Shown here: piece after piece, positions 1 through 64,000 of the stretch
Position numbering within the stretch: position 1 is the stretch's first letter
Layout of the letters: each line of letters starts with the position of its first letter
Assembly (NCBI GenBank): GCA_965206595.1
Contig: OZ242214.1
Coordinates: forward strand, 2,688,001 to 2,752,000
Source of the DNA: Candidatus Latescibacterota bacterium
GTDB lineage: Bacteria > Latescibacterota > UBA2968 > UBA8231
DNA: 64,000 nt
Reading direction: 5' to 3'
Position numbers and translations under genes: made by a program
The notes under the pieces: model-generated
Database searches by the model: none
What the model saw: only the letters and a program-made list of their open reading frames with translations
What the model was told of the DNA's origin: nothing

Positions 1-526
1 CGACCGGCAGAGGGGCAAGCGGTCCGTCGCAGTCGGCGGCTCCGAGGTCGGAAGGCAGGTCGAGGAGCACTGGCCCGGGGCGGCCGTCGAGCGCCAGAAA
101 CGAGGCCTCGCGCAGCATCCCGGGCGCGGCATCGGGACTCAGGGTGCCGCTGTACTTGACCACCGAGCCGAACAGCTCCTCGTGGGCGCACTGCTGCACG
201 AGCTCTCCCCGGGTCACCGTCGACGCGGAGGACTCGCACAGGCAGATGACCGGCGCCCGCTCGAAGTAGGCGTTGACGGCCCCGCCGGCGAGGTTTCCCG
301 CGCCCACCCCCTTCACCGACAGCGCCAGCCCCGCGGTCTCCTTCATCAGGCCGTTGCAGGCCCCCGCTATCCCCGCGGCCGACTCGTGCGCCACGGAGAC
401 GAACTCGACCCCGAGCCGGCGGCCGTACTCCATCAGGTCGAGAGGACAGCCACCCCCGGGAATCCCGAAGAAGTGGCGTATCCCCCTCTCCCGCGCTTCG
501 CTGATGATCAGTTCCGCAAGTTTCAC
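1..526 (-). CDS. Thiamine pyrophosphate-binding protein (acetolactate synthase-like), N-terminal part; runs off window
   Basis: Not in the ORF track. Hand translation from GTG at 526 (AGGAGG upstream) gives MKLAELIISEARERGIRHFFGIPGGG...FVSVAHESAAG...SVKGVGAGNLAGGAVNAYFERAPVI, matching TPP-enzyme N-domain motifs (FGxPG, HE, GxGxxN). Confidence 0.85.
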   Translation of the reverse strand, partial: MKLAELIISEARERGIRHFFGIPGGGCPLDLMEYGRRLGVEFVSVAHESAAGIAGACNGLMKETAGLALSVKGVGAGNLAGGAVNAYFERAPVICLCESSASTVTRGELVQQCAHEELFGSVVKYSGTLSPDAAPGMLREASFLALDGRPGPVLLDLPSDLGAADCDGPLAPLPV

Positions 527-646
527 GGCCGCTTCGACCTCCTGTCGTCCGGACTCTTGAGTATCCCTTTGCGAACCGGTAGGTTCGCCCCGCCCCGGCC
601 GGGGCGGAAGGCAGAATGTAGGATTGGAAGAAGGGGGATGTAACCT

Positions 647-1258
647 TTGGCGATGGACCCTGACCCAGCGGGGCTGCGGGTGGGCAATGACGTCGTCTAC
701 CGGCGCGACCCGCACATAGCCGCCCACCACCTGAAGCGGCGTTTCGTCGACCGGGTCTGCAGCGCCGGGGAGGCCGGCCGGGTGCGGGCGAGCCGGGAGC
801 CCGGCCTTCTGCTGTGGTCGCTGTGGGCGGCGAAGGAGGCGGCCTACAAGGCGGTCGTAAAACTACGGCCCGGCACCCCGTTCGCGCACCGGCGCTTCGT
901 CGTCGACGAGTCCCTCTCCGCGGTCCGCTACGAGGATCTGCAACTGTCGTTGGCGGTGGAAGCGAACGAGGAGCGGGTGCACGCGGTCGCCTGCACCGGT
1001 GAAGCCGACATCCTGTCGTCAGTGGAGCGGAAGGAAGACGGGGCGAGCCAGAAGGAAGCGGTCCGCGCCCTCGCTCTCGGGGCCGTGGCGGCGCGCTTCG
1101 ACCTGCCGCGAGACCGTCTCGATATCCTCCGCCGGCCGCTTGCCGAAGGCCGCCCCGGCCCTCCCGAGCTGCTCCTCGACGGCCTGGCAACCGGCGTCGA
1201 CATCAGCCTGTCGCACGACGGCCCGTTCGTCGCCTGTGCCGCGGTCTGCCGCGGCTAG
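647..1258 (+). CDS. 4'-phosphopantetheinyl transferase
   Basis: [15 protein letters not shown] and SLSHDG motifs; lies beside an ACP-containing cluster. Confidence 0.9.
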
Positions 1259-2343
1259 TGTCCTGTCGCAGAGATTCGTTCACAAAGTCTCTTGATTTTG
1301 GCGAGGATGGAATCCGCCGTAGCCGTCCAGACGAAAGGGTGTGCGTTGGCGTTCCATTTGGCCGTGTAGCGTTCGATTCGCTCGATGAGCTCCGACACCT
1401 TGCGGAACGAATCGCGCCGAACCGCCTGGCGGGTGAGGATATTGAACCAGATCTCCACCTGATTGAGCCACGAAGCATACGTGGGAGTGTAGTGAAGGTG
1501 AAATCGGGGACGCCGTGCCAGCCATCGCTTGACCTTGGCATGCTTATGCGTGGCGTAGTTGTCGACGACGAGATGAATATCGAGGTCAGCGGGCACGTTG
1601 GCCTCGATGTGGCGCAGGAACTGGAGGAACTCCTGGTGACGATGACGGGGCTTGCACTGGGTCATCACTTCCCCGGTGGCGATGTCCAGGGCGGCAAACA
1701 GGGTGGTGGTGCCGTGCCGCTTGTAGTCGTGCGTAATCCCTTCCACGTATCCCAGTCCCAGGGGCAGCATGGGCTGACTTCGTTCCAACGCCTGGATCTG
1801 GCTCTTCTCGTCCACGCACAGCACCAGGGCGTGCTCGGGGGGATTCAGGTATAAGCCGACGATATCCCGTACTTTGTCGACAAAGAAAGGATCGGTGGAA
1901 AGCTTGAAGCGCTTGTGTCGATGGGGCTGCAAACCATACGTGCGCCAAATGCGATGAACCGCGTCCTTGGTCAGGCCGGTTTCTTCGCCCATGGAGCGCA
2001 CCGACCACTGTGTTTCGTCTTTGGGCTTGGTCTTCAGGGTCTTGTATACCACCTCGGCTACCTGCTCGTCCGTGATCGATCGCGGCGCCCCTGAACGTAG
2101 TTCATCATACAAGCCATTGAGTCCGTTGTCGAGAAAACGCCGGCGCCATTTGCCCACCGTAGCTCGCGTCACACCCACCGCGGAAGCGACCGCTTCATTG
2201 GGCCAGCCATCGGCGGCCAGCAGCACCATCTCGGCTCGCCGCACCAATCCGTGGGGAAGACTTCGTGATTTGGCCATCGATTCCAGTCGTTCCCGGTCCG
2301 ACGGACTCAGCTCTAACGGCGTTAATGGACGCCCCGTCACCAT
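1255..2343 (-). CDS. IS630 transposase
   Basis: N-terminal HTH; DDE motifs [29 protein letters not shown]. Confidence 0.95.
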
Positions 2344-2424
2344 AGGTCTCTCCTTTCAGAAGGGGGATAAGGGAAACCTACGGCACTTTCAATTGTTTGT
2401 ACAGTTAATTACACGACATGACAC
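1258..2424 (-). mobile_element. IS630-family insertion sequence, apparently intact
   Basis: TA at 1256-1257 and 2425-2426, both in CTAG context. Imperfect terminal IRs GTGTCCTGTCG / GTGTCATGTCG. Full-length transposase inside. Confidence 0.92.
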
Positions 2425-2433
2425 TAGTGCCTC

Positions 2434-3255
2434 TCAGTCCCTGGTCAGCCGCTCCCGCTCCAGACGCTCGATCTCGCCGAGCCGGGCAACTTCCTTCAGG
2501 ACCTTGCGTCCCACCTGCACCTGGTTGCGGAACAGCCTCGGGTCGACCCCGTCGAACTCCGCCATGTCGACCGGGTCCCCGTACACGACGATCACGGGCC
2601 GGGCGCGTCCGAAGTTCCGGCGCGCTTCCTCCGCCGGGTTGTCGCTCAGGCCGTTGATGAAAATCGGGATGACGATCGGGCGGGCGTGCAGGACGACGCG
2701 GCCGAACCCCGGCTCGGCAGGCAGCAGCTCGTAGGGATCTTCGTTCTTGTTGCGCGTTCCCTCCGGGTGGATGCCGACCAGGGTCCGCGGCGACTTCAGG
2801 CGCTCGGCGAGGAAGTCGAGCCCTGCCCGCGTCACCCCCCGCTTGTGGCGCGGCCGGAAGATCGGCGGGAACATCGACATGGTGCTGAAGGCGAGGTTGG
2901 AGAGGATCCCCGGCACCGTGTCGTACAGGAATGCCGAGCGCACCGGGAAGAAGAACTGGTCCCAGTGCACGACGTGTCGGTACAGGTAGCTGGCGATGAT
3001 GTACTGGTCGAAGTAGGTGCGGTGGTTGGAGGCGATCAGGACGCCCCGGTCGGGACGCAGGCCGACCACCTTGTCCATGCCGACGAGGTGGATGCGACGG
3101 CTGGTCAGCAGGGTGACGAAGTGCCGGTGGACGTTTCTGTTGATCCAGTGGGTGGCGGTGCGGAGGCGCGGGGATTCGTTGATCCAGCTCGCGAACGCCA
3201 GGGCCGTGCGCTCTACCCGGGTGAGGGTGGCCAGATCCTCGGGGGGTATCTCCAT
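2434..3255 (-). CDS. Lysophospholipid / 1-acyl-sn-glycerol-3-phosphate acyltransferase (PlsC family)
   Basis: NHRTYFD (HxxxxD) and HPEGTR motifs. Confidence 0.88.
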   Translation of the reverse strand: MEIPPEDLATLTRVERTALAFASWINESPRLRTATHWINRNVHRHFVTLLTSRRIHLVGMDKVVGLRPDRGVLIASNHRTYFDQYIIASYLYRHVVHWDQFFFPVRSAFLYDTVPGILSNLAFSTMSMFPPIFRPRHKRGVTRAGLDFLAERLKSPRTLVGIHPEGTRNKNEDPYELLPAEPGFGRVVLHARPIVIPIFINGLSDNPAEEARRNFGRARPVIVVYGDPVDMAEFDGVDPRLFRNQVQVGRKVLKEVARLGEIERLERERLTRD

Positions 3256-3312
3256 GAAGTCACGGCAGAACGGCGGTGAGGCGGGGGGGAGTCCGCCTCG
3301 CGGCTTCGGGTA

Positions 3313-3558
3313 TCAGCTGGTCGTGGCGATCAGGTTGACGGCATCCCCGACGGTCGTCACCTGGTCGGCGGCGTCGTCGGAGATCTCGATGTCGAAGCCG
3401 TCCTCGATTTCGAGAACGATGTCGACCAGCCTCGCGGAGTTGACCTCGAGATCTTCCTGAATCGAGGTCTCCATGGTGACGTTCGAGAGCGCTTCCTCGT
3501 TCTTGGCGAACGGGGTCAGTATCTCGACGATTCTTTTGAAAACTTCCTGCGTGTCCAT
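3313..3558 (-). CDS. Acyl carrier protein
   Basis: 81-aa acidic protein from ATG 3558. DLEVNSARLVDIVLEIEDGFDIEI has NS in place of the usual DS at the phosphopantetheine serine. Confidence 0.92.
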   Translation of the reverse strand: MDTQEVFKRIVEILTPFAKNEEALSNVTMETSIQEDLEVNSARLVDIVLEIEDGFDIEISDDAADQVTTVGDAVNLIATTS

Positions 3559-3708
3559 TGCAGCGATCCTTTTATCCGTTTCTTTGGCGGTGACGGCCGG
3601 ACCGCGACAGAGCCGATCCGGTTCTGCATCGCTTTCGGTGCGGCCGGCATCGCCGGCAAATTTTGCGGCCTTTCCCAAGCGGGTATCACCGCAGGCCCAC
3701 ATATAAAG

Positions 3709-4989
3709 TTACGGGATTTTTCGGAAAATCACACAGCCGTTCACGTCTCCGAAGCCGAAGCTGGCCTTGGCGACCGCCTTCAGGCCGGGGAGGTCGACGC
3801 ACTCGTGGGGTATGCGGCCGGCGTAGGCTTCGAGATCGGGGTGCAGGTCTTCGCAGTTGATGGAGGGGTGAACGAAGCCGTGGTGGAGCTCGAGGACCGA
3901 GGCGACGCACTCGATCCCGCCGGCGGCCCCGAGGGCGTGTCCTATCAGCGACTTGGTCGAATGGATGTAGGGCATGTCCGCAGGGTCGAGCCGCAGCGCC
4001 CGTGACCAGTTCCCGACCTCGTGCGGGTCGGCGAAGGTGGCGGTGAGGTGGCCGTTGATCGCGCCGATCTCGCCGGGGTCGAGCCCCGACATCTCCAGGG
4101 CGCCGCGCAGGCAGCGCTCGACGCTGTTGGGGTTGGGGGCGGTCATGCTGCCCCCTTGGCGATGGCCGCCGCAGTTGAGGAAGACGCCGGCCACCTCGGC
4201 GTAGATGCGGGCGCCCCGCTCGCGGGCGGACTCCATCTCTTCGAGCATCAGCATGCCGGCCCCCGACCCGGGGATGAAGCCGGCGGCGCTGGCGCTCATC
4301 GGCCGCGACGCCGCTTCCGGGTCGTCGTTGCTGTTGCGGTTGAGGACGCGCATGGCGTCGAACCCGGCCCATATATAATGGCTGTGGCCCTCCGAGCCCC
4401 CGGCGAGCATGCGCCTGGCCAGCCCGTCCCTGATGCGGTAGTAGGCCTGCACGACCGCCTCGGTGCCGGTGTTGCAGGCGCTCGAGTTGGTGCTCACCTG
4501 GTTGCCGAGGGCGAGCTTGCCGGCGATGCGGGCGCTGTTGCCGCTCGACATGATCTGCTCGACCATGGTACTGCCGAGCCGCCTCACCCGCCCCGCCTGC
4601 GTCTTCGGCGCCAGGGTTTCGGCGATGGTGTCGATGCCCCCGATCCCGGTGCCGATGATGCCCCCGGTGTCCCAGTCGGGCTCGTCGCCGCCTCCGCGCA
4701 TCTCCAGGCCGGCGTCGTTCCAAGCGTCGATGGCGGCGATCGCCGCGAACACCATGTTGGCGTTCATCGCGAACAGCTCTTCCTCGCTCAGGTAGGCGGC
4801 CTGCAGCTCCTCGACGCCGTCGGGGATGCCGCCGACCTGGCAGCCGAACTTCAGCTCGGCGAGCTGCTCGTGAAAGCCGATCCCGCTGCGGCCCCGGCGC
4901 AGGGCCTCGGCGAACTGCTCGAGACCGTGGCCGTTGGGCGCCAGCACTCCCAGGCCGGTGACAACGACCCTGGTGTCATTTCCGTTCAC
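3709..4989 (-). CDS. Beta-ketoacyl-ACP synthase (FabF/FabB-like)
   Basis: VVVTGLG, SSACNT (Cys), NGHLTAT (His), KSLIGHALGAAG (His), SFGFG. Confidence 0.93.
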   Translation of the reverse strand: MNGNDTRVVVTGLGVLAPNGHGLEQFAEALRRGRSGIGFHEQLAELKFGCQVGGIPDGVEELQAAYLSEEELFAMNANMVFAAIAAIDAWNDAGLEMRGGGDEPDWDTGGIIGTGIGGIDTIAETLAPKTQAGRVRRLGSTMVEQIMSSGNSARIAGKLALGNQVSTNSSACNTGTEAVVQAYYRIRDGLARRMLAGGSEGHSHYIWAGFDAMRVLNRNSNDDPEAASRPMSASAAGFIPGSGAGMLMLEEMESARERGARIYAEVAGVFLNCGGHRQGGSMTAPNPNSVERCLRGALEMSGLDPGEIGAINGHLTATFADPHEVGNWSRALRLDPADMPYIHSTKSLIGHALGAAGGIECVASVLELHHGFVHPSINCEDLHPDLEAYAGRIPHECVDLPGLKAVAKASFGFGDVNGCVIFRKIP

Positions 4990-5434
4990 GGGGCACTCCC
5001 ATTCCCGAAACGGTCCCGCCGGCGACCCAGGTGCCGTCGGCGAGCCTCAGTTCCACTTTCGATTTCAGTTTCCGGCGCCTCCAGAACAGCTTCTCCGCGG
5101 TGATGCGCACCGTGGCTCCGGGCGGGACTACCCGGGCGAACTCCACCTCGGCGTCGGTGAACAGGCTGATGGTCCCGGCGACCTCCTCCTCGGGAACCTC
5201 CATGCCGAGCAGGTGGATCCCCAAAGCGACCAGCCCGGTCTGGCACATCGCCTCGATCAGGATCACTCCCGGGGTCACCGGGTTGCCGGGGAAGTGGCCC
5301 TCGTAAAAAGTCTCGTCCTCGCGGAAGGTGTACTCGCCGACCGCGGTCGACTCCCCGAGCTCGACGAGGCGGTCGATGAAGCGGAACGGCCGCTGCTGCG
5401 GGATCAGGGCAAGCACTTGCTCCGGGGTCAGCAT
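4976..5434 (-). CDS. 3-hydroxyacyl-ACP dehydratase (FabZ-like)
   Basis: Real CDS is the last ~152 aa of the 4976..8236 ORF, starting at ATG 5434 (TGATG overlap with upstream gene). LIPQQRPFRFID and GHFPGNPVTPGVILIEAMCQ. Confidence 0.9.
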   Translation of the reverse strand: MLTPEQVLALIPQQRPFRFIDRLVELGESTAVGEYTFREDETFYEGHFPGNPVTPGVILIEAMCQTGLVALGIHLLGMEVPEEEVAGTISLFTDAEVEFARVVPPGATVRITAEKLFWRRRKLKSKVELRLADGTWVAGGTVSGMGVPRERK

Positions 5435-6027
5435 CAGGCGCTCCGGTCCATGATGCCGCCGACGCTGTTCGGCGAGCGCTCCGGGTAGTCCGGGTAGCCG
5501 ATCCCGAGGAACGTGCCGACCTTGGCGTCCTTGACGGTGTAGATGTGCTCGCCGTCGACGAGCACCCGGGCGCTGCCGATCGCCACCGCGGAACCGGACT
5601 CCTTCAGCTGCGAGAAGCGGCGGATGTCGACCTCGTAGCGCACCACCTCGTTGTAGGGCCGGATCTGGCCGGCGAACTCGACCTCCTTGCAGCCGAGGGC
5701 CCGCCCCGAGCCGGGGGCGCCGTTGGCGGCTATGTAGAGCCCGACGAGCTGCCAGATCGCGTCGACTCCGAGGCACCCCGGCTGCACCGGGTCGCCGCGA
5801 AAATGACAGTGAAAGAACCAGTCTGCGACGCCGATGTCCTGTTCCCCGACGATGCGCCCGCGCGGCCCCCGGCGGTGCAGCTCGACGACGCGCGAGATCA
5901 TCAGCATCGGCGGCGCCGGCAGGCGGATGAATTCGTCCGGCGGATCCTCGACCAGGGTGCCCTGCGAGATGCCGAGCAGCTCCTCGGAGGTGAAGTGGCC
6001 GCGCTCTGTGAACTCGGAGTAGAGCAT
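5434..6027 (-). CDS. fabA: 3-hydroxyacyl-ACP dehydratase/isomerase FabA-like
   Basis: LPAPPMLM, WFFHCHFRGDPVQPGCLGVDAIWQLVG (His/Asp dyad as in FabA), GRALG, FAGQI. Confidence 0.88.
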   Translation of the reverse strand: MLYSEFTERGHFTSEELLGISQGTLVEDPPDEFIRLPAPPMLMISRVVELHRRGPRGRIVGEQDIGVADWFFHCHFRGDPVQPGCLGVDAIWQLVGLYIAANGAPGSGRALGCKEVEFAGQIRPYNEVVRYEVDIRRFSQLKESGSAVAIGSARVLVDGEHIYTVKDAKVGTFLGIGYPDYPERSPNSVGGIMDRSA

Positions 6028-6030
6028 GGC

Positions 6031-7026
6031 TCAGGAGACCTCGATGCGCAGGCTCGACCACGTCAGCCCGGAACCGACGACGGCGAGGATGAGGCTGTCG
6101 CCGGAGGCCAGCTCGTCCCAGCGCTGGGAGAGGACAACCGGGGCCCCGGCGGCGCCGGTGTTGCCGAACTCGGCGACGTTGTGCCAGTGGGACTCGCCAT
6201 CGAGGCCGGCCCGCCTGGCGACCCCCTGCAGCATCAGCAGGTTGGCCTGGTGGCCTATGAACCGCAGGGTCCCGCCCGCGGCCTCGGCGTGCCCGCAAGC
6301 CTCGGGAAGCATCTCCCTGACCAGGGAGATCGTCGTCTTGATGGCGAAGCGCTGCACCGCGTTCCCCTCCTGGAAGAAGTGGCCGTGGCGCGGGATGCGG
6401 ACCGCGTCCCAGCGCTTGGAGTCGGCCCCCAAAGTGCTGGCGACCACCCGGACCGGGGCCGCCTCCCGGGAGGAGAGGACCGCGGCGCTGGTGCCGTCCC
6501 CCCAGAGCACGGCGTTGGCGCGGTCGGAGTAGTCGATCGCCCGCGTCGTGTTCTCGGGGTTGACGACGAGGACGAAGCGCGGCAGCGCCTCCATCGAGCT
6601 CAGCATGTGCAGCTGGGCCCCGAAGCTGCAGCAGGCGGAGTTGATGTCGATCCCGGGGGCGTCGATATCCGCGGCCGCGGCGATGCGGCTGGCGTCGGCC
6701 GGGATCGCCATGTCGGGATAGCACCCCCCGGATACCACCAGGCCGATATCGGCGGCGGCGACGCCGGCGCGCTCGAGAGCCATGGCCGCGGCCCGGGCCG
6801 CGGTGGCGGCGTTGTCGTACAGGGCCGCCTCCTCGGCGCCGCGGGGGTCCCGGTTGTGCGTGCTGCGGATGTAGTCGAGGGGCAGCACCGTGCGCCGCCG
6901 GCGAATCCCCACGCGCTCGAGGATCCACTCGTCGCTGGTACCGATGTCGAGGTCCTCGAGAAAGCCGTTGTCGATGACGTTCTCGGGATGGAAGTGACCC
7001 ATGCCGTGGAGGTATAGGGAAGCCAA
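6031..7026 (-). CDS. 3-oxoacyl-ACP synthase III (FabH-like)
   Basis: TSDEWILERVGI, DINSACCSF, WGDG, GHQAN, FGNTGAA (Cys-His-Asn triad). Confidence 0.92.
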   Translation of the reverse strand: MASLYLHGMGHFHPENVIDNGFLEDLDIGTSDEWILERVGIRRRRTVLPLDYIRSTHNRDPRGAEEAALYDNAATAARAAAMALERAGVAAADIGLVVSGGCYPDMAIPADASRIAAAADIDAPGIDINSACCSFGAQLHMLSSMEALPRFVLVVNPENTTRAIDYSDRANAVLWGDGTSAAVLSSREAAPVRVVASTLGADSKRWDAVRIPRHGHFFQEGNAVQRFAIKTTISLVREMLPEACGHAEAAGGTLRFIGHQANLLMLQGVARRAGLDGESHWHNVAEFGNTGAAGAPVVLSQRWDELASGDSLILAVVGSGLTWSSLRIEVS

Positions 7027-7029
7027 CGA

Positions 7030-7989
7030 TTAGCCCGCGATATGCTCGCCGCCGTCGGCACGGACGATGGTGCCGTTGATCCAGCGCGCCTCGTCCGTGC
7101 TCAGCAGGAAGATGACGTCCGCCACCTCCGCGGCCGTGGTCAGCCGCCCGAAGGGATTGCGCAGGGCCGCGGCGGCTTTCAGGTGGTCGCTGCCGGGAAT
7201 CAGCCGCAGGGCGGCCGAGTCGGTCACTCCCGCCTGAACGACGTTGGAGCGGATTCCGTGGGGGGCGTACTCCGCGGCGATGGCGCGGCTCACCGACTCG
7301 AGCGCCACCTTGGCCGCGGCCACCGCGGCGTACCCGCGCCAGGCGACCTCGTTCCCCTCGCTCGTCATCGCCAGCACGCGCGCGTCCCCGGCGAACAGTC
7401 CCGCGCCCGCGGCGAACACCTCCCGGGTCCAGGTCGCCAGGCTCGTGCCCATGCTGTACACGGTGCGCTCGAAATCCTCGTCCTCGAGCACGGCCTTCGC
7501 GTCGTACGGGGGCGGGTTGGCGAGATGGACGAGGCTCCTGGCATCGTCGCTCGAGAAAGCCGCATTCACGGCCTCGGCGAGCCGCTCCGGGTCGACGCCT
7601 AGCTTTTCGGCCAGCAGCCCGCGGTCCCGGGCCCCGGTTTCTCCGAAGGACTCGGTGAGGGGCGCCATGAGCCGCAGGTTGCCGAAGGCTATCGAGTGCA
7701 GCATGGTGCGCACGCGGCCGCGGTCGCCGAGGCGCTCCACGAGGGCGCCGATCACGGTCTGGCGCCCTTCCTGCGACAGGGCGTCGAGGTTGAAGGAGAG
7801 GAAGTCCCCCTCGAAGCGGCGGATCGCATCGAACTCCGGCTCGATCCCCTTCATGGCGCCGCGCCGGTCGCGGTGGACGACGGCGACACTCATCCCGTGG
7901 CGGGCGAGCTTCCTGGCGGCGGCGAGGCCGAAGCCGCTGGAGCCCCCGAGGATCAGCGCCCACTGGTCGGTGTCGAAACGAATGCTCAA
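7030..7989 (-). CDS. SDR oxidoreductase, enoyl-ACP reductase (FabL/FabI-like)
   Basis: LGGSSGFG, YAAVAAAK (Yx6K as in enoyl reductases), WINGTIVRADGG. Confidence 0.8.
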   Translation of the reverse strand: MSIRFDTDQWALILGGSSGFGLAAARKLARHGMSVAVVHRDRRGAMKGIEPEFDAIRRFEGDFLSFNLDALSQEGRQTVIGALVERLGDRGRVRTMLHSIAFGNLRLMAPLTESFGETGARDRGLLAEKLGVDPERLAEAVNAAFSSDDARSLVHLANPPPYDAKAVLEDEDFERTVYSMGTSLATWTREVFAAGAGLFAGDARVLAMTSEGNEVAWRGYAAVAAAKVALESVSRAIAAEYAPHGIRSNVVQAGVTDSAALRLIPGSDHLKAAAALRNPFGRLTTAAEVADVIFLLSTDEARWINGTIVRADGGEHIAG

Positions 7990-8189
7990 AACGGGTTGAG
8001 ATTCTCTCTGGCAGGTGTGAATTGAAAGGGAGAAATCTGTGGGACCAGGGGGCGACTGTCAAAGCCCGGATCGCCTGTCCTCGTCTGCTTCCACCGGTGG
8101 CCGGACATTGCACCCTCGCCCGGCATGCCGGAATATTGATCCGCTTTTCCGCTGCCGCCGGAGGCAGTGGTCGCCCTTGGGAAGAGACC

Positions 8190-9197
8190 ATGAAAATCAC
8201 CCGCATCGAGCAGTTCATCACCGCGGTCCCCCACATACCCGAAATCGAGAAGAGCCGCCCGGGAGACTACCGCGAGCGGCCGATCCCCATCATCAGGGTG
8301 CATACCGACGAGGGGATTCACGGCATCGGCGAAGGGGGCCGCGGCGACAGGTTGGAGAACGTGGAAGAGTGGCTCGGGGTCGATCCGCTGAGCCTCAACC
8401 TGACGACGATGGGGGGCGCCATCGCCATGGCGATGTTCGACATCGTCGGCAAGGCCCTCGGGGTGCCGGCCAACAAGCTGATGGGGAGCAGACACTGGGA
8501 CGAGGTCCCGGTCGGCTGGTGGTCCCCCCCGCTCGAGCCGGCCGAGTTCGCCGCCATGGCCGAGACCGGTGTCCGGCTCGGCTACAAGACCCACAAGCTC
8601 AAGGCGCGGCCCTGGAACATCGTCGAGACCGTCGAGCTGATGACCGCGGCCGCGGGTCCCGACTACGGCATCATCGTCGATCCCAACATGACCTTCGAAA
8701 CCCTGCAGGCGACCCTGCGCATCGCCGGCAAGCTGGAGCGCTACAACATCCAGGCATTCGAAGACCCCTTCCCACGGCTTCCCGGGTGGCACCAGTACCG
8801 CGACTTCCGCCGCCACTCCACCATCCCGCTGGCACCCCACATCGCCGATCCCCAGCTGATCATGAGCGCCATCCGGGCGGAGGCGGCCGACATGTTCAAC
8901 ACCGCCGGCGAGGTCGAGCGCGCCAAGGGGAACGCCGCCATCGCCGAGGCCGCGGGCATGCCGGTCTGGCTGCAGGTGGTCGGCCTCGGACTGGGGGTCT
9001 CGGGAGCCTACGGAACGCACGTGCACTCGGTGATCCCGAACGCGACGATCCCTTCCGACAGCCTGCACTTCACGCGCGAGAACGACCTGATCTCCGGCGC
9101 CCTGACGCCAGAGAACGGGCTCGTCAAGGTCCCCGACACCCCCGGCCTGGGGGTCGAGCTCGACATGGACGCAGTCGAGAAGTACCGCGTCGGCTAA
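8190..9197 (+). CDS. Mandelate racemase/muconate lactonizing enzyme family protein
   Basis: MKITRIE, VHTDEGIHGIGE, KLK, VDPN, FEDP, PGLGVELD; start placed at ATG 8190. Confidence 0.88.
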   Translation: MKITRIEQFITAVPHIPEIEKSRPGDYRERPIPIIRVHTDEGIHGIGEGGRGDRLENVEEWLGVDPLSLNLTTMGGAIAMAMFDIVGKALGVPANKLMGSRHWDEVPVGWWSPPLEPAEFAAMAETGVRLGYKTHKLKARPWNIVETVELMTAAAGPDYGIIVDPNMTFETLQATLRIAGKLERYNIQAFEDPFPRLPGWHQYRDFRRHSTIPLAPHIADPQLIMSAIRAEAADMFNTAGEVERAKGNAAIAEAAGMPVWLQVVGLGLGVSGAYGTHVHSVIPNATIPSDSLHFTRENDLISGALTPENGLVKVPDTPGLGVELDMDAVEKYRVG

Positions 9198-9334
9198 GAG
9201 CAAGGAATCCGCGGCGACGAAATCGGGGAAACGGGAAAACCGAGGCGGATCCCCGACTGCTGAAGACGGACCCCGTCTCGACAATTTGCCCCGCGACGTA
9301 AACACGGACGACAGGAGCCGGTAACAGGACGCCG

Positions 9335-10129
9335 ATGGATGAAATGCAGAAATACCTGTTCGACCTCAACGGCTACCTCGTCGTCGAGGACGTGCTGAAC
9401 GCCGCGGAGCTCGCCGTCCTCAACGGCATCGTCGACGGCCGCGAGCTCCCTGCCGATTCCCGCCTTGTCTCCTACGCGGGAGGCCGGCACACCTGCCCCG
9501 GATTCCTCGAATGGGGGCAGCCGTTCGTCGACCTCCTCGACCACCCCGCCGTCATGCCGGTCCTGCGCTTCCGCCTCGGGGACTGCTTCCGGCTCGACAG
9601 GCTCTACAGCATTGTCACGAGCCCCGGGCAGCCGATGGGAAAGTTGCATTCCGACTACGGCGCCTCGTCGCCGCTGGCCGGTTCGGTTCCCGGCGAGTAC
9701 TACCCCTTCCCTCTCAACGAGATTCACAGCGGCTTCGTCGTGGTCTCCTGGAACCTCACCGATTCCGGGCCCGGTCGCGGCGGTTTCTGCTGCCTTCCCG
9801 GCAGCCACAAGAGCAACTACCGGCTGCCGGGACAGATCGCCGAGGAGGGGGAGGACTCCCCCCACGTCGTCGTCCCCGAGGCACCGGCCGGATCGGTCAC
9901 CCTGTTCACCGAGGCCCTCACCCACGGAACCTCGGCCTGGCGCGGCCCCCACCAGCGCCGCACCCTGCTGTTCAAGTACTGCGTGTCGCAGATGGCATGG
10001 GGAAGCGGCCGTGTCCGGCCCCCTGACGGCTGCCCACTGACCGCGCGCCAGCAGCAGCTGCTGGCCGAACCCGCGGAGCCGTACCGGTTCTTCCCGTCCC
10101 TGTTCGAGGTGGAGGAAACAAGCGCATGA
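9335..10129 (+). CDS. Phytanoyl-CoA dioxygenase (PhyH) family protein
   Basis: FDLNGYL, LHSD, PGSHK, EALTHG, RR motifs. Confidence 0.88.
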   Translation: MDEMQKYLFDLNGYLVVEDVLNAAELAVLNGIVDGRELPADSRLVSYAGGRHTCPGFLEWGQPFVDLLDHPAVMPVLRFRLGDCFRLDRLYSIVTSPGQPMGKLHSDYGASSPLAGSVPGEYYPFPLNEIHSGFVVVSWNLTDSGPGRGGFCCLPGSHKSNYRLPGQIAEEGEDSPHVVVPEAPAGSVTLFTEALTHGTSAWRGPHQRRTLLFKYCVSQMAWGSGRVRPPDGCPLTARQQQLLAEPAEPYRFFPSLFEVEETSA

Positions 10130-10650
10130 GTCTCGCCGCTCTCGGAGCCCCCGCAGGAGCCCTTCTCAAGGAGCGCGGCCACACCATCGCCGTGGCGGAG
10201 TCATCCGCCGGAGGTGTGATTGGCGCCGCCCTGCTCGCCGTTCCCGGGGCATCGGCCTATTTCAAGGGAGGTGGGGTCGTCTACACCGGCGCTTCCAAGC
10301 AGACCCTGATTGCGGTGCCGGACGAGGCCATGGCGGAGGCGCGCGCCGCCACCGAAACGCACGCCCTCCACCTCGCCCGCGCCGCCAGGCAGAGGCTCGG
10401 CGCCGACTGGGGCATCGGGGAAACCGGCGCGGCAGGACCTGCCGGCAACCGCTACGGCGACCCCCCGGGGCACACCTGCATCGCGGTTTCAGGACCCGTG
10501 GAGAAAGCGATCACGGTGGCGACCGGAAGCGACAGGCGAGAGGAAAACATGTGGGCGTTCGCGAGCGCCGCTCTGGACCTGCTCGCGGAGTGCATCAGCC
10601 AAGAGCTTCTTTCCCGAGGCGGGGACGGAAGGAACTTGACCCCCTCGTAA
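10126..10650 (+). CDS. CinA C-terminal domain / NMN deamidase family protein
   Basis: AVAESSAGG, VPGASAYF, GETGAAGP. Confidence 0.88.
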   Translation: MSLAALGAPAGALLKERGHTIAVAESSAGGVIGAALLAVPGASAYFKGGGVVYTGASKQTLIAVPDEAMAEARAATETHALHLARAARQRLGADWGIGETGAAGPAGNRYGDPPGHTCIAVSGPVEKAITVATGSDRREENMWAFASAALDLLAECISQELLSRGGDGRNLTPS

Positions 10651-10841
10651 AAAACCAATTCAGGAAAATCGGCGATTCAGCACGGTGAATCGCCACTGAA
10701 TGTTGGGGTTGGAAGGCAGCAATACACCTTATGATGTATCACCACATCGGCCGTTCTGGACGACCCAGGTTTTTACGAGCGGATCAAACTTCGGTTAAAA
10801 GAAAATCGGAGAGCGGGCGGGACTGAGGAGAAAGTGATGCG

Positions 10842-10870
10842 GGCCGCGGCGGACCTTGTCCGCCGCGGCC
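10842..10870. terminator. GC-rich hairpin, probable terminator between convergent genes
   Basis: GGCCGCGGCGGAC-ctt-GTCCGCCGCGGCC, perfect 13-bp stem; no clear U-tract. Confidence 0.5.
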
Positions 10871-10916
10871 GCTATTGAGAATCTCCGCCCCCGGTGCCTG
10901 AGGGCGAAGGGTCTAT

Positions 10917-11150
10917 CTAATGTTCAACAACATCCTCCACCGAGTCGTTCCCGTGGTGGCGAACCCGATCGACGTACGACTGGCCCTTGTTCCAGGCCTC
11001 GCCGACTCCGCGGCGCACCGATTCGCGGGATTCCCGGCCGGCCTTGGGAGCCAACAGCATGCCGGCTGCCAGTCCCACGGCCAGGCCGCCGACCGCGCCG
11101 ACACCCAGAAGTCCTAAAGAAATCCCTATGGTTTTCATGTAGCTGTTCAT
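10917..11150 (-). CDS. YtxH-domain small membrane protein
   Basis: Gly/Ala-rich TM segment followed by GMLLAPKAGRESR. Confidence 0.8.
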   Translation of the reverse strand: MNSYMKTIGISLGLLGVGAVGGLAVGLAAGMLLAPKAGRESRESVRRGVGEAWNKGQSYVDRVRHHGNDSVEDVVEH

Positions 11151-11456
11151 TTGGATTCTCCCTTTGTGAAAAGTGAAGTTTCACGAGTTCTCGAACTATA
11201 GCGAGGGAAATCAATCTGCCCATGCCGAAGTCGGTTTCCCGTCGCCATTCGACAGTCTCGATTGTCTTCAATGATATAGGGAACGGGGTCGATTAGTCAA
11301 TTAAGGATTCTCTCGAAAAACTTGCTCCTTCATTAAGGATCGATTTTAATACACCATATAGCATATTTCCTCTCCGTTAACCCCAACAAATAGTAGCACA
11401 GCAAGGTGCTGACTCGCTGAAATTCCCTGCACCAGGTGCCTGCCAGGAGTCGAAAA

Positions 11457-11605
11457 TTGAAAATCACCGGCATCGATACTGTCATGATCGATTCCCCGGG
11501 CCGCAAATGGACCATCGTCCAGGTGTTCACCGACGAGGGGATCACCGGCTTCGGGGTAGAGCTCGACATGGACGGCGTCGAGGGGCACCGTTGGCGGCCA
11601 CGATG
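11457..11605 (+). pseudogene. Internally deleted mandelate racemase-family gene
   Basis: AGGAG then TTG. N-terminus KITGIDTV...VQVFTDEGITG is joined directly to the C-terminal motif FGVELDMDGVE. Confidence 0.75.
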
Positions 11606-11655
11606 CCCGCCATCAAACGCCGGAAACGGACCGGTGAACACAGCAAGGGGTTGCA

Positions 11656-12204
11656 ATGATGGAGATGGAAATCAACGCGGCATCCCTCGCCCTGGTGCGA
11701 GGGGACATCACGAAGGAACAGGTCGATGCGATCGTCAACGCCGCCAATGATCGGCTCATGGGAGGCGGCGGGGTCGACGGCGCCATTCACCGCGCCGGGG
11801 GACAGGCTATCGCCGCCGAGTGCAGGGAGATCCGCGCCCACCAGGGCGGTTGCCCAACCGGCCGGGCGGTGATAACCAGCGCGGGTAACCTTCCCGCAAG
11901 GCACGTCATCCACACGGTCGGGCCGGTATGGCGAGGCGGAAGCGCCGGGGAACCGGAGCTGCTCGCCAGTTGCTACCGGGAAAGCCTGGTGCTGGCAGTG
12001 GCGCACGGCATCAGGACGACCGCCTTCCCTTCGATCAGCACAGGCGTGTACGGCTACCCGCTGGGGGCAGCCGCGGCCGTCGCTCTCGGCACGGTCAGGC
12101 AATTCCTCGAAATGCGCGCCGGCATCGGCGAGGTGCGTTTCGTCCTCTTCAACGACGAGGCCTGCCGCTGTTTTTCAGATGCCCTCGCGAAGATGGATTT
12201 GTAA
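11656..12204 (+). CDS. Macro domain O-acetyl-ADP-ribose deacetylase (YmdB-like)
   Basis: GDIT, AIVNAAN, GGGGVDGAIH, VIHTVGP, FPSISTGVYGYP. Confidence 0.93.
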   Translation: MMEMEINAASLALVRGDITKEQVDAIVNAANDRLMGGGGVDGAIHRAGGQAIAAECREIRAHQGGCPTGRAVITSAGNLPARHVIHTVGPVWRGGSAGEPELLASCYRESLVLAVAHGIRTTAFPSISTGVYGYPLGAAAAVALGTVRQFLEMRAGIGEVRFVLFNDEACRCFSDALAKMDL

Positions 12205-12386
12205 GGAACCGCCAGACGGAGCCAGGGGCAGCAATTCAGTGGCAGGGGAATTCCGTCCCTGACTGGGCGGCTTTGGCCTCTCCAGAGAAACCGCGGTTCA
12301 ATCCTCCCCGGAACATCGGCGCCAGTTCTACCCCCAGTACGTTCTCGGCGCCCGCGGTTTTCAGATGCCCTCGCAAGGATGGATTT
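12172..12386 (+). repeat. 29-bp imperfect direct repeat of the macro-domain gene 3' end (12172-12200 and 12358-12386)
   Basis: TTTTCAGATGCCCTCGCGAAGATGGATTT vs TTTTCAGATGCCCTCGCAAGGATGGATTT, 2 mismatches. Confidence 0.8.
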
Positions 12387-14052
12387 TTCTGGCACCCCCT
12401 GCGGGGCGAACTCGGGGGCCGTTCAGCAATCTTCCCAACCAGGTGTAGCGGACCAGGAACCGGTAGGCCAGCAACAGCAGGCCGGTGACTGCTGCAATCA
12501 CCAGGGCGAACTTCAGCGCGGAGGGAAGCGGCCAGTCCCGCACCGCCAATTGGGCGCCGATGATCAGCGGCAGATGCGTCACGTACAGCCAGTACGACGA
12601 ATCCGACACATAGCGAATCGTACTGTTTTCGCGGGCGCAGAGTTTGCGAACCAGGCCGATGCAGGCGAAGGCCATCGTCCAGGGATAGACGGCCTGCAAC
12701 GCCACCGCCGCCGCCCGGGCCGTTGCCGGGTCGAATATCTCATGGCGGAATCCGAATGCACCCGTTGAGAATTCGAGGCCGAGCGGAAAGAGGATCAACA
12801 GCCCCGGGGGAAGCGCCAGCCACCACCATTTCCCCACCCTGCCGTCCCGGTCGTCGCAGTCGAAATACAGGGCGCCGAAGGCGAAAAAGAGGGCGTAGAA
12901 AAGCATGACGTGCGGCATGGGCAGCAGACCCAGGGAGGTATCCGGCCCGAAGCCGGGCACCACCAGTCCCATGAGCGACTGCGGGATCATCGTCAGGGGG
13001 ATCAACCAGAGAAACCGAACCGGCGACAGAACCAGCCACTCCGGGGACCTCGGCCATTTCATCCAGCCGACGAGGCCGGCGCTCAGTGCATAAAGGAGGA
13101 CCAGCCACCAGAGGAACCACAGGAACCACAAGTGGTGGAACAGCGGGGCTGCAAAGACCGGTGCCCCCATGGCTTTGGTAAACTCGAGGGCCGCCGATTG
13201 CTCCTTTGCCTTGCCTGTTTCTTCCCGATCGTCCCCAGTGGATGATCGTTCGAGCATTCCGGCGATCTGGACCCGGCCGGCCTCGACTTCTTCTTGGTCG
13301 ATCTCAATCTGCAACAAGCCTGCCAGGTACCGGGTCAGTTCCCAGCCCGCCTCCAGGGCACCCCGGGGCGTATCGCCGTTGTGGTTCTTCGCCTCGGGAT
13401 CCGCCCCATGCTGAAGCAACAGTTGGGCGACTTCCGCACGTCCCAGGAAAGCGGCCGCGTGCAGGGGCGTTGCGCCATCCCTGGCGCGGCCGTTGACCGC
13501 GGCACCGTTTTCAAGCAGCCACTCGACCGCTTCCGCCCGGCCGGTTAAGCCCGCCCAAACCAGGGGAGTCAGCCCGGACGCCGGGTCCATCCCATCGACA
13601 TCGGCCCCGTCCCGCAGGTGCCGTTCCATGGCGGCGAGGTCCCCGTTCCGGGCGGCGCTCCAGATACTGTCTTTTGCGGCCTTGTCCGCGTCGACTTCGA
13701 ATGCAGATGCAATAGCCCAGCCGCTGATCCAGTTGACCGCGGGAACGATGGTCACCAGCCCGAGCAGGAACGGCAGCAACACGCGGCGAAAGCGGTGGGA
13801 GAGCATGGATCTCAGGCCGCGGCGGCGCCAGAGCATGGCGGTGAAGAAGCCGCTCAGCAGGAAGAACACCGGCATGCGGAAGCCGTGGATCGCAGCGAAC
13901 AGCAGCCAGTAGAACCCGCTCTGCCGCTCATCCTGCACCGGCCAGGGAAACGGAGTGAAGGACAACCCCGCGTGCAGGACGATGCCGAGCAGCATGACCG
14001 CGGCGCGCAGGGCGTCGAGGTCGCAGCGGCGAGGGTGGGGGGCGCTGGTCAT
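12361..14052 (-). CDS. Acyltransferase-3 (OpgC/MdoC-like) membrane protein with inserted ankyrin repeats
   Basis: LDALRA, IHGFRMPVFFLLSGFF, HHLWFL, SDSSYWLYVTH; ankyrin motifs GLTPLVWA, GATPLHAAA, GDTP; start ATG 14052. Confidence 0.88.
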   Translation of the reverse strand: MTSAPHPRRCDLDALRAAVMLLGIVLHAGLSFTPFPWPVQDERQSGFYWLLFAAIHGFRMPVFFLLSGFFTAMLWRRRGLRSMLSHRFRRVLLPFLLGLVTIVPAVNWISGWAIASAFEVDADKAAKDSIWSAARNGDLAAMERHLRDGADVDGMDPASGLTPLVWAGLTGRAEAVEWLLENGAAVNGRARDGATPLHAAAFLGRAEVAQLLLQHGADPEAKNHNGDTPRGALEAGWELTRYLAGLLQIEIDQEEVEAGRVQIAGMLERSSTGDDREETGKAKEQSAALEFTKAMGAPVFAAPLFHHLWFLWFLWWLVLLYALSAGLVGWMKWPRSPEWLVLSPVRFLWLIPLTMIPQSLMGLVVPGFGPDTSLGLLPMPHVMLFYALFFAFGALYFDCDDRDGRVGKWWWLALPPGLLILFPLGLEFSTGAFGFRHEIFDPATARAAAVALQAVYPWTMAFACIGLVRKLCARENSTIRYVSDSSYWLYVTHLPLIIGAQLAVRDWPLPSALKFALVIAAVTGLLLLAYRFLVRYTWLGRLLNGPRVRPAGGARKIHPCEGI

Positions 14053-14164
14053 GAGGGGCGGTCCGGGTGGAGGAGCGGTCCACTTGTGCCTGAGCAGACA
14101 GCACGGGGCGCTCCGCTTCCGTCGATTCGATGCATTCCCCCTGCGGCAAGCCGCGGCCCCTCCC

Positions 14165-16729
14165 TCAGTTCGCGGGAAAGGCCTCGCGATACCGCTCGAA
14201 TGCTGCCGCGGTCCCGCAGAGGTAGATCGCGTCCCCCTCGGCAAGCCGGAACGAGGGGGAAAACTCCATGACCACCTCGCCTCCCCGCTCGACGGCGACG
14301 ACGGAGCAGCCGGTGCGCTCGCGGACCCGCGTCCGCGACAGCTCCTGCCCCGCCAGTTTCCCAACCTCCTTCCTGGTGAGCCGGATGCGGGGCTGGTGGG
14401 AGACGACCTCGTCGAGGACGTAGCGCGACAGCAGCTGGGCGGAAACCTGGCTCACCGACAGGGCGAAGTCGGCCCCGGCCTGCTGGATGCGGCCGGCGTT
14501 CTCGACCAGCAGGGCGCTGGCGATGATCGGCACCTCCGGGGCGAAATCCCTGATCACCCTGGCCGCCAGCAGCGCGGCGCTGTCGCTGGCCGCGGTCAGC
14601 ACCACCACCCGCGCCTCGGTTACGCCGGCGCGCTCGAGGACCCGGGTGTCGAGGACGTCGCCGACGACAGTGACTTCCGGGCCCTCGGTCTCGGCGATGA
14701 CGCGCACCTCCTCGCCGGCATCTGTCAGCATCCCGACGAGGTTCTTTCCCACCTCCCCGGTGCCGGCGACGACGATGGGGCCTTCGGCGGCGATGGGCCG
14801 GCTGATCTCGCTGAGGCGGCGGATGCTGGCGGGATTCCCGGCGGCGATCAGGATGGTCCCCGGCTCGAGGGAGCGGTCGGACGGAGGCGGCGAATCGAGG
14901 ACGTCTCCCGCCCACCGACCGACGATATGGGCACCGGTGCGGGAGTGGATTCCGGTCTCGGACAGGGTCCTGTTGGCGAGGGGACCGCCTTCCCGCACCC
15001 GGACCTCCGCGATCTCGAGCAATCCCTCCAGCGCCTGGGCCCCGGTCAGGCGCGGGCTGATCCTGCTGCTGGCGCGCACCGCCAGGGCCCCGGCCAGCAG
15101 GTGCGTCGGTGTGAACGCCGCGGTCGCCCCGGCCAGCTGCATGGCGGCGCGCCGGTTGGGATTGTCGACCAGGGCCACCAGCGGACCGGAGAAGCCGTGC
15201 TCGCGCGCTCCCGCGGCAAGCAGGGCGTTGAGCTCGTCCTGACCGTTGGCGATCACCGCCCGCGCCAGGGCGAGGGGCTCGAAGTCGAGGGCCTCCTCGG
15301 CCAGCGAGGTGTACACGACCTGTTGCCCACGCGCCTGCAGCCGCCTGGCCTCCTCCTCGTCCTCCTCGATGACGACGGTGGGCTGATCCCGGCTCGCCAG
15401 CTCCCCCATCAGGGCGTCGACCTCGGGGCCGTACCCGTAGATGACCACCGCGTCCGGTTCGGCGGGAAGTGCCGAGGGAAGCCTGCCGTCGGAAAGCTCG
15501 GCGACGAGCGGCGAACCGAACTTGTCGATCTGCACCACCCCGCGGGTGGCGTCCCTGTCGCGGGCCGCCTTTCCCTCGAGCAGCACAGCGCACCCCTTGA
15601 GAGCCAGCGGCGTGAACAGGTTCATCAGGAAGGCGGAGAAGATCAGGGCGGAGAAGACGGGCTGGTCGATGGCGCCCTGGGCAAGCGCCAGGGAGGCGAG
15701 GATGAAGGCCACCTCGGCGCGGCCGCACATGCCCACCCCGACGGTGAACGCTTCGCGCGCCGGAATCCCCATGCGCAGGGCCATGGCCCCGGCGCTGAGG
15801 ATCTGTCCGGCGATCACGGCGACCGTGAGCAGGACCATGAAACCGACCCAGGAGGCGCTGATGTCGAAGGTGACCGAGAACCCCAGGGAGATGAAGAAGA
15901 TCGGCCCGAGGAAGGAGTAGGCGATTCCGTAGGCGCGGTCCTTGACCACCCTGACGAGGTTGGGGTGGGCGACCTTCTCCTCGAAGAAAAGGCCGGCGAG
16001 GTAGGCGCCGAGGATCATGTGCAGGCCGATCGCCTCGGCGAAGAGGCCGGCGGCGAAGGCCGTCAGCAGGACGAAGGTGAACCCCTTGCCCCCCTCCGAG
16101 CGGAACGGCAGCGACAGGCGCGGATAGAGGAAGCGGCCGACCAGCACCGAGACGGCGAAGAACCCGGTCACCTTGCCGGCGGTGAGGGCGATGACGGCCG
16201 GCTCGAACCCCCCGCCCGACAGCAGGCCGAGGACGAGGCTGAAGAGCACCAGGGTCAGCAGGTCGTTTATGACGCAGCTGGCGAGGATGAGGCGGGCGAC
16301 CCGGGTGTTGTCCAGCCGCAGGTCCTTGAGGCACTTGAGGGTGACGACCACCGCGGTCGCCGTGCCGATGGTCAGCCCGACGAAGGTAGCGCCGACGAGG
16401 TCGAGGCCGAACAGGATCGCAACCCCGAAGCTGATCGCGAACGGCACCGCGGCCCCGGCCAGGGCGATCCCGAGGGAGCGCTTGAGGGCGTCGAAGAACT
16501 GCACCGGCTGGGTCTCGACGCCGGCGTGGAACATCAGGAAGAAGATGCCGATCTCGGCGAGCAGCTCGATCGCATGGCCGGGGGCGATCAGCCCGAGGAC
16601 CGCCGGCCCCACCAGCACCCCGACGATCAGCTCCCCCATCACCGTCGGCAGTCCGAGAGGGCGCAGGGTGACGGCGACGAGCCAGATGCCGGCGAGCAGG
16701 ATCAGCAGATCGAGGGCGACTTCATGCAT
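14165..16729 (-). CDS. Cation:proton antiporter (CPA2) with multiple RCK/TrkA domains
   Basis: GELIVGVLVGP, LAEIGIFFLMF, INDL, GMCGRAEV; GYGPEV and GTGEVG RCK-N motifs, each followed by a TrkA-C-like segment. Confidence 0.88.
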   Translation of the reverse strand: MHEVALDLLILLAGIWLVAVTLRPLGLPTVMGELIVGVLVGPAVLGLIAPGHAIELLAEIGIFFLMFHAGVETQPVQFFDALKRSLGIALAGAAVPFAISFGVAILFGLDLVGATFVGLTIGTATAVVVTLKCLKDLRLDNTRVARLILASCVINDLLTLVLFSLVLGLLSGGGFEPAVIALTAGKVTGFFAVSVLVGRFLYPRLSLPFRSEGGKGFTFVLLTAFAAGLFAEAIGLHMILGAYLAGLFFEEKVAHPNLVRVVKDRAYGIAYSFLGPIFFISLGFSVTFDISASWVGFMVLLTVAVIAGQILSAGAMALRMGIPAREAFTVGVGMCGRAEVAFILASLALAQGAIDQPVFSALIFSAFLMNLFTPLALKGCAVLLEGKAARDRDATRGVVQIDKFGSPLVAELSDGRLPSALPAEPDAVVIYGYGPEVDALMGELASRDQPTVVIEEDEEEARRLQARGQQVVYTSLAEEALDFEPLALARAVIANGQDELNALLAAGAREHGFSGPLVALVDNPNRRAAMQLAGATAAFTPTHLLAGALAVRASSRISPRLTGAQALEGLLEIAEVRVREGGPLANRTLSETGIHSRTGAHIVGRWAGDVLDSPPPSDRSLEPGTILIAAGNPASIRRLSEISRPIAAEGPIVVAGTGEVGKNLVGMLTDAGEEVRVIAETEGPEVTVVGDVLDTRVLERAGVTEARVVVLTAASDSAALLAARVIRDFAPEVPIIASALLVENAGRIQQAGADFALSVSQVSAQLLSRYVLDEVVSHQPRIRLTRKEVGKLAGQELSRTRVRERTGCSVVAVERGGEVVMEFSPSFRLAEGDAIYLCGTAAAFERYREAFPAN

Positions 16730-16757
16730 GGCGTTTCAGCCGCTGTGGGCGCCGGCG

Positions 16758-18215
16758 TCACGGGACCGGTTGGTGGCCGCTGATCTCCGTTATGCGGCCG
16801 CTGATGGCGCCGGTCAGCAGCTCGAGGCAGCCGGGGGCCAGGCAGGAGGGATCCTCCTGGTACAACCCCAGGCCGTAGCGGTCCTCCGGAAGCAGGTAGG
16901 CCAGCTGGGGATCCCCGGCGACCGGAGAAAGAAGCAGCACGAGGCCGGGAAAACGACGGCGCAGCTCCCGCGTCATTTCGTTGTACGGTTCCCCGGAACA
17001 GGTGATCCAGACGGCGTCGCCGAGGCGGAAAACCGAGTACCGGTACGGAAACGACGCGCCCTCCGGCAGGTCGGCCAGGCGCCCCAGCCAGCGGCGGCAG
17101 CGTTCCGCCCTGGCCCCGGCATCGCGCGCCGCGGCGGCGTCGCCGGCGGCCTCCGCCTCTTCCTGCTCTTCGCTGTGGCGCTCGAGATCGAGGCGCAGCC
17201 CTTCCTTGTCGGGCAGCTGCCGGTACGGCAGATCCACGCAAAACGCACCCCCCGCCCACTGTGAGGCAGCGGCGGTGCGGCTGCCGGCGAACGGAGTCCA
17301 GGCCCAGGTCCCGAGGGTGGCGCCGGATTCAACCGGACCCTGGTAGGTGAAGTCGCAACGCGCCGGACCGAGCGACCAGTACGCCGACAGGGCCGCGTGC
17401 CCCAGCTGCCTGCCGTTGCGATCGGCGGTTCCGGTATCCCCCGTGAACCCGTCCCGGGGCCCGAGCTCGCCGCAGGCGCCCTGGAAGAACACGCACGGCG
17501 CCCCGGTTCCGGCTTCGAAGACTTCCCGCATGGCCCCGGCGAAGTCGGGGCTCAGAAGGCTGTTCTCCCACGCCAGCGTGGTGGGATGACAGGCGTAATG
17601 GATGATGCCGAGCCGCTGCTTTCCCGCCTCGTCCTCGACACGGGCCACGAGCACGGTGTCGGCGGCGGGACCGTCGGGGTTGTACCCGGTGACGTAGATC
17701 TGCCTTTCTTCGTCGCGGTAGTCGCGGTTCGCCGCCATGTCGCAGCGGCCCGCGGCGTAGGAGATGGTGGCGGGCCGCAGATCGTCGAGGGCCTGCCGCG
17801 TCAGCTCCTCGACTCGAGCCTTGAGCGAGTCGAGGTACGGGGCAATCAGCTCGCCGCCGGGCAGCGGCATGCGATCCGGCAGGAAGAAGCCGGCGGCATG
17901 GGAGTGCGAGTGCGTCACCAGCACGCGGTCCGGCTCGATACCGGAGACCGAGGCGATGCTCTCGACCAGCGCGTCGGACTGGGCGTTGCCGAGCAGTACC
18001 AGGTCGAGCTGCAGGCGCGCCATGCCCTGGCCGCGGCCCTCGGCCGGCTGCAGGAAAATCAGGTCGACAACCAGGGGGCGGTGCACGCCCGAGGCCCGGT
18101 CGTGCCGGGCGGCCCCCCACATGCGGTGATATATCCCGACCGGCGGCGTGATGTCGGCGCGGGCGTACCCCAGCCGTAGAATCGACGTGGGGGTCGGCAC
18201 AATCCGGGTTGACAT
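16758..18215 (-). CDS. Neutral/alkaline ceramidase-like hypothetical hydrolase
   Basis: DITPP, SHSHA, NR, YACHPT, DFAG, FQGACG motifs; start ATG 18215. Confidence 0.65.
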   Translation of the reverse strand: MSTRIVPTPTSILRLGYARADITPPVGIYHRMWGAARHDRASGVHRPLVVDLIFLQPAEGRGQGMARLQLDLVLLGNAQSDALVESIASVSGIEPDRVLVTHSHSHAAGFFLPDRMPLPGGELIAPYLDSLKARVEELTRQALDDLRPATISYAAGRCDMAANRDYRDEERQIYVTGYNPDGPAADTVLVARVEDEAGKQRLGIIHYACHPTTLAWENSLLSPDFAGAMREVFEAGTGAPCVFFQGACGELGPRDGFTGDTGTADRNGRQLGHAALSAYWSLGPARCDFTYQGPVESGATLGTWAWTPFAGSRTAAASQWAGGAFCVDLPYRQLPDKEGLRLDLERHSEEQEEAEAAGDAAAARDAGARAERCRRWLGRLADLPEGASFPYRYSVFRLGDAVWITCSGEPYNEMTRELRRRFPGLVLLLSPVAGDPQLAYLLPEDRYGLGLYQEDPSCLAPGCLELLTGAISGRITEISGHQPVP

Positions 18216-18249
18216 CTCGTCTCGACCTCCGTCGGCGTCGGCAGCTCCG

Positions 18250-19833
18250 CTAGCTTTCCGCTCCGCTGTATTCCGCATACCGGATCGACAGGCGGACACC
18301 GCTCAGCCAGACCGGGTCCCCCTTCTCCAGGGCGATCTCCACCCTGTTCGCTCCCGCTGCCAGCAGCGACGGCGGGAGCGCGAACTCGAGCTGCTCCTCC
18401 CCTTCCAGCGGCGTCTCCGCCAGGCGGGAGGGGTACTCGTTCCAGTCGGCGTTGTAGCGGGTGTCCGTCCACGTGGCCGCGGGGGCCGCCCCCTCCTTCC
18501 AGTCGAGAGGGTGGCCGTTGATCGCCAGGGAAACGGCGCGCTGCTGCGCGGGGATCCGATCGCCCGAGGGCTCGAAGCCGAGCCCGAGCACCGCGGAAGC
18601 GGCCGCGGCCGTATCCTCCCCGGAGAGGTCGATGACGAGAGCGGCCCCGCTTCCCGGGACCGTCTCCTGCAGGCGGACCGGCAGCGGCGCTCGCGGGATC
18701 GCGTTGAAGAAGGAGAACCCGAGCTGGGAGTTGGGAAGCTCCCGGCCGGAGCTGTCGACCAGGTAGCGCTTGCTCCTGCCGGCCAGCTTTGCCGGGTCGG
18801 CGAGCTCGGCCACGAACTCCCGCTTCCACTCGTTCGGCATGCTGTAGTAGTTGAAGAAATACAGCCCGTCGACCCCGGCGGCCCAGTAGCGCGCCGCAAC
18901 CGCCCTCATCGTCTCCGGGTTCAGCATCGGCCGCAGGGCCTCGAAACAGCCGAGCACCCGGCAGCCGGTCCCCTCGGCGGCCTCGACGAAGGAGGCGACC
19001 GGCGTCTCGAACGGTATGAACCCGCCCCCGGCGATCAGGATGTCGGCCAGCCCTTCCCGCATCCAGAGTTCGGCGTCCAGCCCGATGCGGCGGCTGTCGG
19101 CCAGGGTGGGAGGGACGCGCACGGCGAGCTCGAGGCGGCGCCCGCGGGCGGCCGCGGCGGCGTCGAGCCGGGAGCGCACCCGGCGCACCAGGTCGGTGGC
19201 GAGGTAGCGGTGCGCGAACGCCTGCTCGATGCGGAAGAAGGCCGGGTGGCGCATGAAGTCGAGCTCGATGCCGTCGATGTCGAAGCGGTCGATCAGCTCG
19301 AAGAGGATCTTCAGCTTGTGGGCCCGGGCCCCGGCCTCGGCGTAGTTCAGGCCGGTGCGGATCCCCCACTCGAGGGTGCCGGGCGGCAGCTCTCCGCCGG
19401 CGTGGCCGATCAGCAGCTCGGGATGCTCGCGGCGCAGGCGCCCGAAGTTGGGGGCGGACTCCTCGATATCGTAGTGCTCGTTCATGCGCACCGACGGGAA
19501 GAAGCGCATCCCCGCCTCGCGGCAGAGCCGGGAGATCACGGTGACCGGACCTCCGTGGTTCTCGGTGAGCCAGCGCAGGTTGTCCCGCTGCAGGCGCTGT
19601 CTATCGTCGAGGTCCTCGTCGCCGTACCCGTCGCCGAGGCGCTCCCCGACCTCGGTTTCGTAGTCGTACACCTCGTGGCCCCCGACCGACCACAGGAAGA
19701 CGCCGACCGGAGAGCCCTCGTAGGGGGCGATCATCTTCTCATGCATGATCTCCGGGGTGATGGGAGGTCCGTACGTGCTCATGATCCAGCCATCGTCGTT
19801 GAACAGGATGAGAGGCGGTTGCGATCTGGTCAT
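18250..19833 (-). CDS. Putative glycoside hydrolase-like TIM-barrel protein (GHL10-like)
   Basis: FNDDG, SVRMNEH, DIDGIELDFMR, GVDGLYFFN; paralog of 27368..28945. Confidence 0.6.
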   Translation of the reverse strand: MTRSQPPLILFNDDGWIMSTYGPPITPEIMHEKMIAPYEGSPVGVFLWSVGGHEVYDYETEVGERLGDGYGDEDLDDRQRLQRDNLRWLTENHGGPVTVISRLCREAGMRFFPSVRMNEHYDIEESAPNFGRLRREHPELLIGHAGGELPPGTLEWGIRTGLNYAEAGARAHKLKILFELIDRFDIDGIELDFMRHPAFFRIEQAFAHRYLATDLVRRVRSRLDAAAAARGRRLELAVRVPPTLADSRRIGLDAELWMREGLADILIAGGGFIPFETPVASFVEAAEGTGCRVLGCFEALRPMLNPETMRAVAARYWAAGVDGLYFFNYYSMPNEWKREFVAELADPAKLAGRSKRYLVDSSGRELPNSQLGFSFFNAIPRAPLPVRLQETVPGSGAALVIDLSGEDTAAAASAVLGLGFEPSGDRIPAQQRAVSLAINGHPLDWKEGAAPAATWTDTRYNADWNEYPSRLAETPLEGEEQLEFALPPSLLAAGANRVEIALEKGDPVWLSGVRLSIRYAEYSGAES

Positions 19834-20156
19834 CTTTTCGTTTCCCCTGAATGCCGGTGAGAAGCTCGTTTCGCGGTTGCTGTATCCGTCCTTGCAGCCG
19901 GCTGCGGTGCCCCGTTCCGGGCAACCCGCAGAACCCAGGGCCCCTGGCGCTTGAACGGTGCTTCCCGCTGTAGCGCCGCATGGCGGGAACATGGACCTCC
20001 GCTTCACGGTACGGGAAATCCGGGGTGAATACCAAGGTATTCGCGGGACCGCCCCCGGCTTTTATTCCATTATTGAAAAAGATAGCAGTCTTCATATTCC
20101 GCAGCGGTTCCCGACAACCGACCGGCTCCGGTGCCGGCCAGCAAAGGCGCGCAGCC

Positions 20157-20891
20157 ATGACCATTCCCCTCGACCAGATCACCTCCATGCCGGCGTACTC
20201 CCCGTATTTTCCACCGCCCCCGGCGCGTTACCGCAACGTCCGCTTCCAGTACGTCTGCTTCCGCGCCGACGCCGACGCGGTCGACCGCCTGCTGCCGGCC
20301 TGCTTCGAGCCCGCGGCGGACGGCTTCTGCGCCGCCATCGGCCTGACCGTGCCCTGGTCGGCGAACTACGGCGCCTTCGACGAGTCCGTTCTCGTGGTCA
20401 AATGCCTGTTCGAAGGCCGGGTGGGGTACTTCGCTCCCGTCGTTTTCCTCAACTCGCGCAGCAGCATTCCGGCCGGGCGTGAGATCTACGGCACCCCGAA
20501 GGTGTACGCCGACCTCAAAGTATGGATGGATGAGCGGGTCATGGTGACCGACACCTTCGTCGGCGGCGGCAACGCCCTCTCCATTCGCTCGACCATGCAT
20601 TCCGAGGCGGCCCCGGAAGAGCTGCCCGACCTCTCCCCTTCCTGGCGGCTCAAGGCGATCCCCAGGGCGGACGGCACCGGGTGCGACGTCCTGCAGCTGA
20701 TCGACGGGGCCGGGGCGAGCCGCGACGTGACCGTCCACGTCCGCCGCAAGGGGGACGGGGTCGTGCGCTTCGAGCCGGTGCCGGTGTACGACCTGTCGGG
20801 ACTGGAGCCGCTGGAGTACTTCGGGGCCTTCTACGTCGAGCAGGATTACACCGAGGGGTACGCCGAGATCGTGCGCGACTTCCTCGCCTGA
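20157..20891 (+). CDS. Acetoacetate decarboxylase family protein
   Basis: MP..SP, GREIYGTPK (Schiff-base Lys); start ATG 20157. Confidence 0.85.
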   Translation: MTIPLDQITSMPAYSPYFPPPPARYRNVRFQYVCFRADADAVDRLLPACFEPAADGFCAAIGLTVPWSANYGAFDESVLVVKCLFEGRVGYFAPVVFLNSRSSIPAGREIYGTPKVYADLKVWMDERVMVTDTFVGGGNALSIRSTMHSEAAPEELPDLSPSWRLKAIPRADGTGCDVLQLIDGAGASRDVTVHVRRKGDGVVRFEPVPVYDLSGLEPLEYFGAFYVEQDYTEGYAEIVRDFLA

Positions 20892-20995
20892 GGCGCTCGC
20901 TGCTGGGGATTGATTTCCCGGCCCACCCCGGCGGCGGCGCTTCGGCTCGGTGCCGCCAAGGTTTACATGCAACGGGATTGTTTTTGTTCCCCATT

Positions 20996-21004
20996 TGTGG
21001 CACA
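20996..21004. promoter_or_regulatory. Candidate antitoxin operator palindrome
   Basis: TGTG-G-CACA about 30 bp upstream of the DinJ-like gene. Confidence 0.4.
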
Positions 21005-21034
21005 TTTCGTCGATTGACAAGGACGGAGGAAGCC

Positions 21035-21292
21035 ATGGCAAAAACGGAAACGATCCGGGCCCGCGTTGAACCGGAGTTGAAGAACCTGGCCGAGCAGGTC
21101 TTCTCGGAGCTGGGGCTGTCCCCCACCGAGGCGATCACCCTGTTCTATACCCAGGTGACCCTGCATCGGGGGTTGCCATTCGAGGTCCGGGTTCCCAATG
21201 CCGAGACTCTCGAGGCGATGCGCCAGGCCCGCGCCGGAGAGGGGTTGACCGAATACGCCGACCTGAAGGCGATCAAAGCCGGACATCGCTGA
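21035..21292 (+). CDS. dinJ: RelB/DinJ family antitoxin
   Basis: IRARVEPELK, LGLSPTEAITLF, GLPFEVRVPNAET; GGAGG RBS. Confidence 0.9.
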   Translation: MAKTETIRARVEPELKNLAEQVFSELGLSPTEAITLFYTQVTLHRGLPFEVRVPNAETLEAMRQARAGEGLTEYADLKAIKAGHR

Positions 21293-21295
21293 TGC

Positions 21296-21562
21296 ATGCG
21301 CCTTCTCACCACGACCCGATTCGAAAGGGACCTCAAGCGGGCCGGTAGACGCGGTAAGGATCTCAATGCGCTCTGGCGGGTGGTTGAGCGACTCTTGTCT
21401 CGGCAGCCCCTCGACCCCAGGCACAGACCGCACCGTTTATCGGGTGAATGGTCTGCCTGCTGGGAATGCCACCTCGAACCGGATTGGCTGTTGATCTGGG
21501 ACCAGCGCCCGGATGTCCTCATCCTGGTGCGCACCGGAACCCACGCCGATCTGTTCGACTGA
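21296..21562 (+). CDS. yafQ: YafQ family mRNA interferase toxin
   Basis: HRLSGEW, ECHLEPDWLLIW, RTGTHADLF. Confidence 0.92.
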   Translation: MRLLTTTRFERDLKRAGRRGKDLNALWRVVERLLSRQPLDPRHRPHRLSGEWSACWECHLEPDWLLIWDQRPDVLILVRTGTHADLFD

Positions 21563-21625
21563 TCCTGCCGGGGGGAATGTTCCCACCGCAGTACCTGGCA
21601 TGACCGCGCCCGGCGCCGCGAACCC

Positions 21626-23188
21626 TCAATCGAGCTCGTCGAAGAAGGTGACGTCCGCCCCGAAGCTGTCCATCGCCGCGACCTCGTCTCCGCGCAGGCG
21701 CACCCGTATGTCGCGGGTGCGGTGCTCCATCACGATCTCCTCTTCGGTCAGCGGGAAGTCGATGGCGACCTCGCGGTTGACCGGGGGCTCGGCGATCAGC
21801 AGGTACCCGTCCGACCACCTCGGCTCTCCGGTTGCCCCCGCGACCCGCACCTCCTCCCGGTTCACCCAGGCCGGGATGCGGACGAACAGGGGGGCTGGCT
21901 TCTTCACGCGCACCGCGAGACGGCCGCACGTGTAGGGGGACTTCACCTCGACATGGTCGTTCTCGTGGTCGAACAGCAGGTTGATCCAGTGGCCTGACTC
22001 CTCGAACCGCGCCGCCTCCCGCAGGGCCTCGCACAAGGACCCGACCGAGCCGCCGACCACGTCGGTGTTGAAGCGCAGGAACCGGTTCCCGATCGGCTCG
22101 TGGCCGTACGGGGCAGGAAAGCCCCAGGAGCCGCGGATGCGGTTGCGCACGTCGCGCAGGTGGTCGGACCCGTCCGGGTTCTCCGGATCGCGGATCCAGG
22201 AGACGTCCCTGAGCTGCGACGGCAGCAGGTGGCAGCGTAGAATCCGTTCGGCGTCCTGGTAGCACTCGCTGAACCCCCGGCGCCCGAGGATGAGGGCGGT
22301 CTCGAGGATGTCGCCGGTGTTGTTCATCTCCCCCTCGTCGGCGCGGGACTCGTCGAATCGCGCTCCCTCTATCGACCAGCCAACCTCGTCCCGCAGCTCC
22401 CGGAGCCCGTTGTCGAAGAACGCCTTCACGCGGGCGAGCAGGGAGCCGTCCCCGGTCAGGTCGGCGAGCTGGGCCAGCGACGACATCACGCAGGTCGTCG
22501 AGTGCACGTGGGCGCCGAAGCGCTCGACGTCGTAGGAGCCGTCCTCGAGGTAGACCTCGGAGACCAGCTTCTCCTTCAGGGCCGTCGCCAGCTCCAGGGC
22601 CGGACCGGACCCGGTGACGCGGAAATACTTGACCAGCGGCCCGATGCAACGGCCGACCCCTTCAACCACGGTGTGGTCGCCGTCGACCTGGACACCGTGC
22701 TCTCGTTCCATGCGCTCGACATCCCAGCGGCCCCCGGGAACGAAGTACTCGAGAACCGCGGCAATGCTCGCCTCGGCCAGGTCCCGGGCCCGCTCGGAGT
22801 TGCGGTACTTCACCAGCGGGTACAGGGCGTGAAACCCCTCGCGCACGTTGTGGTCGTTGAACTTCACCGGCTCGCCCTCGTAGTCGGCCCGCTGCTTCGG
22901 CAGGGCGAGGGTGCCGCCGAACGAGAAGAAGGCGGCGCGCGCGTGTTTGTCGATTGCGTCCTCGTCGATCTCGACGCCGGCCGCATCCTCGGCGTTCAGC
23001 AGGCCGTTGAGGTGCCGCCCCGGGATGTGGTCCTCGATACTCATGCCGAGGTAGCAGTCGGGCCGCACCGCCACCCGGAAGAAGGGGATGTCCCCGTCGT
23101 CGGCGTTGAAGACGTTCTGCATGGCGTGACAGCCGAGGCGGATCGCCGCGGCGATGTCGGTGGTGTTGACGTCACTCAGTCTGGCCAT
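21626..23188 (-). CDS. Hypothetical protein, GH127/DUF1680-like (alpha/alpha barrel plus beta domain)
   Basis: C-terminal INLLF..SPY..G...VRIPAW pattern; GC3-biased frame within an operon. Confidence 0.55.
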   Translation of the reverse strand: MARLSDVNTTDIAAAIRLGCHAMQNVFNADDGDIPFFRVAVRPDCYLGMSIEDHIPGRHLNGLLNAEDAAGVEIDEDAIDKHARAAFFSFGGTLALPKQRADYEGEPVKFNDHNVREGFHALYPLVKYRNSERARDLAEASIAAVLEYFVPGGRWDVERMEREHGVQVDGDHTVVEGVGRCIGPLVKYFRVTGSGPALELATALKEKLVSEVYLEDGSYDVERFGAHVHSTTCVMSSLAQLADLTGDGSLLARVKAFFDNGLRELRDEVGWSIEGARFDESRADEGEMNNTGDILETALILGRRGFSECYQDAERILRCHLLPSQLRDVSWIRDPENPDGSDHLRDVRNRIRGSWGFPAPYGHEPIGNRFLRFNTDVVGGSVGSLCEALREAARFEESGHWINLLFDHENDHVEVKSPYTCGRLAVRVKKPAPLFVRIPAWVNREEVRVAGATGEPRWSDGYLLIAEPPVNREVAIDFPLTEEEIVMEHRTRDIRVRLRGDEVAAMDSFGADVTFFDELD

Positions 23189-23215
23189 CGGGTGGTTCTC
23201 CTTGGATTTGAGGAG

Positions 23216-25267
23216 CTACAGCGAAGTATCCCCGGGCGGGCGGTAGATCTCGAACTGCCCGGAGGGGCTGCCGAAACTCTCCGGCTTCCAGTACCAGACG
23301 TGCCCGAAATCGGCGCCGGCCAGCAGCTCCCAGCCCCCGTCCCCGTCCCAGTCGACCGCGGTGGGATGGGCGCCGTGGCGGAAGAACTCCTGCGGCTTTC
23401 CCTCCGCCTCGAACAGCAGCACTTGCGGCCGCGAGAAGAGGGGCTCGGGGTTCGTGCCGACGTTTCGACAAAGGAGGACGAAGCTGCCGCGGAAGGTGCT
23501 GCCCGGCTGCGGGCCGACTCCGAGCAGCAGGTCGAGCAGGCCGTTCCGGTCCCAGTCGACGATCTGGACCTTGGTGCGGCCGCGGCCGTCGCCGCCCTGT
23601 GGCGTGTACGGTCCGTGGGTCTTGATGGTGTCGCCGTCCTCGAAGCGCAGCTTCTCCCCCGGCAGCAGGCAACAGAGGTCGCCGCTACCGGCGCGCCGGT
23701 AGAGGGCCAGGTCGACGTCGAGATCCATGGTGACGACGTCGGGCAGGCCGTTGCCGCTGAAGTCGCCGAGTCCGGGCTGCACGCGCCACGGCGCCAAGAG
23801 GGGCTCATCCCCTACGCGCAGGCGATGCGGCGAGTCGAGCTTGGGCTCGCGCGCCGTGCCCCGGTTGGGGTACCAGTCGTAGAGCCCGAGCATGCTGCCG
23901 GCGACGAGGTCGAGCAGGCCGTCGCCGTCGAAGTCGACGAGCACGGGGTTGCTGTAGCCGCCGATGTTGCCGTCGAGCGGCCCCTGCGAGCCGCCCCAGT
24001 GATGGCCGGCCGCGGGGTTGGGCCTGGCGGTGTAGCGGATCTCGTCCCCTGCCGCCCGCACCCGTTCCGGCGGCGCGAAGCGCAGCGGATCGGTGGACAG
24101 CGTTTTGTACCAGAAGACGTACCCCTCGACGCTGCCGACGAGGAGGTCGGCGCGGCCGGTGGCGCGCCAGTCCCCGGTGGTCGGGACGCTGAAACAGCCG
24201 CCGTTCACGTGGGGGTCCCGCTGCCGGAGCTTGAGCGGCTCGCCGTACACGGGGCGCCCCCCGGAGTCGCGGCCGTAGCAGCGGCACCTGTGGACGTTGT
24301 TGGCGATGTCGCCGGCGAACAGGTCGGCGCGCTCCCCTTCGAGAGCCGCGGTGGTGATCGAGAGGAAGTTGGCGCGGCGCGAGAACGGGGCGCCGTGCAG
24401 GGTGAACAGCTCGGCCGGCTCTCCCCACTTGGGGACCTCCCCGGGCTGCCGCAGCGGCAGGTGCCAGACCGGCCCGTAGTAGTCGAGGATGAGCAGACCC
24501 GCGGACGGGTCGCGGCCGTCGACCGGGCAGAGCGGCCCGCCCGGCACCTCGACGTCGAGCTTGCCGCAGTACTCGAACTCGAAGCTCCCGGCGGAGCAGG
24601 CGTTGCGCAGCAGGTGCAGGGACCAGGGGCCGACGATCCCCTTCCAGGTGCCGTCGAGGCGGTAGCGGTCGCGCTGGTCCTCGGCCGCGGTGTCGACCCC
24701 GGGAGGCAGCCAGTAGTCGCCGTTCTCGTGGACCGCGGCGACCAGATCGAGGCGGCCGTCGCCGTCCCAGTCGCAGGGGGCCAGGGCCGTGGCCCAGTCG
24801 ATGCCGTCGCCGCTCCCTTCCGGGCCGCCGCTGAATGCAACCGGCTTTCCCTGAGAGCGGTGCGTGGGAGGGCCGCCGGCAAGAGACAGCATGACCGCGG
24901 GCATGCGGGAGTAGGGACGCGGCCCCAGCAGGACTTCGGGGAACCCGTCGCCGTCGAAGTCGCCGGCGACCTCGATGCGGCCGCAGAGTCCCTGGTCGTT
25001 CTCGTCCCGCTGGTGGGAGCGCGACATCTCCCCCCAGCGCTGGCCGCGGTCGAGCACCGGCGTGCCGTCGGCGAGCGGCTCCTCGAAGCCGTACACGAAG
25101 ACCGCTCCCCCGGAGTCGACGAGCTCGAGGCGGCCGTCGCCGTTCCAGTCGATCAGATGGGGGTTGCCGTTGGCGAGGAAGGCGTCCCCGAAGACGCCGG
25201 GATCGTTGAGCCGCAGGGGTGCGCCGTCGCCGCTGTTTCCGCCTTCGACCGGCCTGGGAAAGCTCAT
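23216..25267 (-). CDS. FG-GAP/VCBS repeat beta-propeller protein
   Basis: Many DWNGDG/DFDGDG..DL repeats; no signal peptide. Confidence 0.85.
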   Translation of the reverse strand: MSFPRPVEGGNSGDGAPLRLNDPGVFGDAFLANGNPHLIDWNGDGRLELVDSGGAVFVYGFEEPLADGTPVLDRGQRWGEMSRSHQRDENDQGLCGRIEVAGDFDGDGFPEVLLGPRPYSRMPAVMLSLAGGPPTHRSQGKPVAFSGGPEGSGDGIDWATALAPCDWDGDGRLDLVAAVHENGDYWLPPGVDTAAEDQRDRYRLDGTWKGIVGPWSLHLLRNACSAGSFEFEYCGKLDVEVPGGPLCPVDGRDPSAGLLILDYYGPVWHLPLRQPGEVPKWGEPAELFTLHGAPFSRRANFLSITTAALEGERADLFAGDIANNVHRCRCYGRDSGGRPVYGEPLKLRQRDPHVNGGCFSVPTTGDWRATGRADLLVGSVEGYVFWYKTLSTDPLRFAPPERVRAAGDEIRYTARPNPAAGHHWGGSQGPLDGNIGGYSNPVLVDFDGDGLLDLVAGSMLGLYDWYPNRGTAREPKLDSPHRLRVGDEPLLAPWRVQPGLGDFSGNGLPDVVTMDLDVDLALYRRAGSGDLCCLLPGEKLRFEDGDTIKTHGPYTPQGGDGRGRTKVQIVDWDRNGLLDLLLGVGPQPGSTFRGSFVLLCRNVGTNPEPLFSRPQVLLFEAEGKPQEFFRHGAHPTAVDWDGDGGWELLAGADFGHVWYWKPESFGSPSGQFEIYRPPGDTSL

Positions 25268-26256
25268 AGCGTCCTCCCGGAGCGGATACGCGCGATGAAG
25301 CGCTTGCCGTTGCCGGAGAAGTGGTCCTCGATCTCGCCGGACGTGAGCCCGAGCATGTCGGCGACCTGCTTCTCCTGGCGCAGCTGCTCGTAGATGACGA
25401 GGGTGGCGCGCGGGTCGCAGTGCGGCAGGTCGGGGATGCCGTAGAACTGCGACCAGGCCCGGGCCCAGGTGACGTACTTACCGCGCTCGCAGCCGGCGAC
25501 GATGTTGTCCGACCCGAACATCACCCGCGAGCGGTCCTCGTGCTTCATCAGCAGGAAGTGGCTGTACAGGTCGTTCACCGCGGAGGTGTCGTACCAGATG
25601 TTCGGCAGCCCGGTGAGGAACTCGATCGCCTCCTCCATCATGAAGGAGTTGAAGGAGCGGGCGCAGTGGGCGAGGATCCACTGCGCTCCCGGGTAGTCGC
25701 GGGTGTAGCGCTCGAGGTCCTGCTGGTTGGCGGGGTCCGCGGGCCCTGTCGGCATCGACAGGTGCATGGTGATCGCCAGCTTCATGTGGTGGGCGAGCTC
25801 GATCAGGTGCTCCGGCAGGAAATCGCGGATGCGGGCGTTGGCCGGGTCGGCGGCGAACAGGCGGTACGGTTTGAGGCCGAGGAAGCGGTGCTTCCTCACC
25901 TGCGCCTCCACGTACTCGGCGCTCATCTGGGGGGTGACCAGCATGTTGACGGCGGAGGCCGGGTCGGCGCTGAGCTCGGACACCATCCAGTCGTTGTGCC
26001 CCTCGGCGTCGCAGCCGACCACCGGGGTGCCGAGCACCAGGTAATGGATCTCGCGCCCGGGGTAGAGCTTTTGCGCCCATCCCAGGTGGTCGCGGTAGTC
26101 GTGCTCGGCGCGCAGGCCGGTCGACGACTCCTCCAGGGAGCCGCGGTGTTCCTCCGACCAGATGTGGGTGTGCATGTCGTAGATGACCGGGGGCACGAAC
26201 CCCTCCAGCTCCCGGTCCCAGATGTCGCGGTCGAACTCGGTGTAAGAGAATCTCAA
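25264..26256 (-). CDS. Amidohydrolase family protein
   Basis: DMHTH, GLKPY, LAH, WYDTS, FGSD. Confidence 0.85.
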   Translation of the reverse strand: MRFSYTEFDRDIWDRELEGFVPPVIYDMHTHIWSEEHRGSLEESSTGLRAEHDYRDHLGWAQKLYPGREIHYLVLGTPVVGCDAEGHNDWMVSELSADPASAVNMLVTPQMSAEYVEAQVRKHRFLGLKPYRLFAADPANARIRDFLPEHLIELAHHMKLAITMHLSMPTGPADPANQQDLERYTRDYPGAQWILAHCARSFNSFMMEEAIEFLTGLPNIWYDTSAVNDLYSHFLLMKHEDRSRVMFGSDNIVAGCERGKYVTWARAWSQFYGIPDLPHCDPRATLVIYEQLRQEKQVADMLGLTSGEIEDHFSGNGKRFIARIRSGRTL

Positions 26257-27365
26257 GACCCTTCCTCCTTCTCCTCAAGGCGGCAGCAGCGCACGTACGT
26301 GACCTGCTCCTCGGTAACGTAGAACGCCGCGGCGATGGTGCCGTCGGACAGCTGTGTGACCGACGGCGTTCCGAAAGTGAAATGGTGGTACGACTGAAGG
26401 ACGTCGGCGACGGTGTCGCGCCTCATCGCCAGCACCGGGGCGCTGCGCACGCGGGCAGGCTCGATTCCCCACAGCTCGAGGTGAGCGGCCTCGTCGAAGC
26501 TCGCGCCCCCGTCCTCGGAAAGCAGGGCGCGCACCCCCAGCGGCTCGCGGCGGTGGTTGGTCACGGCTATGACGCGGCCGCTCTGCAGGCCGAGGACGTC
26601 GGTCACCTGGCCCCAGAACCCGGCATCGGCCGGTTCGCTCCAGGTCTCGCCGGCGTCCTCCGAGCGGGAGGTGTGGACGTTGACCCCGATGTCCCGCTCC
26701 ATGTCATGGGTCCAGTAGACGGCCAGCAGCCGGTCCCCTGAAAGCCGCGTCAGGCGCAGGTCGAAGAAGTAGAGGCCGCCCTCGCCCGGCCCCTGGATGC
26801 GGCGCCACCGCTCCCACGAACGGCCGCCGTCCCGGGAGCGGGTGATTGCAGCGGCCCAGTCGGGAAGCCGGTCGTCGCTGCCTTCATCCCCCCACTCGCC
26901 CGCGGCGATCAGACTTCCGTCCGACAGGGTCGCCAGGTTGCCCCCGGGTCCCATGTTTTCGAAAGGGCGGCTGCTTACGGCCTGCAGCGGTGACCAGGTG
27001 GCGCCGCCGTCCAGGGAGCGGGCCGCCAGCAGTCCCCACTCCTCCCGGCCGGTCGGATAGTGCACGCAGGCGACCACCTCCCCGTCCGCGGCGATCCCGA
27101 ACCCTCCGGGCAGCCGCACTCCCTCGGGGGCCTCCTCCGGCTCCCGGAGCTGTCCGGCGCGGTCCCAGGTCTCGCCGCGGTCCCGCGAACGGTGGATGAC
27201 CACCTTGCCGTCGCCGCTCTCGCGCGCGCTCCCGTGCCGGCACATGCACAGGAGGGTGTCGTCGGGCAACGCCTGAATCGAGGGAAAGGCGACGTACTCG
27301 CTGGCGAGGTTGGGGTGGGGATTGCGATAGATCGTGCCGTGCCCGAGGACTTCAAGACGTGCCAT
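26253..27365 (-). CDS. Sialidase/BNR-repeat (Asp-box) protein
   Basis: AFP plus five S.D.G.TW-type Asp boxes; start ATG 27365. Confidence 0.82.
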   Translation of the reverse strand: MARLEVLGHGTIYRNPHPNLASEYVAFPSIQALPDDTLLCMCRHGSARESGDGKVVIHRSRDRGETWDRAGQLREPEEAPEGVRLPGGFGIAADGEVVACVHYPTGREEWGLLAARSLDGGATWSPLQAVSSRPFENMGPGGNLATLSDGSLIAAGEWGDEGSDDRLPDWAAAITRSRDGGRSWERWRRIQGPGEGGLYFFDLRLTRLSGDRLLAVYWTHDMERDIGVNVHTSRSEDAGETWSEPADAGFWGQVTDVLGLQSGRVIAVTNHRREPLGVRALLSEDGGASFDEAAHLELWGIEPARVRSAPVLAMRRDTVADVLQSYHHFTFGTPSVTQLSDGTIAAAFYVTEEQVTYVRCCRLEEKEEGS

Positions 27366-27367
27366 GT

Positions 27368-28945
27368 TCACATCCCGCTGTGTTCGTAGTGGCCGAGGTC
27401 GGGGTCGACGTAGTCGCGGTGGAAGCTCTTCCCCATGAGGTACTTGATCTCGAGCTCGAGGTCGCGCAGGAGAACCTCCCCGAGCAGGTGCGGGTCCCTG
27501 TGGGTCAGGGTCGCGGCGAGCCGGTTCTCCCCCCGGACCGGCCACTGCTCCGGCTCGAGGCGGAACACGAACCAGCAGGTCGGGCCGCTGCGGTTGCGCG
27601 GCGCGTTCATGCGGTAGGCCTGGTTGATCCTGCGGCAGATCCTGCCGGGCAGCCCGGCGCCGTTGAGGTCGAAGCGGATCCGGTCGATCTCGGTGACGTT
27701 GGAGATGCCGGCGCGCAGCAGCACCTCGTGGACGCGGCCGCGCTCGTGCCAGTGCGGCAGGTCGTCGCTGATGACGAAGCGCGCCTCCGCCGGCTCGTTC
27801 AGCTCCATGACCGCGGGCAGGGCCGTGGGAGTCAGCGGATTCCACGGCGTGTCGATCTCGGTCGGCACGTAATAGTATTTGTCTTTTGCCGCCATGATGT
27901 CCGGGTGCGGCAGCTCGCGCAGCTTCTCGTAGAACTGCCCGCCGTACGGCCACTGCTGGAACCACTGCGCCACGTAGAGCCCGTCGACCCCCTGGTCCCA
28001 GTAGTTGCAGGCCGCCGCCCGCGTCATCGCGACCGGGCCGTCCCCGATGCGGTCGTTGGCCACGCGGGCGTGCAGCACCGCGAGCACCCGCGTCTTCGTC
28101 CCCGCCGCCGCTTTCAGGTACGGGGTGAAGTCGAGGTTGGGATCGAGGCGGTGGGGGCCGGTTATCGGCTCCGGGGCGAGGACGTCGACGATGCCGAGGC
28201 GGATCCACTCCTCCGGGTCGAAGCCGAGGCCGGCGCAGTCCTCGAGGCTGAGCGGGACCCGGATCGCCAGCTCGCGTCCGTCGCCGCCGCGCTTGACCTC
28301 CTCGTGGATGCGTCCGATCCAGTCGGTCATGGTGGCGCGCCCGGCCTCGACCTCGTCGGGGTGGAAGAAGAGGAGGGCGTCCTGGTAGTTGAGGTTGAGC
28401 TCGAAGCCGTCGACGGGGTACTCGTTGACCGCCTCCTCGACGATGGCGAAGCGCTCGTCCCGCACCTCCGGGTGCTTGAAGTCGAGGCCGGTGACTCCTG
28501 GCAGGCCGGGGTCGAGGTCCCCCCGGGCGCCGATCTCGAGGTGGGGGTTGTCGAAGCGGAAGTTCGAGCAGCGGACCGGGCAGAACTCCCCGCCGCCGTT
28601 CTGCACCAGCAGGGTCGGGTAGATCAGCACCCCCTTCTCCCGGCCGCGGTCGCAGACCAGGCGCAGCGGGTCGAAGCCGGCATCGATCAGGCCTTTGGCG
28701 TTCTGGTGGGCGCGCTTGAAGACGAGGTGTTCCCACTTGTCGACGTTGTGCCCCCAGAGCTCCCCGGCCCGGGTGTCGTGGAGCATGGTGCGCCCCTCGG
28801 CGAGGCCGAACATCAGCGCCTCGACCGAGGTGGTGGCCAGCTCGTCGACGCAGGCCTGGTACTCCTCCGGGTACATCGGCGGCTCGTACCGGTAGATGTG
28901 CGGGTGCCGGCCGTCGTGGTAGTAGACGATCTGCGGTTTCGCCAT
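27368..28945 (-). CDS. Putative glycoside hydrolase-like TIM-barrel protein (GHL10-like)
   Basis: YYHDG, VDGFELN, AIRVP, GVDGLY; paralog of 18250..19833. Confidence 0.6.
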   Translation of the reverse strand: MAKPQIVYYHDGRHPHIYRYEPPMYPEEYQACVDELATTSVEALMFGLAEGRTMLHDTRAGELWGHNVDKWEHLVFKRAHQNAKGLIDAGFDPLRLVCDRGREKGVLIYPTLLVQNGGGEFCPVRCSNFRFDNPHLEIGARGDLDPGLPGVTGLDFKHPEVRDERFAIVEEAVNEYPVDGFELNLNYQDALLFFHPDEVEAGRATMTDWIGRIHEEVKRGGDGRELAIRVPLSLEDCAGLGFDPEEWIRLGIVDVLAPEPITGPHRLDPNLDFTPYLKAAAGTKTRVLAVLHARVANDRIGDGPVAMTRAAACNYWDQGVDGLYVAQWFQQWPYGGQFYEKLRELPHPDIMAAKDKYYYVPTEIDTPWNPLTPTALPAVMELNEPAEARFVISDDLPHWHERGRVHEVLLRAGISNVTEIDRIRFDLNGAGLPGRICRRINQAYRMNAPRNRSGPTCWFVFRLEPEQWPVRGENRLAATLTHRDPHLLGEVLLRDLELEIKYLMGKSFHRDYVDPDLGHYEHSGM

Positions 28946-28954
28946 GGGATCCCC

Positions 28955-30064
28955 TTACCTGTGCCAGTCGTACTCGAGCCCGAGGGTGCGGTCGGCCAGC
29001 GGCAGGTCGACCCGCTCCCCACCGGAAGCGGCCGAGAGCTTGAGCCCCGCCTCCACCTCGATGGCCCGGGCGACGCGGCGCCCCGAGTTCTTCGGCTCTT
29101 CCATCCTGCCCTCGATGCAGTCGACGACGTCGGCGAGGCCGAAGACCGCCCCCAGGCCGACGATGTCCTGCTGCGGCTCCGGCCACGGCATCTCCACCAG
29201 GCATTCCGCCCCGTCGGCCTGCCGCTTCTGAAACAGCTGCCACCGTCCGTACGGATCCTGGTGCAGGATCTCCCCCCCGCTTCCGCTGAGGCGGACGAAG
29301 GGGGCGCCCCTGCGGAACTGCACCACGAGGCCGCTGCCGGTCGCCATCACCCCCTGGCCGCGGAACTCGCCGCTGCCGGACTCGCGCGGCGGCTCGTCGC
29401 CGCTGCCGGCAACCCACTGCGGCTCGCTGTCGACGAACCAGGACCAGTTCTGGTGCTGCGACAGGTTGCGGTCCGAGACCGTGTCGATGGAGAGCAGCTC
29501 CCCGATGGCGCCGTCGAGCAGCAGCTGCTTGGCCCTGCCGAAGGCCGGGTGGTTGGTCGAGATCGCCCCGCAGCAGAGCGGCACCCCGGCCTCGGCGCAG
29601 GCGGCGACCATGGCGTCGCACTGCTCGAGCCGCTCCGCCATCGGCTTCTCGGTGACGATCCCGCGGGCGCCGTGCTCGACCGCGGCCAGGGTCAGCTCCG
29701 GGCGCATCTTCGTGTTCGTCGAGATGGCGACGATCTCCGGCCTTTCGCGGCGCAGCATCTCGACGGCGTCGGTGTAGAGGGCCTCGACGCCGTAGCGCTC
29801 GCCGAAGGCGGCCAGGCGCCGCGGGTCGCGTTCCGCGGCCGCCGCCAGGTCGATCTCCGGGCGGTCGGCCAGCGCCTCGGAGTAGCTGCTCGGCCTCCCC
29901 TTGCGGTCGGTGAACATGGTGTGGAAATGGAAGCGGCGGTGGACGTCGAGGTCCGGGGTCGGGCGCTCGATGTCGTCGACGTGCCAGACCCCCATGCGGT
30001 CGGCGAGGTCGTAGAGCAGGCCCATCCAGCCGAGGCCGATGACGGCGCCGCGGTATCCCGCCAT
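28955..30064 (-). CDS. Gfo/Idh/MocA oxidoreductase
   Basis: VIGLGWMG, TEKPMA, GAIGEL. Confidence 0.88.
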   Translation of the reverse strand: MAGYRGAVIGLGWMGLLYDLADRMGVWHVDDIERPTPDLDVHRRFHFHTMFTDRKGRPSSYSEALADRPEIDLAAAAERDPRRLAAFGERYGVEALYTDAVEMLRRERPEIVAISTNTKMRPELTLAAVEHGARGIVTEKPMAERLEQCDAMVAACAEAGVPLCCGAISTNHPAFGRAKQLLLDGAIGELLSIDTVSDRNLSQHQNWSWFVDSEPQWVAGSGDEPPRESGSGEFRGQGVMATGSGLVVQFRRGAPFVRLSGSGGEILHQDPYGRWQLFQKRQADGAECLVEMPWPEPQQDIVGLGAVFGLADVVDCIEGRMEEPKNSGRRVARAIEVEAGLKLSAASGGERVDLPLADRTLGLEYDWHR

Positions 30065-30065
30065 C

Positions 30066-30653
30066 TCAGGCGCTCCTGCGCACGAAGCTCTCGGCCAGGG
30101 CGAAGACGCAGGAGCTGCGGTCCCCCCCTATGGTCGAGCGCCAGTTATCGCGGGTGTACGGGGCGCCGGCGACCGGCTCGTCGTCGATCCCGATGGCCGC
30201 CCGGCCGCAGAAATGCAGCAGCGAGAACACGTAGTCGCCCGACGGGCTGTCGGGCCAGGGGCCGTTGCAGACGACGGGCGCCTCGACCGCCGCCCAAGCC
30301 GACAGGATCACATGGTCCCCGGTGTCGATGCGCCAGGCCGGATCGGTGCGCAGGTCCCCCCACTCGCTGAACTCGGCGTCGACGACGGGGACCTCCTCTT
30401 GCGGCCAGGAGCGGGTCATCGTCGCCTGCGCGTACTCCAGCACCTCGCGGTTGTCGGTGCAGAGCCCGGTGAAGCGCCCCGGGACGTCGACGAGGGCGGC
30501 AACCCCGGCCCCGGCCGGGCACCAGCGGAAGCTGAACAGGCTGACGCGGCCGCTGTCCGTTTCCCGGCCGGGTTCTCGCAGGTAGTTGATCCAGTGCTCC
30601 CCGGTCCAGGTCAGCTCCCCCTCGACCCGGGGCCGGTTTCCCTCGGCGTTCAT
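30066..30653 (-). CDS. Hypothetical protein
   Basis: C-terminal part of ORF 30066..31598 from ATG 30653 (MNAEGNRPRV); normal composition, fills the operon gap. Confidence 0.7.
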   Translation of the reverse strand: MNAEGNRPRVEGELTWTGEHWINYLREPGRETDSGRVSLFSFRWCPAGAGVAALVDVPGRFTGLCTDNREVLEYAQATMTRSWPQEEVPVVDAEFSEWGDLRTDPAWRIDTGDHVILSAWAAVEAPVVCNGPWPDSPSGDYVFSLLHFCGRAAIGIDDEPVAGAPYTRDNWRSTIGGDRSSCVFALAESFVRRSA

Positions 30654-30697
30654 CCTCGATGCCTCGCGCGGTTCCGGTGCGAATTCCGCCGCGGCTG

Positions 30698-32059
30698 CTA
30701 GCGGACCAGGCGGCGGAAGGAGTCCTCCTGAAGGCCGGCCTCCAGCAGGCTGTCGATGTCGCCGGTGCGCAGGCCCCCGGCGATGACCTCGAAGGTCTCG
30801 CGCACCCCCGCGGCCGTGGCCGCCACCGCCTCCTCGTCGTGGGCCATGTTGAAGAAGAAACCGGTCGCCAGTATGAGGCCGCGGCGGGCGTTCTCCTGGA
30901 CGAACAGGGTCGACACCTTCTTCGCCAGCTCGGCGTCCTCGATGTTGAAGCGGATGCCCGGGTGAGCGGCGACGCCGGCGCACTCGGCGTCGAGGCCGGC
31001 GTCCCGGGCCGCCTCGTTGATCCGCCCCATCAGGTCGGTGCCGATCTTCTCGAAATACGCTGGAGCGTCGAGTCGCCGCAGCTCCTTCAGGGTGGCGATG
31101 GAGGCGCTGATGCCGACGTTGTCGTCCCAGTAGGCGCTCGAGATGAACATGCCGGCGGCGGCCTGCATCACCTCGCGCCTGCCGACCACCGCCCCCATGG
31201 GGTAGCCGTTGGAGATCGCCTTGGCGAAGGCGGTCAGATCCGGGGTCACCCCGGTGAACTCCTGGACCCCGCCGAGGGAGATGCGCCAGCCGCAGGAGAC
31301 CTCGTCGAAGATGAGGACGACGCCGTAGCGGTTGGCGAGGTCGCGCACCCCTTCGAGGTACCCTTCCGGCGGCAGCTCCGAGCGCATCGGCTCCATGATG
31401 ATGCAGGCCACCTCGCCCTCGTTCTGCTTCAGCAGGTCCTCGAGCATGTCGAGATCGCCGTACTCGAAGGGGATCGAGGTCCCCTCGAGGGCCGCGGGAA
31501 CGCCGACCGGATCGATCCCGGAGAACAGGTGGTCCTGCAGCTTCTCGCGCCCGAGGTTGGCGGCCAGGTACCAGTCGTGCCAGCCGTGGTAGCCGCACAA
31601 CAGCACCTTGTCGCGGCCGCTGGCGCCGCGCGCGATGCGCACCGCCACGGCGCAGGCCTCGCCGCCCCCCTTGCAGTAGCGGACCATCTCCGCGGAGGGG
31701 ACGATGTCGACGAGCAGCTCGGCGAGCTCCACCGAATTCTCGTGGATGATGCTGTAGATCGATCCCCTGTCGATGGCCTCGACGACCGCGGCGTCGACCG
31801 TGGGATTGGCGTACCCGAGGATGATCGGGCCGACGGCGCTGCCCCAGTCGATGTACTCGTTGCCGTCGACGTCGCGGATGCGGCAGCCCTTTGCCTTCTC
31901 GGCGTAGATCGGGCTGACCCCGAAAGCGGCGCGCGAAGGACGCCGGCTGATCAGCTGCGAAATCCCGGGAATCAGCTCGGCGGCGCGCGCGTGGATCTCC
32001 AGCGAGCGGGAAACGCGCGAGGAGGTTTCCGTTGCGGGTGCGGGTGCTGTAGCGGTCAT
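30698..32059 (-). CDS. Class III PLP aminotransferase (GSA-aminomutase-like)
   Basis: DVDGNEYID, YHGW, IFDEV, AFAKAISNGYP. Confidence 0.9.
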   Translation of the reverse strand: MTATAPAPATETSSRVSRSLEIHARAAELIPGISQLISRRPSRAAFGVSPIYAEKAKGCRIRDVDGNEYIDWGSAVGPIILGYANPTVDAAVVEAIDRGSIYSIIHENSVELAELLVDIVPSAEMVRYCKGGGEACAVAVRIARGASGRDKVLLCGYHGWHDWYLAANLGREKLQDHLFSGIDPVGVPAALEGTSIPFEYGDLDMLEDLLKQNEGEVACIIMEPMRSELPPEGYLEGVRDLANRYGVVLIFDEVSCGWRISLGGVQEFTGVTPDLTAFAKAISNGYPMGAVVGRREVMQAAAGMFISSAYWDDNVGISASIATLKELRRLDAPAYFEKIGTDLMGRINEAARDAGLDAECAGVAAHPGIRFNIEDAELAKKVSTLFVQENARRGLILATGFFFNMAHDEEAVAATAAGVRETFEVIAGGLRTGDIDSLLEAGLQEDSFRRLVR

Positions 32060-32084
32060 GACAGTCTCCGTGGTTGCGCCGCGG

Positions 32085-33161
32085 CTAGCGGCGGTACTTC
32101 CTCAGTTTCTCCTCGTCGACGGTTACCCCGAGGCCGGGCTCCATGGGCACGCGGATGCGGCCTCCCTCGAAGCGCAGCGGCTCGACGAGGATGTCGTCGG
32201 TGAGTCCGTGATAGCAGGTGTCGCTGGGGCCGGAAAAGCCCGGCGTGCAGGCGGCGATGTGGGCGACCGCGGCGGTCTTCAGCCCGAAGTCGTGGCCGCA
32301 GTGCATCAGGCAGGGGACGTCCCAGGCCGAGGCGGCCTCGGTCACCTGCTTGACGGCAAGCATGCCCCCGGACGCGGTGGTGTCCGGCATCAGGAAGTCC
32401 GCGGCCCCGGCGCTCACCAGGGGGGTGATGCTGCGCGGATGGGCGACCCCCATGTTGACGAGGATGCCCATGCCGATCTCGCTGCGGAACTTCGCAAGCA
32501 AGGCGGTGTGGCTGGAGTCGCAGGGATCTTCGAAGAAGCGCACCCCGAGGTCGCGCATCCCCCGCATCTGGCGCTCGGCCACGTCCGGGGCGTACCCGGC
32601 GTTGGCGTCGGGGCGCAGCGCCGCCTCCTCGCCGATCTCCTCCTGGATCGCCGCAGCGATGCGCAGGTCCTGCTCCGGGTCGTCGCCCGCCTTGGTCTTG
32701 ATGTAGCGGAACCCCCACTCCTCGATGTAGACGCGGGCGGTCTCCGCCGAGGCGGCCGGCTCCTTGATTCCCATGCAGGCGCAGAAGTCCGCCTCTTCCC
32801 GGACCACCCCGCCGAGCAGGCGGCAGACCGGCAGGCCGGCGCGCTTGCCGAGGGCGTCCCATTGCGCCATCTCGACGGCGGCGATCTCCTGGGCGCCGGC
32901 GCCGGCGCGCCTCAGCTTCGCCACCGCCCCCTGGACATCGGCGGCGTGGTGGCCGGCGAGCACGGCGTTGACGTCGCAGGCGAAGGAGCTGCTCCCCTCT
33001 CCCCAGCCGACCAGACCGTCGTCGGTCTCGAGCCTGGCGATCAGCCCGGTGCCCCCCTCGGTGGCGCGGTATTCGTCGCCGCGGTGCCGCCCGACGTAGG
33101 GGCCGACCGGGGGCCGGTAGGGTATGAACACCTCGGTCAGGGTGATTCGCGCTATCAGCAT
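32085..33161 (-). CDS. Mandelate racemase/muconate lactonizing enzyme family protein
   Basis: TDDGLVGWGE, KTK, PDAN, FEDP, PGLGV. Confidence 0.88.
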   Translation of the reverse strand: MLIARITLTEVFIPYRPPVGPYVGRHRGDEYRATEGGTGLIARLETDDGLVGWGEGSSSFACDVNAVLAGHHAADVQGAVAKLRRAGAGAQEIAAVEMAQWDALGKRAGLPVCRLLGGVVREEADFCACMGIKEPAASAETARVYIEEWGFRYIKTKAGDDPEQDLRIAAAIQEEIGEEAALRPDANAGYAPDVAERQMRGMRDLGVRFFEDPCDSSHTALLAKFRSEIGMGILVNMGVAHPRSITPLVSAGAADFLMPDTTASGGMLAVKQVTEAASAWDVPCLMHCGHDFGLKTAAVAHIAACTPGFSGPSDTCYHGLTDDILVEPLRFEGGRIRVPMEPGLGVTVDEEKLRKYRR

Positions 33162-33208
33162 TCGTTTTCCTCGAGTCCCGGTTCAGGCAGTTCCGCCGCG
33201 GGCCCGGT

Positions 33209-34384
33209 TCAGGCAAGCCCGCAGTAGAGGGCGGCAGCGGCCGCGTACACCCTGGCGGCGTCGGCGAGCCGCCGCACCGACACCCACTCGACGTCGGCGT
33301 GGGCGGTCTCGTTGGAGGGCCCGTAGTAGAAAGTCGGTATTCCGCTGCCGGCGACATAGAGGTTGGCGTCGCCGACGACGCGCCGTCCCACCAGCTCCGC
33401 GGCGCTTCCGGTCACCCGCCGATGGGCTTCGGCCACCGCAGCGACCGCGGGGTCGTCCCCGGGGGTCTCGAACGGTTCCCGCTGGTGCTCCATGGTCACA
33501 CTCAGCTCCAGGTCGCCCGCCTCGGCGTACGGCCGCGCCAACGCTTCCAGCTCGGCCAGCACCTCGGCGGCGCCGCGACCGCTCATCCAGCGGCGGGTCC
33601 CGGTCAGGCGGCAGCGCAGCGGCGTGCGGTTGAAGTAGTCCCCGGCCGCGGCGATGCCGAGGTCGATGCGCTCGCTGCCGGCCAGGGGATGGGTGCGGCC
33701 GCGGTCGAGCTCCTGCTGCAGCCGTTCGACGGCGACGATCAGCTCCCCCATGTGGCGGATCGGGTTGTCGGCGAAGTCGACGTACTGGGTGTGCCTGCCG
33801 CCGAGGGCGGAGGACAGCTCGATGGTGAACACCATGGAGCCCATGCTCATCACCCAGAGCTCGTCGGAGCCCTCGACGATGAGGATGCGGTCTCCCGAAA
33901 TGCGGCCTTCGTTGAGGTCGTCGATGAATGCCCGCGGCCCGTCCTTGCCCGCCTCCGGCTCCTCGTGGCCGACCACGGCGCTCAGCACCACGTCTCCGGC
34001 GAGCGCCGCCCCGGAGTCGCGCAGGGCCTTCACCGCCCCGAGCATGGCCGCCATCCCCCCCTTCATGTCGGTGGTGCCGCGGCCGTACATGCGGTCCCCC
34101 TCGAGCCGGCACGGGGGGCAGTCGCCGATGGCGATGGTGTCGAGGTGGCCGTTGAAGACCAGGGCCGGCCCGCCGCCAGTGCCGGGAATGCGCGCGTACA
34201 GGTTGTTGCGCCCCGGGGTGACCTCGCGCACGTCGACGTCGAGCCCGAGGCCCCGCATCTGCCGCTCGAACAGGGCGCAGACCTCCGCTTCGTTCAGGGT
34301 CTCGCTCTCGACCTCGACCAGCTCGCGGGTGCGCTCGACGATCCAGTTTTCGTCGACCGCGTAGACCAGGGTGTCGATGCCCAT
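33209..34384 (-). CDS. M20 metallopeptidase / ArgE-DapE family deacylase
   Basis: NGHLDT, GRGTTDMKGG, HEE, AHADVE. Confidence 0.9.
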   Translation of the reverse strand: MGIDTLVYAVDENWIVERTRELVEVESETLNEAEVCALFERQMRGLGLDVDVREVTPGRNNLYARIPGTGGGPALVFNGHLDTIAIGDCPPCRLEGDRMYGRGTTDMKGGMAAMLGAVKALRDSGAALAGDVVLSAVVGHEEPEAGKDGPRAFIDDLNEGRISGDRILIVEGSDELWVMSMGSMVFTIELSSALGGRHTQYVDFADNPIRHMGELIVAVERLQQELDRGRTHPLAGSERIDLGIAAAGDYFNRTPLRCRLTGTRRWMSGRGAAEVLAELEALARPYAEAGDLELSVTMEHQREPFETPGDDPAVAAVAEAHRRVTGSAAELVGRRVVGDANLYVAGSGIPTFYYGPSNETAHADVEWVSVRRLADAARVYAAAAALYCGLA

Positions 34385-34387
34385 CTT

Positions 34388-35323
34388 TCAGCTTCCTCCG
34401 TTGCGTTCGATACCAAGCAGGGCCTCGACCTCCGTGCCCGGGGGGATCTGGGCGGCCGGGTGCCGGACGACGTTGGCCCCGGCGATGCAGGCCGCCTCCA
34501 GGCAGCGCTCCGGCGCCGCCCCGAGCAGGATGCCGGCGGCGAGCACGCCGCTGAAGGCGTCCCCGGCGCCGACGACGTCGGCGACCTCGATCTCGAGGCC
34601 CGGGTGGGAGTGCACTTCGCCGGCGGCGTACAGGTCCGCGCCGCGTTCCCCCTTGGTCAGGGCGACCATCTCCAGACCGTAGCGTTCCATCAGGCCCGGC
34701 ACCGTCCCGACTCCCGCAAGGCCGGCGACGATTTCGAACTCCTCGTCGGTAAACTTCAGGATCGTCGTTTCCCGCAGCAGCGGCTCGAGCAGGTCGCCGG
34801 TGTAGTAGCCCTCGCGCAGGTTGACGTCGTAGAAGCGGTGGCGCGGCCCCAGGGCGAGGAGCTTTCCGAGGGCGCGGCGGTTCGCCTCCCGGCGCTGGGC
34901 CACGGTGCCGAAGTAGACCAGCTCCGGCACCGGGTCCGGGATGCGCGCCAGCTCGATGTGGTCCCAGGCGGAGTCGTTGATGCGGAACTGCGGCTCCCCG
35001 TCGACGATGCGGACGTCGACCGTGCCGGTCGGCTCGGGGCGCTCGATGATCCAGGAGGTGTCGACCCCGGCCGCGGCGAGGAACTCCCTGATCTCTGCGC
35101 CCAGCTCGTCGGGTCCGACGGCGCTGACGATGGCGGTCGGGAGGCCGAGGGTGCCTAGGTACCAGGCGACGTTGAGCGAGCCGCCGCCGATGGCCCGGTG
35201 GTCCTCGAAGAAGTCGACGAGGGTCTCGCCGAAGGAAAAGGCGATGGGCGCGGGAGCGGGATCAGAACCCTCGTTGGTAATCAGCTCTTTTGTCAATGGG
35301 CAGCAACTCTGCTCCCAATACAT
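34388..35323 (-). CDS. PfkB family carbohydrate kinase (start uncertain)
   Basis: FGETLVD, GGGSLNVA, DVNLR, DVVGAGDAF. Confidence 0.88.
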   Translation of the reverse strand: MYWEQSCCPLTKELITNEGSDPAPAPIAFSFGETLVDFFEDHRAIGGGSLNVAWYLGTLGLPTAIVSAVGPDELGAEIREFLAAAGVDTSWIIERPEPTGTVDVRIVDGEPQFRINDSAWDHIELARIPDPVPELVYFGTVAQRREANRRALGKLLALGPRHRFYDVNLREGYYTGDLLEPLLRETTILKFTDEEFEIVAGLAGVGTVPGLMERYGLEMVALTKGERGADLYAAGEVHSHPGLEIEVADVVGAGDAFSGVLAAGILLGAAPERCLEAACIAGANVVRHPAAQIPPGTEVEALLGIERNGGS

Positions 35324-35350
35324 GGACGGAGATCGGGAGACAGACAGCTT

Positions 35351-36217
35351 TCAATTCGCTGAAAGGTAAAGATTCGCGACTCGATCTGCCTTTTCCTCAA
35401 TGGATTCCAGGAACACCTTCCTTGCTACAGCACTCCCAGCGTATCCATATCCACCAGTCTGCCACAACGTTACAACGCGCTTCAGTGGCCGATCTTTTCG
35501 ATGAATAACAAGAGTCTCACGGAGCTCTACGCTGATTGAGAAAGTCGCTGTCAGATCGTCCTCCCATAGCGCTTCGAGGGAAAGAAAGAGATAGTAGTTG
35601 GACGAATCCGACAATGGAATTCCATTTCGCCTCAGGTTCAGCTCAAACCTGTCCTTGGCATGTTGTTCGGAAAGTATGTTCTCAACTCCATCATTCACTG
35701 CAACTATTACTTGCATACTGTCCAGACCTGAGAAGCAAGTCTGGTCCTCGGCGAAAGGGACAATTTCGGGGAATTCGATTCGCCAAACTACAGAATCCGC
35801 GTGTGCTATTTTCCCGAGGTAATTAATTGATCCTAAAGCATGTGGGACGTGTTCGATATAGTCAAATTCGAAATTAATAAATTTACTAATTTCTGGTCGA
35901 ATAAATTTGATATAATCGGTGGATGATTTCCGTCGGAATATGATATAGTTGAAGCTGCCAGATTTCACCATTTCCAAATCAGTTTGTTCAGATTTTTCGC
36001 GAGATTCCCAACCAAATTTGTCTCCAATTTGATTAATTACACAAGTGAATTCTTCGACTTTCTCTGGAGAAAGCTCTTCTCTACTATCCACCCCTAAAAA
36101 ATTCGTATTCACCTTCACTTCCGGATGTCCTACAAATACGACCACCTCTTCCTGCGAAAAAACCGTAGAGGGAAGGAATATCAAGATTGCAATGATTTTT
36201 AGTCGATCACGATACAT
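35351..36217 (-). CDS. Secreted hypothetical protein, visibly low GC
   Basis: Signal-peptide-like N-terminus, AAGGAG RBS, AT-rich relative to flanks. Confidence 0.75.
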   Translation of the reverse strand: MYRDRLKIIAILIFLPSTVFSQEEVVVFVGHPEVKVNTNFLGVDSREELSPEKVEEFTCVINQIGDKFGWESREKSEQTDLEMVKSGSFNYIIFRRKSSTDYIKFIRPEISKFINFEFDYIEHVPHALGSINYLGKIAHADSVVWRIEFPEIVPFAEDQTCFSGLDSMQVIVAVNDGVENILSEQHAKDRFELNLRRNGIPLSDSSNYYLFLSLEALWEDDLTATFSISVELRETLVIHRKDRPLKRVVTLWQTGGYGYAGSAVARKVFLESIEEKADRVANLYLSAN

Positions 36218-36242
36218 GACAATCTCCTTCGACTAGTGCCAA

Positions 36243-36480
36243 CTACGTCTCTCTAAAGTAGTAGCCCATGAGCTCGCAGGCCCTGCTGACGTTGTTGATT
36301 TCCTGGGCCAGCTGTAGCAGGCTAGAGCTTCCCTTCGTGCTACCTTCTTGGTGGTGGTCATTTCTGCCTCCTTGGGTTGGAAGGTGCTTGGTCGTTCCTT
36401 CGTTAAATTCCCAAGCAGGGGCGGGTTTGACCACCGCTTTTTTCAATGGTCAACTGTCAGGCGAATACCATCACAGGACA
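36243..36480 (-). mobile_element. IS481-family left-end remnant
   Basis: End TGTCCTGTGATGGTATTCGCCTGACA, then frameshifted MTTTKKVARR / SLLQLAQEINNVSRACELMGY, then truncated. Confidence 0.75.
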
Positions 36481-36522
36481 GACTGGGCAATGGTTTATGT
36501 TATCAAGTACTTCGACGAGGGC

Positions 36523-36798
36523 CTACGTCCTCTCCGTAAGCCTGCCGGACAGGTATTTATGGATTACGCTCGACAACAGCGTCTGATACGGGATGCCCTC
36601 CTCCCGGGCTCTCGCATGGGCGAGATTGAAGTCGCGTTCGGTTACCCGCAGGTTGACCCGTCGAGTCTTGTTGAAGGTGTTTCGGGCAGCTTGACGTGCT
36701 GTCTCCATCTCAGCTTCAGCACCACCGCCGCGGCGCAGCTCGCCTCGCTCGAACTGCTCCAGGATCTCCTGCTCTTCGGTGTTCAGTTGGCCGCTCAA
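36523..36798 (-). CDS. Antitoxin, CopG/BrnA-like
   Basis: KTRRVNLRV...AREEGIPYQTLLSSVIHKY; overlaps the toxin stop. Confidence 0.85.
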   Translation of the reverse strand: MSGQLNTEEQEILEQFERGELRRGGGAEAEMETARQAARNTFNKTRRVNLRVTERDFNLAHARAREEGIPYQTLLSSVIHKYLSGRLTERT

Positions 36799-37097
36799 GA
36801 TGATCGCCTCCTCTGATAGTCGCGCGTCGCCTTCCGGCTGGGGATGATCGTTTTGAGGAACCTCGTGCCATCAGCGCCAATCACGAACGGCACGAGGTGG
36901 AGGTACCGTTCGATGTCCACGACGTAGATCATCTGTCCTGGATACCGCTCCTGATCGGGGTGTTCCAACGCGTTCACGAGACCACCACGCTCGATTGCAG
37001 AGACGACGCGCTCGAATGAGACTCCCCGCTGCTCAGCGAGTTGTCGGTTCTTCTCCAGGTTCCAATCGAAGCCGGCAGTCACGTTTCCGATCTTCAT
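36795..37097 (-). CDS. BrnT-like toxin (start uncertain, 37082 or 37097)
   Basis: FDWNLEKN, RGVSFE, KTIIPSRKAT. Confidence 0.85.
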   Translation of the reverse strand: MKIGNVTAGFDWNLEKNRQLAEQRGVSFERVVSAIERGGLVNALEHPDQERYPGQMIYVVDIERYLHLVPFVIGADGTRFLKTIIPSRKATRDYQRRRSS

Positions 37098-37303
37098 CCA
37101 TTGTGTGCATTTTGTCAACAATCTTGGGCCCCCGATGCCCCAATCCCAACCGGTCATCCCCGAGGTGATTCACATTATGCATTATCATTCAGCCGGAACA
37201 CCGGCCGGTCATCGACCGGAATTGAACTCCGCCCGGAACTATCCGGGCTCAAGACAGGGGATCGCGCCATCGTCAACCCCATGGCCGGTAGAGGAGACGT
37301 TCC

Positions 37304-38104
37304 ATGTCAGATGAGAGCGGAGCGAAATCCGCGGAGACCGTTCAACAACAGGTCAACGTTTATGCTCCGACGTGTCTCGATATCTGGCTGAACGAGCCCA
37401 GGAACGCCCCCGAAAGCAGGGCGCCCGCCAACCTCCTGCGCCTGTGGTTTCCCGAGTCGATCAACGCCTATGACTCCAGTGACAATCCGCTTTGGGAGTA
37501 CACGTTCGAAACGCGGAGGGCTTCGTGGCGCTACGTGAACGAGTCCATCAGCGACATGAAGAGCGGGCGGGCGATCCGAAAAGCTCTCGAAAGCGTCGAT
37601 ACCGTCGAGGGACTTGCCCTTGTCGCCTGCAAAGCCCGGTGGCGGGAAACCGATATCGACCTCACCCTGAGGATCACCAATGCCGGTCCGATAGCATGGT
37701 CGCGCCTGGAAACCAGCATCTGCCTCCAGCGCCCGGCGGCACCGGACTACCTGGACGAAGAGGATACCCGGACGTATCTGGTCAGCCGAGGGGTTCGTCG
37801 CCAGTGCCGAGCTCGCGTTCCCCCCGCGCCGCAGGGAGCCGGGCGCCGATTGGTGGCTCCGGCCCTTTTCGTGGTTTCAAAAGACGAGCGCTATGTGCTC
37901 GGGTATGCCTGGCAGCAGGCGCGGCGGCTTTTTCTCAACCGGGTCGGATGCGTCAGATGCCTTCATTCCGACCCCGAATTCGGGCATTCCGAGCCTCAGC
38001 AGCAGGACCAGCGACAGGGTATCGTATTCGTGAATGAGGGGACGCTCGAAGATGCGTACCGGCGCTACTGCGCGTGGAACGACAGGAACGACCCGCCGAC
38101 ATAA
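37304..38104 (+). CDS. Hypothetical protein (possibly degenerate in the middle)
   Basis: GAGGAG RBS, 266-aa ORF, CLHSDP motif; low-complexity stretch at RRQCRARVPP. Confidence 0.55.
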   Translation: MSDESGAKSAETVQQQVNVYAPTCLDIWLNEPRNAPESRAPANLLRLWFPESINAYDSSDNPLWEYTFETRRASWRYVNESISDMKSGRAIRKALESVDTVEGLALVACKARWRETDIDLTLRITNAGPIAWSRLETSICLQRPAAPDYLDEEDTRTYLVSRGVRRQCRARVPPAPQGAGRRLVAPALFVVSKDERYVLGYAWQQARRLFLNRVGCVRCLHSDPEFGHSEPQQQDQRQGIVFVNEGTLEDAYRRYCAWNDRNDPPT

Positions 38105-38121
38105 GAGTGGAGGAACAAGCT

Positions 38122-39546
38122 ATGGCAGACGAACGGCTGGCGTACGAACCGGCGACGGAGTTGCTCGAGCTGATCGCGACGAAACAGGTCTCTCCCGTGG
38201 AGCTGGCGGAAATGTTTTTCGACCGTATCGCCCGCCTCGACCCGCAGATCGATTCCTTCCTGCTGCTGACTCGGGACCTGGCCTTGGAGCAGGCGCAAGC
38301 GGCGGAGGACGCCGTGATGCGGGGCGACAAGCTCGGCGCCCTGCACGGCCTGCCCCTGCCCATCAAGGACACGCAGATGACCGCGGGCGTGCGGACGACC
38401 TTGGGGTCCGTCGTGCACGAGGACCGGGTACCCGAGCGCAACGCCGCCGTCGTCGAGCGTGTCCTGAACGCCGGGGCGGTGATGCTCGGCAAGACCAACG
38501 TGTCGGAGTTCGGCATGGTGGGCGCGTGCGAAAACTCCCTGGGGGTGCTGGGACGCAACCCGTGGGATACGGACCGGACGCCCGGAGGGTCGAGCGGCGG
38601 AGCCGCGGCGGCGGTGGCGGCGCACCTGTGCCCGGTGGCAACCGGAAGCGACGGCGGTGGATCGCTGCGGATACCCGCCAACTTCTGCGGCATCTACGCC
38701 ATCAAGCCGACGCAGGGCCGAGTATCCGGTTACACCGGACTCGGCGGGCCTCCGCTGCCGAACATCTTTTCACAGCCCGGCCCGTTGGCGCGGACGGTTC
38801 GCGACGCCGCGCTGCTGCTCCAGGTCATGGCGGGCTTCGACCGCCGCGACCATGCTTCCATCCGGCAGACTCCGCCCGACTTCATGGCGGCGACGGAGCG
38901 GGATATCGACGGCCTGCGCATCGGTTGGAGCGCCGATTTCGGCTTCGCCCCGGTCTTTCCCGAGGTCGTCGACGTCACCTGCAAGGCCGCGATGGTCTTC
39001 GAGGAGCTGGGCTGCACGGTCGAGGAAGTGAACATGGTGCTCCCCGAGCCGTACGACTCGTTCGGTCCCATCCAGGCCGCGGGTTCGTACAACGGCCTTG
39101 CGCAGTACCTCGAAGAGTACGGCGACCGGATGACGGAGTTCGCCCGCTTCTACATCGAGATGGGGTCCCGGGTCACGGCCGGTGACTACATGCGCGCCGA
39201 GGGGCGCATTGCCGAGTTGAAGGCTGCGTTCGACGACGCGTTCGAGACGTGCGATCTCATCATGTCGCCCGTGTCCTGCTTCCCCGCCTTCCCGAACGAG
39301 ACCTTCCCGGGCAGCATCACCGGGAGTTCGTCCTATCCCGTGCAGTACTGGAACGGGACGTTGACGATGCACGCCAATGCCACCGGCCACCCGGCCGCGT
39401 CCGTACCCGCGGGGTTCTCACCGGAGGGCCTGCCTGTCGGCCTTCAGATTATCGGGCGGAAGTGTGACGAAGAGACGGTGCTCGCCGCATCCGCGGCGTT
39501 CGAGCGCGCCCGTCCGTGGAGCGGGCGCAGGCCGCCCGTGTCCTGA
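38122..39546 (+). CDS. Amidase signature family protein
   Basis: IKD, GKTN, GGSSGG, GSDGGGSLRIPA. Confidence 0.92.
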   Translation: MADERLAYEPATELLELIATKQVSPVELAEMFFDRIARLDPQIDSFLLLTRDLALEQAQAAEDAVMRGDKLGALHGLPLPIKDTQMTAGVRTTLGSVVHEDRVPERNAAVVERVLNAGAVMLGKTNVSEFGMVGACENSLGVLGRNPWDTDRTPGGSSGGAAAAVAAHLCPVATGSDGGGSLRIPANFCGIYAIKPTQGRVSGYTGLGGPPLPNIFSQPGPLARTVRDAALLLQVMAGFDRRDHASIRQTPPDFMAATERDIDGLRIGWSADFGFAPVFPEVVDVTCKAAMVFEELGCTVEEVNMVLPEPYDSFGPIQAAGSYNGLAQYLEEYGDRMTEFARFYIEMGSRVTAGDYMRAEGRIAELKAAFDDAFETCDLIMSPVSCFPAFPNETFPGSITGSSSYPVQYWNGTLTMHANATGHPAASVPAGFSPEGLPVGLQIIGRKCDEETVLAASAAFERARPWSGRRPPVS

Positions 39547-39598
39547 GGCGTCGATTCTCGGCCAGGATACTACCCCTTACCCTGCGAGCTGCTGACCT

Positions 39599-39669
39599 TC
39601 ACCCCGCGGCCGCCTGCTCGTAGGCGAGGCCGAACACCGTATCCGCCATCCAGCGTTTGAAGCCGGGGT
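39599..39669 (-). repeat. Leftover copy of hsdR 3' end (matches 41066-41136)
   Basis: 67/71 nt identical including the stop codon; all four differences are synonymous. Confidence 0.92.
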
Positions 39670-39693
39670 AGCGATTTCCATTGGTTGGCAGTT

Positions 39694-39999
39694 TTACCAT
39701 TGCGCTCGTACCGCGGCTTGGTACGCCGTGTCGTGAGGTCCGACCGCTATTGCCTTTCCCATGCCGCTTTCCAACACCATGAAGACGAAGCGAAAACTTC
39801 GGCTCAGACGAACAGAGTACAGGCTTTTTCCGATTCGCAGTCGCTCCAGGTTTCTACCGGGAGCCAATTCGCCAGCGCATAGTTCGTCGATAACCCGCTC
39901 CAACTCATCCTTCATCCTTTGATCCAGACGATTGACCGTCCTGGCGAACTTCCGACTCGGCGTTTCGAAGCCGGCAATTCGCACCAGTCGCCCGGACAT
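39694..39999 (-). CDS. RelE/ParE-like toxin
   Basis: SRKFAR, LERLR, YSVRLSRSFRFVF, AVGPHD. Confidence 0.7.
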   Translation of the reverse strand: MSGRLVRIAGFETPSRKFARTVNRLDQRMKDELERVIDELCAGELAPGRNLERLRIGKSLYSVRLSRSFRFVFMVLESGMGKAIAVGPHDTAYQAAVRAQW

Positions 40000-40002
40000 G
40001 GA

Positions 40003-40578
40003 CTAAGGATTTTCCAGAGACGCCATAAATCCTGCTCCGCTAGTGCATGTCCCCCCTGGGCTCGAAGCGAGTGCCCCGTCGTGGATCATTATGGTCCAGC
40101 GAAGCTCTTGGAACGACGCCACGAGATCTTCGAACAGCTTGTCGAGACGTTCCAATTCTTCGAAGACCTCGGCTCCAAATGCGTCCCGCCCCCCCTTCCT
40201 CTGCAATGCCTCCCGGATCTCTCGCAGTCCTTCTCTTTCCTTGCGGAAGTATTCCTCGCTTTGCTCCAGCGCTGGTACGGCTATGTCGTCCGGGTCCATC
40301 TCAAGGCCTGCAGGGAATTCTTCCGCCGCTCTTTGGAGGCGCCCCTGAAAGACGGTACAGATATCCACAATGGCATCGTGGCGTTGACGAAAACTCTCGG
40401 TCAGTAACTTCATTGCCCCCTGAAACTTGACCCTGTTCCGGTTCGCGAGCAGGTCTGCAAGCCATTCCCCGGTCAGCACCTCCGACTGTTCCAAAGGCTG
40501 GGCACACCAAGTCAACGTCCCGGCGACGTTGCGGACCGTCTCCCCGCTGAATTCAGCTGTTTTTTCTTGAGTGACCAT
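40003..40578 (-). CDS. Hypothetical helical protein, putative antitoxin
   Basis: Ends 3 nt before the RelE-like gene; acidic and helical; GAGG RBS. Confidence 0.55.
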   Translation of the reverse strand: MVTQEKTAEFSGETVRNVAGTLTWCAQPLEQSEVLTGEWLADLLANRNRVKFQGAMKLLTESFRQRHDAIVDICTVFQGRLQRAAEEFPAGLEMDPDDIAVPALEQSEEYFRKEREGLREIREALQRKGGRDAFGAEVFEELERLDKLFEDLVASFQELRWTIMIHDGALASSPGGTCTSGAGFMASLENP

Positions 40579-41014
40579 GCTCAACCTCGCTTTGAGATGA
40601 CTGGGGCATCAGAGAAACCAAGATACTGCTTTCCGAAAAAATGGCACCGCCTATGCCCTTCCGGTCGAAGACAGGGGCATTGGTAGATTCAGCCCCCAGT
40701 GGAGGTCCTATGTCCTCCCCGTCAGCCTGCCGGACCGCTTCGAAGAGGACCGTTGGCTTAGGGTATTTACAAATTCCCGTCTCCGCGAGCGACTGATCGA
40801 TCTCCTCCCGGTGATCGAAATAGTAAGCCAACGCGGCATATACATCCGCCAACGTTACGTCGTAGTCGCTGGCAATCTCGTCGGCGGTTTTGCCCATGCG
40901 CTCGTGCCAGATGACGATATTCTCCACGGTGATCCGATGGCCGGCAATGCGAGGTTTTCCGCCTGATATGCCGGGGGTGATCTCGATATGTTGATCCAAG
41001 CTTTCCCTTGTCAT
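40553..41014 (-). CDS. DUF433 antitoxin-like protein, C-terminus probably frameshifted; partner absent
   Basis: ITPGISGGKPRIAGHRITV, ADVYAALAYY. Confidence 0.75.
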   Translation of the reverse strand: MTRESLDQHIEITPGISGGKPRIAGHRITVENIVIWHERMGKTADEIASDYDVTLADVYAALAYYFDHREEIDQSLAETGICKYPKPTVLFEAVRQADGEDIGPPLGAESTNAPVFDRKGIGGAIFSESSILVSLMPQSSQSEVEHGHSRKNS

Positions 41015-41065
41015 CACTAGATTTTCCAGTCGGGGAATCTTAAAGCCCTTTCTCATCACTGACAC

Positions 41066-44000
41066 TCAACCCGCGGCCGCCTGCTCGTAAGCGAGGCCGA
41101 ACACCGTATCCGCCATCCAGCGCTTGAATCCGGGGTCGTCCATGAATCTCTTGAATAGCTGGGCGTCGTCCTTCATCACGGAATTCATAACCCGGACCAG
41201 CACCTTGTCGCCCTCGATACGAGTGTTCTCGCGATCGGAGTTCTGCCGGGCATTGCGGAAGGCGGTGTCCGCGGCCACCCGGGTGGGAATGGTCTCGGTG
41301 ATGAGCTGTCCTACCCGGTCGGCGTCGTCCCAGTCGGTCGCCCAGTGCTCGTTGAAGGCTCTGAGAATGTTCGACAGCCGGTCCAGCTCCGGCTCGGTTT
41401 TGCTGCCTCCGCCGGCGGTCGGCACCGGGTCGACCTCACCGTCCTCGTCCGGCAGCAGGATCTTCTGCATCGCCTGCTTCTCGACCCGGTAACTGTCGAG
41501 GTCGATGGCGTCGAGGATGCCCTTCGACAGGTCCTCTTCCTCGGGGGCCGGCAGCTTCGGGATCAGGAGGTTCAGGAAGATCGAGCGCTTCTCCCACCCG
41601 GGGTCGTTGTAGGGAAGCACGGACGACAGAAAGGCGTAGGTGCGCGTGAACCCCTTGGCGTTCCCCTTGAACCGCACCTGTCCGTCCTCGTCCAGGTCGC
41701 TCCTGTAGACGGCCACGCAGGCGTCGAGGACCGGGTCGAGCTGGTCGCGCTCGGCCCCTCCGAGGTAGCGCCGCACCAAATCGTCGACCTGCTCCTCGGA
41801 ATAGACCTGGGCGCCGTCGAGGTCCGCCTGCAGGTCGTGCAGCTTGTCGGGGTCGGTCTCGTCGGCCAGGATGGTGGCGCGGTAGTAGTCGGCGAACGCC
41901 TCACTCATGGTGTCGGCGTCGTTGAAGAAATCGAGCACGAACACGTCGTGCTTCCTGGGGTGCGCCCGGTTGAGGCGGGACAGGGTCTGCACCGCCTTGA
42001 TGCCGGACAGGGTCTTGTCGACGTACATCGTGTGCAGCAGCGGCTCGTCGTACCCGGTCTGGAACTTGTCGGCGCAGACCAGGAAGCGGTAGGGATCCTC
42101 CTGGAACTGCGCGGCGATTCTCCCGGACGGAAAGCCGTTGAGCGACGCCTCGCTGACCTTCTCCCCGCCGAACTCGTGCTCACCGGAGAAGGCGACGAGG
42201 GCCCGGTAGCGGCTCTTGCGCTCCTGCAGGTAGTCGCGGATCGCGTGGTAGTACTGGATCGCCCGCTCGATGCCGTTGGTGACCACCATCGCCCGCGCGG
42301 CGCCGCCGATCTTGTTCTGCGCCAGCACCTGGTCGTGGAAGTGGTCGACCATGATCTCGGCCTTGAGCCCGATCGCGTGGTCGCTCCCCTCGACGAAGCG
42401 GCGCAGCTTCTTCTGCGCCTTCCTGACGTCGAACTCCGGGTCCTCTTCCACGGTCTTGGCGAGCTTGTAGTAGCTGTTCACCGGCAGGTAGTGGGAGAGC
42501 ACGTCGAGGATGAACCCCTCCTGGATCGCCTGCTTCATGGTGTAGCTGTGGAAGGCGTGGTGCCTGATTGTGCCGTCGGCCTGCGGGTCCTGGGCGCCGA
42601 AGATCTCCAGGGTCTTGTTCTTGGGCGTGGCGGTGAAGGCGAAGTAGCTGGCGTTGGGCAGCAGCTTGCGCGACTCCATCAGGCGGTTGATGCGGTCCTC
42701 GAAGGTTTCCCCCTCCTCCTCTTCCCCTGCCTCGGAGAGCGCCCGCGCCATGGCCGCGCTGGTTTGGCCGCCCTGGCTGGAGTGGGCCTCGTCGATGATG
42801 ATGGCGAAGCTGCGCCCGCGCTGCTCGTTGCCGATCTCGTCGAGGATGAACGGGAACTTCTGGATCGTCGAGATGATGATCTTCTTGCCGCTCTCGATGA
42901 AGCGGCGCAGGTCGCCGGAGCGGTCGGCGTGCCCCACCGTCGCCGACACCTGGGAATACTGCCTGATCGTGTCGCTGATCTGCCGGTCGAGAAGCACCCG
43001 GTCGGTGACGACGATGATCGAGTCGAAGACCGGGGCGCCGTCCTTCGCCAGTCCGATCAGCTGGTGGGCAAGCCAGGCAATGGAGTTGCTCTTGCCGCTG
43101 CCGGCCGAGTGCTGGATCAGGTAACGACCGCCCGCGCCGCGGTCCCCTGCGTCGGCCAGCAGGCGGCGCACCACGTCGAGCTGATGGTAGCGCGGCCAGA
43201 CCTGGGTCCGCTTCCTCCTGCCCGTCTTCTCGTCCTTCGACTCCACCACCTGGGCGTAGTTCTCCAGGATGTTGGTCAGGCTCTCCCGGCTCAGCACCTC
43301 CCGCCACAGGTAGCCGGCCTTGATGCCGCTGGCGTTGGGCGGGTTGCCGGCGCCGTCGTTCCAGCCGCGGTTGAAGGGCAGGAACCAGGAGGCCTTGCCG
43401 CTGAGGTGGGTGCAGAACTGGACCTCGCTCTCGTCCACCGCGAAGTGGGCGACGCAGCGGCCCAGCTCGAACAGCTTCTCGCGCGGGTTGCGGTCGCGCT
43501 GATACTGCTGGACGGCGTCGTCGACCGTCTGCTTGGTGAGGCTGTTCTTCAGCTCGAAGGTGAAGACCGGCAGGCCGTTGACGAACAGCCCGATGTCGAG
43601 CGCCCGCTGGGTTTCGTCGCGGCTGTAGCGAAGCTGGCGGGTGACGGTGAAGCGGTTCTGCCGGAAGCGCTCCTGCGCCTCCGGGTTGTCGGCCGAGGGA
43701 GTGCCGTAGAACAGGTCGAGGTCGTGGGCCCCGTGCCGGATGCCGTGGCGCAGCACGTCGATGGTGCCGCGCTTGCTGATCTCACCCTGGAGCCGGGCCA
43801 GGAACCGGCGGCGAGTGGGGTTGGCCTCGGACAAGCCGAGTGACTCCGATGCCTCGGGCTGGGTGGCGCGCAGGAAGGCGGAAAGCTGAGCCAGGTCGAC
43901 GCAGTACTCGCGGTCGTAGTCGTGGAAGTTGCCGCCGGCCCAACCGACTCCGCCGTAGCTGGCAGGGGGCTCGCCCGCGGTGGGACCCGGGGGCGGGTCG

Positions 44001-44077
44001 CAGGGATGGCCGGCCAGCGCGCTGCAGATGAGGCGTTCGAGGCCGCGTTCGGAGGTGTCGGTGGTCCTAACGGTCAT
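41066..44077 (-). CDS. hsdR: Type I restriction endonuclease subunit R
   Basis: DIGLFVNGLPVFTFELKN, HSAGSGKS, DEAHSSQ, FTATPK, KFQTGYDEP, QTLSRLNR; GGAGGAGG RBS. Confidence 0.96.
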   Translation of the reverse strand: MTVRTTDTSERGLERLICSALAGHPCDPPPGPTAGEPPASYGGVGWAGGNFHDYDREYCVDLAQLSAFLRATQPEASESLGLSEANPTRRRFLARLQGEISKRGTIDVLRHGIRHGAHDLDLFYGTPSADNPEAQERFRQNRFTVTRQLRYSRDETQRALDIGLFVNGLPVFTFELKNSLTKQTVDDAVQQYQRDRNPREKLFELGRCVAHFAVDESEVQFCTHLSGKASWFLPFNRGWNDGAGNPPNASGIKAGYLWREVLSRESLTNILENYAQVVESKDEKTGRRKRTQVWPRYHQLDVVRRLLADAGDRGAGGRYLIQHSAGSGKSNSIAWLAHQLIGLAKDGAPVFDSIIVVTDRVLLDRQISDTIRQYSQVSATVGHADRSGDLRRFIESGKKIIISTIQKFPFILDEIGNEQRGRSFAIIIDEAHSSQGGQTSAAMARALSEAGEEEEGETFEDRINRLMESRKLLPNASYFAFTATPKNKTLEIFGAQDPQADGTIRHHAFHSYTMKQAIQEGFILDVLSHYLPVNSYYKLAKTVEEDPEFDVRKAQKKLRRFVEGSDHAIGLKAEIMVDHFHDQVLAQNKIGGAARAMVVTNGIERAIQYYHAIRDYLQERKSRYRALVAFSGEHEFGGEKVSEASLNGFPSGRIAAQFQEDPYRFLVCADKFQTGYDEPLLHTMYVDKTLSGIKAVQTLSRLNRAHPRKHDVFVLDFFNDADTMSEAFADYYRATILADETDPDKLHDLQADLDGAQVYSEEQVDDLVRRYLGGAERDQLDPVLDACVAVYRSDLDEDGQVRFKGNAKGFTRTYAFLSSVLPYNDPGWEKRSIFLNLLIPKLPAPEEEDLSKGILDAIDLDSYRVEKQAMQKILLPDEDGEVDPVPTAGGGSKTEPELDRLSNILRAFNEHWATDWDDADRVGQLITETIPTRVAADTAFRNARQNSDRENTRIEGDKVLVRVMNSVMKDDAQLFKRFMDDPGFKRWMADTVFGLAYEQAAAG

Positions 44078-44168
44078 ACCTGCCTCCTCCGACCAGACCA
44101 TTCAATCACGTGTAAGTCCGTCGTAGTCCTGCCGGTTGGACCAGTCCCTTTTAGAGTGCTGGGACTTT

Positions 44169-45257
44169 CTACATTGCAAAGCAGAAGTCGTGCTCCTGGA
44201 ACTGTGACACCTTCGCGCCGTGAAACGAGTTCGCCTGCGTTTTGTCGACTTCGGAAGTGACCCCATCGTCGACAAGCTGTACCTCGCGGCCAAGACCTCC
44301 CGTCAAGGAACGCAGCAATCCCTCTCTCAACTCGGGTTTATTCAATCGGCGCCCTCCGATCCGAATGACCATCCTCGCCCGTCCTGCCAATAGAGGTCCC
44401 AGTCCCGCCATAGACGCCTGGATGAATGTCCAGTAGTTGTCCTTGTTGCGGTGTCGATCGTCTCCCCGCCCGCGCAGCACCAACGGCTCCCCGTCGAGAA
44501 ACCACAGCCGCAGCCACTGATCCTCGCGGTAGTTGGTGGTGTCGAGGTACGGCGGCGATGTAATCACGTCGGTAACTCGACCTGTAAGGTCCGGGAACTT
44601 GCAGGCGGCCAGACGAGCGTCGGTCTGAATCACCTTCGCGGATCCCTCCGGGGGAGGGGTCCGGAACCGGTATTCGAGCATCCGTTCGAGGATCTCGAAG
44701 ACATCCCGCGGCGGCGGGGTATTTCCGAATCGCCTCCACCATCGAATCGAATAATCCGGCTTCGTGCTGATAGTGCGGGGCATGCGGTTGCTGAAGTAAT
44801 TGGGGGAGCGGTGGGACTCACCATGCAGCGCACCGAGGCACAGCGCCGCGATGAACCGGTCGTCCTTGCGGTTGCGCCAATCCAGCACCGATCGCAGGTA
44901 ACGCACTTGCAGCAGTGTGTCCCGGTGAAAGCAAAGGTCGAAGAACTCTCCCAAGCTGCCCTGCCACCCCAAGTCATCCGGCTCGTAGCATCCCTGCCTC
45001 AACTCGTTGAGTCGCGTCCTGACTTTCGAGAATCCAGGCGGGTTGCTCTTGGCTCCCGAGACGCAGACCGCCACCGGGTTCAGATCGCAGCCGGCCGCTG
45101 CCCGCCCCTGGAGCAGCGCTTGAAAAACAGTCGTTCCCCGCCCGCAGTACGGATCGAAGACAATCCCGTTGTACCGACTCGCCGCAAGATGCTTCTCGAC
45201 GAACCTCTCCGGGAACATCGCGAAGTAGGGACAGATCGAGTGGAACCGATGTCTCAT
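44169..45257 (-). CDS. DNA methyltransferase (SPPY type, probably N4-cytosine)
   Basis: PYFAMFP, VFDPYCGRGTT, DLNPVA, VITSPPY; ATGA overlap with upstream gene. Confidence 0.88.
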   Translation of the reverse strand: MRHRFHSICPYFAMFPERFVEKHLAASRYNGIVFDPYCGRGTTVFQALLQGRAAAGCDLNPVAVCVSGAKSNPPGFSKVRTRLNELRQGCYEPDDLGWQGSLGEFFDLCFHRDTLLQVRYLRSVLDWRNRKDDRFIAALCLGALHGESHRSPNYFSNRMPRTISTKPDYSIRWWRRFGNTPPPRDVFEILERMLEYRFRTPPPEGSAKVIQTDARLAACKFPDLTGRVTDVITSPPYLDTTNYREDQWLRLWFLDGEPLVLRGRGDDRHRNKDNYWTFIQASMAGLGPLLAGRARMVIRIGGRRLNKPELREGLLRSLTGGLGREVQLVDDGVTSEVDKTQANSFHGAKVSQFQEHDFCFAM

Positions 45258-46252
45258 GCGGCCGCTGCACTCCCCCGGTTGCGGTAGTCTGTGACCCATT
45301 GCGCGACTTCCTCCAGCTGATCGTACCCCTCAATCCCAACACCGGCCTCCACGAGCCGAGCGGCTTCTGCCACACGACGGGGAACACGAAGCCGGTGCAG
45401 CACGTTCCCCATCACGCGAACGTCGTCGACGAACTGATCGTCGGCCGTGGCGAACGGGACAATCATGTAGGCGATGAAATCGGTCACCGGCGGCGTCCCG
45501 AACCACCGGCCCTTGAACGCGTTCAGATGACCCTTGAGCGACTTTTCCCTCGCATTACGGCCAGTGGCGACCTGGGCGGCGGCGAAAGGAAACCCCGGTA
45601 GCCCATCAGGGTGCGGGCGGGCAGCGAAAACATCGATCTGATCGTCTTTGGGCTGCCGCGGAGCTCCGATCTGCGGCTCGACCCTTCCGTCGCCGAGCTT
45701 TACCCAAATCTGTTTCAGCTTGTTGAGAAAACCCGATCTGTCCGGTCGTGGAAAACCGAACGACCACGCTACGCCCTGAATCTCTGCGGCCAAAGCAGCG
45801 GTCGCGAAATATTGAAAGTACTCCCGCAATTTCCCCACCTCTGCACAATCGGGATGAAGACCCGAACCATCGAGCATCGGCGTGAAGGCCCGCAGGTTCG
45901 AAAGGACAAGGCTCAGGATGTACGCTGCCTGCCCGAACGATTCATCGTCCATCTCGTACCACAACAGGTTTCCGTCAGAATCAAGCCTGAAGGGATAAGC
46001 CGAGTCCAACGCGTCCTGTCGCGTCTCGATCCTGTTCACCGCGCTTGAGACAATCTCTTCCTCTCCCTCCTGCATTTCCCCTTGCAGATCGCCATGATCC
46101 TCCGCCGCCCCGAGTGTCGCAGCGTTGGCGAGTTCAGAAGTCAGGACCGTGGAGTCATCTGCAAAGAATGCGGTTAACTCCAGAAAATCGGCGGCGAGAT
46201 CGACATCGATCGACGGTCCGGAAACCGCGTCTATTGGTAGATAAAGAGGCAT
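45254..46252 (-). CDS. Hypothetical protein, putative PD-(D/E)xK-type nuclease
   Basis: KDDQIDVFAAR...AAAQVATGRN resembles a D..D..QxxxG restriction-endonuclease variant; translationally coupled on both sides. Confidence 0.55.
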   Translation of the reverse strand: MPLYLPIDAVSGPSIDVDLAADFLELTAFFADDSTVLTSELANAATLGAAEDHGDLQGEMQEGEEEIVSSAVNRIETRQDALDSAYPFRLDSDGNLLWYEMDDESFGQAAYILSLVLSNLRAFTPMLDGSGLHPDCAEVGKLREYFQYFATAALAAEIQGVAWSFGFPRPDRSGFLNKLKQIWVKLGDGRVEPQIGAPRQPKDDQIDVFAARPHPDGLPGFPFAAAQVATGRNAREKSLKGHLNAFKGRWFGTPPVTDFIAYMIVPFATADDQFVDDVRVMGNVLHRLRVPRRVAEAARLVEAGVGIEGYDQLEEVAQWVTDYRNRGSAAAA

Positions 46253-47379
46253 CACTCCCCCGCGCTGGCGTCACGGTACTTCCGGGACATGCTATGATAC
46301 AGGCTATCCGCCGTTTCCTTTACATCCTCGGCGATGTCGAGCAGGGACCTGTCCATTCCGTCGTAAGCCCGCAGTGAACCTGTTGCTTCACGGACCGCAT
46401 CCCGCGCACGCAGCAGCGACGCAGTAAACCGTTTGTCCACGGGCTCCGTGCTGGCGTGTGCCTGATCGAGATTACCCCTTTGCTCCAGGACATGTCGCCC
46501 CTCCGCGTGGGCGAGCACCTCCCCCAATCGCTTGATGTCCGGGTTCTGCGTAGTCACCACCGGCCGCGCGTCGTCCGACTTCGATCCATAGATCCAGACG
46601 AGCACCTTTCGAAGCTCATCCAGTTTCTCCCGGGGAACCTGATCCGGCTTCGGGTCGTGTCGCGACCAAGCCGGTTCGAGGCCCAGATACTCCATGTACT
46701 GAGAACGCGAAAGCGCGGTATACAGATGGGAGAAATTGAACTTGCTGGTGTGGCGATCTTCGACCTCGAACAGCCTCTCTTCTTTTGCCTGCTCCAGCAC
46801 GTAGATTGCCGACACCATCCGCTTGATCGTATCGTGCCGGTCGCCGATGGCAGTCGCGATCTGCTCGAGGTCCAACCCTTGAGATCGCCCCGACCGGTAC
46901 CATTCCGCTGCGAAACGTGCCTTGGAGTACGCGTCCCACTTCGCAGGTCCGTTGATGTGTTTATAGCCGATGAAAGCTCGGGCATGCTCCCGGCTTTCGA
47001 CGAGGTAGACCGACACTTGATCCAGGGTACTGCGCACCGCATCGTCGATCTCGGGCACCGCTATACGGGTATCTTCCGAGGACGCGATCCTGCCAACCAA
47101 GGCCGGTTCCACCAAAAGACGAAGCGTGGCGAGCCTCCGGTTTCCCTCAAGGACGATCAGCGTGTCACCTTCAGAGGCGCGCATGACGACGAGCGGCTCG
47201 ATGTCGAGGTACCCGTTGGCGGATATCGACTGAAGAAGCTCGTCGAGCTCCGCTGAGCGGTAGAGCCGCGCAATGATCGACTCGTCGGATGCATCCTCCG
47301 CCTGGCCTAGCAGCCGCGGGTTTCTACGATCCAGTCGAAGCCTCTCTACCGGCACCTTGGTGGTCGTTTCAAGTTCCAT
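46252..47379 (-). CDS. ParB/Srx N-terminal domain protein
   Basis: LRLDRRNPRL, SISANGY..EPLVV, VLEGNRRLA, HINGPAKW. Confidence 0.82.
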   Translation of the reverse strand: MELETTTKVPVERLRLDRRNPRLLGQAEDASDESIIARLYRSAELDELLQSISANGYLDIEPLVVMRASEGDTLIVLEGNRRLATLRLLVEPALVGRIASSEDTRIAVPEIDDAVRSTLDQVSVYLVESREHARAFIGYKHINGPAKWDAYSKARFAAEWYRSGRSQGLDLEQIATAIGDRHDTIKRMVSAIYVLEQAKEERLFEVEDRHTSKFNFSHLYTALSRSQYMEYLGLEPAWSRHDPKPDQVPREKLDELRKVLVWIYGSKSDDARPVVTTQNPDIKRLGEVLAHAEGRHVLEQRGNLDQAHASTEPVDKRFTASLLRARDAVREATGSLRAYDGMDRSLLDIAEDVKETADSLYHSMSRKYRDASAGE

Positions 47380-47622
47380 TGGCAACCGTCCTTCTCCATT
47401 TTCTGGCTATGACCGACACCAAGTTTCCACCCCACTACCTGACAGAGAGCATTCCCCAGTTCAACCGTCCCAGGGACCGACCATCTTGCACCGATACTGC
47501 GTTGGATGCAGTTCCGGCAAATATGCCCCATAAGCGGGGGGGCCGTATCTCTTCTACAATGACCAGGTACTCAGTCTGTGACATCTCCACCATTCGTGTC
47601 AGTTCTATTTGGCACGCCTGCC

Positions 47623-47653
47623 CGAGGCCAAGTTCGGAGGTGTCGGTGGGCAC
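47623..47653 (-). repeat. hsdR 5' remnant A
   Basis: 47623-47649 matches 44038-44064 at 25/27; reads GTG-PTDTSELGL, 8 nt after the PIN stop. Confidence 0.8.
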
Positions 47654-47661
47654 TGTGAAGC

Positions 47662-48075
47662 CTACCGCTCGGTGAACGGGTTTATAACCCGGAGGCCATC
47701 GTAGTCCCGTTCCGAATTGAGGTCTTCTGAGTAGACCGCATCGCAGCCCAGGGCGCGCGCCGCCGCAAGAATGGCACCGTCCCAAAAAGACAGCCCGAAG
47801 CGTCGGCTGATGGCGGTGGCGGCACGGAACAGACTGAGGGTGATATCCTGGACCGGAAAGTGACCGATGCCCTGGATGAATTCCAGCGCGTGTTCTTGAG
47901 TGATCGCTCCGAGGCGGGTGGAGCGCGTTGCCTGGTGATAGAACTCCTGGAGCACCTGGACGGACAACGCAAGGTCCTCCGCTTCCAGCAGCCGCTGGGC
48001 CAAACGCTGCTTGTCGGCTTCTTCAGGAGCGGGGCTGGCCGCGTATATCAGGACGTTCGTATCGACAAAGCGCAC
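47662..48075 (-). CDS. PIN-domain toxin (VapC-like)
   Basis: FVDTNVLIY, QVLQEF, SFWDGAI, YSEDL, NPF. Confidence 0.92.
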   Translation of the reverse strand: MRFVDTNVLIYAASPAPEEADKQRLAQRLLEAEDLALSVQVLQEFYHQATRSTRLGAITQEHALEFIQGIGHFPVQDITLSLFRAATAISRRFGLSFWDGAILAAARALGCDAVYSEDLNSERDYDGLRVINPFTER

Positions 48076-48080
48076 GGCAC

Positions 48081-48419
48081 TTACCCGCGCTGGCGGTCTT
48101 CGTCTTCGGCGGCCGCTGCCTGAGCTTCGGCTCTGGCTCTGGCTCGGTCGTACAGTTCTTCGCGAGGCAGGTTGTCAGCGGCCCTGAATCCGGGGGAAGT
48201 AGTGCGGATTTTCTCAATGACCTCGCGCAACATCCTGCGGCGGCGTTCGACTTCCGTCTCCACCTCCAGCCTCTTGTCCGCTGTTCGGCCGGCACCGTCC
48301 TCAACCAGGCTCTTCAGGTAGTCCCGCACGAGGGCCGATACCGAGGTGTCCAATTCCGCCGCCCGGATGCGGGCGAGCCGGTGGGTCTCTTCGTCGACGG
48401 ATACGGTGATGTTCTTCAT
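48081..48419 (-). CDS. RHH antitoxin (DUF6364/CopG-like)
   Basis: MKNITVSVDE...TSVSALVRDYL, C-terminal REELYDR. Confidence 0.85.
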   Translation of the reverse strand: MKNITVSVDEETHRLARIRAAELDTSVSALVRDYLKSLVEDGAGRTADKRLEVETEVERRRRMLREVIEKIRTTSPGFRAADNLPREELYDRARARAEAQAAAAEDEDRQRG

Positions 48420-48430
48420 GGTCACAGCCT

Positions 48431-48443
48431 CACAGTTTCTGTG
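48431..48443. promoter_or_regulatory. Candidate RHH operator
   Basis: CACAG-TTT-CTGTG palindrome just upstream of the antitoxin start. Confidence 0.5.
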
Positions 48444-48541
48444 TAGCACAACGTAGGTGCCCATAAAACGATGGGCAACACCTGCGGCGGCGAGGGTGCC
48501 TTCAGGGCTGGCGCTTTTTGGTGTTACGTTTCCTCCGCGTC

Positions 48542-48616
48542 CGGGTCGCAGGGATGGCTGGCCAGGGCAGGGCAGATGAGGCGTTACAGGCCGCGCTCGG
48601 AGGAATCGGTGGTCAT
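48542..48616 (-). pseudogene. hsdR 5' remnant B
   Basis: MTTDSSERGL*RLICPALASHPCDP vs hsdR TTDTSERGLERLICSALAGHPCDP, about 63/73 nt; its ATG overlaps the DUF1828 stop (ATGA). Confidence 0.9.
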
Positions 48617-49391
48617 GCCGCTTCGCTCAGGACCGCGGCGAATTCGTCCGGCCTTGACCAGCGCGAAACCATGGACAGAGGCTCGACCAGCCGATAATCC
48701 TCATCCGCCCAGACATCGGCGGTATCGTCAAACAACGAGACGAAGGTCAGGGCTTCCGGTCCCGCAGCGAGATGATTCAGATCGTGCCAGGCTGCCAGCA
48801 CGTGCTCGGAGACCCTGTGGGCTGCAGCGCGATTCCCAGTACTCAGCACCTGCACCAGGGAACTGCGCAGCTTGGTCCGAACGTGAAAATCGACCGTCCA
48901 GCCACGTCCCGACCTGCCGACCAGCTTTTCGCCGCGGTCGAAACCGAATTCACGCTCTTTCAAGAAATCGGCTACCTCGTCCGTAATGGACAAGCCGCCC
49001 GGGGTTCGGAAGGTGACCCATAAGTCGGACAACCCGCAGCGCCGCCTGCGCAACTCGGGTAACGACATGCGCCAACTCGTCACCGGGCCGGCATCGGGCC
49101 TGAAGCATTCCACGGTAGAACTCCGTGCCGTGTGTCAGGCACGCATCTTCGATAAACTGCTTCTGTTTCGGCGATCGGCGAAGCGCCGTCGACTGCATGC
49201 TAAGCCAGCCCGTGGTTTCCGCAAGATCGCTAACCGTCACCACGTCCCCCCGGACCTTGCAGAAAAGATCGATGTTGTCGCCGTCCGGAAAGAGGAATGG
49301 CGTGCGAATTCGCAGATATTCGCCCTGCGGAGCATATGAACGAGGCTCCGACCTTTCGCTGGATATCCTGGCACAAGTGACTGTGATTCAT
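48613..49391 (-). pseudogene. DUF1828/DUF1829-domain gene, frameshifted
   Basis: IRTPFLFPDGDNIDLF, VSDLAET and GRSG..WTVDF are spread over different frames. Confidence 0.75.
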
Positions 49392-49993
49392 CACCACAAC
49401 TCCTTCTGTGTCGCAGGCGGTTCTTCCAGTCGCCAAGGGTTTCCATGGTCAGACAGGATCCGCATGGCCTGATTTGGCATCGAGGTCGCATGGCCGATGG
49501 GCAATGCCTGTGGCCGGGGGGCGGCCATCCTGATCTGGCAGGGGCAAGTTTCGAACCTGTCCCTACGGTCGGACCCCGGAGGCGGTTGCACCGATGGCCG
49601 AATAGAGCCGTGAATGGACGCTCCAGCCCGTTCTCGCTGGTGTCGGTGGTCCGCGCTATATGCCTCGTCTCTCATCGGGATGGGAACTTCCCGCACTTCA
49701 CCGGGTTGGATTTCATCCAAAGCAATGCGGATGGCTTCCGTTCTCTGCGAGATGCGCGGCCAAGCGGTTTTCATCAAAACGACCACGGCCACCTGTCTGT
49801 TTGACATGTTCTGTTGATGTTGGATGCCTTGGTCGGTAGTGATCAAAACATCGAAGCCGACTTCTTCAGCACGGTCCAGCAAGTCTCCGTTGGACAAGCC
49901 GTCCCAACCGCGCTCCCTGGCCTCTTCGACGACATGGCCGAAAAGCCGGAGGCGCAACTGCCTGGGTGTCCCGTTATCGAACAGGATGCGCAT
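49391..49993 (-). CDS. DUF5615/PIN-like toxin; native stop near 49660 apparently lost, reads through remnant C
   Basis: MRILFDNGTP, NGDLL, LITTDQGI..QQN. Confidence 0.78.
   Translation of the reverse strand: MRILFDNGTPRQLRLRLFGHVVEEARERGWDGLSNGDLLDRAEEVGFDVLITTDQGIQHQQNMSNRQVAVVVLMKTAWPRISQRTEAIRIALDEIQPGEVREVPIPMRDEAYSADHRHQRERAGASIHGSIRPSVQPPPGSDRRDRFETCPCQIRMAAPRPQALPIGHATSMPNQAMRILSDHGNPWRLEEPPATQKELW
49560..49652 (-). pseudogene. hsdR 5' remnant C (most decayed)
   Basis: RTTDTSENGLERPFTALFGHRCNRLRGPTVG vs RTTDTSERGLERLICSALAGHPCDPPPGPTAG. Confidence 0.8.
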
Positions 49994-50216
49994 GAACGAC
50001 CTTTGCCCGGAGCTCCTGCGCCACGTGCTCCAGCACCGCCTTCACCTCCGTTTCATCCACTCCTCCGAACCACTCGATGAAGTCGTGGATGGTCGCACCC
50101 GCAGCAAGGTTCTCGAAAAGGGCATATACCGGCAAACGGGTTCCGGTAAACACCCAATTGCCACTCACCTTGCCGGGTACGCTTTCGACCGCCGGGCACT
50201 TGCTCCAGTCTGTCAT
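49974..50216 (-). CDS. DUF433 antitoxin-like protein
   Basis: PGKVSGNWVFTGTRLPV..LFENLAAG; AGGAG RBS. Confidence 0.88.
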   Translation of the reverse strand: MTDWSKCPAVESVPGKVSGNWVFTGTRLPVYALFENLAAGATIHDFIEWFGGVDETEVKAVLEHVAQELRAKVVHAHPVR

Positions 50217-50301
50217 GCTGTCAACTCCTTTTCGATGGTGTATCAATACAATACCCAAGTACCTGGCCGGTCAGAAACTTCCGGTCAAGGTGCATTAGCC
50301 T

Positions 50302-51152
50302 TCAAGCAGCGTAGTCTGCCCAGGTAGCTCTTTCGAACGCCTCCTCTACAGAGAGGAGACACTTTGGGAGTCGCTTTCTGGTGGTAATTCCGAGGAAGAG
50401 AGCTGCACGCGTGATGGCTACGTATAGGAACTTGTCGACTAGGTCGGGACGCTCTGTCTCGATCATGTCGATATCGAGGAGGAAGACACCTTCGAACTCC
50501 AAGCCCTTCAGGTAGTCGACACTGAAGACACGAACACGCTGACCATCTCCGATCTTCCCTTCAGGACACTTCTCGGCTTGGATTCCATGTTCCGACAGAC
50601 GGACAGCAATCAGATCATAGGCTTGGTCGATCTCGCGTTCATTCGGTACGCACACCGCGATGGACGGGAGTGAGTTGTCGACGGCATAGATCTCAAGGAT
50701 CCTCTCGACGATCCAATCACCATGCAGCTCCGAATCGCCCTCGTGTTGTAATAACAATGGAGCAGGCATTATCTCCTTGCTACGATACGCTGATTCTAAA
50801 GCCGGTTGTTCACCGGTCGCAGATCTCGACAGCTCCCTCGCGATCTCCAACAACCGGCTGCTCTGCCGGTAGGCCGTCTTCAGTTCTCTGACAGCCACCT
50901 CTGGAATGATGCCTTCCAGCTGATCCCAAGCCTGTAGACCACGCGGTGCAACGCGTTGCATGAGATCACCCGCCATGGACAGCGCTCCAAGGCCGGGATG
51001 GGTGAGGCCATACATGCAGCCGATTTGGTAGCTTGAGAAATCTGTTACCTCGTCGATGACGATCTGGCCGTACAGATGTTCCTTCATGCGCTCGAGTAGC
51101 CTACTTCCGGTGTTTATCTGGAGGGCCCTCTGCCCCGTTGTCAGAGCGATCC
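50302..51152 (-). pseudogene. C-terminal fragment of a UvrD-like superfamily I helicase, cut by IS630
   Basis: IDEVTDFS, GDLMQR, YRQS, KGLEFEGV, LYVAITRA; Walker A missing. Confidence 0.85.
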
Positions 51153-51154
51153 TA

Positions 51155-52301
51155 GTGTTGTGTCGCATTAATTCGTTCACAAAGTCCCTTGATCTTAGCG
51201 AGGATTGAATCTGCCGTGGCCGTCCATACGAAGGGGTGGGCCTTTTGGTTCCAGTGGTCTGTGAAGTGCTCAATGCGACGGATCAATTCCTTCACCTTCC
51301 TGAAGGAGCCTTAGTCGAATCGCCCGCCGCGTGAGGATGCCGAACCAGATCTCCACCTGGTTTAGCCAGCACGCATAGGTCGGGGTGAAATGGAGGTGGA
51401 AGCGGGGGTGTCGAGCCCGCCACTGCTTTACTTTGGCGTGTTTGTGGGTAGCGTAGTTATCGACCACCAGATGAAGGTCCAGATCCGCCGGCACCTGGGC
51501 CTCGATGTGGCGCAGAAACTGGAGAAATTCCTGATGCCGATGGCGGGGCTTGCACTGCGCTATGACCTGTCCGCTCTCGATGTTGAGCGCCGCAAACAGG
51601 GTGGTCGTGCCATGGCGTTTGTAGTCGTGGGTTACCCCTTCCACATAGCCCAGACCCAAAGGCAGCAACGGCTGGCTGCGCTCCAGGGCCTGGATCTGGC
51701 TCTTCTCGTCTACGCACAACACCAGGGCATGCTCGGGAGGATTCAGATACAGACCGACGATGTCGCGCACTTTCTCCACGAAGAACGGATCGGTGGACAG
51801 TTTGAAGGTCTTCTGCCGATGGGGCTGTAAGCCGAAGGTGCGCCAGATGCGATGCACCGTGTCCTTGGACATCCCCGAGGCGGCCGCCATGGAGCGCACC
51901 GTCCACTGGGTCTGGTCTTGTATACGACCGCCGCCACCTGCTCGTCATCAATGGAGCGGGGCGTCCCCGGACGGAGCTCGTCATACAGGCCCATGAGACC
52001 TTGCTCCACAAAGCGCTTGCGCCCCTTTCCAACGGTCGCCGGCGAGGTGGACAAGCAGCTGGCAATGGCTTGGTTGGGCCAACCGTCGGCGGCTAGCAGA
52101 ACAATCTCTGCACGACGGACCAGACCGTGGGGCTTGGAACGTGAGTTGGCTAGAGATTGCAATTGCTTTCGAGTCCGTTCACTCAATTCAAACGGAACCA
52201 ACGGGCGTCCAGATCGCATCGGGTCTCTCCTTTGGAAAAGGTCCTTGGAGAAGGATACCCACGAAGCGGATATTATGCTAGTTATTTCTGAGACTATACA
52301 C
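51155..52301 (-). mobile_element. IS630-family element with frameshifted transposase
   Basis: CTAG at both ends (TA 51153-54 and 52302-03); homologous to the 1255..2343 transposase but split over several frames. Confidence 0.9.
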
Positions 52302-52374
52302 TAGCGTCCCCCAAACCACCCAGCCGCCACTGACCTTGTTCAAATTCAGTTCGACGGCAGAGCAGGTATTCCAG

Positions 52375-52662
52375 TCATCGCAGGGTCACCTCTTCCTCGG
52401 GGTCAAAGTTGCCGAAACTCGCATCCGGGTCAGCATGGATCGTGTCGTCCAAGTCGTCTTCCACAACCGGATCCACTTCCGGCAGTTCAGGCGCCCACTC
52501 ACGCACGTCGAGCTTACCGGTGACGACATCGGCGATCAGGCGGGTGCGGTATTCGCCGAGGAGTTCGATCTGGCGGTTAGCGCGGCTAGTGGCGGTGTTC
52601 AGCCTAGCGGTACTCGCTTCTATCTGTCGCACGATTAAGCCTTGTTCATAAACCGGTGCCAC
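52375..52662 (-). pseudogene. hsdS: Type I specificity subunit C-terminal fragment
   Basis: IELLGEYRTRLIADVVTGKLDVRE; 5' part replaced by ISL3. Confidence 0.85.
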
Positions 52663-52683
52663 CGCAATCCCTCTAGAACCGAT

Positions 52684-53460
52684 GGCTCGTCAGTAGAATT
52701 CGTGGGTGAATTGTGGCTCGGGTAAATCGCCAAGCTGATGGAACGAAGCGATTTGGAGTGCCTTGAAGGTGCGAAATCCGAATGCTTTTCTCACCGTCAG
52801 ATTCCATTTCAGGTTCAAACCCTCGACCATGCCGTTGTTGAACTGCTTCCGGGCCCTGAACCAATTGAGGATGAGCTCTTGATGCCGCCGCAGCATCCTG
52901 GCGATGTCTTTCATTGGTTCGATGTTGCTTCTCATCGTACGGAAACACCAGCGCTGGAGAAACTTCTCAGCCCAAGCCGGGTAGGTGTAGTCCCAGAAGC
53001 GCTGGAAGTCCTCCTTGAGCAGGTAGGCTCGGACCGTCCGCAGGTTCATCTTCAATAGCTCCGACAGCTTCAAGCCCTGGGAGTCGCTGAGGTTCTCCTT
53101 GCGCTTCAGGAAGCACCAGCGGCTCTTGCTCAGGACCGGATCCTGGCCCTGTTCTTTGAGTCTGCGGGCCTCTTCGGCACGGACTTTGTCGAGGCCCTTG
53201 CCAAAGTGCTGCATGATGTGAAAACGGTCGAGGATATGTACCGCGGTGGGCAGCCGCTTGCTGATCACGGTGAGGTAGGCTTTCCAGATATCAGAGCAGA
53301 TGACGGTAATCTGGTCGAGGAAACGGGTCGGCTCCTGCTCGCCGGCGGCTTCCTGCTTGCGCCGGTGCTCCTGCTCCAGTTCGGTAAAGCCGTCGTTCAA
53401 GGCCTTCTTCGTCCGCTTCTCGCCCATCCACAACAGGCGGCGGCGGTGGGGGTCGATCGG
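52684..53460 (-). mobile_element. ISL3-family remnant (3' half of transposase plus end)
   Basis: ICSDIWK, LDRFHI, NGMVEGLN, AFGFR; end GGCTCGTCAG. Confidence 0.88.
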
Positions 53461-53981
53461 GGATTATATACATAATTCAGCAAGCCTGATTTAAGTAATC
53501 TCACCCGCGAATTTAAAGAAAATCTGGTATAATATTATAGAGAAAATACAGAAGAGAGGACATCCAGAGCCTCCAGTGTTTAGCCCCGAGCACGGAAGTG
53601 TGCCACCTTGACACCGTGAATCTGGGTCGATACTCGCATCATTTTCTGGATCTGCATGTCGTGGAAGCGACGAGAAATCATTCCGTCTGGTTGACGAGTT
53701 GACAAGGGGAGATAGCTGGGGATTCCTGAAGCAGGCTGATCCATGCTCAAGATCCCCCGAAAATCCTGACCCCAGGCTACCAGCAGGGGTTGTCGCCTTG
53801 GTGACCATCCTGATAGATCGGGGGCTTCATCCACAGACCCAGTTCGATTCGCGATACGGAAGCGAGGCACCAGGCAGCAGTTTTCATCTTTCTGACCATT
53901 CGAGAAGATTTCCCCGCTTTCTTCCACAGACCCAGTTCTACTCCCGATCCGGAAAACGGTTTCCTCCCGACTGACGAAAGG

Positions 53982-55007
53982 TTACCAGCAGGTCCTCTTG
54001 GATCCGGAGAGCATCCCTGCATCCGGGATATGGCCCTGTTGCAGTCCGTTGATTTCACCGGGCTTTTCCACCTTCCTGACCTTGCGGAAGGGTTCGCCCT
54101 CCTTCCACCGATGATGAGTGAAGGGTCTCGGGGGGACCTCCGTCGCCAGCAGATCCCGGTGGGTCAGCGGCTTCCCAACCATGCCGGAAACAAGGGATTT
54201 CATCTGATCCAGGGTATCCATTCCTCGAAGATTGTGCCTGCCTGTGATCTCGTTGAGGTATTGGGGCAAATACTTGGGAGATAGGTGGCGATAGATGCCG
54301 TAGGTTCCCTTGATCTGAGAATTGAACGATTCAGCACGGTTCGTTGTGGCGTCGTCCCTGGCGTATTCACCGTTTTTGTGATTGACGACTTCGTGCCTTG
54401 CCGCCCATCGGAAATCGGAGTAGGCGGGTAACTCGTCGGTAAAAAGGGTGCCCCCCCGGCGTAGGTGTTTCTTCACGAAAGCGGACAAGGTCTCTTCCGT
54501 CTTTTTGAGGATCACCTCGGCGGCTACGCTGCCGGTTTCTCGGTCGTACATTACGGCGGCGATGCTGACGCCCTTCTGCCACTGGCGACCGAATTTCTTG
54601 TTGCGGTGCCTGTTTGGATCTTCTCCTCCGATATTGACTTCGTCTACTTCACCGACATTGCAGTTGAGGCTTTCCTGTTTGGGCCAGCCTTCCCGGATGC
54701 GATGCAGCATGAACAATGCGGATTTCTCCGTTAGGCCGAGGTCAAAGGCGAGCTGCCTGCCGCTGATTCCGTAGGGCCGGGTCAGATGCAGGTGAATTCC
54801 GATAGCCCACTTCCGCAAGGGGATCTTGGAGTTGGCCAAAACCGACCCGGTGCGAACGCTGAAGTGCTTCCGGCAGTCGCCGCACCAGTAGGGCCTGTTC
54901 GAGCGGTTGCGGCAGGCCGTAATCCGGTCGCAGCATCCGCAGTGAGGGCAGTATATGCGAACAGGAAGCCCGTCTACGAGCTCCCCCATCTGTCTTCGTC
55001 GAGCCAT
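53982..55007 (-). mobile_element. IS1595-family transposase, copy 1 (N-terminus truncated/frameshifted)
   Basis: CPHC..CGDC zinc ribbon, EVDE, FTDE, VNH, TNRAESF, GKPLTH. Confidence 0.85.
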
Positions 55008-55242
55008 TTTTCTGCTCTGGGATCCTCAAGTGTTTAGCCCGGAACACGGCAACATGGTCATATGGCACCCTGAATCGGGGTCGATAGGCGCATCACTACC
55101 GGGTCTATTCGGGGGGCTACCGGGCAAGGAACCTCCAAATCAGAGAGCCCGTCGAGCCTGATCGTTCTGTGTGCAGAAAATTCGCCCCCTGCTTCAGATC
55201 GTGCAATCCGCTTGGGCGAGCAGGAGAAGGAGGAGAGGAGGC

Positions 55243-56151
55243 CTACTCCAAAGAGGCTTTGATCCGTCCCCAGGTAACGGACTCGACTGCCGTAGCCTGA
55301 GCGGGAAGCAACAGCCCATCGAGAAAGATATCCGCCATTGAATGAAACAGCCACCGGAAGGCTTCCTCGTCGTCAATGCCTTCCGGGTTCCAGGGTACTG
55401 GAGTATCTACATCAACGGAGGGATCGGAGGGATCGGAGTCGTGGATGACAGGTGCGAAACCGATGATCTGATTGGCGGACAGCTCGCTGAAAGGGATTTC
55501 AGCTATGCTGTCGCCCCATCCGTCCTGTGGCGTGACATACATCTCGACAACCCAGACAAAGGGGTTTTCTCCAGCTACACTTCCACCCGCATCTCCGTAG
55601 GGCGGGGAGGTGTGCCAGGGTTGGAGAAAGCTGTGTTCGCTGGCCAAGGTTGGGCCGCTTACTGTTCGTGAAATGGCCTCGTATTTCTGCGTTTCTCCAT
55701 AACTCGGCAATCTATCCTCAAGCGTACCGTAGCCATGGATGAATCCTTTGCCGCCGCTATGATCCGCATCGAGGTAAAGCGTAATGCTGTCATTAAGGGG
55801 AATCCATGGTATGATACCCTCTCCAGACCAATCATGGTTGTTCTCGTATTCATCGTCGATTACGATGAAGGCTGCATATATTCGGTTCAGTTCGTCGTGC
55901 CAAGCCAGCCAGATGCGGAAGTCGAGGTTGGAGGGATCAGGAGGGATATAATCATCGTTGGTCTTGAAATCCAGCAGGGTCATGTTGGGTTCGCCGATCT
56001 CATACCACTCGTCGACAAATCCATCGTGTATATTGATTTTTCTCAGCATTTCATCGGTAAGCTCGTAGAAGGGGTACAGGCGATTCCCGCTATGCGCTTC
56101 ACCCAAGCTCGCAAAAATCAGGACGATAAGAAGTCCACTAAGTACCTGCAT
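55243..56151 (-). CDS. Secreted protein with C-terminal TAVESVTWGRIKA motif (possibly CBM9/DOMON-like), copy 1
   Basis: Signal peptide MQVLSGLLIVLIFASLGEA; IHDGFVDEW, LAW, DD, DSITLYLDAD and EMY resemble CBM9/DOMON-like sandwiches. Confidence 0.75.
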   Translation of the reverse strand: MQVLSGLLIVLIFASLGEAHSGNRLYPFYELTDEMLRKINIHDGFVDEWYEIGEPNMTLLDFKTNDDYIPPDPSNLDFRIWLAWHDELNRIYAAFIVIDDEYENNHDWSGEGIIPWIPLNDSITLYLDADHSGGKGFIHGYGTLEDRLPSYGETQKYEAISRTVSGPTLASEHSFLQPWHTSPPYGDAGGSVAGENPFVWVVEMYVTPQDGWGDSIAEIPFSELSANQIIGFAPVIHDSDPSDPSVDVDTPVPWNPEGIDDEEAFRWLFHSMADIFLDGLLLPAQATAVESVTWGRIKASLE

Positions 56152-56173
56152 TGATTCCCCCTTGGGTTTCCAT

Positions 56174-57058
56174 TCAGAAGTCAACCAATCGAACCAGCCA
56201 GCCCCAAAAGGGCTCAGGACGGCTGGACAGGAAGCAATAGTTATCCCCATCCGGTGACCATGACAGCTGCAAGTCACTTTCATGGGAAGGAAGCCGGGTT
56301 ACCTTCGTTCCCTTCACGTAGACGCCTCCTATCCCATCTCGGTTGGAGAGAAATGCAACCTCTCCCTTTGAAGTCCAAACCGGATTCCAGTCTTTCGCGA
56401 AATGGTTTGTCATTCTTGTAATCGTCCCATCTAAATCTGCAATACAGATTTCCGGGTTACCGTAGCGGATGCACTCGAAGGCAATTCGAGTGCCTTCGGG
56501 CGACCACGCAGGACGAACATCCGGGCTGTCATGGCGGGTGAGGTTGCGGAGACGGCCTTCTTGGTCCGCAAGATAGATTTCCATGTTGCTGTCTCGGTAG
56601 GTTGTAAAAGCAAGTAGGCCGTTCTTTGACCAAGCTGGAAGAATTCCGTCCTGAATGATTTTCTTAATCTGGCCATCCTCAAGGTTCAAACTGAAGATAT
56701 CGTACGACTCTGCCTCCTCCGCGCCACCCCCAAATGCGATCTCAGTGCTGTTGGGATGCCAGGACATGCCAAGGGTGAAGGTCAGTGGTGATGGCATAGG
56801 AATCGTTTTCAACCGGTCCCCATCAGTTGAGATAAGTTGAAATGCGTTATCCTGTCGATCATGGTAGAGGATGTGTTGGCCATCTGGAGACCAAATGGGG
56901 TTAAAAGCCCCAGAATCAGACAGTCGCCGAACCTGATCGTTAATTTTGCAATAAACACTCCCGCTTTCGTGCCCATCCACAGGAGATAGCAAGAGGAGCA
57001 AGAGAGGCCCTATTCTAACGAAGCCCTGTTTAATTCCCATGGATTCGGAGAGGCCCAC
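56174..57058 (-). CDS. Secreted TolB-like PD40-repeat beta-propeller protein
   Basis: PIWSPDG, PAWSKNG, PAWSPEG, SWSPDG repeats; LLLLLS signal; start could be ~57040. Confidence 0.85.
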   Translation of the reverse strand: MGLSESMGIKQGFVRIGPLLLLLLSPVDGHESGSVYCKINDQVRRLSDSGAFNPIWSPDGQHILYHDRQDNAFQLISTDGDRLKTIPMPSPLTFTLGMSWHPNSTEIAFGGGAEEAESYDIFSLNLEDGQIKKIIQDGILPAWSKNGLLAFTTYRDSNMEIYLADQEGRLRNLTRHDSPDVRPAWSPEGTRIAFECIRYGNPEICIADLDGTITRMTNHFAKDWNPVWTSKGEVAFLSNRDGIGGVYVKGTKVTRLPSHESDLQLSWSPDGDNYCFLSSRPEPFWGWLVRLVDF

Positions 57059-57179
57059 CTGAGTCGGACAACAACTGTTGGAAGCCAGCGATAAATTGCT
57101 TACCCTAGTGGCTTGGGTTCGCTACGGCCCCCGGCAACGGTCCAAACTTCCAAGTCTATCTGTTTGCTATGCCGGGGAT

Positions 57180-57225
57180 TCCACCGGGATTCTCAAGCGC
57201 GTCGGGATAAGAGAATCCCGGTGGA
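57180..57225. terminator. Perfect 15-bp stem-loop downstream of the peptide gene
   Basis: TCCACCGGGATTCTC-N16-GAGAATCCCGGTGGA; no U-tract. Confidence 0.6.
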
Positions 57226-57254
57226 CGGACAACTGCCTTCCTCCATTTAGTTCA

Positions 57255-57482
57255 TCACTGGTCACAACACATGCATTGATAGCCGTTCCCGTAAAGCTCG
57301 GCATGACTATGGCTATGACTCCAGCAGTGGTAGCCACACATCCATTGCTGTGCTACGGATGTATGGTGGCCGTATTCCTCAAGCGATCGCGGAGGAGAGT
57401 GAGCACCAACATAGGTAATGGCAGTTAGAGAGACTCCAATTGCCATCAAAGCGCTAATTATGAGGCTTTTTCGGCGAATCAT
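57255..57482 (-). CDS. Small secreted Cys/His-rich peptide, paralog 1 (75 aa)
   Basis: GAGGAGG RBS; 27-aa signal ending VGA; aligns without gaps to the paralog at 61417. Confidence 0.85.
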   Translation of the reverse strand: MIRRKSLIISALMAIGVSLTAITYVGAHSPPRSLEEYGHHTSVAQQWMCGYHCWSHSHSHAELYGNGYQCMCCDQ

Positions 57483-57563
57483 TACAACCTCCTCTTGGGA
57501 GAGAGAACCTTTGGGAATGTCGGGCGACAAGCCCAACAGCTTAGTAAGCAAGCTAATGAATCT

Positions 57564-57585
57564 GTTGATGGTTTTGCAAGGAAAA
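57564..57585 (-). promoter_or_regulatory. Conserved upstream motif of peptide genes, candidate -35 (TTGCAA)
   Basis: TTTTCCTTGCAAAACCATCAAC here vs TTTTCCCTTGCAAAATACCAACAAC at 61756-61780. Confidence 0.5.
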
Positions 57586-57830
57586 AGACAAGGATACAAA
57601 AACCATCGTAGGAAGATACGGAAGGGAAGGCTACGAGCAGGGTTGTCGCCTTGCTGACCATCCTGATTGATTCGGGGCTTCATCCACAGACTCAGTTCTA
57701 TTCCCGGTCCGTAAAACAGTATCCTCCCGACTGACGGCAGGCTACGAGCAGGTCCTCATGGCCCCCCGAGCGCATCCTACACCTCCGGAAACAGACGAGC
57801 AGGAAACCGAGGTCCCTGTTCCGTCGAAAA

Positions 57831-58793
57831 TCAGAACCCATCCGGATTTGTCACCGTGGTGACCTTGAGAAAGGGTTCGCCCTCCTTCCACCGATGATGA
57901 GTGAAGGGTCTCGGGGGGACCTCCGTCGCCAGCAGATCCCGGTGGGTCAGCGGCTTCCCAACCATGCCGGAAACAAGGGATTTCATCTGATCCAGGGTAT
58001 CCATTCCTCGAAGATTGTGCCTGCCTGTGATCTCGTTGAGGTATTGGGGCAAATACTTGGGAGATAGGTGGCGATAGATGCCGTAGGTTCCCTTGATCTG
58101 AGAATTGAACGATTCAGCACGGTTCGTTGTGGCGTCGCCCCTGGCGTATTCCCCTTTTTTTGTGATTGACGGCTTCGTGTCTTGCCGCCCATCCGAAATC
58201 GGAATAAGAGGGATACTCGTCGGAAAAAAGCGTGCCCCCTTGGCGTAGGTGTTTCTTGATGAAAAGGGATAAGGTTCTTCCTCTGTCCTGTCGGGGATCA
58301 CCTCGGAGGCTACCTTGCCGGTGTCCGGGTCGCACATTACGCCCGCGATGCTGACGCCCTTCGCCCAGTTGTGGCCAAACCTCTTGTCGAAATGCCTGTT
58401 TTTATCGACTCCCCCGATGAAGACTTCGTCTACTTCACCGACCCGGCAGTTGAGGCTTTCCTGTTCTGGCCAGCCTTCCCGGATGCGATGCAGCATGAAC
58501 AATGCGGATTTCTCCGTTAGGCCGAGGTCAAAGGCGAGCTGCCTGCCGCTGATTCCGTAGGGCCGGGTCAGATGCAGGTGAATTCCGATAGCCCACTTCC
58601 GCAAGGGGATCTTGGAGTTGGCCAAAACCGACCCGGTGCGAACGCTGAAGTGCTTCCGGCAGGCTCCGCACCAGTAGGGCCTGTTCCCGTGTTTTCGACA
58701 CGCCGTTATCCGGTCGCAGCATCCGCAGTGAGGGCAGTATATGCGAACAGGAAGCCCGTCTACGAGCTCCCCCATCTGTCTTCGTCGAGCCAT
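57831..58793 (-). mobile_element. IS1595-family transposase, copy 2 (internal frameshifts)
   Basis: Near-identical to copy 1 at both ends; frame disrupted at about 58160-58280. Confidence 0.85.
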
Positions 58794-59028
58794 TTTTCTG
58801 CTCTGGGATCCTCAAGTGTTTAGCCCGGAACACGGCAACATGGTCATATGGCACCCTGAATCGGGGTCGATAGGCGCATCACTACCGGGTCTATTCGGGG
58901 GGCTACCGGGCAAGGAACCTCCAAATCAGAGAGCCCGTCGAGCCTGATCGTTCTGTGTGCAGAAAATTCGCCCCCTGCTTCAGATCGTGCAATCCGCTTG
59001 GGCGAGCAGGAGAAGGAGGAGAGGAGGC

Positions 59029-59928
59029 CTACTCCAAAGAGGCTTTGATCCGTCCCCAGGTAACGGACTCGACTGCCGTAGCCTGAGCGGGAAGCAACAG
59101 CCCATCGAGGAAGATATCCGCCATTGAATGAAACAGCCACCGGAGGGCTTCCTCATCGTCAATGCCTTCCGGGTTCCAGGGTATTGAAGTCTCTACATCA
59201 AAGGAGGGATCGGAGTCATTGATGACAGGTGCGAAACCGATGATCTGATTGGCGGACAGCTCGCTGAAAGGGATTTCAGCTATGCTGTCGCCCCATCCGT
59301 CCTGTGGCGTGACATACATCTCGACAACCCAGACAAAGGGGTTTTCTCCAGCTACACTTCCACCCGCATCTCCGTAGGGCGGGGAGGTGTGCCAGGGTTG
59401 GAGAAAGCTGTGTTCGCTGGCCAAGGTTGGGCCGCTTACTGTTCGTGAAATGGCAGAGTATTTCTGCGTTTCTCCATAACTCGGCAATCTATCCTCAAGC
59501 GTACCGTAGCCATGGATGAATCCTTTGCCGCCGCTATGATCCGCATCGAGGTAAAGCGTAATGCTGTCATTAAGGGGAATCCATGGTATGATACCCTCTC
59601 CAGACCAATCATGGTTGTTCTCGTATTCATCGTCGATTACGATGAAGGCTGCATATATTCGGTTCAGTTCGTCGTGCCAAGCCAGCCAGATGCGGAAGTC
59701 GAGGTTGGAGGGATCAGGAGGGATAAAATTATCGTTGGTCTTGAAATCCAGCAGGGTCATGTTGGGTTCGCCGATCTCATACCACTCGTCGATAAATCCA
59801 TCGTGTATATTGATTTTTCTCAGCATTTCATCAGTAAGCTCGTAGAAGGGGTACAGGCGATTCCCGCTATGCGCTTCACCCAAGCTCGCAAAAATCAAGA
59901 CGATAAGAAGTCCACTAAGTACCTGCAA
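59029..59928 (-). CDS. Secreted TWGRIK-tailed protein, copy 2 (TTG start)
   Basis: Near-identical to 55243..56151. Confidence 0.78.
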   Translation of the reverse strand: MQVLSGLLIVLIFASLGEAHSGNRLYPFYELTDEMLRKINIHDGFIDEWYEIGEPNMTLLDFKTNDNFIPPDPSNLDFRIWLAWHDELNRIYAAFIVIDDEYENNHDWSGEGIIPWIPLNDSITLYLDADHSGGKGFIHGYGTLEDRLPSYGETQKYSAISRTVSGPTLASEHSFLQPWHTSPPYGDAGGSVAGENPFVWVVEMYVTPQDGWGDSIAEIPFSELSANQIIGFAPVINDSDPSFDVETSIPWNPEGIDDEEALRWLFHSMADIFLDGLLLPAQATAVESVTWGRIKASLE

Positions 59929-59947
59929 AGATTACCCCTTGGGTTTC

Positions 59948-60673
59948 CATGACGACTGTTTCATTAAAGTTAGACACTCTTGTCCAAAACAATGTTTGAA
60001 AATGGTGGTTGAAGCCCTCCGGGGTGTGTTGCATGTTGTGGTGTGCAGACCAAGCAATACAACACATCACTACAACAGGAGGGCTTCGGTGTCATGGTAC
60101 GGCAAGCGAGTCTGTTCAGTCAATTGCTGCGGCAGGTGCCGCGCAGTGAATTCGATCATCTGGTACGCCAGCACGGGGCCGAGAAATGGGCGAAGGGATT
60201 CACCTGCTGGACGCAGTTCGTGGCCATGCTGTTCTGCCATCTGGGACGGGCGGACTCGCTACGTGAGATCTGCCATGGCTTGGCCTGTTGCGTAGGCAAG
60301 CTGGTGCACATCGGGATCGGCCGGGCGCCCAAGCGCTCGTCGCTGTCCTACGCCAACGCCCATCGGCCGGCGGACCTGTTCGAGGATCTGTTCTGGCACT
60401 TGGCCGATCGCCTGCGGAGTCGGGAGGGCCTCGGTCAGCGCAAGACGAAGTTCCGCTTCAAGAATAAGCTGATGAGCCTGGACTCGACGACCCTCTCCCT
60501 GTGCCTGTCGCTGTTCCCGTGGGCCCGCTTTCGACGCGCCAAGGGTGGGGTCAAGGTGCACGTGCTGCTGGACCATGACGACTACATGCCCTCCTATGTC
60601 CTGCTGACGGAGGCACGGCGACACGACCGGATGGGCGCGCGTCTGCTCAGCCTCAACCCCGGGTCCATCGTCG
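59948..60673 (+). mobile_element. IS4-family remnant (left end plus 5' half of transposase)
   Basis: LFSQLL, FTCWTQFVAMLF, SLREI, SSLSYAN, LDSTTLSL, KGGVKVH; duplication homology breaks at CATGACGACTG. Confidence 0.85.
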
Positions 60674-60689
60674 CCCCGTCAGCCCCATC

Positions 60690-61284
60690 AATCGACGCAC
60701 GCGCTTGCGGCCGACTTCATACCCCTAGCGCGGCAGGTGACGGGCCATCTGCCGCGACCCATACCAGGGCGTGGCCAGAAACTGCTCGTCGATACAGCGA
60801 ATCACCTGCCGGTTGAAGGCACTCCCTCCGACCCGCGTATACGTAGGTGGACGCGACAGGGCAACCAAGGTGCACGGGCGCACGACAGGGAGCCGGAGAT
60901 GATCTGGTTCGATCATCGCTTCCCTTCGGTCGCGGCTCAACGGCCGAAGGCGCGAGACAAAAAACGTTCTCGACGGTCAGCTGGCCGATTTTGGCGTGCA
61001 ACGCCTTGCCTCGGCCGCATGATCCGCGGCGCGGGAAGAGGTCTTGCGGGCGAACACCTCCGGCAAGCTCTCCGTGCTTGCCGTTTCCACTGCGCAATCA
61101 CGTTGGGGTGCAGGTTATGCTTGGCAGCGAGCTCGGCCAGGCCCTGGTCGCCGACCAGGGCCTCCAAGGCGACTTTGCCCTTGAACTGAGCGGAAAAGCT
61201 ACGCGGTTCCCCATGTCTCCAGTCCTTCCGAAGAGGGGTTGGATCCACCTAACGTAACTGTCCGAATTTCGGGGTCCACTTCTA
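60690..61284 (-). mobile_element. IS3-family remnant, degenerate
   Basis: FSAQFKGKVALEAL, LHAKIGQLTVE, TPWYGSRQM; end TAGAAGTGGACCCCGAAATTCGGACA. Confidence 0.82.
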
Positions 61285-61416
61285 ATTGTCCACATGCCCG
61301 TTCCCTTCCCAGTTCGTGCCGCCCTGCGCGGAGTGTATGTCCCCATCGGCGTCAGATCCTCCGCCCAGCGAAAACGGAGTATTCCGAACAGTTGCCAAGC
61401 TGGGAGAGGGTAACGT

Positions 61417-61644
61417 TCAGTCCATACACCTACAGCAATCACTGTGTGTCCCGTAAAGGTTCGCGACATTGTGATTATGGCCCCAGCAATAGTAGCCGCA
61501 CAGCCATGGTTGCGATAACGTGGCATCATGGCTGTAGTGAACCTCCGACAGCGGACGCGAATGAGCACCTACATATGCAGATTTGGCTAGAAAAACTCCA
61601 CCTGCTAGCAAAGCCGCAATTATTAAGTGCTTTTTACGAATCAT
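61417..61644 (-). CDS. Small secreted Cys/His-rich peptide, paralog 2 (75 aa)
   Basis: GAGGAG RBS; MIRKKHLIIAALLAGGVFLAKSAYVGA|HSRP...CGYYCW...CCRCMD. Confidence 0.85.
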   Translation of the reverse strand: MIRKKHLIIAALLAGGVFLAKSAYVGAHSRPLSEVHYSHDATLSQPWLCGYYCWGHNHNVANLYGTHSDCCRCMD

Positions 61645-61894
61645 TGGAACTCTCCTCAGGTTTGAGGGAATTGAAAGGGGAACTGAACCTGAGGCATTCT
61701 CCAGATACGCCAATAGACCTCAACTCAAATTCAGTCCATTTCTATATGTACTGAGGTTGTTGGTATTTTGCAAGGGAAAAAGGGGAAATGGGGAAATTGG
61801 AGAGCTGGGCCCGATCCTCGCTCCAGGATCCTGTTGCAACGGATTCTGGAGGAGAGGTAACGGAGTTGCTACGCTGACCTGCCTCTGTCTGTCG

Positions 61895-61998
61895 GCTGCT
61901 CGGGGCCGCTGGTCACTTCGACGCGGGCCACGGCCGCGGAGCGGCACCAGCTGGCCGCGCGGGGTGTAGATCGGCAGGGCGGCGATGTCCTGGGTGCG
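61895..61998 (-). pseudogene. ~100-bp fragment of an AcrB/CzcA RND transporter gene
   Basis: DIAALPIYTPRGQLVPL / AAVARVEVTSGPEQ with one frameshift. Confidence 0.6.
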
Positions 61999-62186
61999 GG
62001 ATCAGTCCTCCTCGCCCCGCCGGAGAATGGAATTGTAAAAAGTTCTGGGAGTCACTTTGGTACCGGCGCATCACAAACCCCTATTTCCACGGACGGCGCA
62101 AGCTTCCCTACCGGCAGTGGCTCAGCCTTGGCCGGGCGGCGCACCCTGGACGACATACCGAATTTTACAGGATTCGGCTAATGGGT

Positions 62187-62605
62187 CTACCTCAAGATCG
62201 GCCTGAATGCGCCCCCGGAGTCGAAAACGGTACTCTGTAGCTTCCCGTCGACATCGAGCCCCGGCATTTCTCCAAGGGGATCGGGGAGTGAGACAACCCC
62301 GTTCCGGGACGAACGCTGAACCGCCTTCGGCAGGCTCCACACCAGTAGGGCTGAGCGAATCTGGAATTCCTGGTAATACGGTCGCAGCATCCACAGTGAG
62401 GGCAGTATATGGAGACGGGTAAGTCTTCTACGAATTCTCCCCATCTTACCTCTTCGAACCATTCTTCCGCCGAAATATTATCATCAATTTTAACCGTTAA
62501 CGAGATACCTTTGTAATTGTTCACTACGATTACCTTCGAGCCGTGGAATACCGTACTGAGACCAGCGGCTCTCTTCAAATATTGTGATTCACGCTCCCAT
62601 ATCAT
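62187..62605 (-). pseudogene. IS1595-family transposase 5' fragment, copy 3 (diverged)
   Basis: AEEWFEEVRWG..IYCPHCGCCDRIT..YWCGACRRRFSV. Confidence 0.8.
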
Positions 62606-63177
62606 CCTTTCGGTTTCAGAGGGAAGGTGACTCCGTCGGTGTGCACCGACAGCAGGGACTGGGAAGCGGAATGCTGCCGGCTTCCCGTGTTCAATGTGCC
62701 TTTATTGTACCTGGGCTGAACTAAAAAATCAAATTAGCCTTAGGAGGAGGTTTATAAAACCCACAATATGGCGGAGAGAAACTTAAATTTCTGGGAGCAG
62801 GAGGGGGGCAGGACAGGGGAGGGGGCTGCTTCCTCGGTAATCGGCGGAACGGAGTCAGCTACGAGGTCGAAGCGGGAAAGAGGAGAGATTTCAGGAACGG
62901 CTGTGTCGAGGTGCGGCTACGGAACTGCGAGGTGAGGCATCTCCAAAGCTGGCGAACCGGCAGGCGGTGGGTGGCCCTGGGCACGGTCTTTGCTGGGATT
63001 CCGCTGCGGGAAGAAGGGGGTTTCTCCCTGCGGAGTATACGGAAGCTGACGATTCGCGAGGGATCCTCCCGTTGCCTTGCACACCCCCTTGGGAAATCGG
63101 CACCGTGGATCGGAAGGTCGGGGTATCCGAGCCCGAAATTACCTCTGAGTGCAGGGGTTGACGGGATTCGGCCTTGC

Positions 63178-63405
63178 GACGCATAACGTGCGACGCTGGA
63201 GCAACTCATCGCAGCCTCACCGCTGGGTAGCCACGGCGTTGCTGGACATCGAACCGCGTCTGCGCCGGGTCAAAGGCTACCGTCACTTGCCAACGCTGCG
63301 ACACGCCCTGCAAGCCAAACTCGGAATCAAACAGCTCGCCAGGGCGGGCTGATCAATCAACGCAACTGAGCCTGTGCTTGTTTCAACTGAAAATGGGACT
63401 TGCCC
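63178..63405 (+). mobile_element. IS256-family right-end remnant
   Basis: NVRRW..RWVATALL.IEPRLRRVKGYRHL; end TTCAACTGAAAATGGGACTTGCCC. Confidence 0.8.
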
Positions 63406-63412
63406 GGCTGGC

Positions 63413-64000
63413 CTACTCCAAAGAGGCTTTGATCCGTCCCCAGGTAACGGACTCGACTGCCGTAGCCTGAGCGGGAAGCAACAGCCCATCGAGGAAGAGA
63501 TCCGCCATTGAATGGGGCAGCAACAGGAAGGCTTCCTCATCGTCAATGCCTTCCGGGTTCCAGGGTATTGAAGTATCTGGATCAAAGGAGGGATCGGAGT
63601 CGTTGATGACAGGTGCGAAACCGATGATCTGATTGGCGGACAGCTCGCTGAAAAGGATTTCAGCTATGCTGTCGCCCCATCCGTCCTGTGGTGTGACATA
63701 CATCTCGACAACCCAGACGAAGGGGTTTTCTCCAGCTACATTTCCACCCGCATCTCCGTAGGGCGGGGAGGTGTGCCAGGGTTGGAGAAAGCTGTGTTCG
63801 CTGGCCAAGGTTGGGCCGCTTACTGTACGTGAAATGGCATCGTACTTCTGCGTTTCTCCATAACTCGGCAATCTATCCCCAAGAGTACCGTAGCCATCGG
63901 TGAATCCTTTGCCGCCGTTGTGATCCGCATCGAGGTAAAGCGTAATGCTGTCATAAAGGTCAATCTGTGGTATGACATTCTCTCCAGACCAATCATGGTT
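63413..64000 (-). CDS. Secreted TWGRIK-tailed protein, copy 3 (5' part outside window)
   Basis: Same C-terminal half as copies 1 and 2, with patchy substitutions. Confidence 0.8.
   Translation of the reverse strand, partial: NHDWSGENVIPQIDLYDSITLYLDADHNGGKGFTDGYGTLGDRLPSYGETQKYDAISRTVSGPTLASEHSFLQPWHTSPPYGDAGGNVAGENPFVWVVEMYVTPQDGWGDSIAEILFSELSANQIIGFAPVINDSDPSFDPDTSIPWNPEGIDDEEAFLLLPHSMADLFLDGLLLPAQATAVESVTWGRIKASLE

Follow-up and report, generated by a model that had tools for sequence, protein, structure and literature searches.

The window, by which we mean the whole 64,000-nt stretch of DNA that was analysed, contains an intact type I restriction subunit gene (hsdR) and an amidase gene converging on it. 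Between them, a low-GC cargo of small genes lies between two copies of the hsdR 3' end. The features of this region are as follows.

38074-39546, plus strand: amidase gene, the fixed flank converging on hsdR (Pfam Amidase, E = 3.4e-102)
39547-39598, no strand: ancestral hsdR-amidase spacer (stop codon to stop codon), now behind the stub
39592-39669, minus strand: stub, an orphan hsdR 3' end
39599-39700, minus strand: 33-aa fusion ORF, about 10 HigA-like HTH codons in frame with the 23-codon hsdR stub
39694-39999, minus strand: p101, a 101-aa HigB/RelE/ParE-like putative toxin
40003-40584, minus strand: p193, a 193-aa putative antitoxin, conserved upstream partner of p101
40553-41014, minus strand: DUF433 gene (Pfam DUF433, E = 2.7e-19)
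41059-41136, minus strand: live repeat copy, the last 23 hsdR codons, the stop codon and 7 nt past the stop
41066-41476, minus strand: putative imported tract, hsdR codons 876-1011 (136 codons), contiguous with the cargo
41066-44101, minus strand: hsdR, 1011 aa (Pfam HSDR_N, SWI2_SNF2, ResIII and T1R_D3-like)

The hsdR ORF also matches TIGR00348 (E = 6.6e-58) and PADLOC REase_I, and its product is 97% identical in amino acids to the orthologue of the sister species G001. The hsdM and hsdS genes are located about 35-45 kb upstream of hsdR on the same strand, beyond the window.

The cargo between the repeat copies (1,396 nt) consists of the DUF433 gene, p193 and p101. This agrees with the sequence-only reading, in which 1.4 kb with a DUF433 gene, a putative antitoxin and a RelE-like toxin was described; the toxin likeness comes from weak matches of homologues. 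In the alignment of 13 p101 homologues, nine weakly match Pfam HigB-like_toxin (best E = 0.0026) and seven match ParE_like, and the PDB profile matches, also weak, are a HigB-type 'killer protein' and YoeB. The window p101 itself gave no Pfam, NCBIfam or PADLOC match, and p193 gave no informative match in Pfam, PDB or Atlas. p193 occurs in 33 of the 132 genomes of the class, and at 10 of 29 loci in relatives a full-length p101 comes next, with no more than a few bases between the two. The DUF433 gene has an atypical 63-aa C-terminal extension and is without a DUF5615/PIN partner. Two blocks make up this chimeric gene, a DUF433 block that is widespread (41014-40737) and one that is restricted to the genus (40735-40586); the orthologues in G001 and G075 are 102-107 aa long and are followed by DUF5615.

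The sequence, the repeat finder and the pairwise alignment all confirm that the last 71 nt of hsdR are repeated with four silent changes, as had been read from the sequence. The direct repeats 39599-39669 and 41066-41136 have 4 mismatches and an offset of 1467 nt. The repeat finder stretches the pair to 78 nt (39592-39669 and 41059-41136, 92%) because five of the seven post-stop bases agree too. Identity to the live copy is 67/71 over the coding bases and 72/78 with the post-stop bases. Within-window BLAST of the pair gives E = 5e-27, and therefore the repeat is not due to chance. The stub/live differences are GGC/GGA, AAA/AAG, GCC/GCT and GGG/GGT, all at third codon positions.

The physical structure is observed directly. 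The genome is a single 7.05-Mb contig, and Logan contigs from runs of three studies bridge amidase-stub-cargo (39291-40259) and cargo-hsdR past the repeat (40233-41391) with 0-4 differences; one bridging run may be the source sample of the genome assembly. A chimera merging the hsdR ends of two strains, which the sequence-only reading had named as fatal to its own account, would explain why the copies differ only where strains could differ. It is ruled out by the contigs of three studies across both joints, and we give it practically no weight.

According to the outgroup alleles, the stub has the ancestral state at two of three polarisable differences. The derived states of the live copy, GGA and GCT, are absent from the stub, only AAA is derived in the stub, and GGG/GGT is ambiguous. 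The stub is 1-2 nt nearer than the live copy to each of the five other alleles compared. Over the 71 nt, the stub and the live copy differ from G001 at 4 and 5 positions, respectively, which decides nothing. In runs X2, X5 and X6, variants are found in the live copy at 41090, 41096 and 41111, all at silent third positions; the stub shows no differences in the run contigs.

Four silent changes out of four had been taken as a sign of two functional alleles at the event. This argument is weak, as at least two of the changes are derived in the live copy, whose changes are expected to be silent. Under the null in which the stub is neutral and the live copy is selected, P = 0.02-0.03; after polarisation only one or two stub-lineage changes are left, and P = 0.05-0.27. 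Strains that already carry the insert still vary in the GCT state. Of the four differences, at least one came about in the live copy once the insert was in place, and therefore the repeats could have begun identical. The differences, silent without exception, reflect variation between functional alleles of hsdR, part of which may predate the event.

These values leave room for a rival explanation, in which the 1.4-kb cargo was inserted in place, 71-78 nt of the target were duplicated by the insertion process, and the copies then diverged. The live copy would have changed by silent mutation and allelic exchange, and the stub by a few neutral changes, which gene conversion from the live copy may have slowed. 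The polymorphism of 41090, one of the four differences, among insert carriers and the two further variants confined to the live copy are on its side; therefore the live copy did diverge after the insertion. Other p193-module loci are likewise located between direct repeats, of 31, 138 and 290 nt. We regard this explanation as possible but rather unlikely, on the evidence of the hsdR alleles and the fossils given below.

The claim that no integrase is visible holds. Genome-wide searches gave 13 tyrosine recombinase matches, none of them in the window and the nearest more than 700 kb away, and no serine recombinase match in the genome. No tRNA was found in 30000-55000, no Rfam match in 38000-45000 and no IS at the joints. 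Integrase-dependent genomic islands enter protein or tRNA genes at their 3' ends and restore the target, for example those targeting trmE or dusA. As in such islands, the incoming replacement end keeps the target intact and the old end persists as a direct repeat, so that an integrase-less element mobilised in trans, using the hsdR 3' end as attachment site and carrying the replacement end, could be imagined. We consider this very improbable. Besides the recombinase results, the cargo-side joint lies within a truncated gene and not at a defined element end. The cargo is present in many genomes without the repeat and without a neighbouring hsdR, the 71-nt core has no second copy in the genome, and no precise excision joint was detected in the run contigs.

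The truncated gene is seen at the far joint (39669/39670). Behind the p193-p101 pair, relatives have an HTH gene of 105-106 aa whose start overlaps the p101 stop; its product weakly matches HTH_19 (E = 8e-5, under the curated cut-off). In the window, the ATG of the fusion ORF overlaps the p101 stop in the same way, and the HigA-like gene is cut after about 10 codons, precisely at the start of the hsdR homology. The homology to the relatives' modules stops at 39671-39676. By nucleotide alignment, the 5-nt microhomology CCCGG at the joint is common to the HigA-like gene and hsdR codon 989, as deduced from the modules of relatives, with only 75-82% identity to that of the window, and not from the actual donor. 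We regard the 33-aa HigA'-'HsdR fusion ORF as, most probably, a by-product.

On the other side of the cargo, the last 136 codons of live hsdR look foreign. Between the window genome (G000) and G001, codons 876-1011 diverge by 7.1%, against 1.6-2.9% in the low-divergence blocks; other divergent blocks of hsdR reach 5.8-8.4%. Derived states in codons 876-1011 number 16 in G000 and 5 in G001, against 21 and 29, respectively, in the remaining hsdR blocks summed. In these codons, 23 of 24 outgroup orthologues are more distant from G000 than from G001. GC3 is 0.82-0.85 in codons 876-1011, 0.93-0.97 over codons 612-891 and 0.62-0.64 in the adjoining cargo. The G000/G001 hsdR alignment is mosaic, some blocks diverging by about 0-1% and others by about 10%, and therefore allelic recombination is frequent in hsdR. 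The asymmetry of 16 against 5 could thus stem from an unrelated earlier allelic exchange, as other divergent blocks are present in the gene. A duplication in place fits this side poorly, because the stub lacks both polarised derived states though the live 3' block looks foreign; under that model the foreign block would have come by another, later exchange, from a donor that would have to bring the same cargo.

The amidase side of the junction is conserved. Amidase orthologues are present in G001 (90%) and G002 (90%), the spacer behind the stub is partly alignable by eye to the amidase-side spacer of G001, and BLAST homology to G001 picks up again at 39564. At the same junction, G001 carries a DUF433 gene, a DUF5615 gene, a gene for an 824-aa SMC/AAA ATPase and a 125-aa gene, and each of the three species of the genus has cargo remnants between hsdR and the amidase gene. 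At only about 89-92% identity to that of the window, the related cargo of G001 and G002 fits import from a congener. In G075, DUF433-DUF5615 directly follows hsdR, and in G094 the array order is p193, p101, HigA-like gene, DUF433 and ATPase. Among 28 other species (24 with the full 1.5-kb flank), cargo of the window type is downstream of hsdR in G001 only. None of the 28 holds the donor haplotype, that is, a live-type hsdR end, the DUF433 chimera, p193, p101 and a full HigA-like gene. A pattern scan of metagenomes for the hsdR end gave no match either. An empty site with hsdR directly beside the amidase gene was not found; the junctions of G001 and G002 hold other or decayed cargo. Insertion with target duplication stays a rival because no donor arrangement or empty site was found, and there was no empty site to show both copies aligning to one target.

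Three fossil hsdR 5' ends are present upstream of hsdR, and their decay grows with distance from the gene.

47623-47649, minus strand: fossil no. 1, about 10 codons still joined to the end of vapC
48542-48614, minus strand: fossil no. 2, about 25 codons from the start codon on, with an in-frame TAA, upstream of vapB
49561-49656, minus strand: fossil no. 3, aa 11-43, with the strongest decay

Fossil no. 1 is 92.6% identical to live 44038-44064 and, up to the break, is collinear with the vapC-hsdR junction that is intact in G012 and G020 (other genera). The donor-type arrangement is thus attested for the nearest 5' fossil event. Around this fossil, the two copies differ by a non-homologous stretch of 40-50 nt, which fits different alleles and not a duplication. 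Fossil no. 2 is 86% identical to live 43994-44066 and is also present in G001. Fossil no. 3 shows 61% aa identity by tblastn (E = 0.002).

The amidase genes of G000 and G001 differ at 24.4% of 4-fold sites. A neutral stub older than the split of the two would be expected to carry about 8-9 changes; at most 2 are observed (Poisson P ~0.014). In contrast, the 5' fossil common to G000 and G001 has 10/73 changes and a stop codon. These numbers bear on a two-step explanation, in which the dead piece of the hsdR 3' end was once longer, left by an older displacement beyond a longer array of cargo with a complete HigA-like gene, DUF433-DUF5615 and others, and a later deletion took place between two CCCGG sites, in the HigA-like gene and the dead hsdR. 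The longer arrays in relatives (G094), the junction array of G001 and the remnants throughout the genus agree with it, and truncated HigA-like starts are common (3 of 11 loci with both genes). It is improbable, since a genus-old fragment should have collected the expected changes and more events are required than in a single step.

The locus is an ordinary recombination scar, and a real one, at a recombination-prone type I restriction locus. We regard it as moderately probable that the stub scar arose by one homologous crossover and one illegitimate joint, the topology of homology-facilitated illegitimate recombination (HFIR). We infer the donor, the crossover position and the order of events as follows. 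About 1.8 kb from a related strain or species would have replaced the region, with the last ~136 codons of another hsdR allele, the DUF433 remnant, p193-p101 and the start of the HigA-like gene. The homologous crossover would lie inside hsdR near codon 876 or further upstream. At the other end, codon 9-10 of the incoming HigA-like gene would have been joined illegitimately to resident hsdR codon 989 at CCCGG. The resident would have lost about codons 876-988, and its own last 23 codons would have been left behind as the dead stub, next to the amidase gene and the old spacer, while hsdR stayed intact. The sequence-only reading had proposed such an import, anchored in hsdR on one side. The joint in the truncated HigA-like gene, the foreign tract, the ancestral spacer behind the stub and the 5' fossils support it; neither the donor nor an empty site was found.

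Experiments in Streptococcus pneumoniae, Acinetobacter baylyi and Pseudomonas stutzeri defined HFIR, which is also described at low frequency in E. coli conjugation; its joints typically have 3-10 bp of microhomology (PMC3240628). The scar likewise has one homologous anchor (hsdR) and an illegitimate joint (5 nt of microhomology), with about 1-2 kb of foreign DNA gained, a resident stretch (about codons 876-988) apparently lost and no recombinase gene required. Unlike the experimental cases, it is reconstructed from a natural product and not from an observed event. The product resembles a duplication because the donor would also have brought the end of the gene, unlike in usual HFIR.

Integrase-free insertion with long target duplication is described for restriction-modification genes (Furuta, Abe and Kobayashi 2010, PMC2853133, citing Nobusato et al. 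2000). The layout agrees with three of the four criteria used by Furuta et al.; repeats of target longer than 30 bp, an insert below 20 kb, the lack of mobility genes and a deviating GC of the insert, lower than in its flanks, are shared, and some of the published repeats overlap a gene 3' end. The published repeats quoted there are near-identical (44/46, 417/423), whereas the present pair is 94% identical (67/71, with 2/7 post-stop mismatches), and where the published inserts are R plus M pairs, the present one is of toxin-antitoxin type. On the evidence, two alleles are preferred to a duplication arising in the course of insertion.

In T6SS effector-immunity modules, sequential displacement leaves orphan 3' ends and immunity genes, for which HFIR was proposed (Kirchberger et al. 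2017, PMC5361080), and C-terminal displacement in Rhs/CDI toxins is described there, with reference to Jackson et al. 2009, with the same outcome. The hsdR locus is similar in its conserved anchor gene, with older ends pushed outward and fossils stacked by age. In those systems the displaced piece is a different toxin domain and the immunity gene is kept for protection, whereas here the 23 residues encoded by the two ends are the same. The end of the gene serves here only as a handle, the payload is the neighbouring toxin-antitoxin/defence cargo, and 5' fossils are present too. The locus is a clean example of a known route of growth of bacterial defence regions, and not a new kind of mobile element.

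DUF433 (COG2442)-PIN and HigB-HigA are type II toxin-antitoxin modules, with DUF433 predicted as the antitoxin (Makarova et al. 2009, PMC2701414). The cargo resembles them in its DUF433 gene and RelE/HigB-like p101. It differs in that the DUF433 gene is left without its DUF5615/PIN partner and bears an unrelated tail, that the HigA-like gene is cut to 10 codons, and that the conserved partner of p101 is the uncharacterised p193.

The final 71 nt of hsdR are present twice in the window, once as the live copy at the end of the intact gene and once as an orphan copy, here called the stub. Three cargo genes are located between the two copies, and an amidase gene lies on the other side of the stub. 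The features are as follows.

41066..44101, minus strand: hsdR, an intact 1011-aa ORF with HSDR_N, SWI2_SNF2/ResIII/DEAD and T1R_D3-like domains
41066-41136, minus strand: live repeat copy, the final 71 nt of hsdR
40553..41014, minus strand: DUF433 gene, with a DUF433 domain, between the repeat copies
40003..40584, minus strand: p193, a 193-aa gene between the repeat copies
39694..39999, minus strand: p101, a 101-aa gene between the repeat copies
39599-39669, minus strand: stub, 71 nt with 4 mismatches to the live copy; start-to-start spacing 1467 nt
38074..39546, plus strand: amidase gene, converging on the stub

According to the repeat finder, the pair grows to 78 nt, because five of the seven bases after the stop also match, and the resulting direct repeats of 71–78 nt are 1,396 nt apart. 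BLAST of the repeat inside the window gives E = 5e-27. The mismatches (stub/live GGC/GGA, AAA/AAG, GCC/GCT and GGG/GGT) are all four at third positions and all four silent. An orphan hsdR 3' end of 71 nt with four silent changes, as described in the sequence-only reading, is thus borne out by the sequence, the repeat finder and BLAST. Two strains merged in assembly could also produce such a pair. This explanation is disfavoured, since the genome (G000) is a single 7.05-Mb contig and contigs from public sequencing runs of three studies bridge both junctions. The repeat structure is confirmed and is no assembly artefact.

In the live hsdR, a single intact ORF, an N-terminal nuclease domain and SF2 motor domains are followed by a helical region at the C terminus. 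It matches TIGR00348 (hsdR) with 196.7 bits, under the trusted cut-off of 284.55 bits, and PADLOC REase_I with E = 2.4e-44. The nearest N6_Mtase and Methylase_S matches, candidate hsdM and hsdS, are located ~35–45 kb upstream, on the strand that also carries hsdR; these hsdS-like (~2767000) and hsdM-like (~2773700) genes of G000:C1 lie outside the window. Transposase genes (DDE_3, ISL3 and IS1595; window 51270-55007) are present between them and hsdR, and it seems that insertions have drawn the restriction locus apart.

The cargo consists of the three genes expected from the sequence-only reading (DUF433, a putative antitoxin and a RelE-like toxin), the family match of p101 being weak. Its GC content is 0.54–0.59 vs 0.65–0.72 in the flanks, and its GC3 is 0.62–0.64 vs 0.86–0.93. 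According to a comparison of 168 genomes of the phylum at the DNA level, the cargo falls into three blocks. The DUF433 block (41014-40737) is widespread, and in most relatives it is located, by coordinates, 2–12 kb upstream of the same hsdR orthologue. The block 40735-40586 is confined to this genus and encodes an odd 63-aa tail of the DUF433 protein. The third block (40593-39671) is p193–p101. The pairing of DUF433 with DUF5615/PIN is predicted as a toxin–antitoxin system in a passage of Makarova et al. (2009; PMC2701414). A DUF5615 partner follows DUF433 in the sister species (G001) and in a further relative (G075); no DUF5615/PIN partner was found after the DUF433 gene of the window, which leaves it without the partner expected of a DUF433 antitoxin. 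From the block structure and the missing partner, the cargo is therefore a patchwork of the toxin–antitoxin pieces usual at the type I loci of this family.

Relatives of p193 are present in 33 of the 132 genomes of the class. Full-length p101 is located a few bases downstream of p193 in 10 of 29 relatives' loci; in the rest it is internally deleted (1), a fragment only (11) or absent (7). Judged from these loci, p193 and p101 are a conserved pair. Nine of 13 p101 homologues weakly match HigB-like_toxin (best E = 0.0026) and seven match ParE-like; the PDB profile matches of p101 (HigB-type killer protein and YoeB) are weak (E = 0.006–0.02), and the window's p101 itself has no family hit. On these profiles, p101 is probably a RelE-superfamily toxin. 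No informative family match was found for p193. Its PDB profile matches are only designed helical repeats and chemoreceptor helices and its Atlas matches score < 0.9, so neither was used to assign a function. Promoter-like sites are absent from 39400-41300 and one terminator-like site is present, with no excess over shuffled sequence.

In three relatives' loci, the p193 module is located between other direct repeats: 31 nt made of the module leader (L050 1467-1497/2338-2368), 138 nt made of the HigA-like 5' part (L051 1262-1399/2088-2225) and 290 nt made of DUF433 copies (L060 754-1043/2368-2657). These repeats are made of parts of neighbouring toxin–antitoxin genes or of the leader of the module itself; a shared insertion mechanism was not accepted from such cases. 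The p193 module of L051 and L043 sits within a type I locus and adjoins hsdM.

In several relatives, p101 is followed by a 105–106-aa HTH protein whose start overlaps the p101 stop. The HTH_19 match of this protein is weak and under the curated cut-off. This arrangement is the HigB–HigA gene order. Among 11 loci with p193 and p101, the third gene is complete in 2, truncated in 3 and missing in 6. The window retains approximately the first 10 codons of the HTH gene, and hsdR homology follows directly (alignment A4), as seen in the following ORF.

39599..39700, minus strand: 33-aa fusion ORF, the start of the HTH gene joined in frame to the hsdR stub

The homology to the relatives' modules stops at 39671-39676. 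At the junction, CCCGG is present in both partners (HTH gene, ..CATCCCGG..; hsdR, ..GACCCCGG..); it is shared between the relatives' HigA-like codon 9–10 and hsdR codon 989. Therefore, the truncated HTH gene and the shared CCCGG indicate that the distal joint is an illegitimate recombination inside the gene, with a 5-nt microhomology.

An integrase acting in trans would be another way to place such an island. No integrase had been visible to the sequence-only reading, and this holds with profile searches: none of the genome's 13 tyrosine recombinase matches is inside the window, the whole genome has no serine recombinase match, no recombinase or transposase is inside the insert or beside it, and no tRNA or Rfam match was found around the locus. 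The distal end lies inside a truncated gene, and the att core is absent elsewhere in the genome. An integrase is thus disfavoured.

At the proximal side, the live stop is followed by 7 bases resembling the post-stub bases, and then by unrelated sequence into the DUF433 gene. The stub stands in the ancestral context, because the spacer after it resembles the amidase-side spacer of the sister species.

The origin of the live end was approached by comparing hsdR between G000 and G001. The gene is a mosaic of blocks at ~0–1% and ~10% divergence; therefore, allelic recombination is common in hsdR. Codons 876–1011 show 7.1% divergence, and the derived states in this block are 16 in G000 vs 5 in G001; the seven other blocks summed give 21 vs 29. 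In codons 876–1011, 23 of 24 outgroup orthologues, which are non-independent, are nearer to G001 than to G000; this is not so in the two blocks preceding codon 876. GC3 falls from 0.93–0.97 to 0.82–0.85 in these codons. The stub is without the derived states of this block. From these features we infer a foreign tract inside hsdR, the anchor.

A product of homology-facilitated illegitimate recombination (HFIR) would be expected to involve one-sided anchor homology, a microhomology of 3–10 bp, a donor with anchor and foreign segment, RecA dependence and linear DNA that enters by transformation or conjugation. At the locus, the anchor homology is one-sided: hsdR is homologous, and the cargo beyond the joint is not homologous to the resident flank. 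The microhomology is CCCGG, its donor side being read from relatives that are 75–82% identical. As outlined in PMC3240628, in the part that treats its topology, HFIR involves an anchor, a microhomology of 3–10 bp, a gain of foreign DNA and a loss of resident DNA, and the scar in the window has the same topology.

A donor fragment spanning approximately hsdR codon 876 to HigA-like codon 10 would undergo homologous recombination within hsdR and be joined illegitimately at codon 989 of the resident. The foreign block, the adjoining cargo of low GC content, the truncation of the HTH gene and the presence of the stub would all follow from this single event; the apparent duplication would arise only because the donor carried the end of the gene too. 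We lean, with modest confidence, towards the stub being a natural displacement scar of the HFIR type at a type I restriction locus. Import of a donor allele with its downstream cargo, as proposed from the sequence, agrees with the joint, the foreign block and the ancestral spacer; the exact donor, in which the foreign segment adjoins the anchor, was not found, and related arrangements are present in G075 and G001.

Alternatively, the module may have inserted in place with a long target duplication (PMC2853133). The part of Furuta et al. (2010; PMC2853133) that sets out this class gives repeats > 30 bp, an insert < 20 kb and no mobility genes, and the layout here agrees, with 71–78-nt repeats, a 1,396-nt insert and no mobility genes. 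However, the same part describes near-identical repeats and defines the insert as containing R and M genes, whereas the insert here contains DUF433, p193 and p101 only. In addition, the foreign 3' block and a stub without its derived states would need a separate explanation.

One-sided recombination is known mainly from laboratory transformation experiments and toxin loci. The processes behind the displacement scar are already known; the scar is a natural, datable example of them. Viewed base by base, it shows how a defence region gains cargo without a dedicated mobility enzyme, the restriction gene being kept intact.

The four silent changes were polarised with the outgroup alleles of G001, G012, G020, G040 and G030. 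The derived states are GGA and GCT for the live copy and AAA for the stub; the last site is ambiguous. In this very small sample, the stub is 1–2 nt nearer than the live copy to every outgroup. The probability that four of four changes are silent is 0.003–0.005 if all fell on a neutral stub, 0.02–0.03 if the stub decays with the live copy under selection, and 0.05–0.27 with one or two changes on the stub lineage. The sequence-only reading took the silent changes as a sign of two functional alleles. The argument is weak, because the live gene yields all-silent changes anyway and at least two of the changes are live-derived; the conclusion itself may nevertheless hold. In genome scans, all-silent differences between a dead and a live copy are no proof on their own that the two were functional, since the live lineage accumulates silent changes in any case.

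The strain or strains of the public runs X2, X5 and X6 carry the same insert, with differences at 2 of ~1,400 positions in the cargo and at none in the stub. At 41090 their live copy agrees with the stub (G), and it has two further silent variants at 41096 and 41111, so that three variants are within 22 nt. Variants of the live end on a near-identical cargo background look like a short recombination tract. Therefore, the live end is still exchanging or mutating after the insertion.

The 4-fold sites of the amidase gene differ by 24.4% between G000 and G001 (66/270). A neutral 71-nt fragment predating the split would be expected to have ~8–9 changes on its own lineage, and the stub has at most 2 (Poisson P ~0.014 at an expectation of 8). 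The stub may be younger than the split, refreshed by gene conversion or constrained. It is possible that an older and longer fossil was trimmed in a second step by deletion between CCCGG sites, but such a history conflicts with the freshness of the stub. Related cargo in G001 and in the third species (G002) is ~89–92% identical, in agreement with a cargo family that moved around within the genus and entered the G000 lineage by later import.

The flanks of the locus are shared with G001 (amidase region 90%, hsdR and upstream genes 95.5%). Between them, G001 has 3.9 kb of different but related cargo, and the 71-nt stub is absent from its junction. The coding-strand order in G001 is hsdR, the C-terminal half of p193 starting from the hsdR stop, DUF433, DUF5615, an 824-aa SMC/AAA ATPase and a 125-aa gene, and the pieces common with the window are 90–92% identical. 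A 10-nt possible remnant of an old hsdR end beside the 125-aa gene was too short to be accepted. In G002 (L108, G002:C3:2262663-2267125, 2977-3145), only scraps of the locus remain in the same order: right after the amidase gene, 79 nt from the p193 end and p101 start, 38 nt from within hsdR and 50 nt from vapB.

Among the hsdR orthologues of 28 other species (24 with the full 1.5 kb of downstream flank), only that of G001 has this cargo downstream; in G075, DUF433–DUF5615 is located directly after hsdR. An empty hsdR–amidase junction was not found among the three genomes of the genus. The metagenome scan for the hsdR end with a 35-nt pattern gave no hits, and therefore neither donor nor empty site came from it. 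No precise excision joint was found in the run contigs. In one X2 contig of low depth, 39663 is connected to 41150 through 19 other letters (net 1467 nt); the contig could be a divergent hsdR allele that ends like the stub, and is taken as a lead only. Orphan C-terminal hsdR fragments are common across the class (G057, G053, G113, G102, G059, G030, G040, G071, G124, G041 and others). A live hsdR with a 3' stub just downstream was found nowhere else in the class, at a search sensitivity too low for short, diverged stubs.

Fossils of hsdR are also present at the 5' side, interspersed with other genes.

44169..45299: type II methyltransferase-like gene (PADLOC MTase_II, E = 1.7e-26)
46252..47385: PD-Lambda-5_A-like / ParB-like gene (E = 1.9e-22)
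47623-47649: fossil hsdR 5' end no. 1, the nearest, 27 nt, 92.6%, joined to the vapC end
48542-48614: fossil hsdR 5' end no. 2, 73 nt, 86%, with an in-frame TAA, common to G001
within 48613-49113: PDC-M24B-like 166-aa ORF (E = 1.5e-48)
49561-49656: fossil hsdR 5' end no. 3, aa 11–43, 61% aa identity

The decay of these fossils rises with the distance from the live hsdR. The nearest fossil is collinear up to the break point with the intact vapC–hsdR junction of G012 and G020 (alignment A5); therefore, a donor-type or ancestral arrangement is attested for this event. Non-homologous sequence separates the two copies around it, as expected for different alleles rather than a duplication. In G012, G020 and G040, hsdR is directly preceded by VapB-like and VapC genes; in the window, 3.5 kb of cargo separates the VapB-like RHH and VapC PIN genes (47662-48464) from hsdR. 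A 333-aa ORF in the cargo 44169-47385 has no match. The vapBC pair is located among the fossils too; the other genes there, namely the 333-aa ORF and the PD-Lambda-5_A-like, type II methyltransferase-like and PDC-M24B-like genes, may represent defence systems within the restriction locus. Close to the upstream side of the live hsdR, a possible 12-aa remnant of the vapC 3' end (E = 0.005) was too short to be accepted. A further short hsdR 5' fragment (aa 13–47, 66%) is located ~400 kb off the window, at G000:C1:3148686-3148790.

Sequential displacement is described for T6SS effector–immunity arrays and Rhs toxins in a section of PMC5361080, and the fossil pattern in the window matches it. The hsdR locus differs in that its payload consists of the neighbouring genes, the gene end being the handle only. 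The literature searches found no account of stacked fossils of hsdR ends. It is plausible that hsdR is a standing recombination handle, with defence and toxin–antitoxin cargo loaded at both ends by repeated, integrase-free one-sided recombination. With each loading, the earlier gene end would stay behind as a dated fossil; given three 5' fossils and one 3' fossil in the window, the history of the defence island could therefore read like strata. If general at type I loci, stacked fossils would be a simple marker for the order in which defence cargo was acquired. The 33-aa ORF, at the youngest of the fossils, combines the start of the HigA-like gene with the conserved 23-residue HsdR tail and would inherit the translational coupling to p101. 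If active, its product could be a decoy for a partner of the HsdR tail or a stop-gap antitoxin; that this HigA'-'HsdR fusion is expressed and active is unlikely. The whole reading, a permanent handle with stacked fossils and a possibly active fusion, is speculative, and we regard it as doubtful.

Past the amidase gene, a 120-aa ORF on the minus strand (window 36795-37157) has a weak BrnT-toxin match (E = 3.9e-4, under the cut-off), and a 266-aa ORF beside it (37304..38104) is absent from G002. At window 36517-36550, past the amidase cluster, the tail block found in the DUF433 chimera recurs over 34 nt (88%) as a second copy. Its counterpart in G001 beyond the amidase cluster (L030 2883-3106) is larger and permuted, in that a DUF433 5' piece comes after the tail block, which hints that the amidase cluster itself lies within an older toxin–antitoxin array.

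Follow-up and report, generated by a model that had tools for sequence, protein, structure and literature searches.

Insertion with long target duplication was reportedly first described by Nobusato et al. in 2000, and classic homology-facilitated illegitimate recombination (HFIR) usually deletes the recipient DNA between its homologous anchor and the join. According to Furuta, Abe and Kobayashi (2010; PMC2853133), the former places direct target duplications of variable length (>30 bp) around a unit without mobility genes by an unknown mechanism, the empty target being found in a related genome. In HFIR, as outlined in PMC3240628, a single homologous anchor and one illegitimate end add foreign DNA beside a conserved gene. 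In type I restriction-modification loci, toxin–antitoxin and defence genes have been found between hsdS and hsdR (Payne et al. 2024, preprint 10.1101/2024.01.29.577857; PMC12255303), a site named as a potential recombination hotspot in the RptR/DarTG2 paper (PMC12255303). In the text searched, neither paper mentions remnants, truncation or recombination scars; the cargo analyzed here is marked by hsdR scars.

The window analyzed is a stretch of 64,000 nt from a 7.05-Mb genome, which we compared with related loci in other genomes, all metagenome-assembled (MAGs); the array that it contains is best read as insertion with long target duplication in stacked form. All features given below by window coordinates lie on the minus strand. 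The intact hsdR, the live anchor gene (41066..44077; ATG at 44077), encodes 1003 aa with Pfam HSDR_N, SWI2_SNF2, ResIII and T1R_D3 domains and a PADLOC REase_I match, and is 97% identical to its orthologue in the congener G001. It is separated by 8.3 kb from a 3′ fragment of hsdS (hsdS′, 52375..52668), found by tblastn and PADLOC (Specificity_I positions 387–442 of 448), that represents the conserved C-terminal portion of an HsdS. The 5′ part of hsdS (L025:14801-16006; Specificity_I positions 79–381) is separated from hsdS′ by ~26 kb of IS-rich DNA, and the split hsdS is therefore probably inactive. With hsdM at L026:1527-4124 (84% identity to G001 hsdM), the locus is nevertheless complete in genes. 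Adjacent to hsdS′ lies an IS630-family transposase in two frames (51270..52219; DDE_3 and HTH_29/23), which appears to be a later insertion, as G001 lacks it. It is followed by a C-terminal fragment of a UvrD-like helicase (50302..51273; UvrD_C_2, E = 3.3e-8), and a 93%-identical UvrD-like stretch occupies the same hsdS–hsdR interval in G111 (L163).

Three leftover hsdR starts at cassette joins had been predicted, and their presence was confirmed by blastn with the 5′ 211 nt of hsdR against the whole 7.05-Mb genome, tblastn with HsdR aa 1–70 against the genome and nhmmer with a profile built from 38 live hsdR 5′ ends. The three remnants lie upstream of the live hsdR in the same orientation, each preceded by a block of cargo. 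Stub A (47623..47653) covers ~31–33 nt from the start codon (blastn 25/27 at 47623-47649, E = 0.005; nhmmer E = 1e-7) and is most similar (29/31) to PIN-adjacent hsdR alleles. It begins after an 8-nt spacer from the PIN stop codon, and the same spacer is present at 10 of 11 PIN–hsdR junctions. Stub B (48542..48616; 75 nt; blastn 63/73 at 48542-48614, E = 2e-11; tblastn E = 1.5e-8; nhmmer E = 1.7e-14) contains an in-frame stop at codon 11, and its start shares an ATGA overlap with the DUF1828 stop; this overlap and the 8-nt spacing of stub A were both as claimed. Stub C (~49555..49655; at least 100 nt, with indels) was detected by tblastn (20/32 aa at 49653-49561, E = 2.9e-5) and nhmmer (E = 2.8e-7) and showed only a 14-nt exact seed in blastn. 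It derives from another hsdR 5′ allele type and matches best (81/111) to an orphan fragment found at 3.148 Mb in the genome. The remaining genome-wide blastn matches to the hsdR 5′ end were chance-level 14–19-mers, and the sole tblastn match beyond stubs B and C was the orphan fragment (genome position 3,148,686). Since these searches confine the stubs to the locus, the possibility that they belong to a dispersed genome-wide repeat was rejected. The stubs themselves are non-functional scars.

Nor are the stubs an assembly artefact, because the congeneric genome G001 carries the same array, at 90–95% identity and without the IS elements. In addition, unitigs of run X1 cover all three stubs with zero mismatches and contigs from two further studies cross the stub A junction, and an origin as assembly chimeras was rejected on these grounds.

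The cassettes contain no transposase or integrase match, the IS630 copy sitting outside them. On the hsdS′ side, a DUF433 gene, encoding a putative antitoxin partner (49974..50216; PF04255, E = 6.4e-11), is followed by a DUF5615 (PIN-like) gene (49680..49993; PF18480, E = 2.3e-4, below cut-off). Comparison of its 3′ end with those of 16 copies revealed that a 2-nt insertion has removed the DUF5615 stop, and the frame continues to 49391. Behind stub C lies a remnant of the upstream region of a ribbon-helix-helix (RHH) cassette (49492..49525), assigned by synteny, as the window's genome and G001 align through it to G077, G111, G057, G066 and G067 and then diverge into DUF1828; on its own, the remnant matches at 17/20, below significance. 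The DUF1828/PDC-M24B gene (48613..49491; PADLOC PDC-M24B, E = 1.5e-48 for its 3′ portion) is broken by frameshifts, and the intact G001 DUF1828 protein (292 aa, PF08861) hit it in three frames by tblastn. The RHH–PIN cassette has a conserved upstream region of ~95 nt with an inverted repeat (48420..48512), its homology beginning ~95 nt before the ATG in all contexts (9 copies aligned from 7 genomes). It comprises an RHH antitoxin-like gene (48081..48419; DUF6364 and FitA-like_RHH matches weak, below cut-off) and a gene for a PIN-domain (VapC-like) putative toxin (47662..48075; PF01850, E = 2.5e-13; TIGR00028, E = 3e-6, below cut-off). This is a VapBC-type layout, with a small putative DNA-binding antitoxin gene before the PIN gene; the RHH gene is paired with PIN in every relative carrying it, and the pair is kept in 11 of 75 loci.

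The presumed newest cassette is preceded by hicB′ (47506..47620; blastn 80–89%), the frameshifted and truncated 5′ end of a gene for a hicB-like antitoxin plus the region upstream of it; hicB′ is single-copy in the genome, and its intact matches are 73–75-aa hicB-like genes (PF15919) in G012, G020, G052 and G019. The first gene of the cassette (46252..47385) encodes a PD-Lambda-5_A-like protein (PADLOC PD-Lambda-5_A, E = 1.9e-22; PDC-M38A, E = 6e-18), its middle gene (45254..46255) a 333-aa protein kept beside its neighbours in G001, G019, L188 and L229, and its third gene (44169..45299) an N6/N4 DNA methyltransferase (MTase; PF01555, E = 4.8e-11; PADLOC MTase_II, E = 1.7e-26). Two cargo genes match PDC-M24B and PDC-M38A, PADLOC candidate families that are reported to have come from the embedded-gene screen of Payne et al. 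Domain searches bore out the labels given in the original prediction to DUF433, DUF5615, PIN, the weak RHH, the UvrD_C fragment and the N6_N4 MTase, and that of DUF1828 was upheld through its intact G001 copy. The 'ParB' label corresponded only to a sub-threshold ParB_N match (E = 0.031) in the PD-Lambda-5_A-like protein, and the middle gene, labelled 'nuclease-like', had no Pfam, NCBIfam or PADLOC match. The hsdR stubs proved real, but they are not the only scars; hicB′, RHH′, DUF433′, PIN′ and RHH-upstream-region remnants were also found.

When each of the four cargo types was sought directly upstream of an intact hsdR, all were found so in other genomes. Among 75 related loci, live hsdR was adjoined by PIN in 11, by DUF5615 in 8 and by DUF1828, the MTase cassette or hicB in 2 each, and hsdS adjoined hsdR without cargo in 9. 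Intact DUF1828 adjoins live hsdR in G121b, G100, L164 and L231, and the N6/N4 MTase does so in G001 and L188 too. Window positions 48502-47623 are colinear with the RHH–PIN–hsdR 5′ region of G012, G020 and G052, and 48488-47634 with that of G057; stub A itself lines up colinearly with the join of PIN and hsdR in these four genomes. Stubs were present in 17 of 39 loci in a first sample (9 of 31 when loci chosen for stubs are left out) and in 20 of the 75, about a quarter, in the second, the two samples overlapping and related genomes within the counts being kin rather than independent. A strict strand bias was observed, extra copies occurring on the hsdR strand alone, as matches to the hsdR 5′ profile numbered 69 plus and 0 minus in 655,580 nt, and 106 plus and 0 minus in the 1,630,254 nt of the second sample.

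Break points were variable. Stub ends in the nhmmer profile spanned positions 63 to 153, ~26–116 nt past the ATG, and longer copies of 138, 499, 748 and 882 nt also occurred. The 34 distinct stubs fell into 23 junction classes, 19 of which are represented among the 30 upstream stubs; all 30 retain the start and lack the 3′ side (profile start 3–54). The first 60 nt of hsdR were not more conserved than the remainder (rank 47 of 50 windows), and because of this only survivorship of short repeats would account for the concentration of breaks within the first ~120 nt. At junction A, two parents agree at 7/8 positions over a short patch in which the window is 3–4 nt shorter and the crossover cannot be placed; at junction B, the 43 nt after the stub had no match in the other loci fetched.

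We consider it probable that the hsdS′–hsdR interval preserves, layer by layer, a series of one-ended recombination events for which hsdR served as the anchor. Serial hsdR-anchored stacking, the core of the original prediction, is largely supported, but its polarity has exceptions, other remnants accompany the stubs, and we infer, rather than observe, the use of the hsdR anchor, the recombination pathway, including HFIR as its mechanism, and the order of events. In each event, [cargo–hsdR] DNA from another type I locus would pair with the resident hsdR; at the DNA level, hsdR is on average ~80% identical over its length to 51 homologues, and the upstream sequence differs between loci. The other end would join illegitimately within the resident hsdR. 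The resident start, its old upstream neighbour still attached, would remain as a stub, followed by the newly arrived cargo and then by an entire hsdR. The route may have been HFIR or Campbell-type integration of a circularised fragment, and the outcome would be insertion with long target duplication, stacked. Like HFIR, the proposed events would have one anchor, one illegitimate end and no dedicated enzyme; unlike in classic HFIR, the join would lie within the anchor gene, and a duplication would therefore result. As in insertion with long target duplication, the repeats exceed 30 bp (B, 75 nt; C, at least 100 nt; A borderline at 31 nt), uninterrupted targets exist (PIN–hsdR in G012, G020, G052 and G057; DUF1828–hsdR in G121b and G100), and the inserts, cassettes of 0.9–3.5 kb against a criterion of <20 kb, carry no mobility gene. 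In contrast to the description by Furuta et al., the units here are cassettes of toxin–antitoxin and accessory defence genes, not entire restriction-modification systems, the target is always the hsdR start, with one repeat copy forming part of the live gene, and as many as three events are stacked at a single site, with ordered decaying copies. In the proposed order, DUF433–DUF5615 would have stood beside hsdR until RHH–PIN arrived, leaving stub C; DUF1828 would then have arrived with a join inside the RHH upstream region, RHH–PIN would have come again, leaving stub B, and hicB′–PD-Lambda-5A-like–unknown–MTase would have left stub A. IS elements, frameshifts and allelic patches would have come afterwards. 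On this reading, the stubs record one-after-another gene addition without a dedicated integration enzyme.

A rather unlikely alternative is that the cassettes are ready-made units bounded by a stub at one end and an hsdR start at the other. RecA-dependent homologous recombination, by double crossover or by pop-out of a circle that later re-enters, would then be the main route by which they spread and stack, with the stub as a short homology arm and illegitimate joins as rare founding events. The DUF5615–stub C block shared by 7 genomes from two families, the identical left boundary of the RHH cassette in 9 copies, the five genes of G019 flanked by a hicB–hsdR 5′ direct repeat and the hsdR homologues of 71–97% identity in MAGs labelled as many phyla all agree with it, and the stub–hicB neighbourhood recurring in G118, G123 and the window's genome may reflect such units. 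It is also consistent with the mosaic identity of the array (a 500-nt patch within RHH–PIN divergent from G001; a 90% island relative to G012), which homologous recombination has since reshuffled. However, the 19 junction classes would require many founding events, arms of 26–100 nt at 73–93% identity are poor RecA substrates, and L204 has DUF5615–stub–DUF1828 with a junction unlike the window's, implying that this neighbourhood arose twice. A broader reading, also doubtful in our view, is that the hsdR start is a portable homology arm and that cargo plus a short stub forms an integrase-free cassette, looping out and re-entering related type I loci by host recombination; if so, unrelated bacteria of a community would share an integron-like exchange of toxin–antitoxin and defence genes, and toxin–antitoxin cassettes would guard the array against deletion. 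We regard it as improbable that the stubs are residues of complete redundant hsdR copies, created by tandem whole-locus fusion and later trimmed, since random deletions would not leave the start and remove the 3′ side in 30 of 30 upstream stubs, and each of the window's three stubs would need a deletion ending right before the next cassette. Such a history is nevertheless suggested by L170, whose old hsdR copy (5′ 138 nt joined to 3′ 370 nt) was once complete and internally deleted later, by the extra full-length 5′ regions downstream in L164 and L177, and by partial copies of 499–882 nt in Spirochaetia-labelled MAGs.

Selective retention of the stubs, which would serve the downstream cassettes as leaders or coupling signals, would fit the preserved start codon and spacing (the ATGA of stub B, the 8 nt before stub A) and the recognisability of stub C across two families, but it is very improbable given the early stop in stub B, the indels in stub C, the rise of divergence with position, the 85.7% identity to G057 (a figure for stub C and its neighbouring genes together) and the 55 of 75 related loci without stubs. 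The array resembles an integron in its co-oriented cassettes added beside a fixed point, oldest furthest, and in its toxin–antitoxin cassettes, but it has no IntI, no attC fold and no fixed crossover point; the lack of IntI and attC had been correctly predicted, and the likeness is an analogy only. A site-specific integron-like system, with the hsdR start as attachment site and a recombinase in trans, could explain the co-oriented repeats between cassettes and four stubs that break after the same 12 codons (A of the window, B of G001, that of G052 and one G057 copy). Against it, break points lie anywhere between 26 and 882 nt, and no tyrosine recombinase lies within ~700 kb of the locus (2.73 Mb), each of the genome's 13 PF00589 matches being >700 kb away and the nearest at 1.84 and 3.46 Mb. 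The genome has no PF00239 (serine recombinase) match, 44–53 kb of the window contains no recombinase ORF other than the transposase, and, as ssDNA of either strand, neither the three stubs nor the live start fold better than shuffles (z −0.84 to +0.97). The site-specific reading is already close to refuted, and we give it almost no chance.

With respect to the serial recombination that we favour, divergence from the best of 118 live alleles increased from A (29/31) through B (64/74) to C (81/111), in line with the predicted decay with distance, but part of the low identity of stub C may be allelic, reflecting a different hsdR 5′ type. The predicted polar, time-ordered array likewise held for decay and sharing but not everywhere; besides L170, a stub lies downstream of hsdR in three loci (L175, L188 and L195), and in L188 RHH–PIN–stub is positioned after the live hsdR. 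The breadth of sharing fits the claimed age order, as stub C is common to 7 genomes (the window's and six others) of two families, and the positions of stubs A and B are shared within the genus only.

The array lies on the minus strand of the window, which belongs to one contig of 7.05 Mb. In transcriptional order, an hsdS 3′ fragment (52375-52668), an IS630-family transposase (51270-52219), and a UvrD-like helicase fragment (50302-51273) are followed by DUF433 (49974-50216) and DUF5615 (49680-49993). Next come stub C (about 49555-49655), 34 nt left over from the region upstream of RHH (49492-49525), the DUF1828/PDC-M24B gene, which is frameshifted (48613-49491), and stub B (48542-48616). The sequence upstream of RHH (48420-48512), RHH (48081-48419), PIN (47662-48075), and stub A (47623-47653) lead into a hicB-like 5′ remnant (47506-47620), a PD-Lambda-5_A-like gene (46252-47385), a 333-aa gene with no assigned family (45254-46255), an N6/N4 methyltransferase gene (44169-45299), and the intact hsdR (41066-44077). 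Judged from sequence, the cargo would comprise two toxin-antitoxin-like pairs (RHH-PIN and DUF433-DUF5615), the broken DUF1828/PDC-M24B gene, and the three-gene PD-Lambda-5_A-like/no-family/methyltransferase block; the stubs themselves are best read as scars. At 49655-49680, a 2-nt insertion (CATATAG for CATAG) abolishes the DUF5615 stop, and the frame extends 200 aa through stub C. The RHH-upstream remnant behind stub C is retained only because synteny backs it, as the pairwise alignment (17/20) did not outscore the top one among 500 shuffles. An hsdS 3′ tail was considered for the 43 nt that follow stub B and was dropped, as they were unmatched in other loci. A scan for promoters and terminators was uninformative (0 promoter-like sites; 5 terminator-like sites vs 7.2 expected).

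Two alternative origins of the stubs, a dispersed repeat and an assembly chimera, were weighed against genome-wide searches and independent assemblies. When the first 211 nt of hsdR were compared with the whole genome using blastn, stub B (63/73, E=2e-11) and stub A (25/27, E=0.005) were recovered, stub C gave only a 14-nt seed, and the remaining matches were at chance level. A genome-wide tblastn search with HsdR residues 1-70 retrieved stub B (E=1.5e-8), stub C (E=2.9e-5), and a single orphan DUF5615-hsdR 5′ fragment at 3.148 Mb of the genome. As only the locus and this one fragment were matched, a motif repeated throughout the genome was ruled out; the hicB-like remnant was likewise single-copy. 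In the orphan (genome positions 3,148,346-3,148,860), DUF5615 is 60% identical and is followed after 29 nt by a ~175-nt hsdR 5′ fragment of the allele type from which stub C derives. The same array is present in the congener G001 (hsdR 97% identical, flanks 90-95%), which has an intact hsdS, no IS630 copy, and an intact DUF1828 gene of 292 aa. Zero-mismatch unitigs of sequencing run X1, which may be the source sample of the genome, cover 47194-47667, 48422-48709, and 48885-49994, and the stub A junction is bridged by contigs of X5 and X8, runs from other studies. In addition, a false join made at this conserved start would lead on into the hsdR body and not into cargo, which argues against misassembly; together with the G001 array and the spanning contigs, this ruled out a chimera. 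One X5 contig joins 44066 to 47672, a form without the three-gene cassette; one of its sides measures only 23 nt, and it was left out of the evidence.

We then counted hsdR starts in related loci with an nhmmer profile of 38 live hsdR 5′ ends (-45 to +165; the ATG falls near profile position 37). For sample 1, 39 hsdR homologues of the same class were taken with 16 kb of upstream sequence each; its second batch included nine loci picked for an already visible second match, and the short contig G099 was dropped. Across its 40 loci (655,580 nt), 69 profile matches fell on the hsdR strand vs 0 on the opposite strand (E<=1), 26 of them being stubs (E<0.01). At least one stub was present in 17/39 loci having a live gene, and in 9/31 after those picked for a second match were left out. 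Sample 2, which overlaps sample 1 in genomes, consisted of 79 loci (1,630,254 nt) from a species-representative collection, 75 of which hold an hsdR start; 106 plus-strand vs 0 minus-strand matches were found, and 20/75 loci had an extra upstream copy, that of L183 being an internal piece and not a start. Three stubs occurred only in the window and G001, and two in G118 and L194.

HsdR was 71-97% identical at the protein level across the metagenome-assembled genomes (MAGs) of sample 2 (L155-L233). Their record titles name Candidatus Latescibacterota, the group of the window, as well as Spirochaetia, Gamma- and Alphaproteobacteria, and Acidobacteria; others of these MAGs are titled Entotheonella, Poribacteria, Chloroflexota, and Bacteroidetes. 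Such identity under many phylum labels points to wide horizontal transfer of the type I locus. In X1, the summed contig depth was 2285 over the hsdR start (44000-44210) vs about 30-200 over the cargo, and many contigs agree up to 44066 and diverge beyond; many community members seem to share the hsdR start in differing upstream contexts.

Each of the four cassettes stands immediately upstream of an intact hsdR in some other locus, as the original prediction had anticipated. In sample 2, the gene adjoining live hsdR was PIN in 11/75 loci (10 of these with the 8-nt spacer of stub A), RHH alone in 11, DUF5615 in eight, DUF433 in five, and the methyltransferase cassette, hicB, or DUF1828 in two each; hsdS without cargo adjoined it in nine, and other or unidentified genes in 25. 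DUF1828 and an intact 1005-aa hsdR frame share one base (TGATG) in the second G121 locus and in G100. Furthermore, window positions 48502-47623 align unbroken to the RHH-PIN-hsdR 5′ region of G012, G020, and G052, and 48488-47634 to that of G057, indicating that stub A is an old PIN/hsdR junction.

Every upstream stub retained the start (profile start 3-54), and the stub ends were spread over profile positions 63 to 153. Longer partial copies were detected in Spirochaetia-labelled MAGs: 882 nt (92.9%) in L164, where DUF1828 and the live gene come next, 748 nt (90.5%) in L175, and 499 nt (88.8%) in L179. When junctions were classed by the 70 nt after the stub, with loci fetched twice counted once, 34 stubs fell into 23 classes; setting aside three that are located downstream of hsdR, as well as the short-scored 5′ end of the G044b hsdR copy, 30 upstream stubs in 19 classes remained. 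Consistent with the proposed integrase-free character of the array, there was no tyrosine recombinase within ~700 kb of the locus, serine recombinases were missing from the whole genome, and single-strand folds were no better than those of shuffles. Since the junction classes are many and neither a nearby recombinase nor a folded site was found, one fixed crossover site is disfavoured; unusual conservation of the hsdR start, as expected of a hotspot, was not found either. We consider it fairly probable that the array arose through serial one-ended recombination anchored in hsdR, as a stacked form of "insertion with long target duplication". This rearrangement class is known for R-M units, its mechanism not being established in the available text of PMC2853133, and homology-facilitated illegitimate recombination is a known process in that of PMC3240628. 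The many short stubs may reflect survivorship, in which long repeats would be lost by homologous recombination along with the new cargo.

As originally noted, decay increased with distance from the live gene: the best matches among 118 live 5′ ends were 29/31 for stub A, which is too short to carry much weight, 64/74 for B, and 81/111 for C. The breadth of sharing narrows in line with this order. Stub C was found in two families, stub A only in this genome and G001, and the B position also only in these two, the G001 copy differing past ~35 nt and forming its own junction class. The apparent age of the C block could be inflated by horizontal transfer. The junction of the DUF5615 stop with stub C is common to this genome, G001, G111, G077, G057, G066, and G067, and in the latter five it continues with RHH, preceded by its upstream region. 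Because this genome and G001 leave the RHH upstream region after ~35 nt and switch to DUF1828, RHH-PIN would formerly have stood behind stub C, been overwritten by DUF1828-hsdR, and later been regained at stub B. The sequence behind stub A is the 5′ part of a hicB-like gene, of which G012, G020, G052, and G019 have intact copies.

The two gradients agree with the proposed polar, time-ordered array. Exceptions are L170, whose older copy retains both ends and has lost the middle, and three loci where a stub occurs downstream of hsdR, among them L188 (cassette-hsdR-RHH-PIN-stub). Nor is hsdR alone in leaving remnants, which a simple polar model does not accommodate: a DUF433 remnant precedes RHH in G012 and G020, and an RHH remnant follows hsdS in G052, G057, and G019. 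In L077, L078, L087, L091, and L092 (G118, G121, G110, G111, and G119, respectively), PIN is cut to its first seven codons and a stop just upstream of hsdR with RHH kept; the toxin was repeatedly lost in these five loci and the antitoxin left. Window positions 47814-48616, a stretch that begins at stub B and ends within the first half of PIN, are ~65-69% identical to L057, the G001 locus, or unalignable, vs 90-95% on both sides, and this patch looks like a later allelic replacement or exchange. G118 and G123 have the stub/hicB neighbourhood as well, their stub being longer, and the DUF5615/stub/DUF1828 order recurs in L204 at a different junction. Since neighbourhoods recur, partly with different junctions, de novo joins and the spread of ready-made units both seem to occur.

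Accessory genes embedded between hsdS and hsdR are already known, according to the available text of PMC12255303, and the searched text of the preprint by Payne et al. (2024; 10.1101/2024.01.29.577857) mentions neither remnants nor recombination. Within the limited set of literature searched, we found no published description of hsdR stub arrays, of a serial, ordered stack built up where a single live gene begins, or of its frequency. Type I R-M loci are known to harbour accessory defence and toxin-antitoxin genes, whose route of entry has been a gap. The stubs would be direct footprints of this route: they read as stepwise entry of single cassettes at the start of hsdR, without a recombinase and frequent enough to be visible in about a quarter of the related loci. 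Within a locus, they also supply the relative order in time of its acquisitions, and scans for duplicated gene starts could aid the discovery of newly acquired defence cargo in other operons.

The window ends before it reaches hsdM and the 5′ part of hsdS, and the two hsdS pieces, matching positions 79-381 and 387-442 of one PADLOC model, are parted by ~26 kb of IS-rich DNA (window 52690-64000 plus positions 1-14800 of the adjoining sequence L025; genome 2,740,690-2,766,800). This split in hsdS probably leaves the genome with an inactive type I system. The G001 hsdS is free of the insert and its operon is contiguous, with HsdM 84% identical between the two genomes. The insert contains an ISL3 fragment, a SIR2-like gene, an amidohydrolase gene, and several IS1595-family copies that are nearly identical and each precede a repeated ~346-aa ORF. 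HsdM (865 aa; positions 1527-4124 of L026, also beyond the window end) carries ~160 C-terminal residues past the PADLOC MTase_I model that are conserved in G001. Between hsdM and hsdS (L025, 16235-19000), an IetS-like subtilase (PADLOC IetS, 1043 bits) and its 331-aa neighbour, both missing from G001, form a second embedded system in the operon of this genome.

Follow-up and report, generated by a model that had tools for sequence, protein, structure and literature searches.

The two short open reading frames P0001 and P0002, carried by a 64,000-nucleotide stretch of a Candidatus Latescibacterota genome (the window), are genuine genes, each encoding a Sec-exported mini-protein of about 48 residues. 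They belong to a previously undescribed, fast-evolving and rare peptide family that is confined to one genus, and that is a stripped-down, acidic and His-rich offshoot of 6-Cys peptides with the defensin pattern encoded in the same genome. The peptide gene heads a cassette in which it is followed by one to several proteins of CBM9 fold and usually by a PD40 propeller, and this cassette, absent from an earlier reading of the same DNA (the earlier note), is new. The leading reading of its function, in which we place about half of our confidence, is that the peptide is a putative ligand, cap or cargo of the co-encoded CBM9-like protein, the main rival being metal handling.

P0001 and P0002 encode secreted peptides

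As the earlier note had remarked, both ORFs are hidden inside longer ones (142 aa at 57255-57683 for P0001 and 98 aa at 61417-61713 for P0002), and translation starting at an internal ATG, at 57482 in the first case and at 61644 in the second, yields 75 residues. A ribosome-binding site, AGGAGG for P0001 and GAGGAG for P0002, lies a few bases before each of these ATG codons, as had also been claimed. The two products are identical at 38 of 73 positions (52%) in a BLASTP alignment without gaps (E 3e-26). Their translation and composition, together with the consensus read by eye, bear out the earlier description of two 75-aa acidic, non-cationic products with five cysteines and six or seven histidines: mature P0001 contains 5 Cys and 7 His with a net charge of -3, and mature P0002 contains 5 Cys and 6 His with a net charge of -2 (charges here and below are K+R minus D+E). 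The signal cleavage sites of these peptides, and those of the partner proteins discussed below, were predicted by eye with the A-x-A rule. The coordinates of all features are given in Table 1.

The common upstream motif that had been noticed was recovered as TTTTCC(C)TTGCAAAA, which occurs three times genome-wide on both strands, always 5' of this peptide subfamily, i.e. ahead of P0001, P0002 and a third copy beyond the window. A scan for consensus sigma-70 sequences found no promoter, and the motif ahead of P0001 may be a -35-like element. RNA-library contigs cover the peptide ORF in one run recorded as RNA (X10) and in two guessed to be RNA (X9, X11), a weak kind of evidence in which strand and level are not readable and the library may include DNA.

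Table 1. Features of the two peptide cassettes and their surroundings, in window coordinates
Feature	Position	Strand	Remarks
CBM9-like secreted partner, 302 aa	55243..56151	-	predicted first mature residue His20; C-terminal tag ...TAVESVTWGRIKASLE
PD40 beta-propeller, 294 aa	56174..57058	-	second gene of the P0001 cassette; earlier 'TolB-like' protein
P0001 (peptide gene 1)	57255..57482	-	75 aa + stop
P0001 mature domain	57258-57401	-	48 aa
P0001 signal peptide	57402-57482	-	codons 1-27
P0001 upstream motif TTTTCCTTGCAAAA	57572..57585	-	TTGCAA starts 97 nt ahead of ATG
IS1595-family transposase gene	57831..58793	-	between the two cassettes
CBM9-like partner paralogue, 299 aa	59029..59928	-	downstream of P0002
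Transposase fragment, DUF4372 / DDE_Tnp_1	60043..60816	+	between P0002 and its partner gene
P0002 (peptide gene 2)	61417..61644	-	75 aa + stop
P0002 upstream motif TTTTCCCTTGCAAAA	61766..61780	-	TTGCAA starts 129 nt ahead of ATG
Third CBM9-like partner copy	63413..64000	-	interrupted by window end

The peptides form a new family with five invariant residues

The family HMM gave 18 matches in the 7.05-Mb source genome, and the search of public sequences that the earlier note had proposed recovered relatives in both collections, i.e. 50 clusters among 5.8 billion proteins and 29 representatives, 3 of them judged spurious repeat proteins, among 1.84 billion proteins. Therefore, P0001 and P0002 are more than chance ORFs. 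Within the phylum, 3 of 168 genomes carry the family, and these three belong to one genus. No family of Pfam, NCBIfam or PADLOC covers the peptide family, in agreement with the earlier proposal that it is new.

In an alignment of 58 distinct sequences from public data, C49, C53, H58, C70 and C72 are invariant (58/58 rows) at 20-50% identity, which defines the core C-x3-C-x4-H ... C-x-C, and at least 90% of the rows also have H39. The earlier concern that the C-x-C falls in a different register in the two peptides (CMCC versus CCRC) is resolved, since C70 and C72 align in every row and it is the extra cysteine that varies. The number of cysteines is odd in 46 of the 58 members. The mature peptides contain a median of 4 histidines and have a median net charge of -3 (range, -7 to +3), and their predicted first residue is His in 31 cases and a different one in the other 27. 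A Trp beside the conserved His is common, and the W-H-H-x-H cluster of one subfamily often bears an extra Cys. The mature part differs at 18 of 144 nt and the signal part at 1 of 81 nt, the dN/dS of the mature part being 1.15, a value that rests on 9 amino-acid changes. Some members of the family are clearly degraded.

The predicted fold is related to that of defensins

The AlphaFold2 model of the peptide has a beta-alpha-beta-beta topology (E39-42, H48-55, E60-64, E69-73) with a pLDDT of about 90 (93/88/92/83 in blocks over residues 41-75). It places C49 and C53 in the helix 48-55 and C70 and C72 in the strand 69-73, that is, the C-x3-C helix and C-x-C strand of the CS-alpha-beta fold, from which two disulfide bonds can be inferred. 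Among the Foldseek matches listed, 31 of 46 were titled defensin, gamma-thionin, mytilin or scorpion toxin, with a best E of 1.5, and 19 of the 26 VIA rows with Z ≥2 were CS-alpha-beta and 4 were PAN/apple-type, at Z ≤3.5 and 10-21% identity. Superposition on ADWX-1 gave Z 3.3 and an rmsd of 1.8 A over 37/37 residues, and that on a gamma-thionin gave Z 3.1 and 2.4 A over 42/47 residues. A wide structure search was topped by a PAN-type lectin (Z 3.4) and the plant defensin AtD90 (Z 3.2), and a PAN/apple-type lectin stood level with the best neighbors (Z 3.4-3.5). The similarity scores obtained with the predicted structure are too weak alone to prove CS-alpha-beta membership.

The suggestion that the peptides are defensin-like was thus upheld in part. 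The modeled topology, the placement of the cysteine pairs in helix and strand and the mostly defensin or toxin neighbors support it, but the structure searches yielded weak scores, and neither the third disulfide (C1-C4) nor the G-x-C motif is present in P0001, P0002 or the family consensus. No member (0/58) matched Defensin_2, Gamma-thionin or Toxin_2/3 at E up to 10, and the mature peptides lack the cationic charge that is a defensin trait. Additional support came from the 6-Cys relatives of the same genome, which show the full defensin cysteine pattern including the C1-C4 pair and G-x-C. The family HMM matches a 6-Cys ORF of the source genome (E 4.1e-5), and hhalign of the peptide family profile (A4) with the 6-Cys profile (A6) gave E 3.5e-4 and a probability of 37%. 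When the 6-Cys profile was compared with the PDB, 8 of 9 matches were insect defensins or a scorpion toxin (E 0.095-1.4), with C-x3-C, G-x-C and C-x-C in register, and one 6-Cys relative showed sub-threshold Pfam matches to Gamma-thionin, Toxin_3, Toxin_2 and Defensin_2 (E 0.027-0.21). The peptides share with insect and plant defensins and scorpion short toxins a predicted beta-alpha-beta-beta or alpha-beta-beta topology, small whole targets being superposed at 1.8-3 A, and differ from them in the low Z and identity values given above, in being acidic and in the missing C1-C4 disulfide.

The bacterial peptide AdDLP of Anaeromyxobacter, to which the earlier note had pointed, has the C-x3-C / C-x-C core with only two disulfides, as predicted for P0001 and P0002, and is not known to share a cassette with a gene for a CBM9-like protein. 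A search of the literature for 'defensin' and 'Latescibacterota' found no publication. Bacterial cis-defensins, e.g. xanthusin-1, comprise 74 sequences in five classes from three other phyla, all of which are described as keeping three disulfides and G-x-C (PMC11561630). As presented in that source, they share with the peptides studied here a signal peptide and a small mature domain, the C-x3-C in a helix and the C-x-C in a strand (by model in our case), and a long N-terminal tail as in class IV, such tails being often acidic. In contrast, the present peptides have only two conserved cysteine pairs and no G-x-C, are acidic and His-rich with a usually odd number of cysteines, and are encoded by genes always tied to a CBM9-like gene (compare PMC11561630).

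The peptide gene precedes a gene for a CBM9-like protein

For 17 of the 18 HMM matches in the genome, a partner ORF follows on the same strand at a distance of at most 1.5 kb, and the 18th overlaps a partner ORF. The association was also seen in a family-blind screen of 91,119 ORFs for a signal-like start and C-x3-C-x(8-26)-C-x-C near the C terminus, which retrieved 15 ORFs: each has a partner ORF no more than 1.7 kb downstream on the same strand, and no ORF of this kind turned up elsewhere. A PD40 ORF follows 11 of 16 peptide genes and is missing in the other 5 cassettes, and the same arrangement is present in a same-genus genome. The identities among peptides and among partners are correlated (Spearman 0.83, 12 pairs), a value matched by 0 of 5000 permutations; tandem duplication by itself would produce such co-divergence. 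Only 15 of the 61 partner arrays of the source genome have such a peptide (by the pattern filter), and the partner family is present in 87 of the 168 phylum genomes versus 3 for the peptide family, so the partner clearly functions in the absence of the peptide. Other types of Cys-rich peptides, devoid of the His-rich features, occupy the same position upstream of partner paralogues.

The partner family has about 90 paralogous ORFs in the source genome. Its model (pTM 0.83) shows the CBM9 beta-sandwich fold, with matches to the CBM9 of Caldicellulosiruptor and Thermotoga (7nwo, E 7.8e-10; 1i82, E 5.8e-9; TM by target 0.72-0.76) and weaker ones to NxrC and the gamma subunit of ethylbenzene dehydrogenase, which are CBM9/DOMON-like haem subunits. 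The partner protein of the window gave no match to Pfam CBM9_1, and 4 of 46 members match it weakly, below the gathering threshold (best E 6.9e-4). Unlike CBM9 modules, the partner is free-standing, with no attached glycosidase, and adds an invariant N-terminal His, a C-terminal tag (...TAVExx[ST]WGRIKA) and its large number of paralogous ORFs.

The neighbor that the earlier note had called TolB-like is a bare PD40 propeller (Pfam PD40, E 3.6e-20), and 11 of its 12 close paralogues are no more than 351 nt away from a partner ORF. Full TolB identity was rejected, the TIGR02800 score being 99.6 bits against a cut-off of 343 over model positions 197-387 of 418.

Possible roles of the peptide

The conserved cassette context changes the most likely function of the peptide, and its position upstream of a multiplied CBM9-like family suggests that the peptides probably act together with these proteins rather than as free antibiotics. 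After export, disulfides C49-C70 and C53-C72 would lock the peptide fold, so that the conserved histidines H39 and H58 and, in the majority of members, a single unpaired Cys would remain. The peptide would then bind the co-encoded CBM9-like protein as ligand, cap or cargo, and the tagged CBM9-like protein would carry or present it on the cell surface or extracellularly. We infer that a peptide acting in this way is not a free cationic membrane-active antibiotic. The 47 aligned partner rows contain no conserved Cys with which the peptide's odd Cys might form a bond.

A possible but less probable role is metal handling, in which the peptide would be a small extracytoplasmic Cu, Zn or Ni binder, acting as chaperone, 'caddie' or scavenger through its His pair, N-terminal His and unpaired Cys, and serving a putative histidine-brace-type site at the N-terminal His of the partner. 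The conservation of H58 and H39, the abundance of His, the W-H-H-x-H cluster with its frequent extra Cys, the odd cysteine count and the acidic charge, which suits a cation binder, are consistent with this role. So is the partner itself: His is the first residue after the predicted cleavage site (H20 in 47/47 rows, preceded by A19 in 46/47), H131 (47/47), H85 (45/47) and H106 (44/47) are conserved, and more distant tagged paralogues likewise have A-H after the signal. A His immediately following the signal peptide marks new metal-binding beta-sandwich families (PMC12537917), YcnI being a further example (PMC8424229). The predicted partner would share the invariant first mature His on a beta-sandwich with LPMOs, YcnI, DUF4198 and 'anglerases' (PMC12537917, PMC8424229), although its fold family differs, and neither 'CBM9' nor 'DOMON' appears in the main text of PMC12537917. 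Nevertheless, the four invariant cysteines are spaced, and placed in the model, as would suit two structural disulfides, the first mature residue is not His in 27 of 58 peptides, the other Cys-rich peptides in the same position lack His-rich features, and no metal-transport gene was seen next to the cassettes in a scan that covered the cassette ORFs and those of window positions 34-55 kb.

Partner binding and metal handling might be combined in a new three-part secreted system, which we regard as rather unlikely in its full form. In such a system, the CBM9-fold protein would have an N-terminal His (brace-type) site, would receive a hypervariable peptide of defensin fold as its specificity ligand, metal donor or cargo, and would work with the PD40 propeller, at about 60 loci per genome. 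If true, the cassettes would encode either metal-dependent proteins of a new family that act on polysaccharides, or a polymorphic ligand-receptor set toward host or neighbor cells.

That the peptide is a free antimicrobial, i.e. a defensin-like bacteriocin that kills competitors with the CBM9-like protein as immunity protein or carrier, appears improbable. Bacteriocin loci usually have a structural gene with a protective gene behind it, and the predicted CS-alpha-beta-type fold and the fast divergence of the mature part behind a conserved signal would agree with such a role, as does the existence of bacterial cis-defensins (PMC11561630). However, the peptides are acidic whereas reviewed defensins are described as cationic (PMC8877149). 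They also lack G-x-C, the dN/dS of the mature part is modest, and the 'immunity' gene would specify a secreted protein of 300 aa that exists in about 90 copies, most of which lack a peptide.

It is very improbable that the peptide serves as the small subunit, bearing Cys and Trp, of a periplasmic enzyme assembled with the two larger proteins of the cassette. The cassette joins a small Cys-rich peptide to a beta-sandwich protein and a beta-propeller, and Trp is common beside the conserved His, for which the small subunits of quinoprotein amine dehydrogenases offer an analogue. Against this reading, the cassettes examined showed no radical-SAM, haem or flavin maturation gene, and several cassettes lack the PD40 gene.

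Genomic surroundings of the cassettes

The region is rich in transposase genes and duplications, and together with the degraded members of the family this could point to chance or decaying ORFs in an IS-rich region, an explanation that can practically be set aside in view of the five residues invariant across 58 divergent sequences, the ribosome-binding sites, the confidently predicted fold and the RNA-library contigs. Insertion-sequence debris separates P0002 from its downstream partner paralogue. The middle part of the IS1595-family transposase gene between the cassettes is in a different frame from that of a copy at 53982-55007. Just past the window lie the PD40 gene of the third partner copy and a third peptide gene, which is 88% identical.

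The peptide genes and their family

The two 75-aa Cys/His peptide genes, P0001 and P0002, start on the minus strand at the internal ATG codons 57482 and 61644, with the ribosome-binding sites AGGAGG (P0001) and GAGGAG (P0002) a few bases 5' of the ATG. Both are nested in longer ORFs, as the earlier note had stated; these measure 142 aa for P0001 and 98 aa for P0002. Their proposed paralogy was borne out by a gap-free alignment (52% identity, E 3e-26), and the mature parts proved to be as described, with five Cys each, 7 and 6 His, and net charges of -3 and -2 in P0001 and P0002, respectively. The upstream motif that the genes had been said to share, TTTTCC(C)TTGCAAAA, was found in three copies in the 7.05-Mb genome, all of them 5' of a peptide gene, i.e. 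P0001, P0002 and a third copy that lies immediately beyond the window and is 88% identical. The N-termini of P0001 and P0002 are basic, then hydrophobic, and end in V-G-A ahead of a His; a 27-aa Sec signal peptide was assigned by eye to both, and the peptides would be exported. Scans for sigma-70 promoters and terminators around both genes gave no sites, and Rfam gave no matches across the whole window. The exact sigma-54-type element GGCAC-N5-TTGC (74 sites genome-wide; expectation 0.0018 per window) is absent from all three members of the subfamily to which the window peptides belong; it lies 5' of 5 of 16 peptide genes of other subfamilies, outside the window, and three of the genes carrying it have in common, when read by eye, a conserved leader immediately 5' of the ribosome-binding site.

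When P0001 was used as the query of a single-sequence word search no candidate was obtained. Profile searches returned 50 clusters from 5.8 billion proteins, none of them named or assigned a Pfam domain, and 29 representatives from 1.84 billion proteins, three of which were dropped because they turned out to be repeat proteins when read. No family was assigned to the peptides by Pfam, NCBIfam or PADLOC, and the matches to zf-RAG1 (E 0.54) and RTasTM (E 0.0016, residues 12-58) were taken as chance. Every row of the resulting 58-sequence alignment has C49, C53, H58, C70 and C72, and at least 90% of the rows have H39. The mature peptides contain 4 (n=9), 5 (n=39), 6 (n=2), 7 (n=7) or 8 (n=1) Cys, an odd number in 46 of 58, and the position of the extra Cys varies between subfamilies; the median net charge is -3, the median His count is 4, and in 31 of the 58 the mature peptide is predicted to begin with His. 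The family HMM matched 18 ORFs of this genome, some of them degraded, and the family is present in 2 of 61 relatives (species-representative genomes) and in 3 of the 168 genomes of the phylum, within one genus only. A pattern scan of JGI metagenome contigs with a subfamily alignment gave 24 pattern matches and no relatives.

Linkage of the peptide genes with CBM9-like and PD40 propeller genes

The main new finding is that these peptides are encoded in a cassette. In 17 of the 18 HMM matches, an ORF for a secreted CBM9-like protein of about 300 aa (the partner) follows on the same strand at a distance of no more than 1.5 kb, and the remaining match overlaps the stop-to-stop frame of the partner. 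A family-blind screen of 91,119 ORFs for a signal-like start and C-x3-C-x(8-26)-C-x-C near the C-terminus, a pattern written after the family had been seen but blind to position, retrieved 15 ORFs, and each of these, without exception, lies no more than 1.7 kb 5' of a partner ORF. The partner family has 90 ORF matches in this genome (49 full length) in 61 arrays, 15 of which are headed by such a peptide according to our pattern filter. A PD40 beta-propeller ORF, the TolB-like protein of the earlier note, follows 11 of 16 peptide genes, and 11 of the 12 close PD40 paralogues have a partner ORF no more than 351 nt away. The gene order in the window is peptide, PD40, partner; elsewhere in the genome and in a genome of the same genus it is peptide, partner(s), PD40. 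At P0002, transposase debris separates the peptide and partner genes, with no PD40 gene in between. In other genera and in a Gemmatimonadaceae-labelled bin the same slot is occupied by other secreted peptides with 8-9 Cys (C-x3-C ... G-x-C ... C-x-C).

Several further observations were made at these loci. The 8-9-Cys peptides are encoded directly 5' of partner paralogues at loci L048, L054, L061, L071, L055 and L075, and some have a long N-terminal anchor-like segment. A gene for a secreted 6-7-Cys peptide is likewise located 5' of PD40 and partner genes and has a truncated relative immediately upstream. The PD40 proteins of the cassettes carry a His at or beside the predicted signal cleavage site (...VDG-HESG in the window, ...ANA-HD in the same-genus genome).

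Coordinates of the cassette genes and neighbouring features (window positions unless marked genome)
Feature	Coordinates	Strand	Detail
Peptide gene P0001	57255-57482	minus	
Peptide gene P0002	61417-61644	minus	
Peptide gene, signal-peptide part			copy-to-copy differences 1 in 81 nt
Peptide gene, mature part			copy-to-copy differences 18 in 144 nt; 9 amino-acid changes
PD40 gene	56174-57058		copy-to-copy differences 0 in 885 nt
Partner genes	55243-56151; 59029-59928		
C-terminal motif in partner genes	55243-55290; 59029-59076		
Duplicated cassette	55240-57612		
Second copy of cassette	genome 2751410-2753770		just beyond window
6-7-Cys secreted peptide	genome 2293607-2293900 (L084:3108-3401)	minus	full insect-defensin cysteine pattern
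Sigma-54-type elements	genome near 6475728, 6970119, 522678, 6984371, 6978084		
Contig of run X10	57175-57531		398 nt
Type I/III restriction and methylase genes	41066-45299		
IS1595-family transposase copies	57831-58793; 53982-55007		
ORF within first IS1595-family copy	58114-58335		another frame

Duplication and divergence of the cassette

The cassette containing P0001 is duplicated just beyond the window with 96.5% identity. Most differences between the copies fall in the mature peptide region and in a loop of the partner, in a mosaic pattern that suggests gene conversion or local diversification. The dN/dS values were 1.15 for the mature peptide and 1.3-1.6 for the partner loop (residues 231-275); as they derive from very few changes, positive selection is at most suggested. 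In 12 pairs the identities of peptides and partners were correlated (Spearman 0.83, a value reached in 0 of 5000 permutations), which shows that the cassette duplicates as a unit without thereby proving an interaction. Divergence is much faster in the peptides: P0001 and P0002 share about 50% identity, their partners 96%. Peptide-headed partner genes did not form a single clade in a quick tree, in which the label requires 11 changes over 14 rows, a number no higher in 87 of 500 shuffles.

The CBM9-like partner

Pfam gave no above-threshold match for the partner, and 4 of 46 members weakly matched CBM9_1. The partner model (pTM 0.83) matched solved CBM9 modules with E values from 7.8e-10 to 5.8e-9 and, more weakly, the CBM9/DOMON-like subunits NxrC and EbdC; Atlas clusters of a partner homologue are annotated as CBM9 and come from Latescibacterota, Gemmatimonadota and Poribacteria. 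All 47 rows of the partner alignment have H131 and His20, with which the mature protein is predicted to begin; H85 occurs in 45 rows and H106 in 44. No Cys is conserved, and 23 of the 47 rows have none. The partner family occurs in 87 of the 168 genomes of the phylum, among them 73 of the 75 genomes from the taxonomic family to which the window belongs, and it is among the largest paralogue families of these genomes.

The last 16 residues of the partner have low model confidence and carry the motif ...TAVExx[ST]WG[RS][IL]K[AS].... This motif terminates 84 ORFs genome-wide, 58 of the partner family and 26 encoding other proteins, and looks like an undescribed sorting tag.

Titles of publications suggest that relatives of this organism may live in sponges. 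In a sponge metaproteome, CBM9 is among the more abundant CAZy families (PMC6081418), a finding that could not be connected with the partner family.

Predicted fold and relation to defensins

The earlier note had proposed a defensin-like core for the peptides. The cysteine placement of the CS-alpha-beta fold was indeed predicted, whereas the Foldseek search did not reach significance. AlphaFold2 run on the alignment predicted the mature domain with confidence, with pLDDT values of 93, 88, 92 and 83 (ten-residue block means, residues 41-75), and placed a strand at residues 39-42, a helix at 48-55 and strands at 60-64 and 69-73. The C-x3-C motif lies in the helix and C-x-C in the last strand of the model, i.e. 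a cysteine-stabilised alpha/beta arrangement, in which the disulfides would be C49-C70 and C53-C72. Among the 46 rows listed by Foldseek against the PDB (best E 1.5), 31 were CS-alpha-beta by title (plant defensins, gamma-thionins, insect and scorpion defensins, mytilin and scorpion toxins). By VIA, 19 of the 26 rows with Z of at least 2 were of defensin or toxin kinds and 4 were PAN/apple-type; the top row was the SML-2 lectin (Z 3.5), followed among others by the scorpion toxin ADWX-1, all 37 residues of which superposed at an rmsd of 1.8 A (Z 3.3), and a gamma-thionin with 42 of 47 residues superposed at 2.4 A (Z 3.1). A structure search independent of Foldseek gave Z values up to 3.4, with defensin-type proteins in 11 of 50 rows. 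Because such scores for a domain of only 45 residues cannot prove superfamily membership, the predicted fold is best described as consistent with CS-alpha-beta.

A PDB profile search with the family returned only the Sm2a toxin (E 0.94) and a defensin-like protein (E 7.7), and none of the 58 members matched a CS-alpha-beta Pfam family. The family HMM also matched the secreted 6-7-Cys ORF located elsewhere in the genome (E 4.1e-5), which together with two relatives from the same-genus genome shows the pattern C...C-x3-C...C...C-x-C. The family aligned with this 6-Cys group by hhalign in the helix region (E 3.5e-4, probability 37%); the 6-Cys profile matched nine PDB sequences (E 0.095-1.4), eight of them insect defensins or a scorpion toxin, with the cysteine register kept; and one member of the group gave sub-threshold Pfam matches to four CS-alpha-beta families. 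Judged by this sequence bridge, P0001, P0002 and their family resemble a derived branch from which both the C1-C4 disulfide and G-x-C have disappeared.

The bacterial cis-defensins described so far are few, 74 sequences in five classes and three phyla (PMC11561630). All have three disulfides and G-x-C, in contrast to the window peptides, which have two conserved cysteine pairs and lack G-x-C; none is from Latescibacterota, and part 1 of its Results does not mention a partner gene. A literature search for 'defensin' and 'Latescibacterota' found no paper on both. The present peptides would add a fourth phylum to the range of the bacterial defensin fold as reported there, in a form unlike the published ones, i.e. 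acidic and His-rich, with two conserved cysteine pairs and an odd Cys.

Possible role of the peptide

The reading that we favor for the function of the peptide is that it binds the co-encoded CBM9-like protein, a step to which we would give nearly even chances. Three points speak for it: the peptide is in every case accompanied by the partner, its gene comes first in the operon, and its charge is unfavorable to the idea of a free cationic antibiotic. Metal handling by the peptide, the chief alternative, is considered less probable; it is based on the conservation of His residues, on the odd Cys and on the His predicted at the N-terminus of both peptide and partner. An N-terminal His following the signal peptide is established as a marker of secreted beta-sandwich proteins that bind metal (PMC12537917). 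The ORFs of the cassettes showed no modifying enzyme, which speaks against a RiPP precursor, and a covalent peptide-partner disulfide was rejected for lack of a conserved Cys in the partner. The obligate linkage to the CBM9-like protein and the PD40 propeller provides a concrete candidate partner for the peptides and, if the peptide were a ligand or metal donor, it would offer a route to the function of the partner family.

Expression and genomic surroundings

The contig assembled from sequencing run X10, which is on record as RNA, spans the whole peptide ORF of P0001 and is closest to the third copy. Two further contigs on the peptide ORF, 186 and 153 nt long, come from runs X9 and X11, whose RNA nature is only guessed. 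As these contigs carry neither strand nor level and the libraries may contain DNA, they give a weak hint of expression of the peptide gene. In the RNA-type runs neither the PD40 gene nor the greater part of the partner gene was covered, which is not evidence of absence.

Between positions 34000 and 64000 of the window the G+C content drops from about 0.70 to 0.52-0.60. This region includes type I/III restriction and methylase genes and transposase genes of the ISL3, DDE_3, IS1595 and DUF4372 kinds. Of its two IS1595-family transposase copies, the one between P0001 and P0002 is probably broken, since its middle part lies in another frame.
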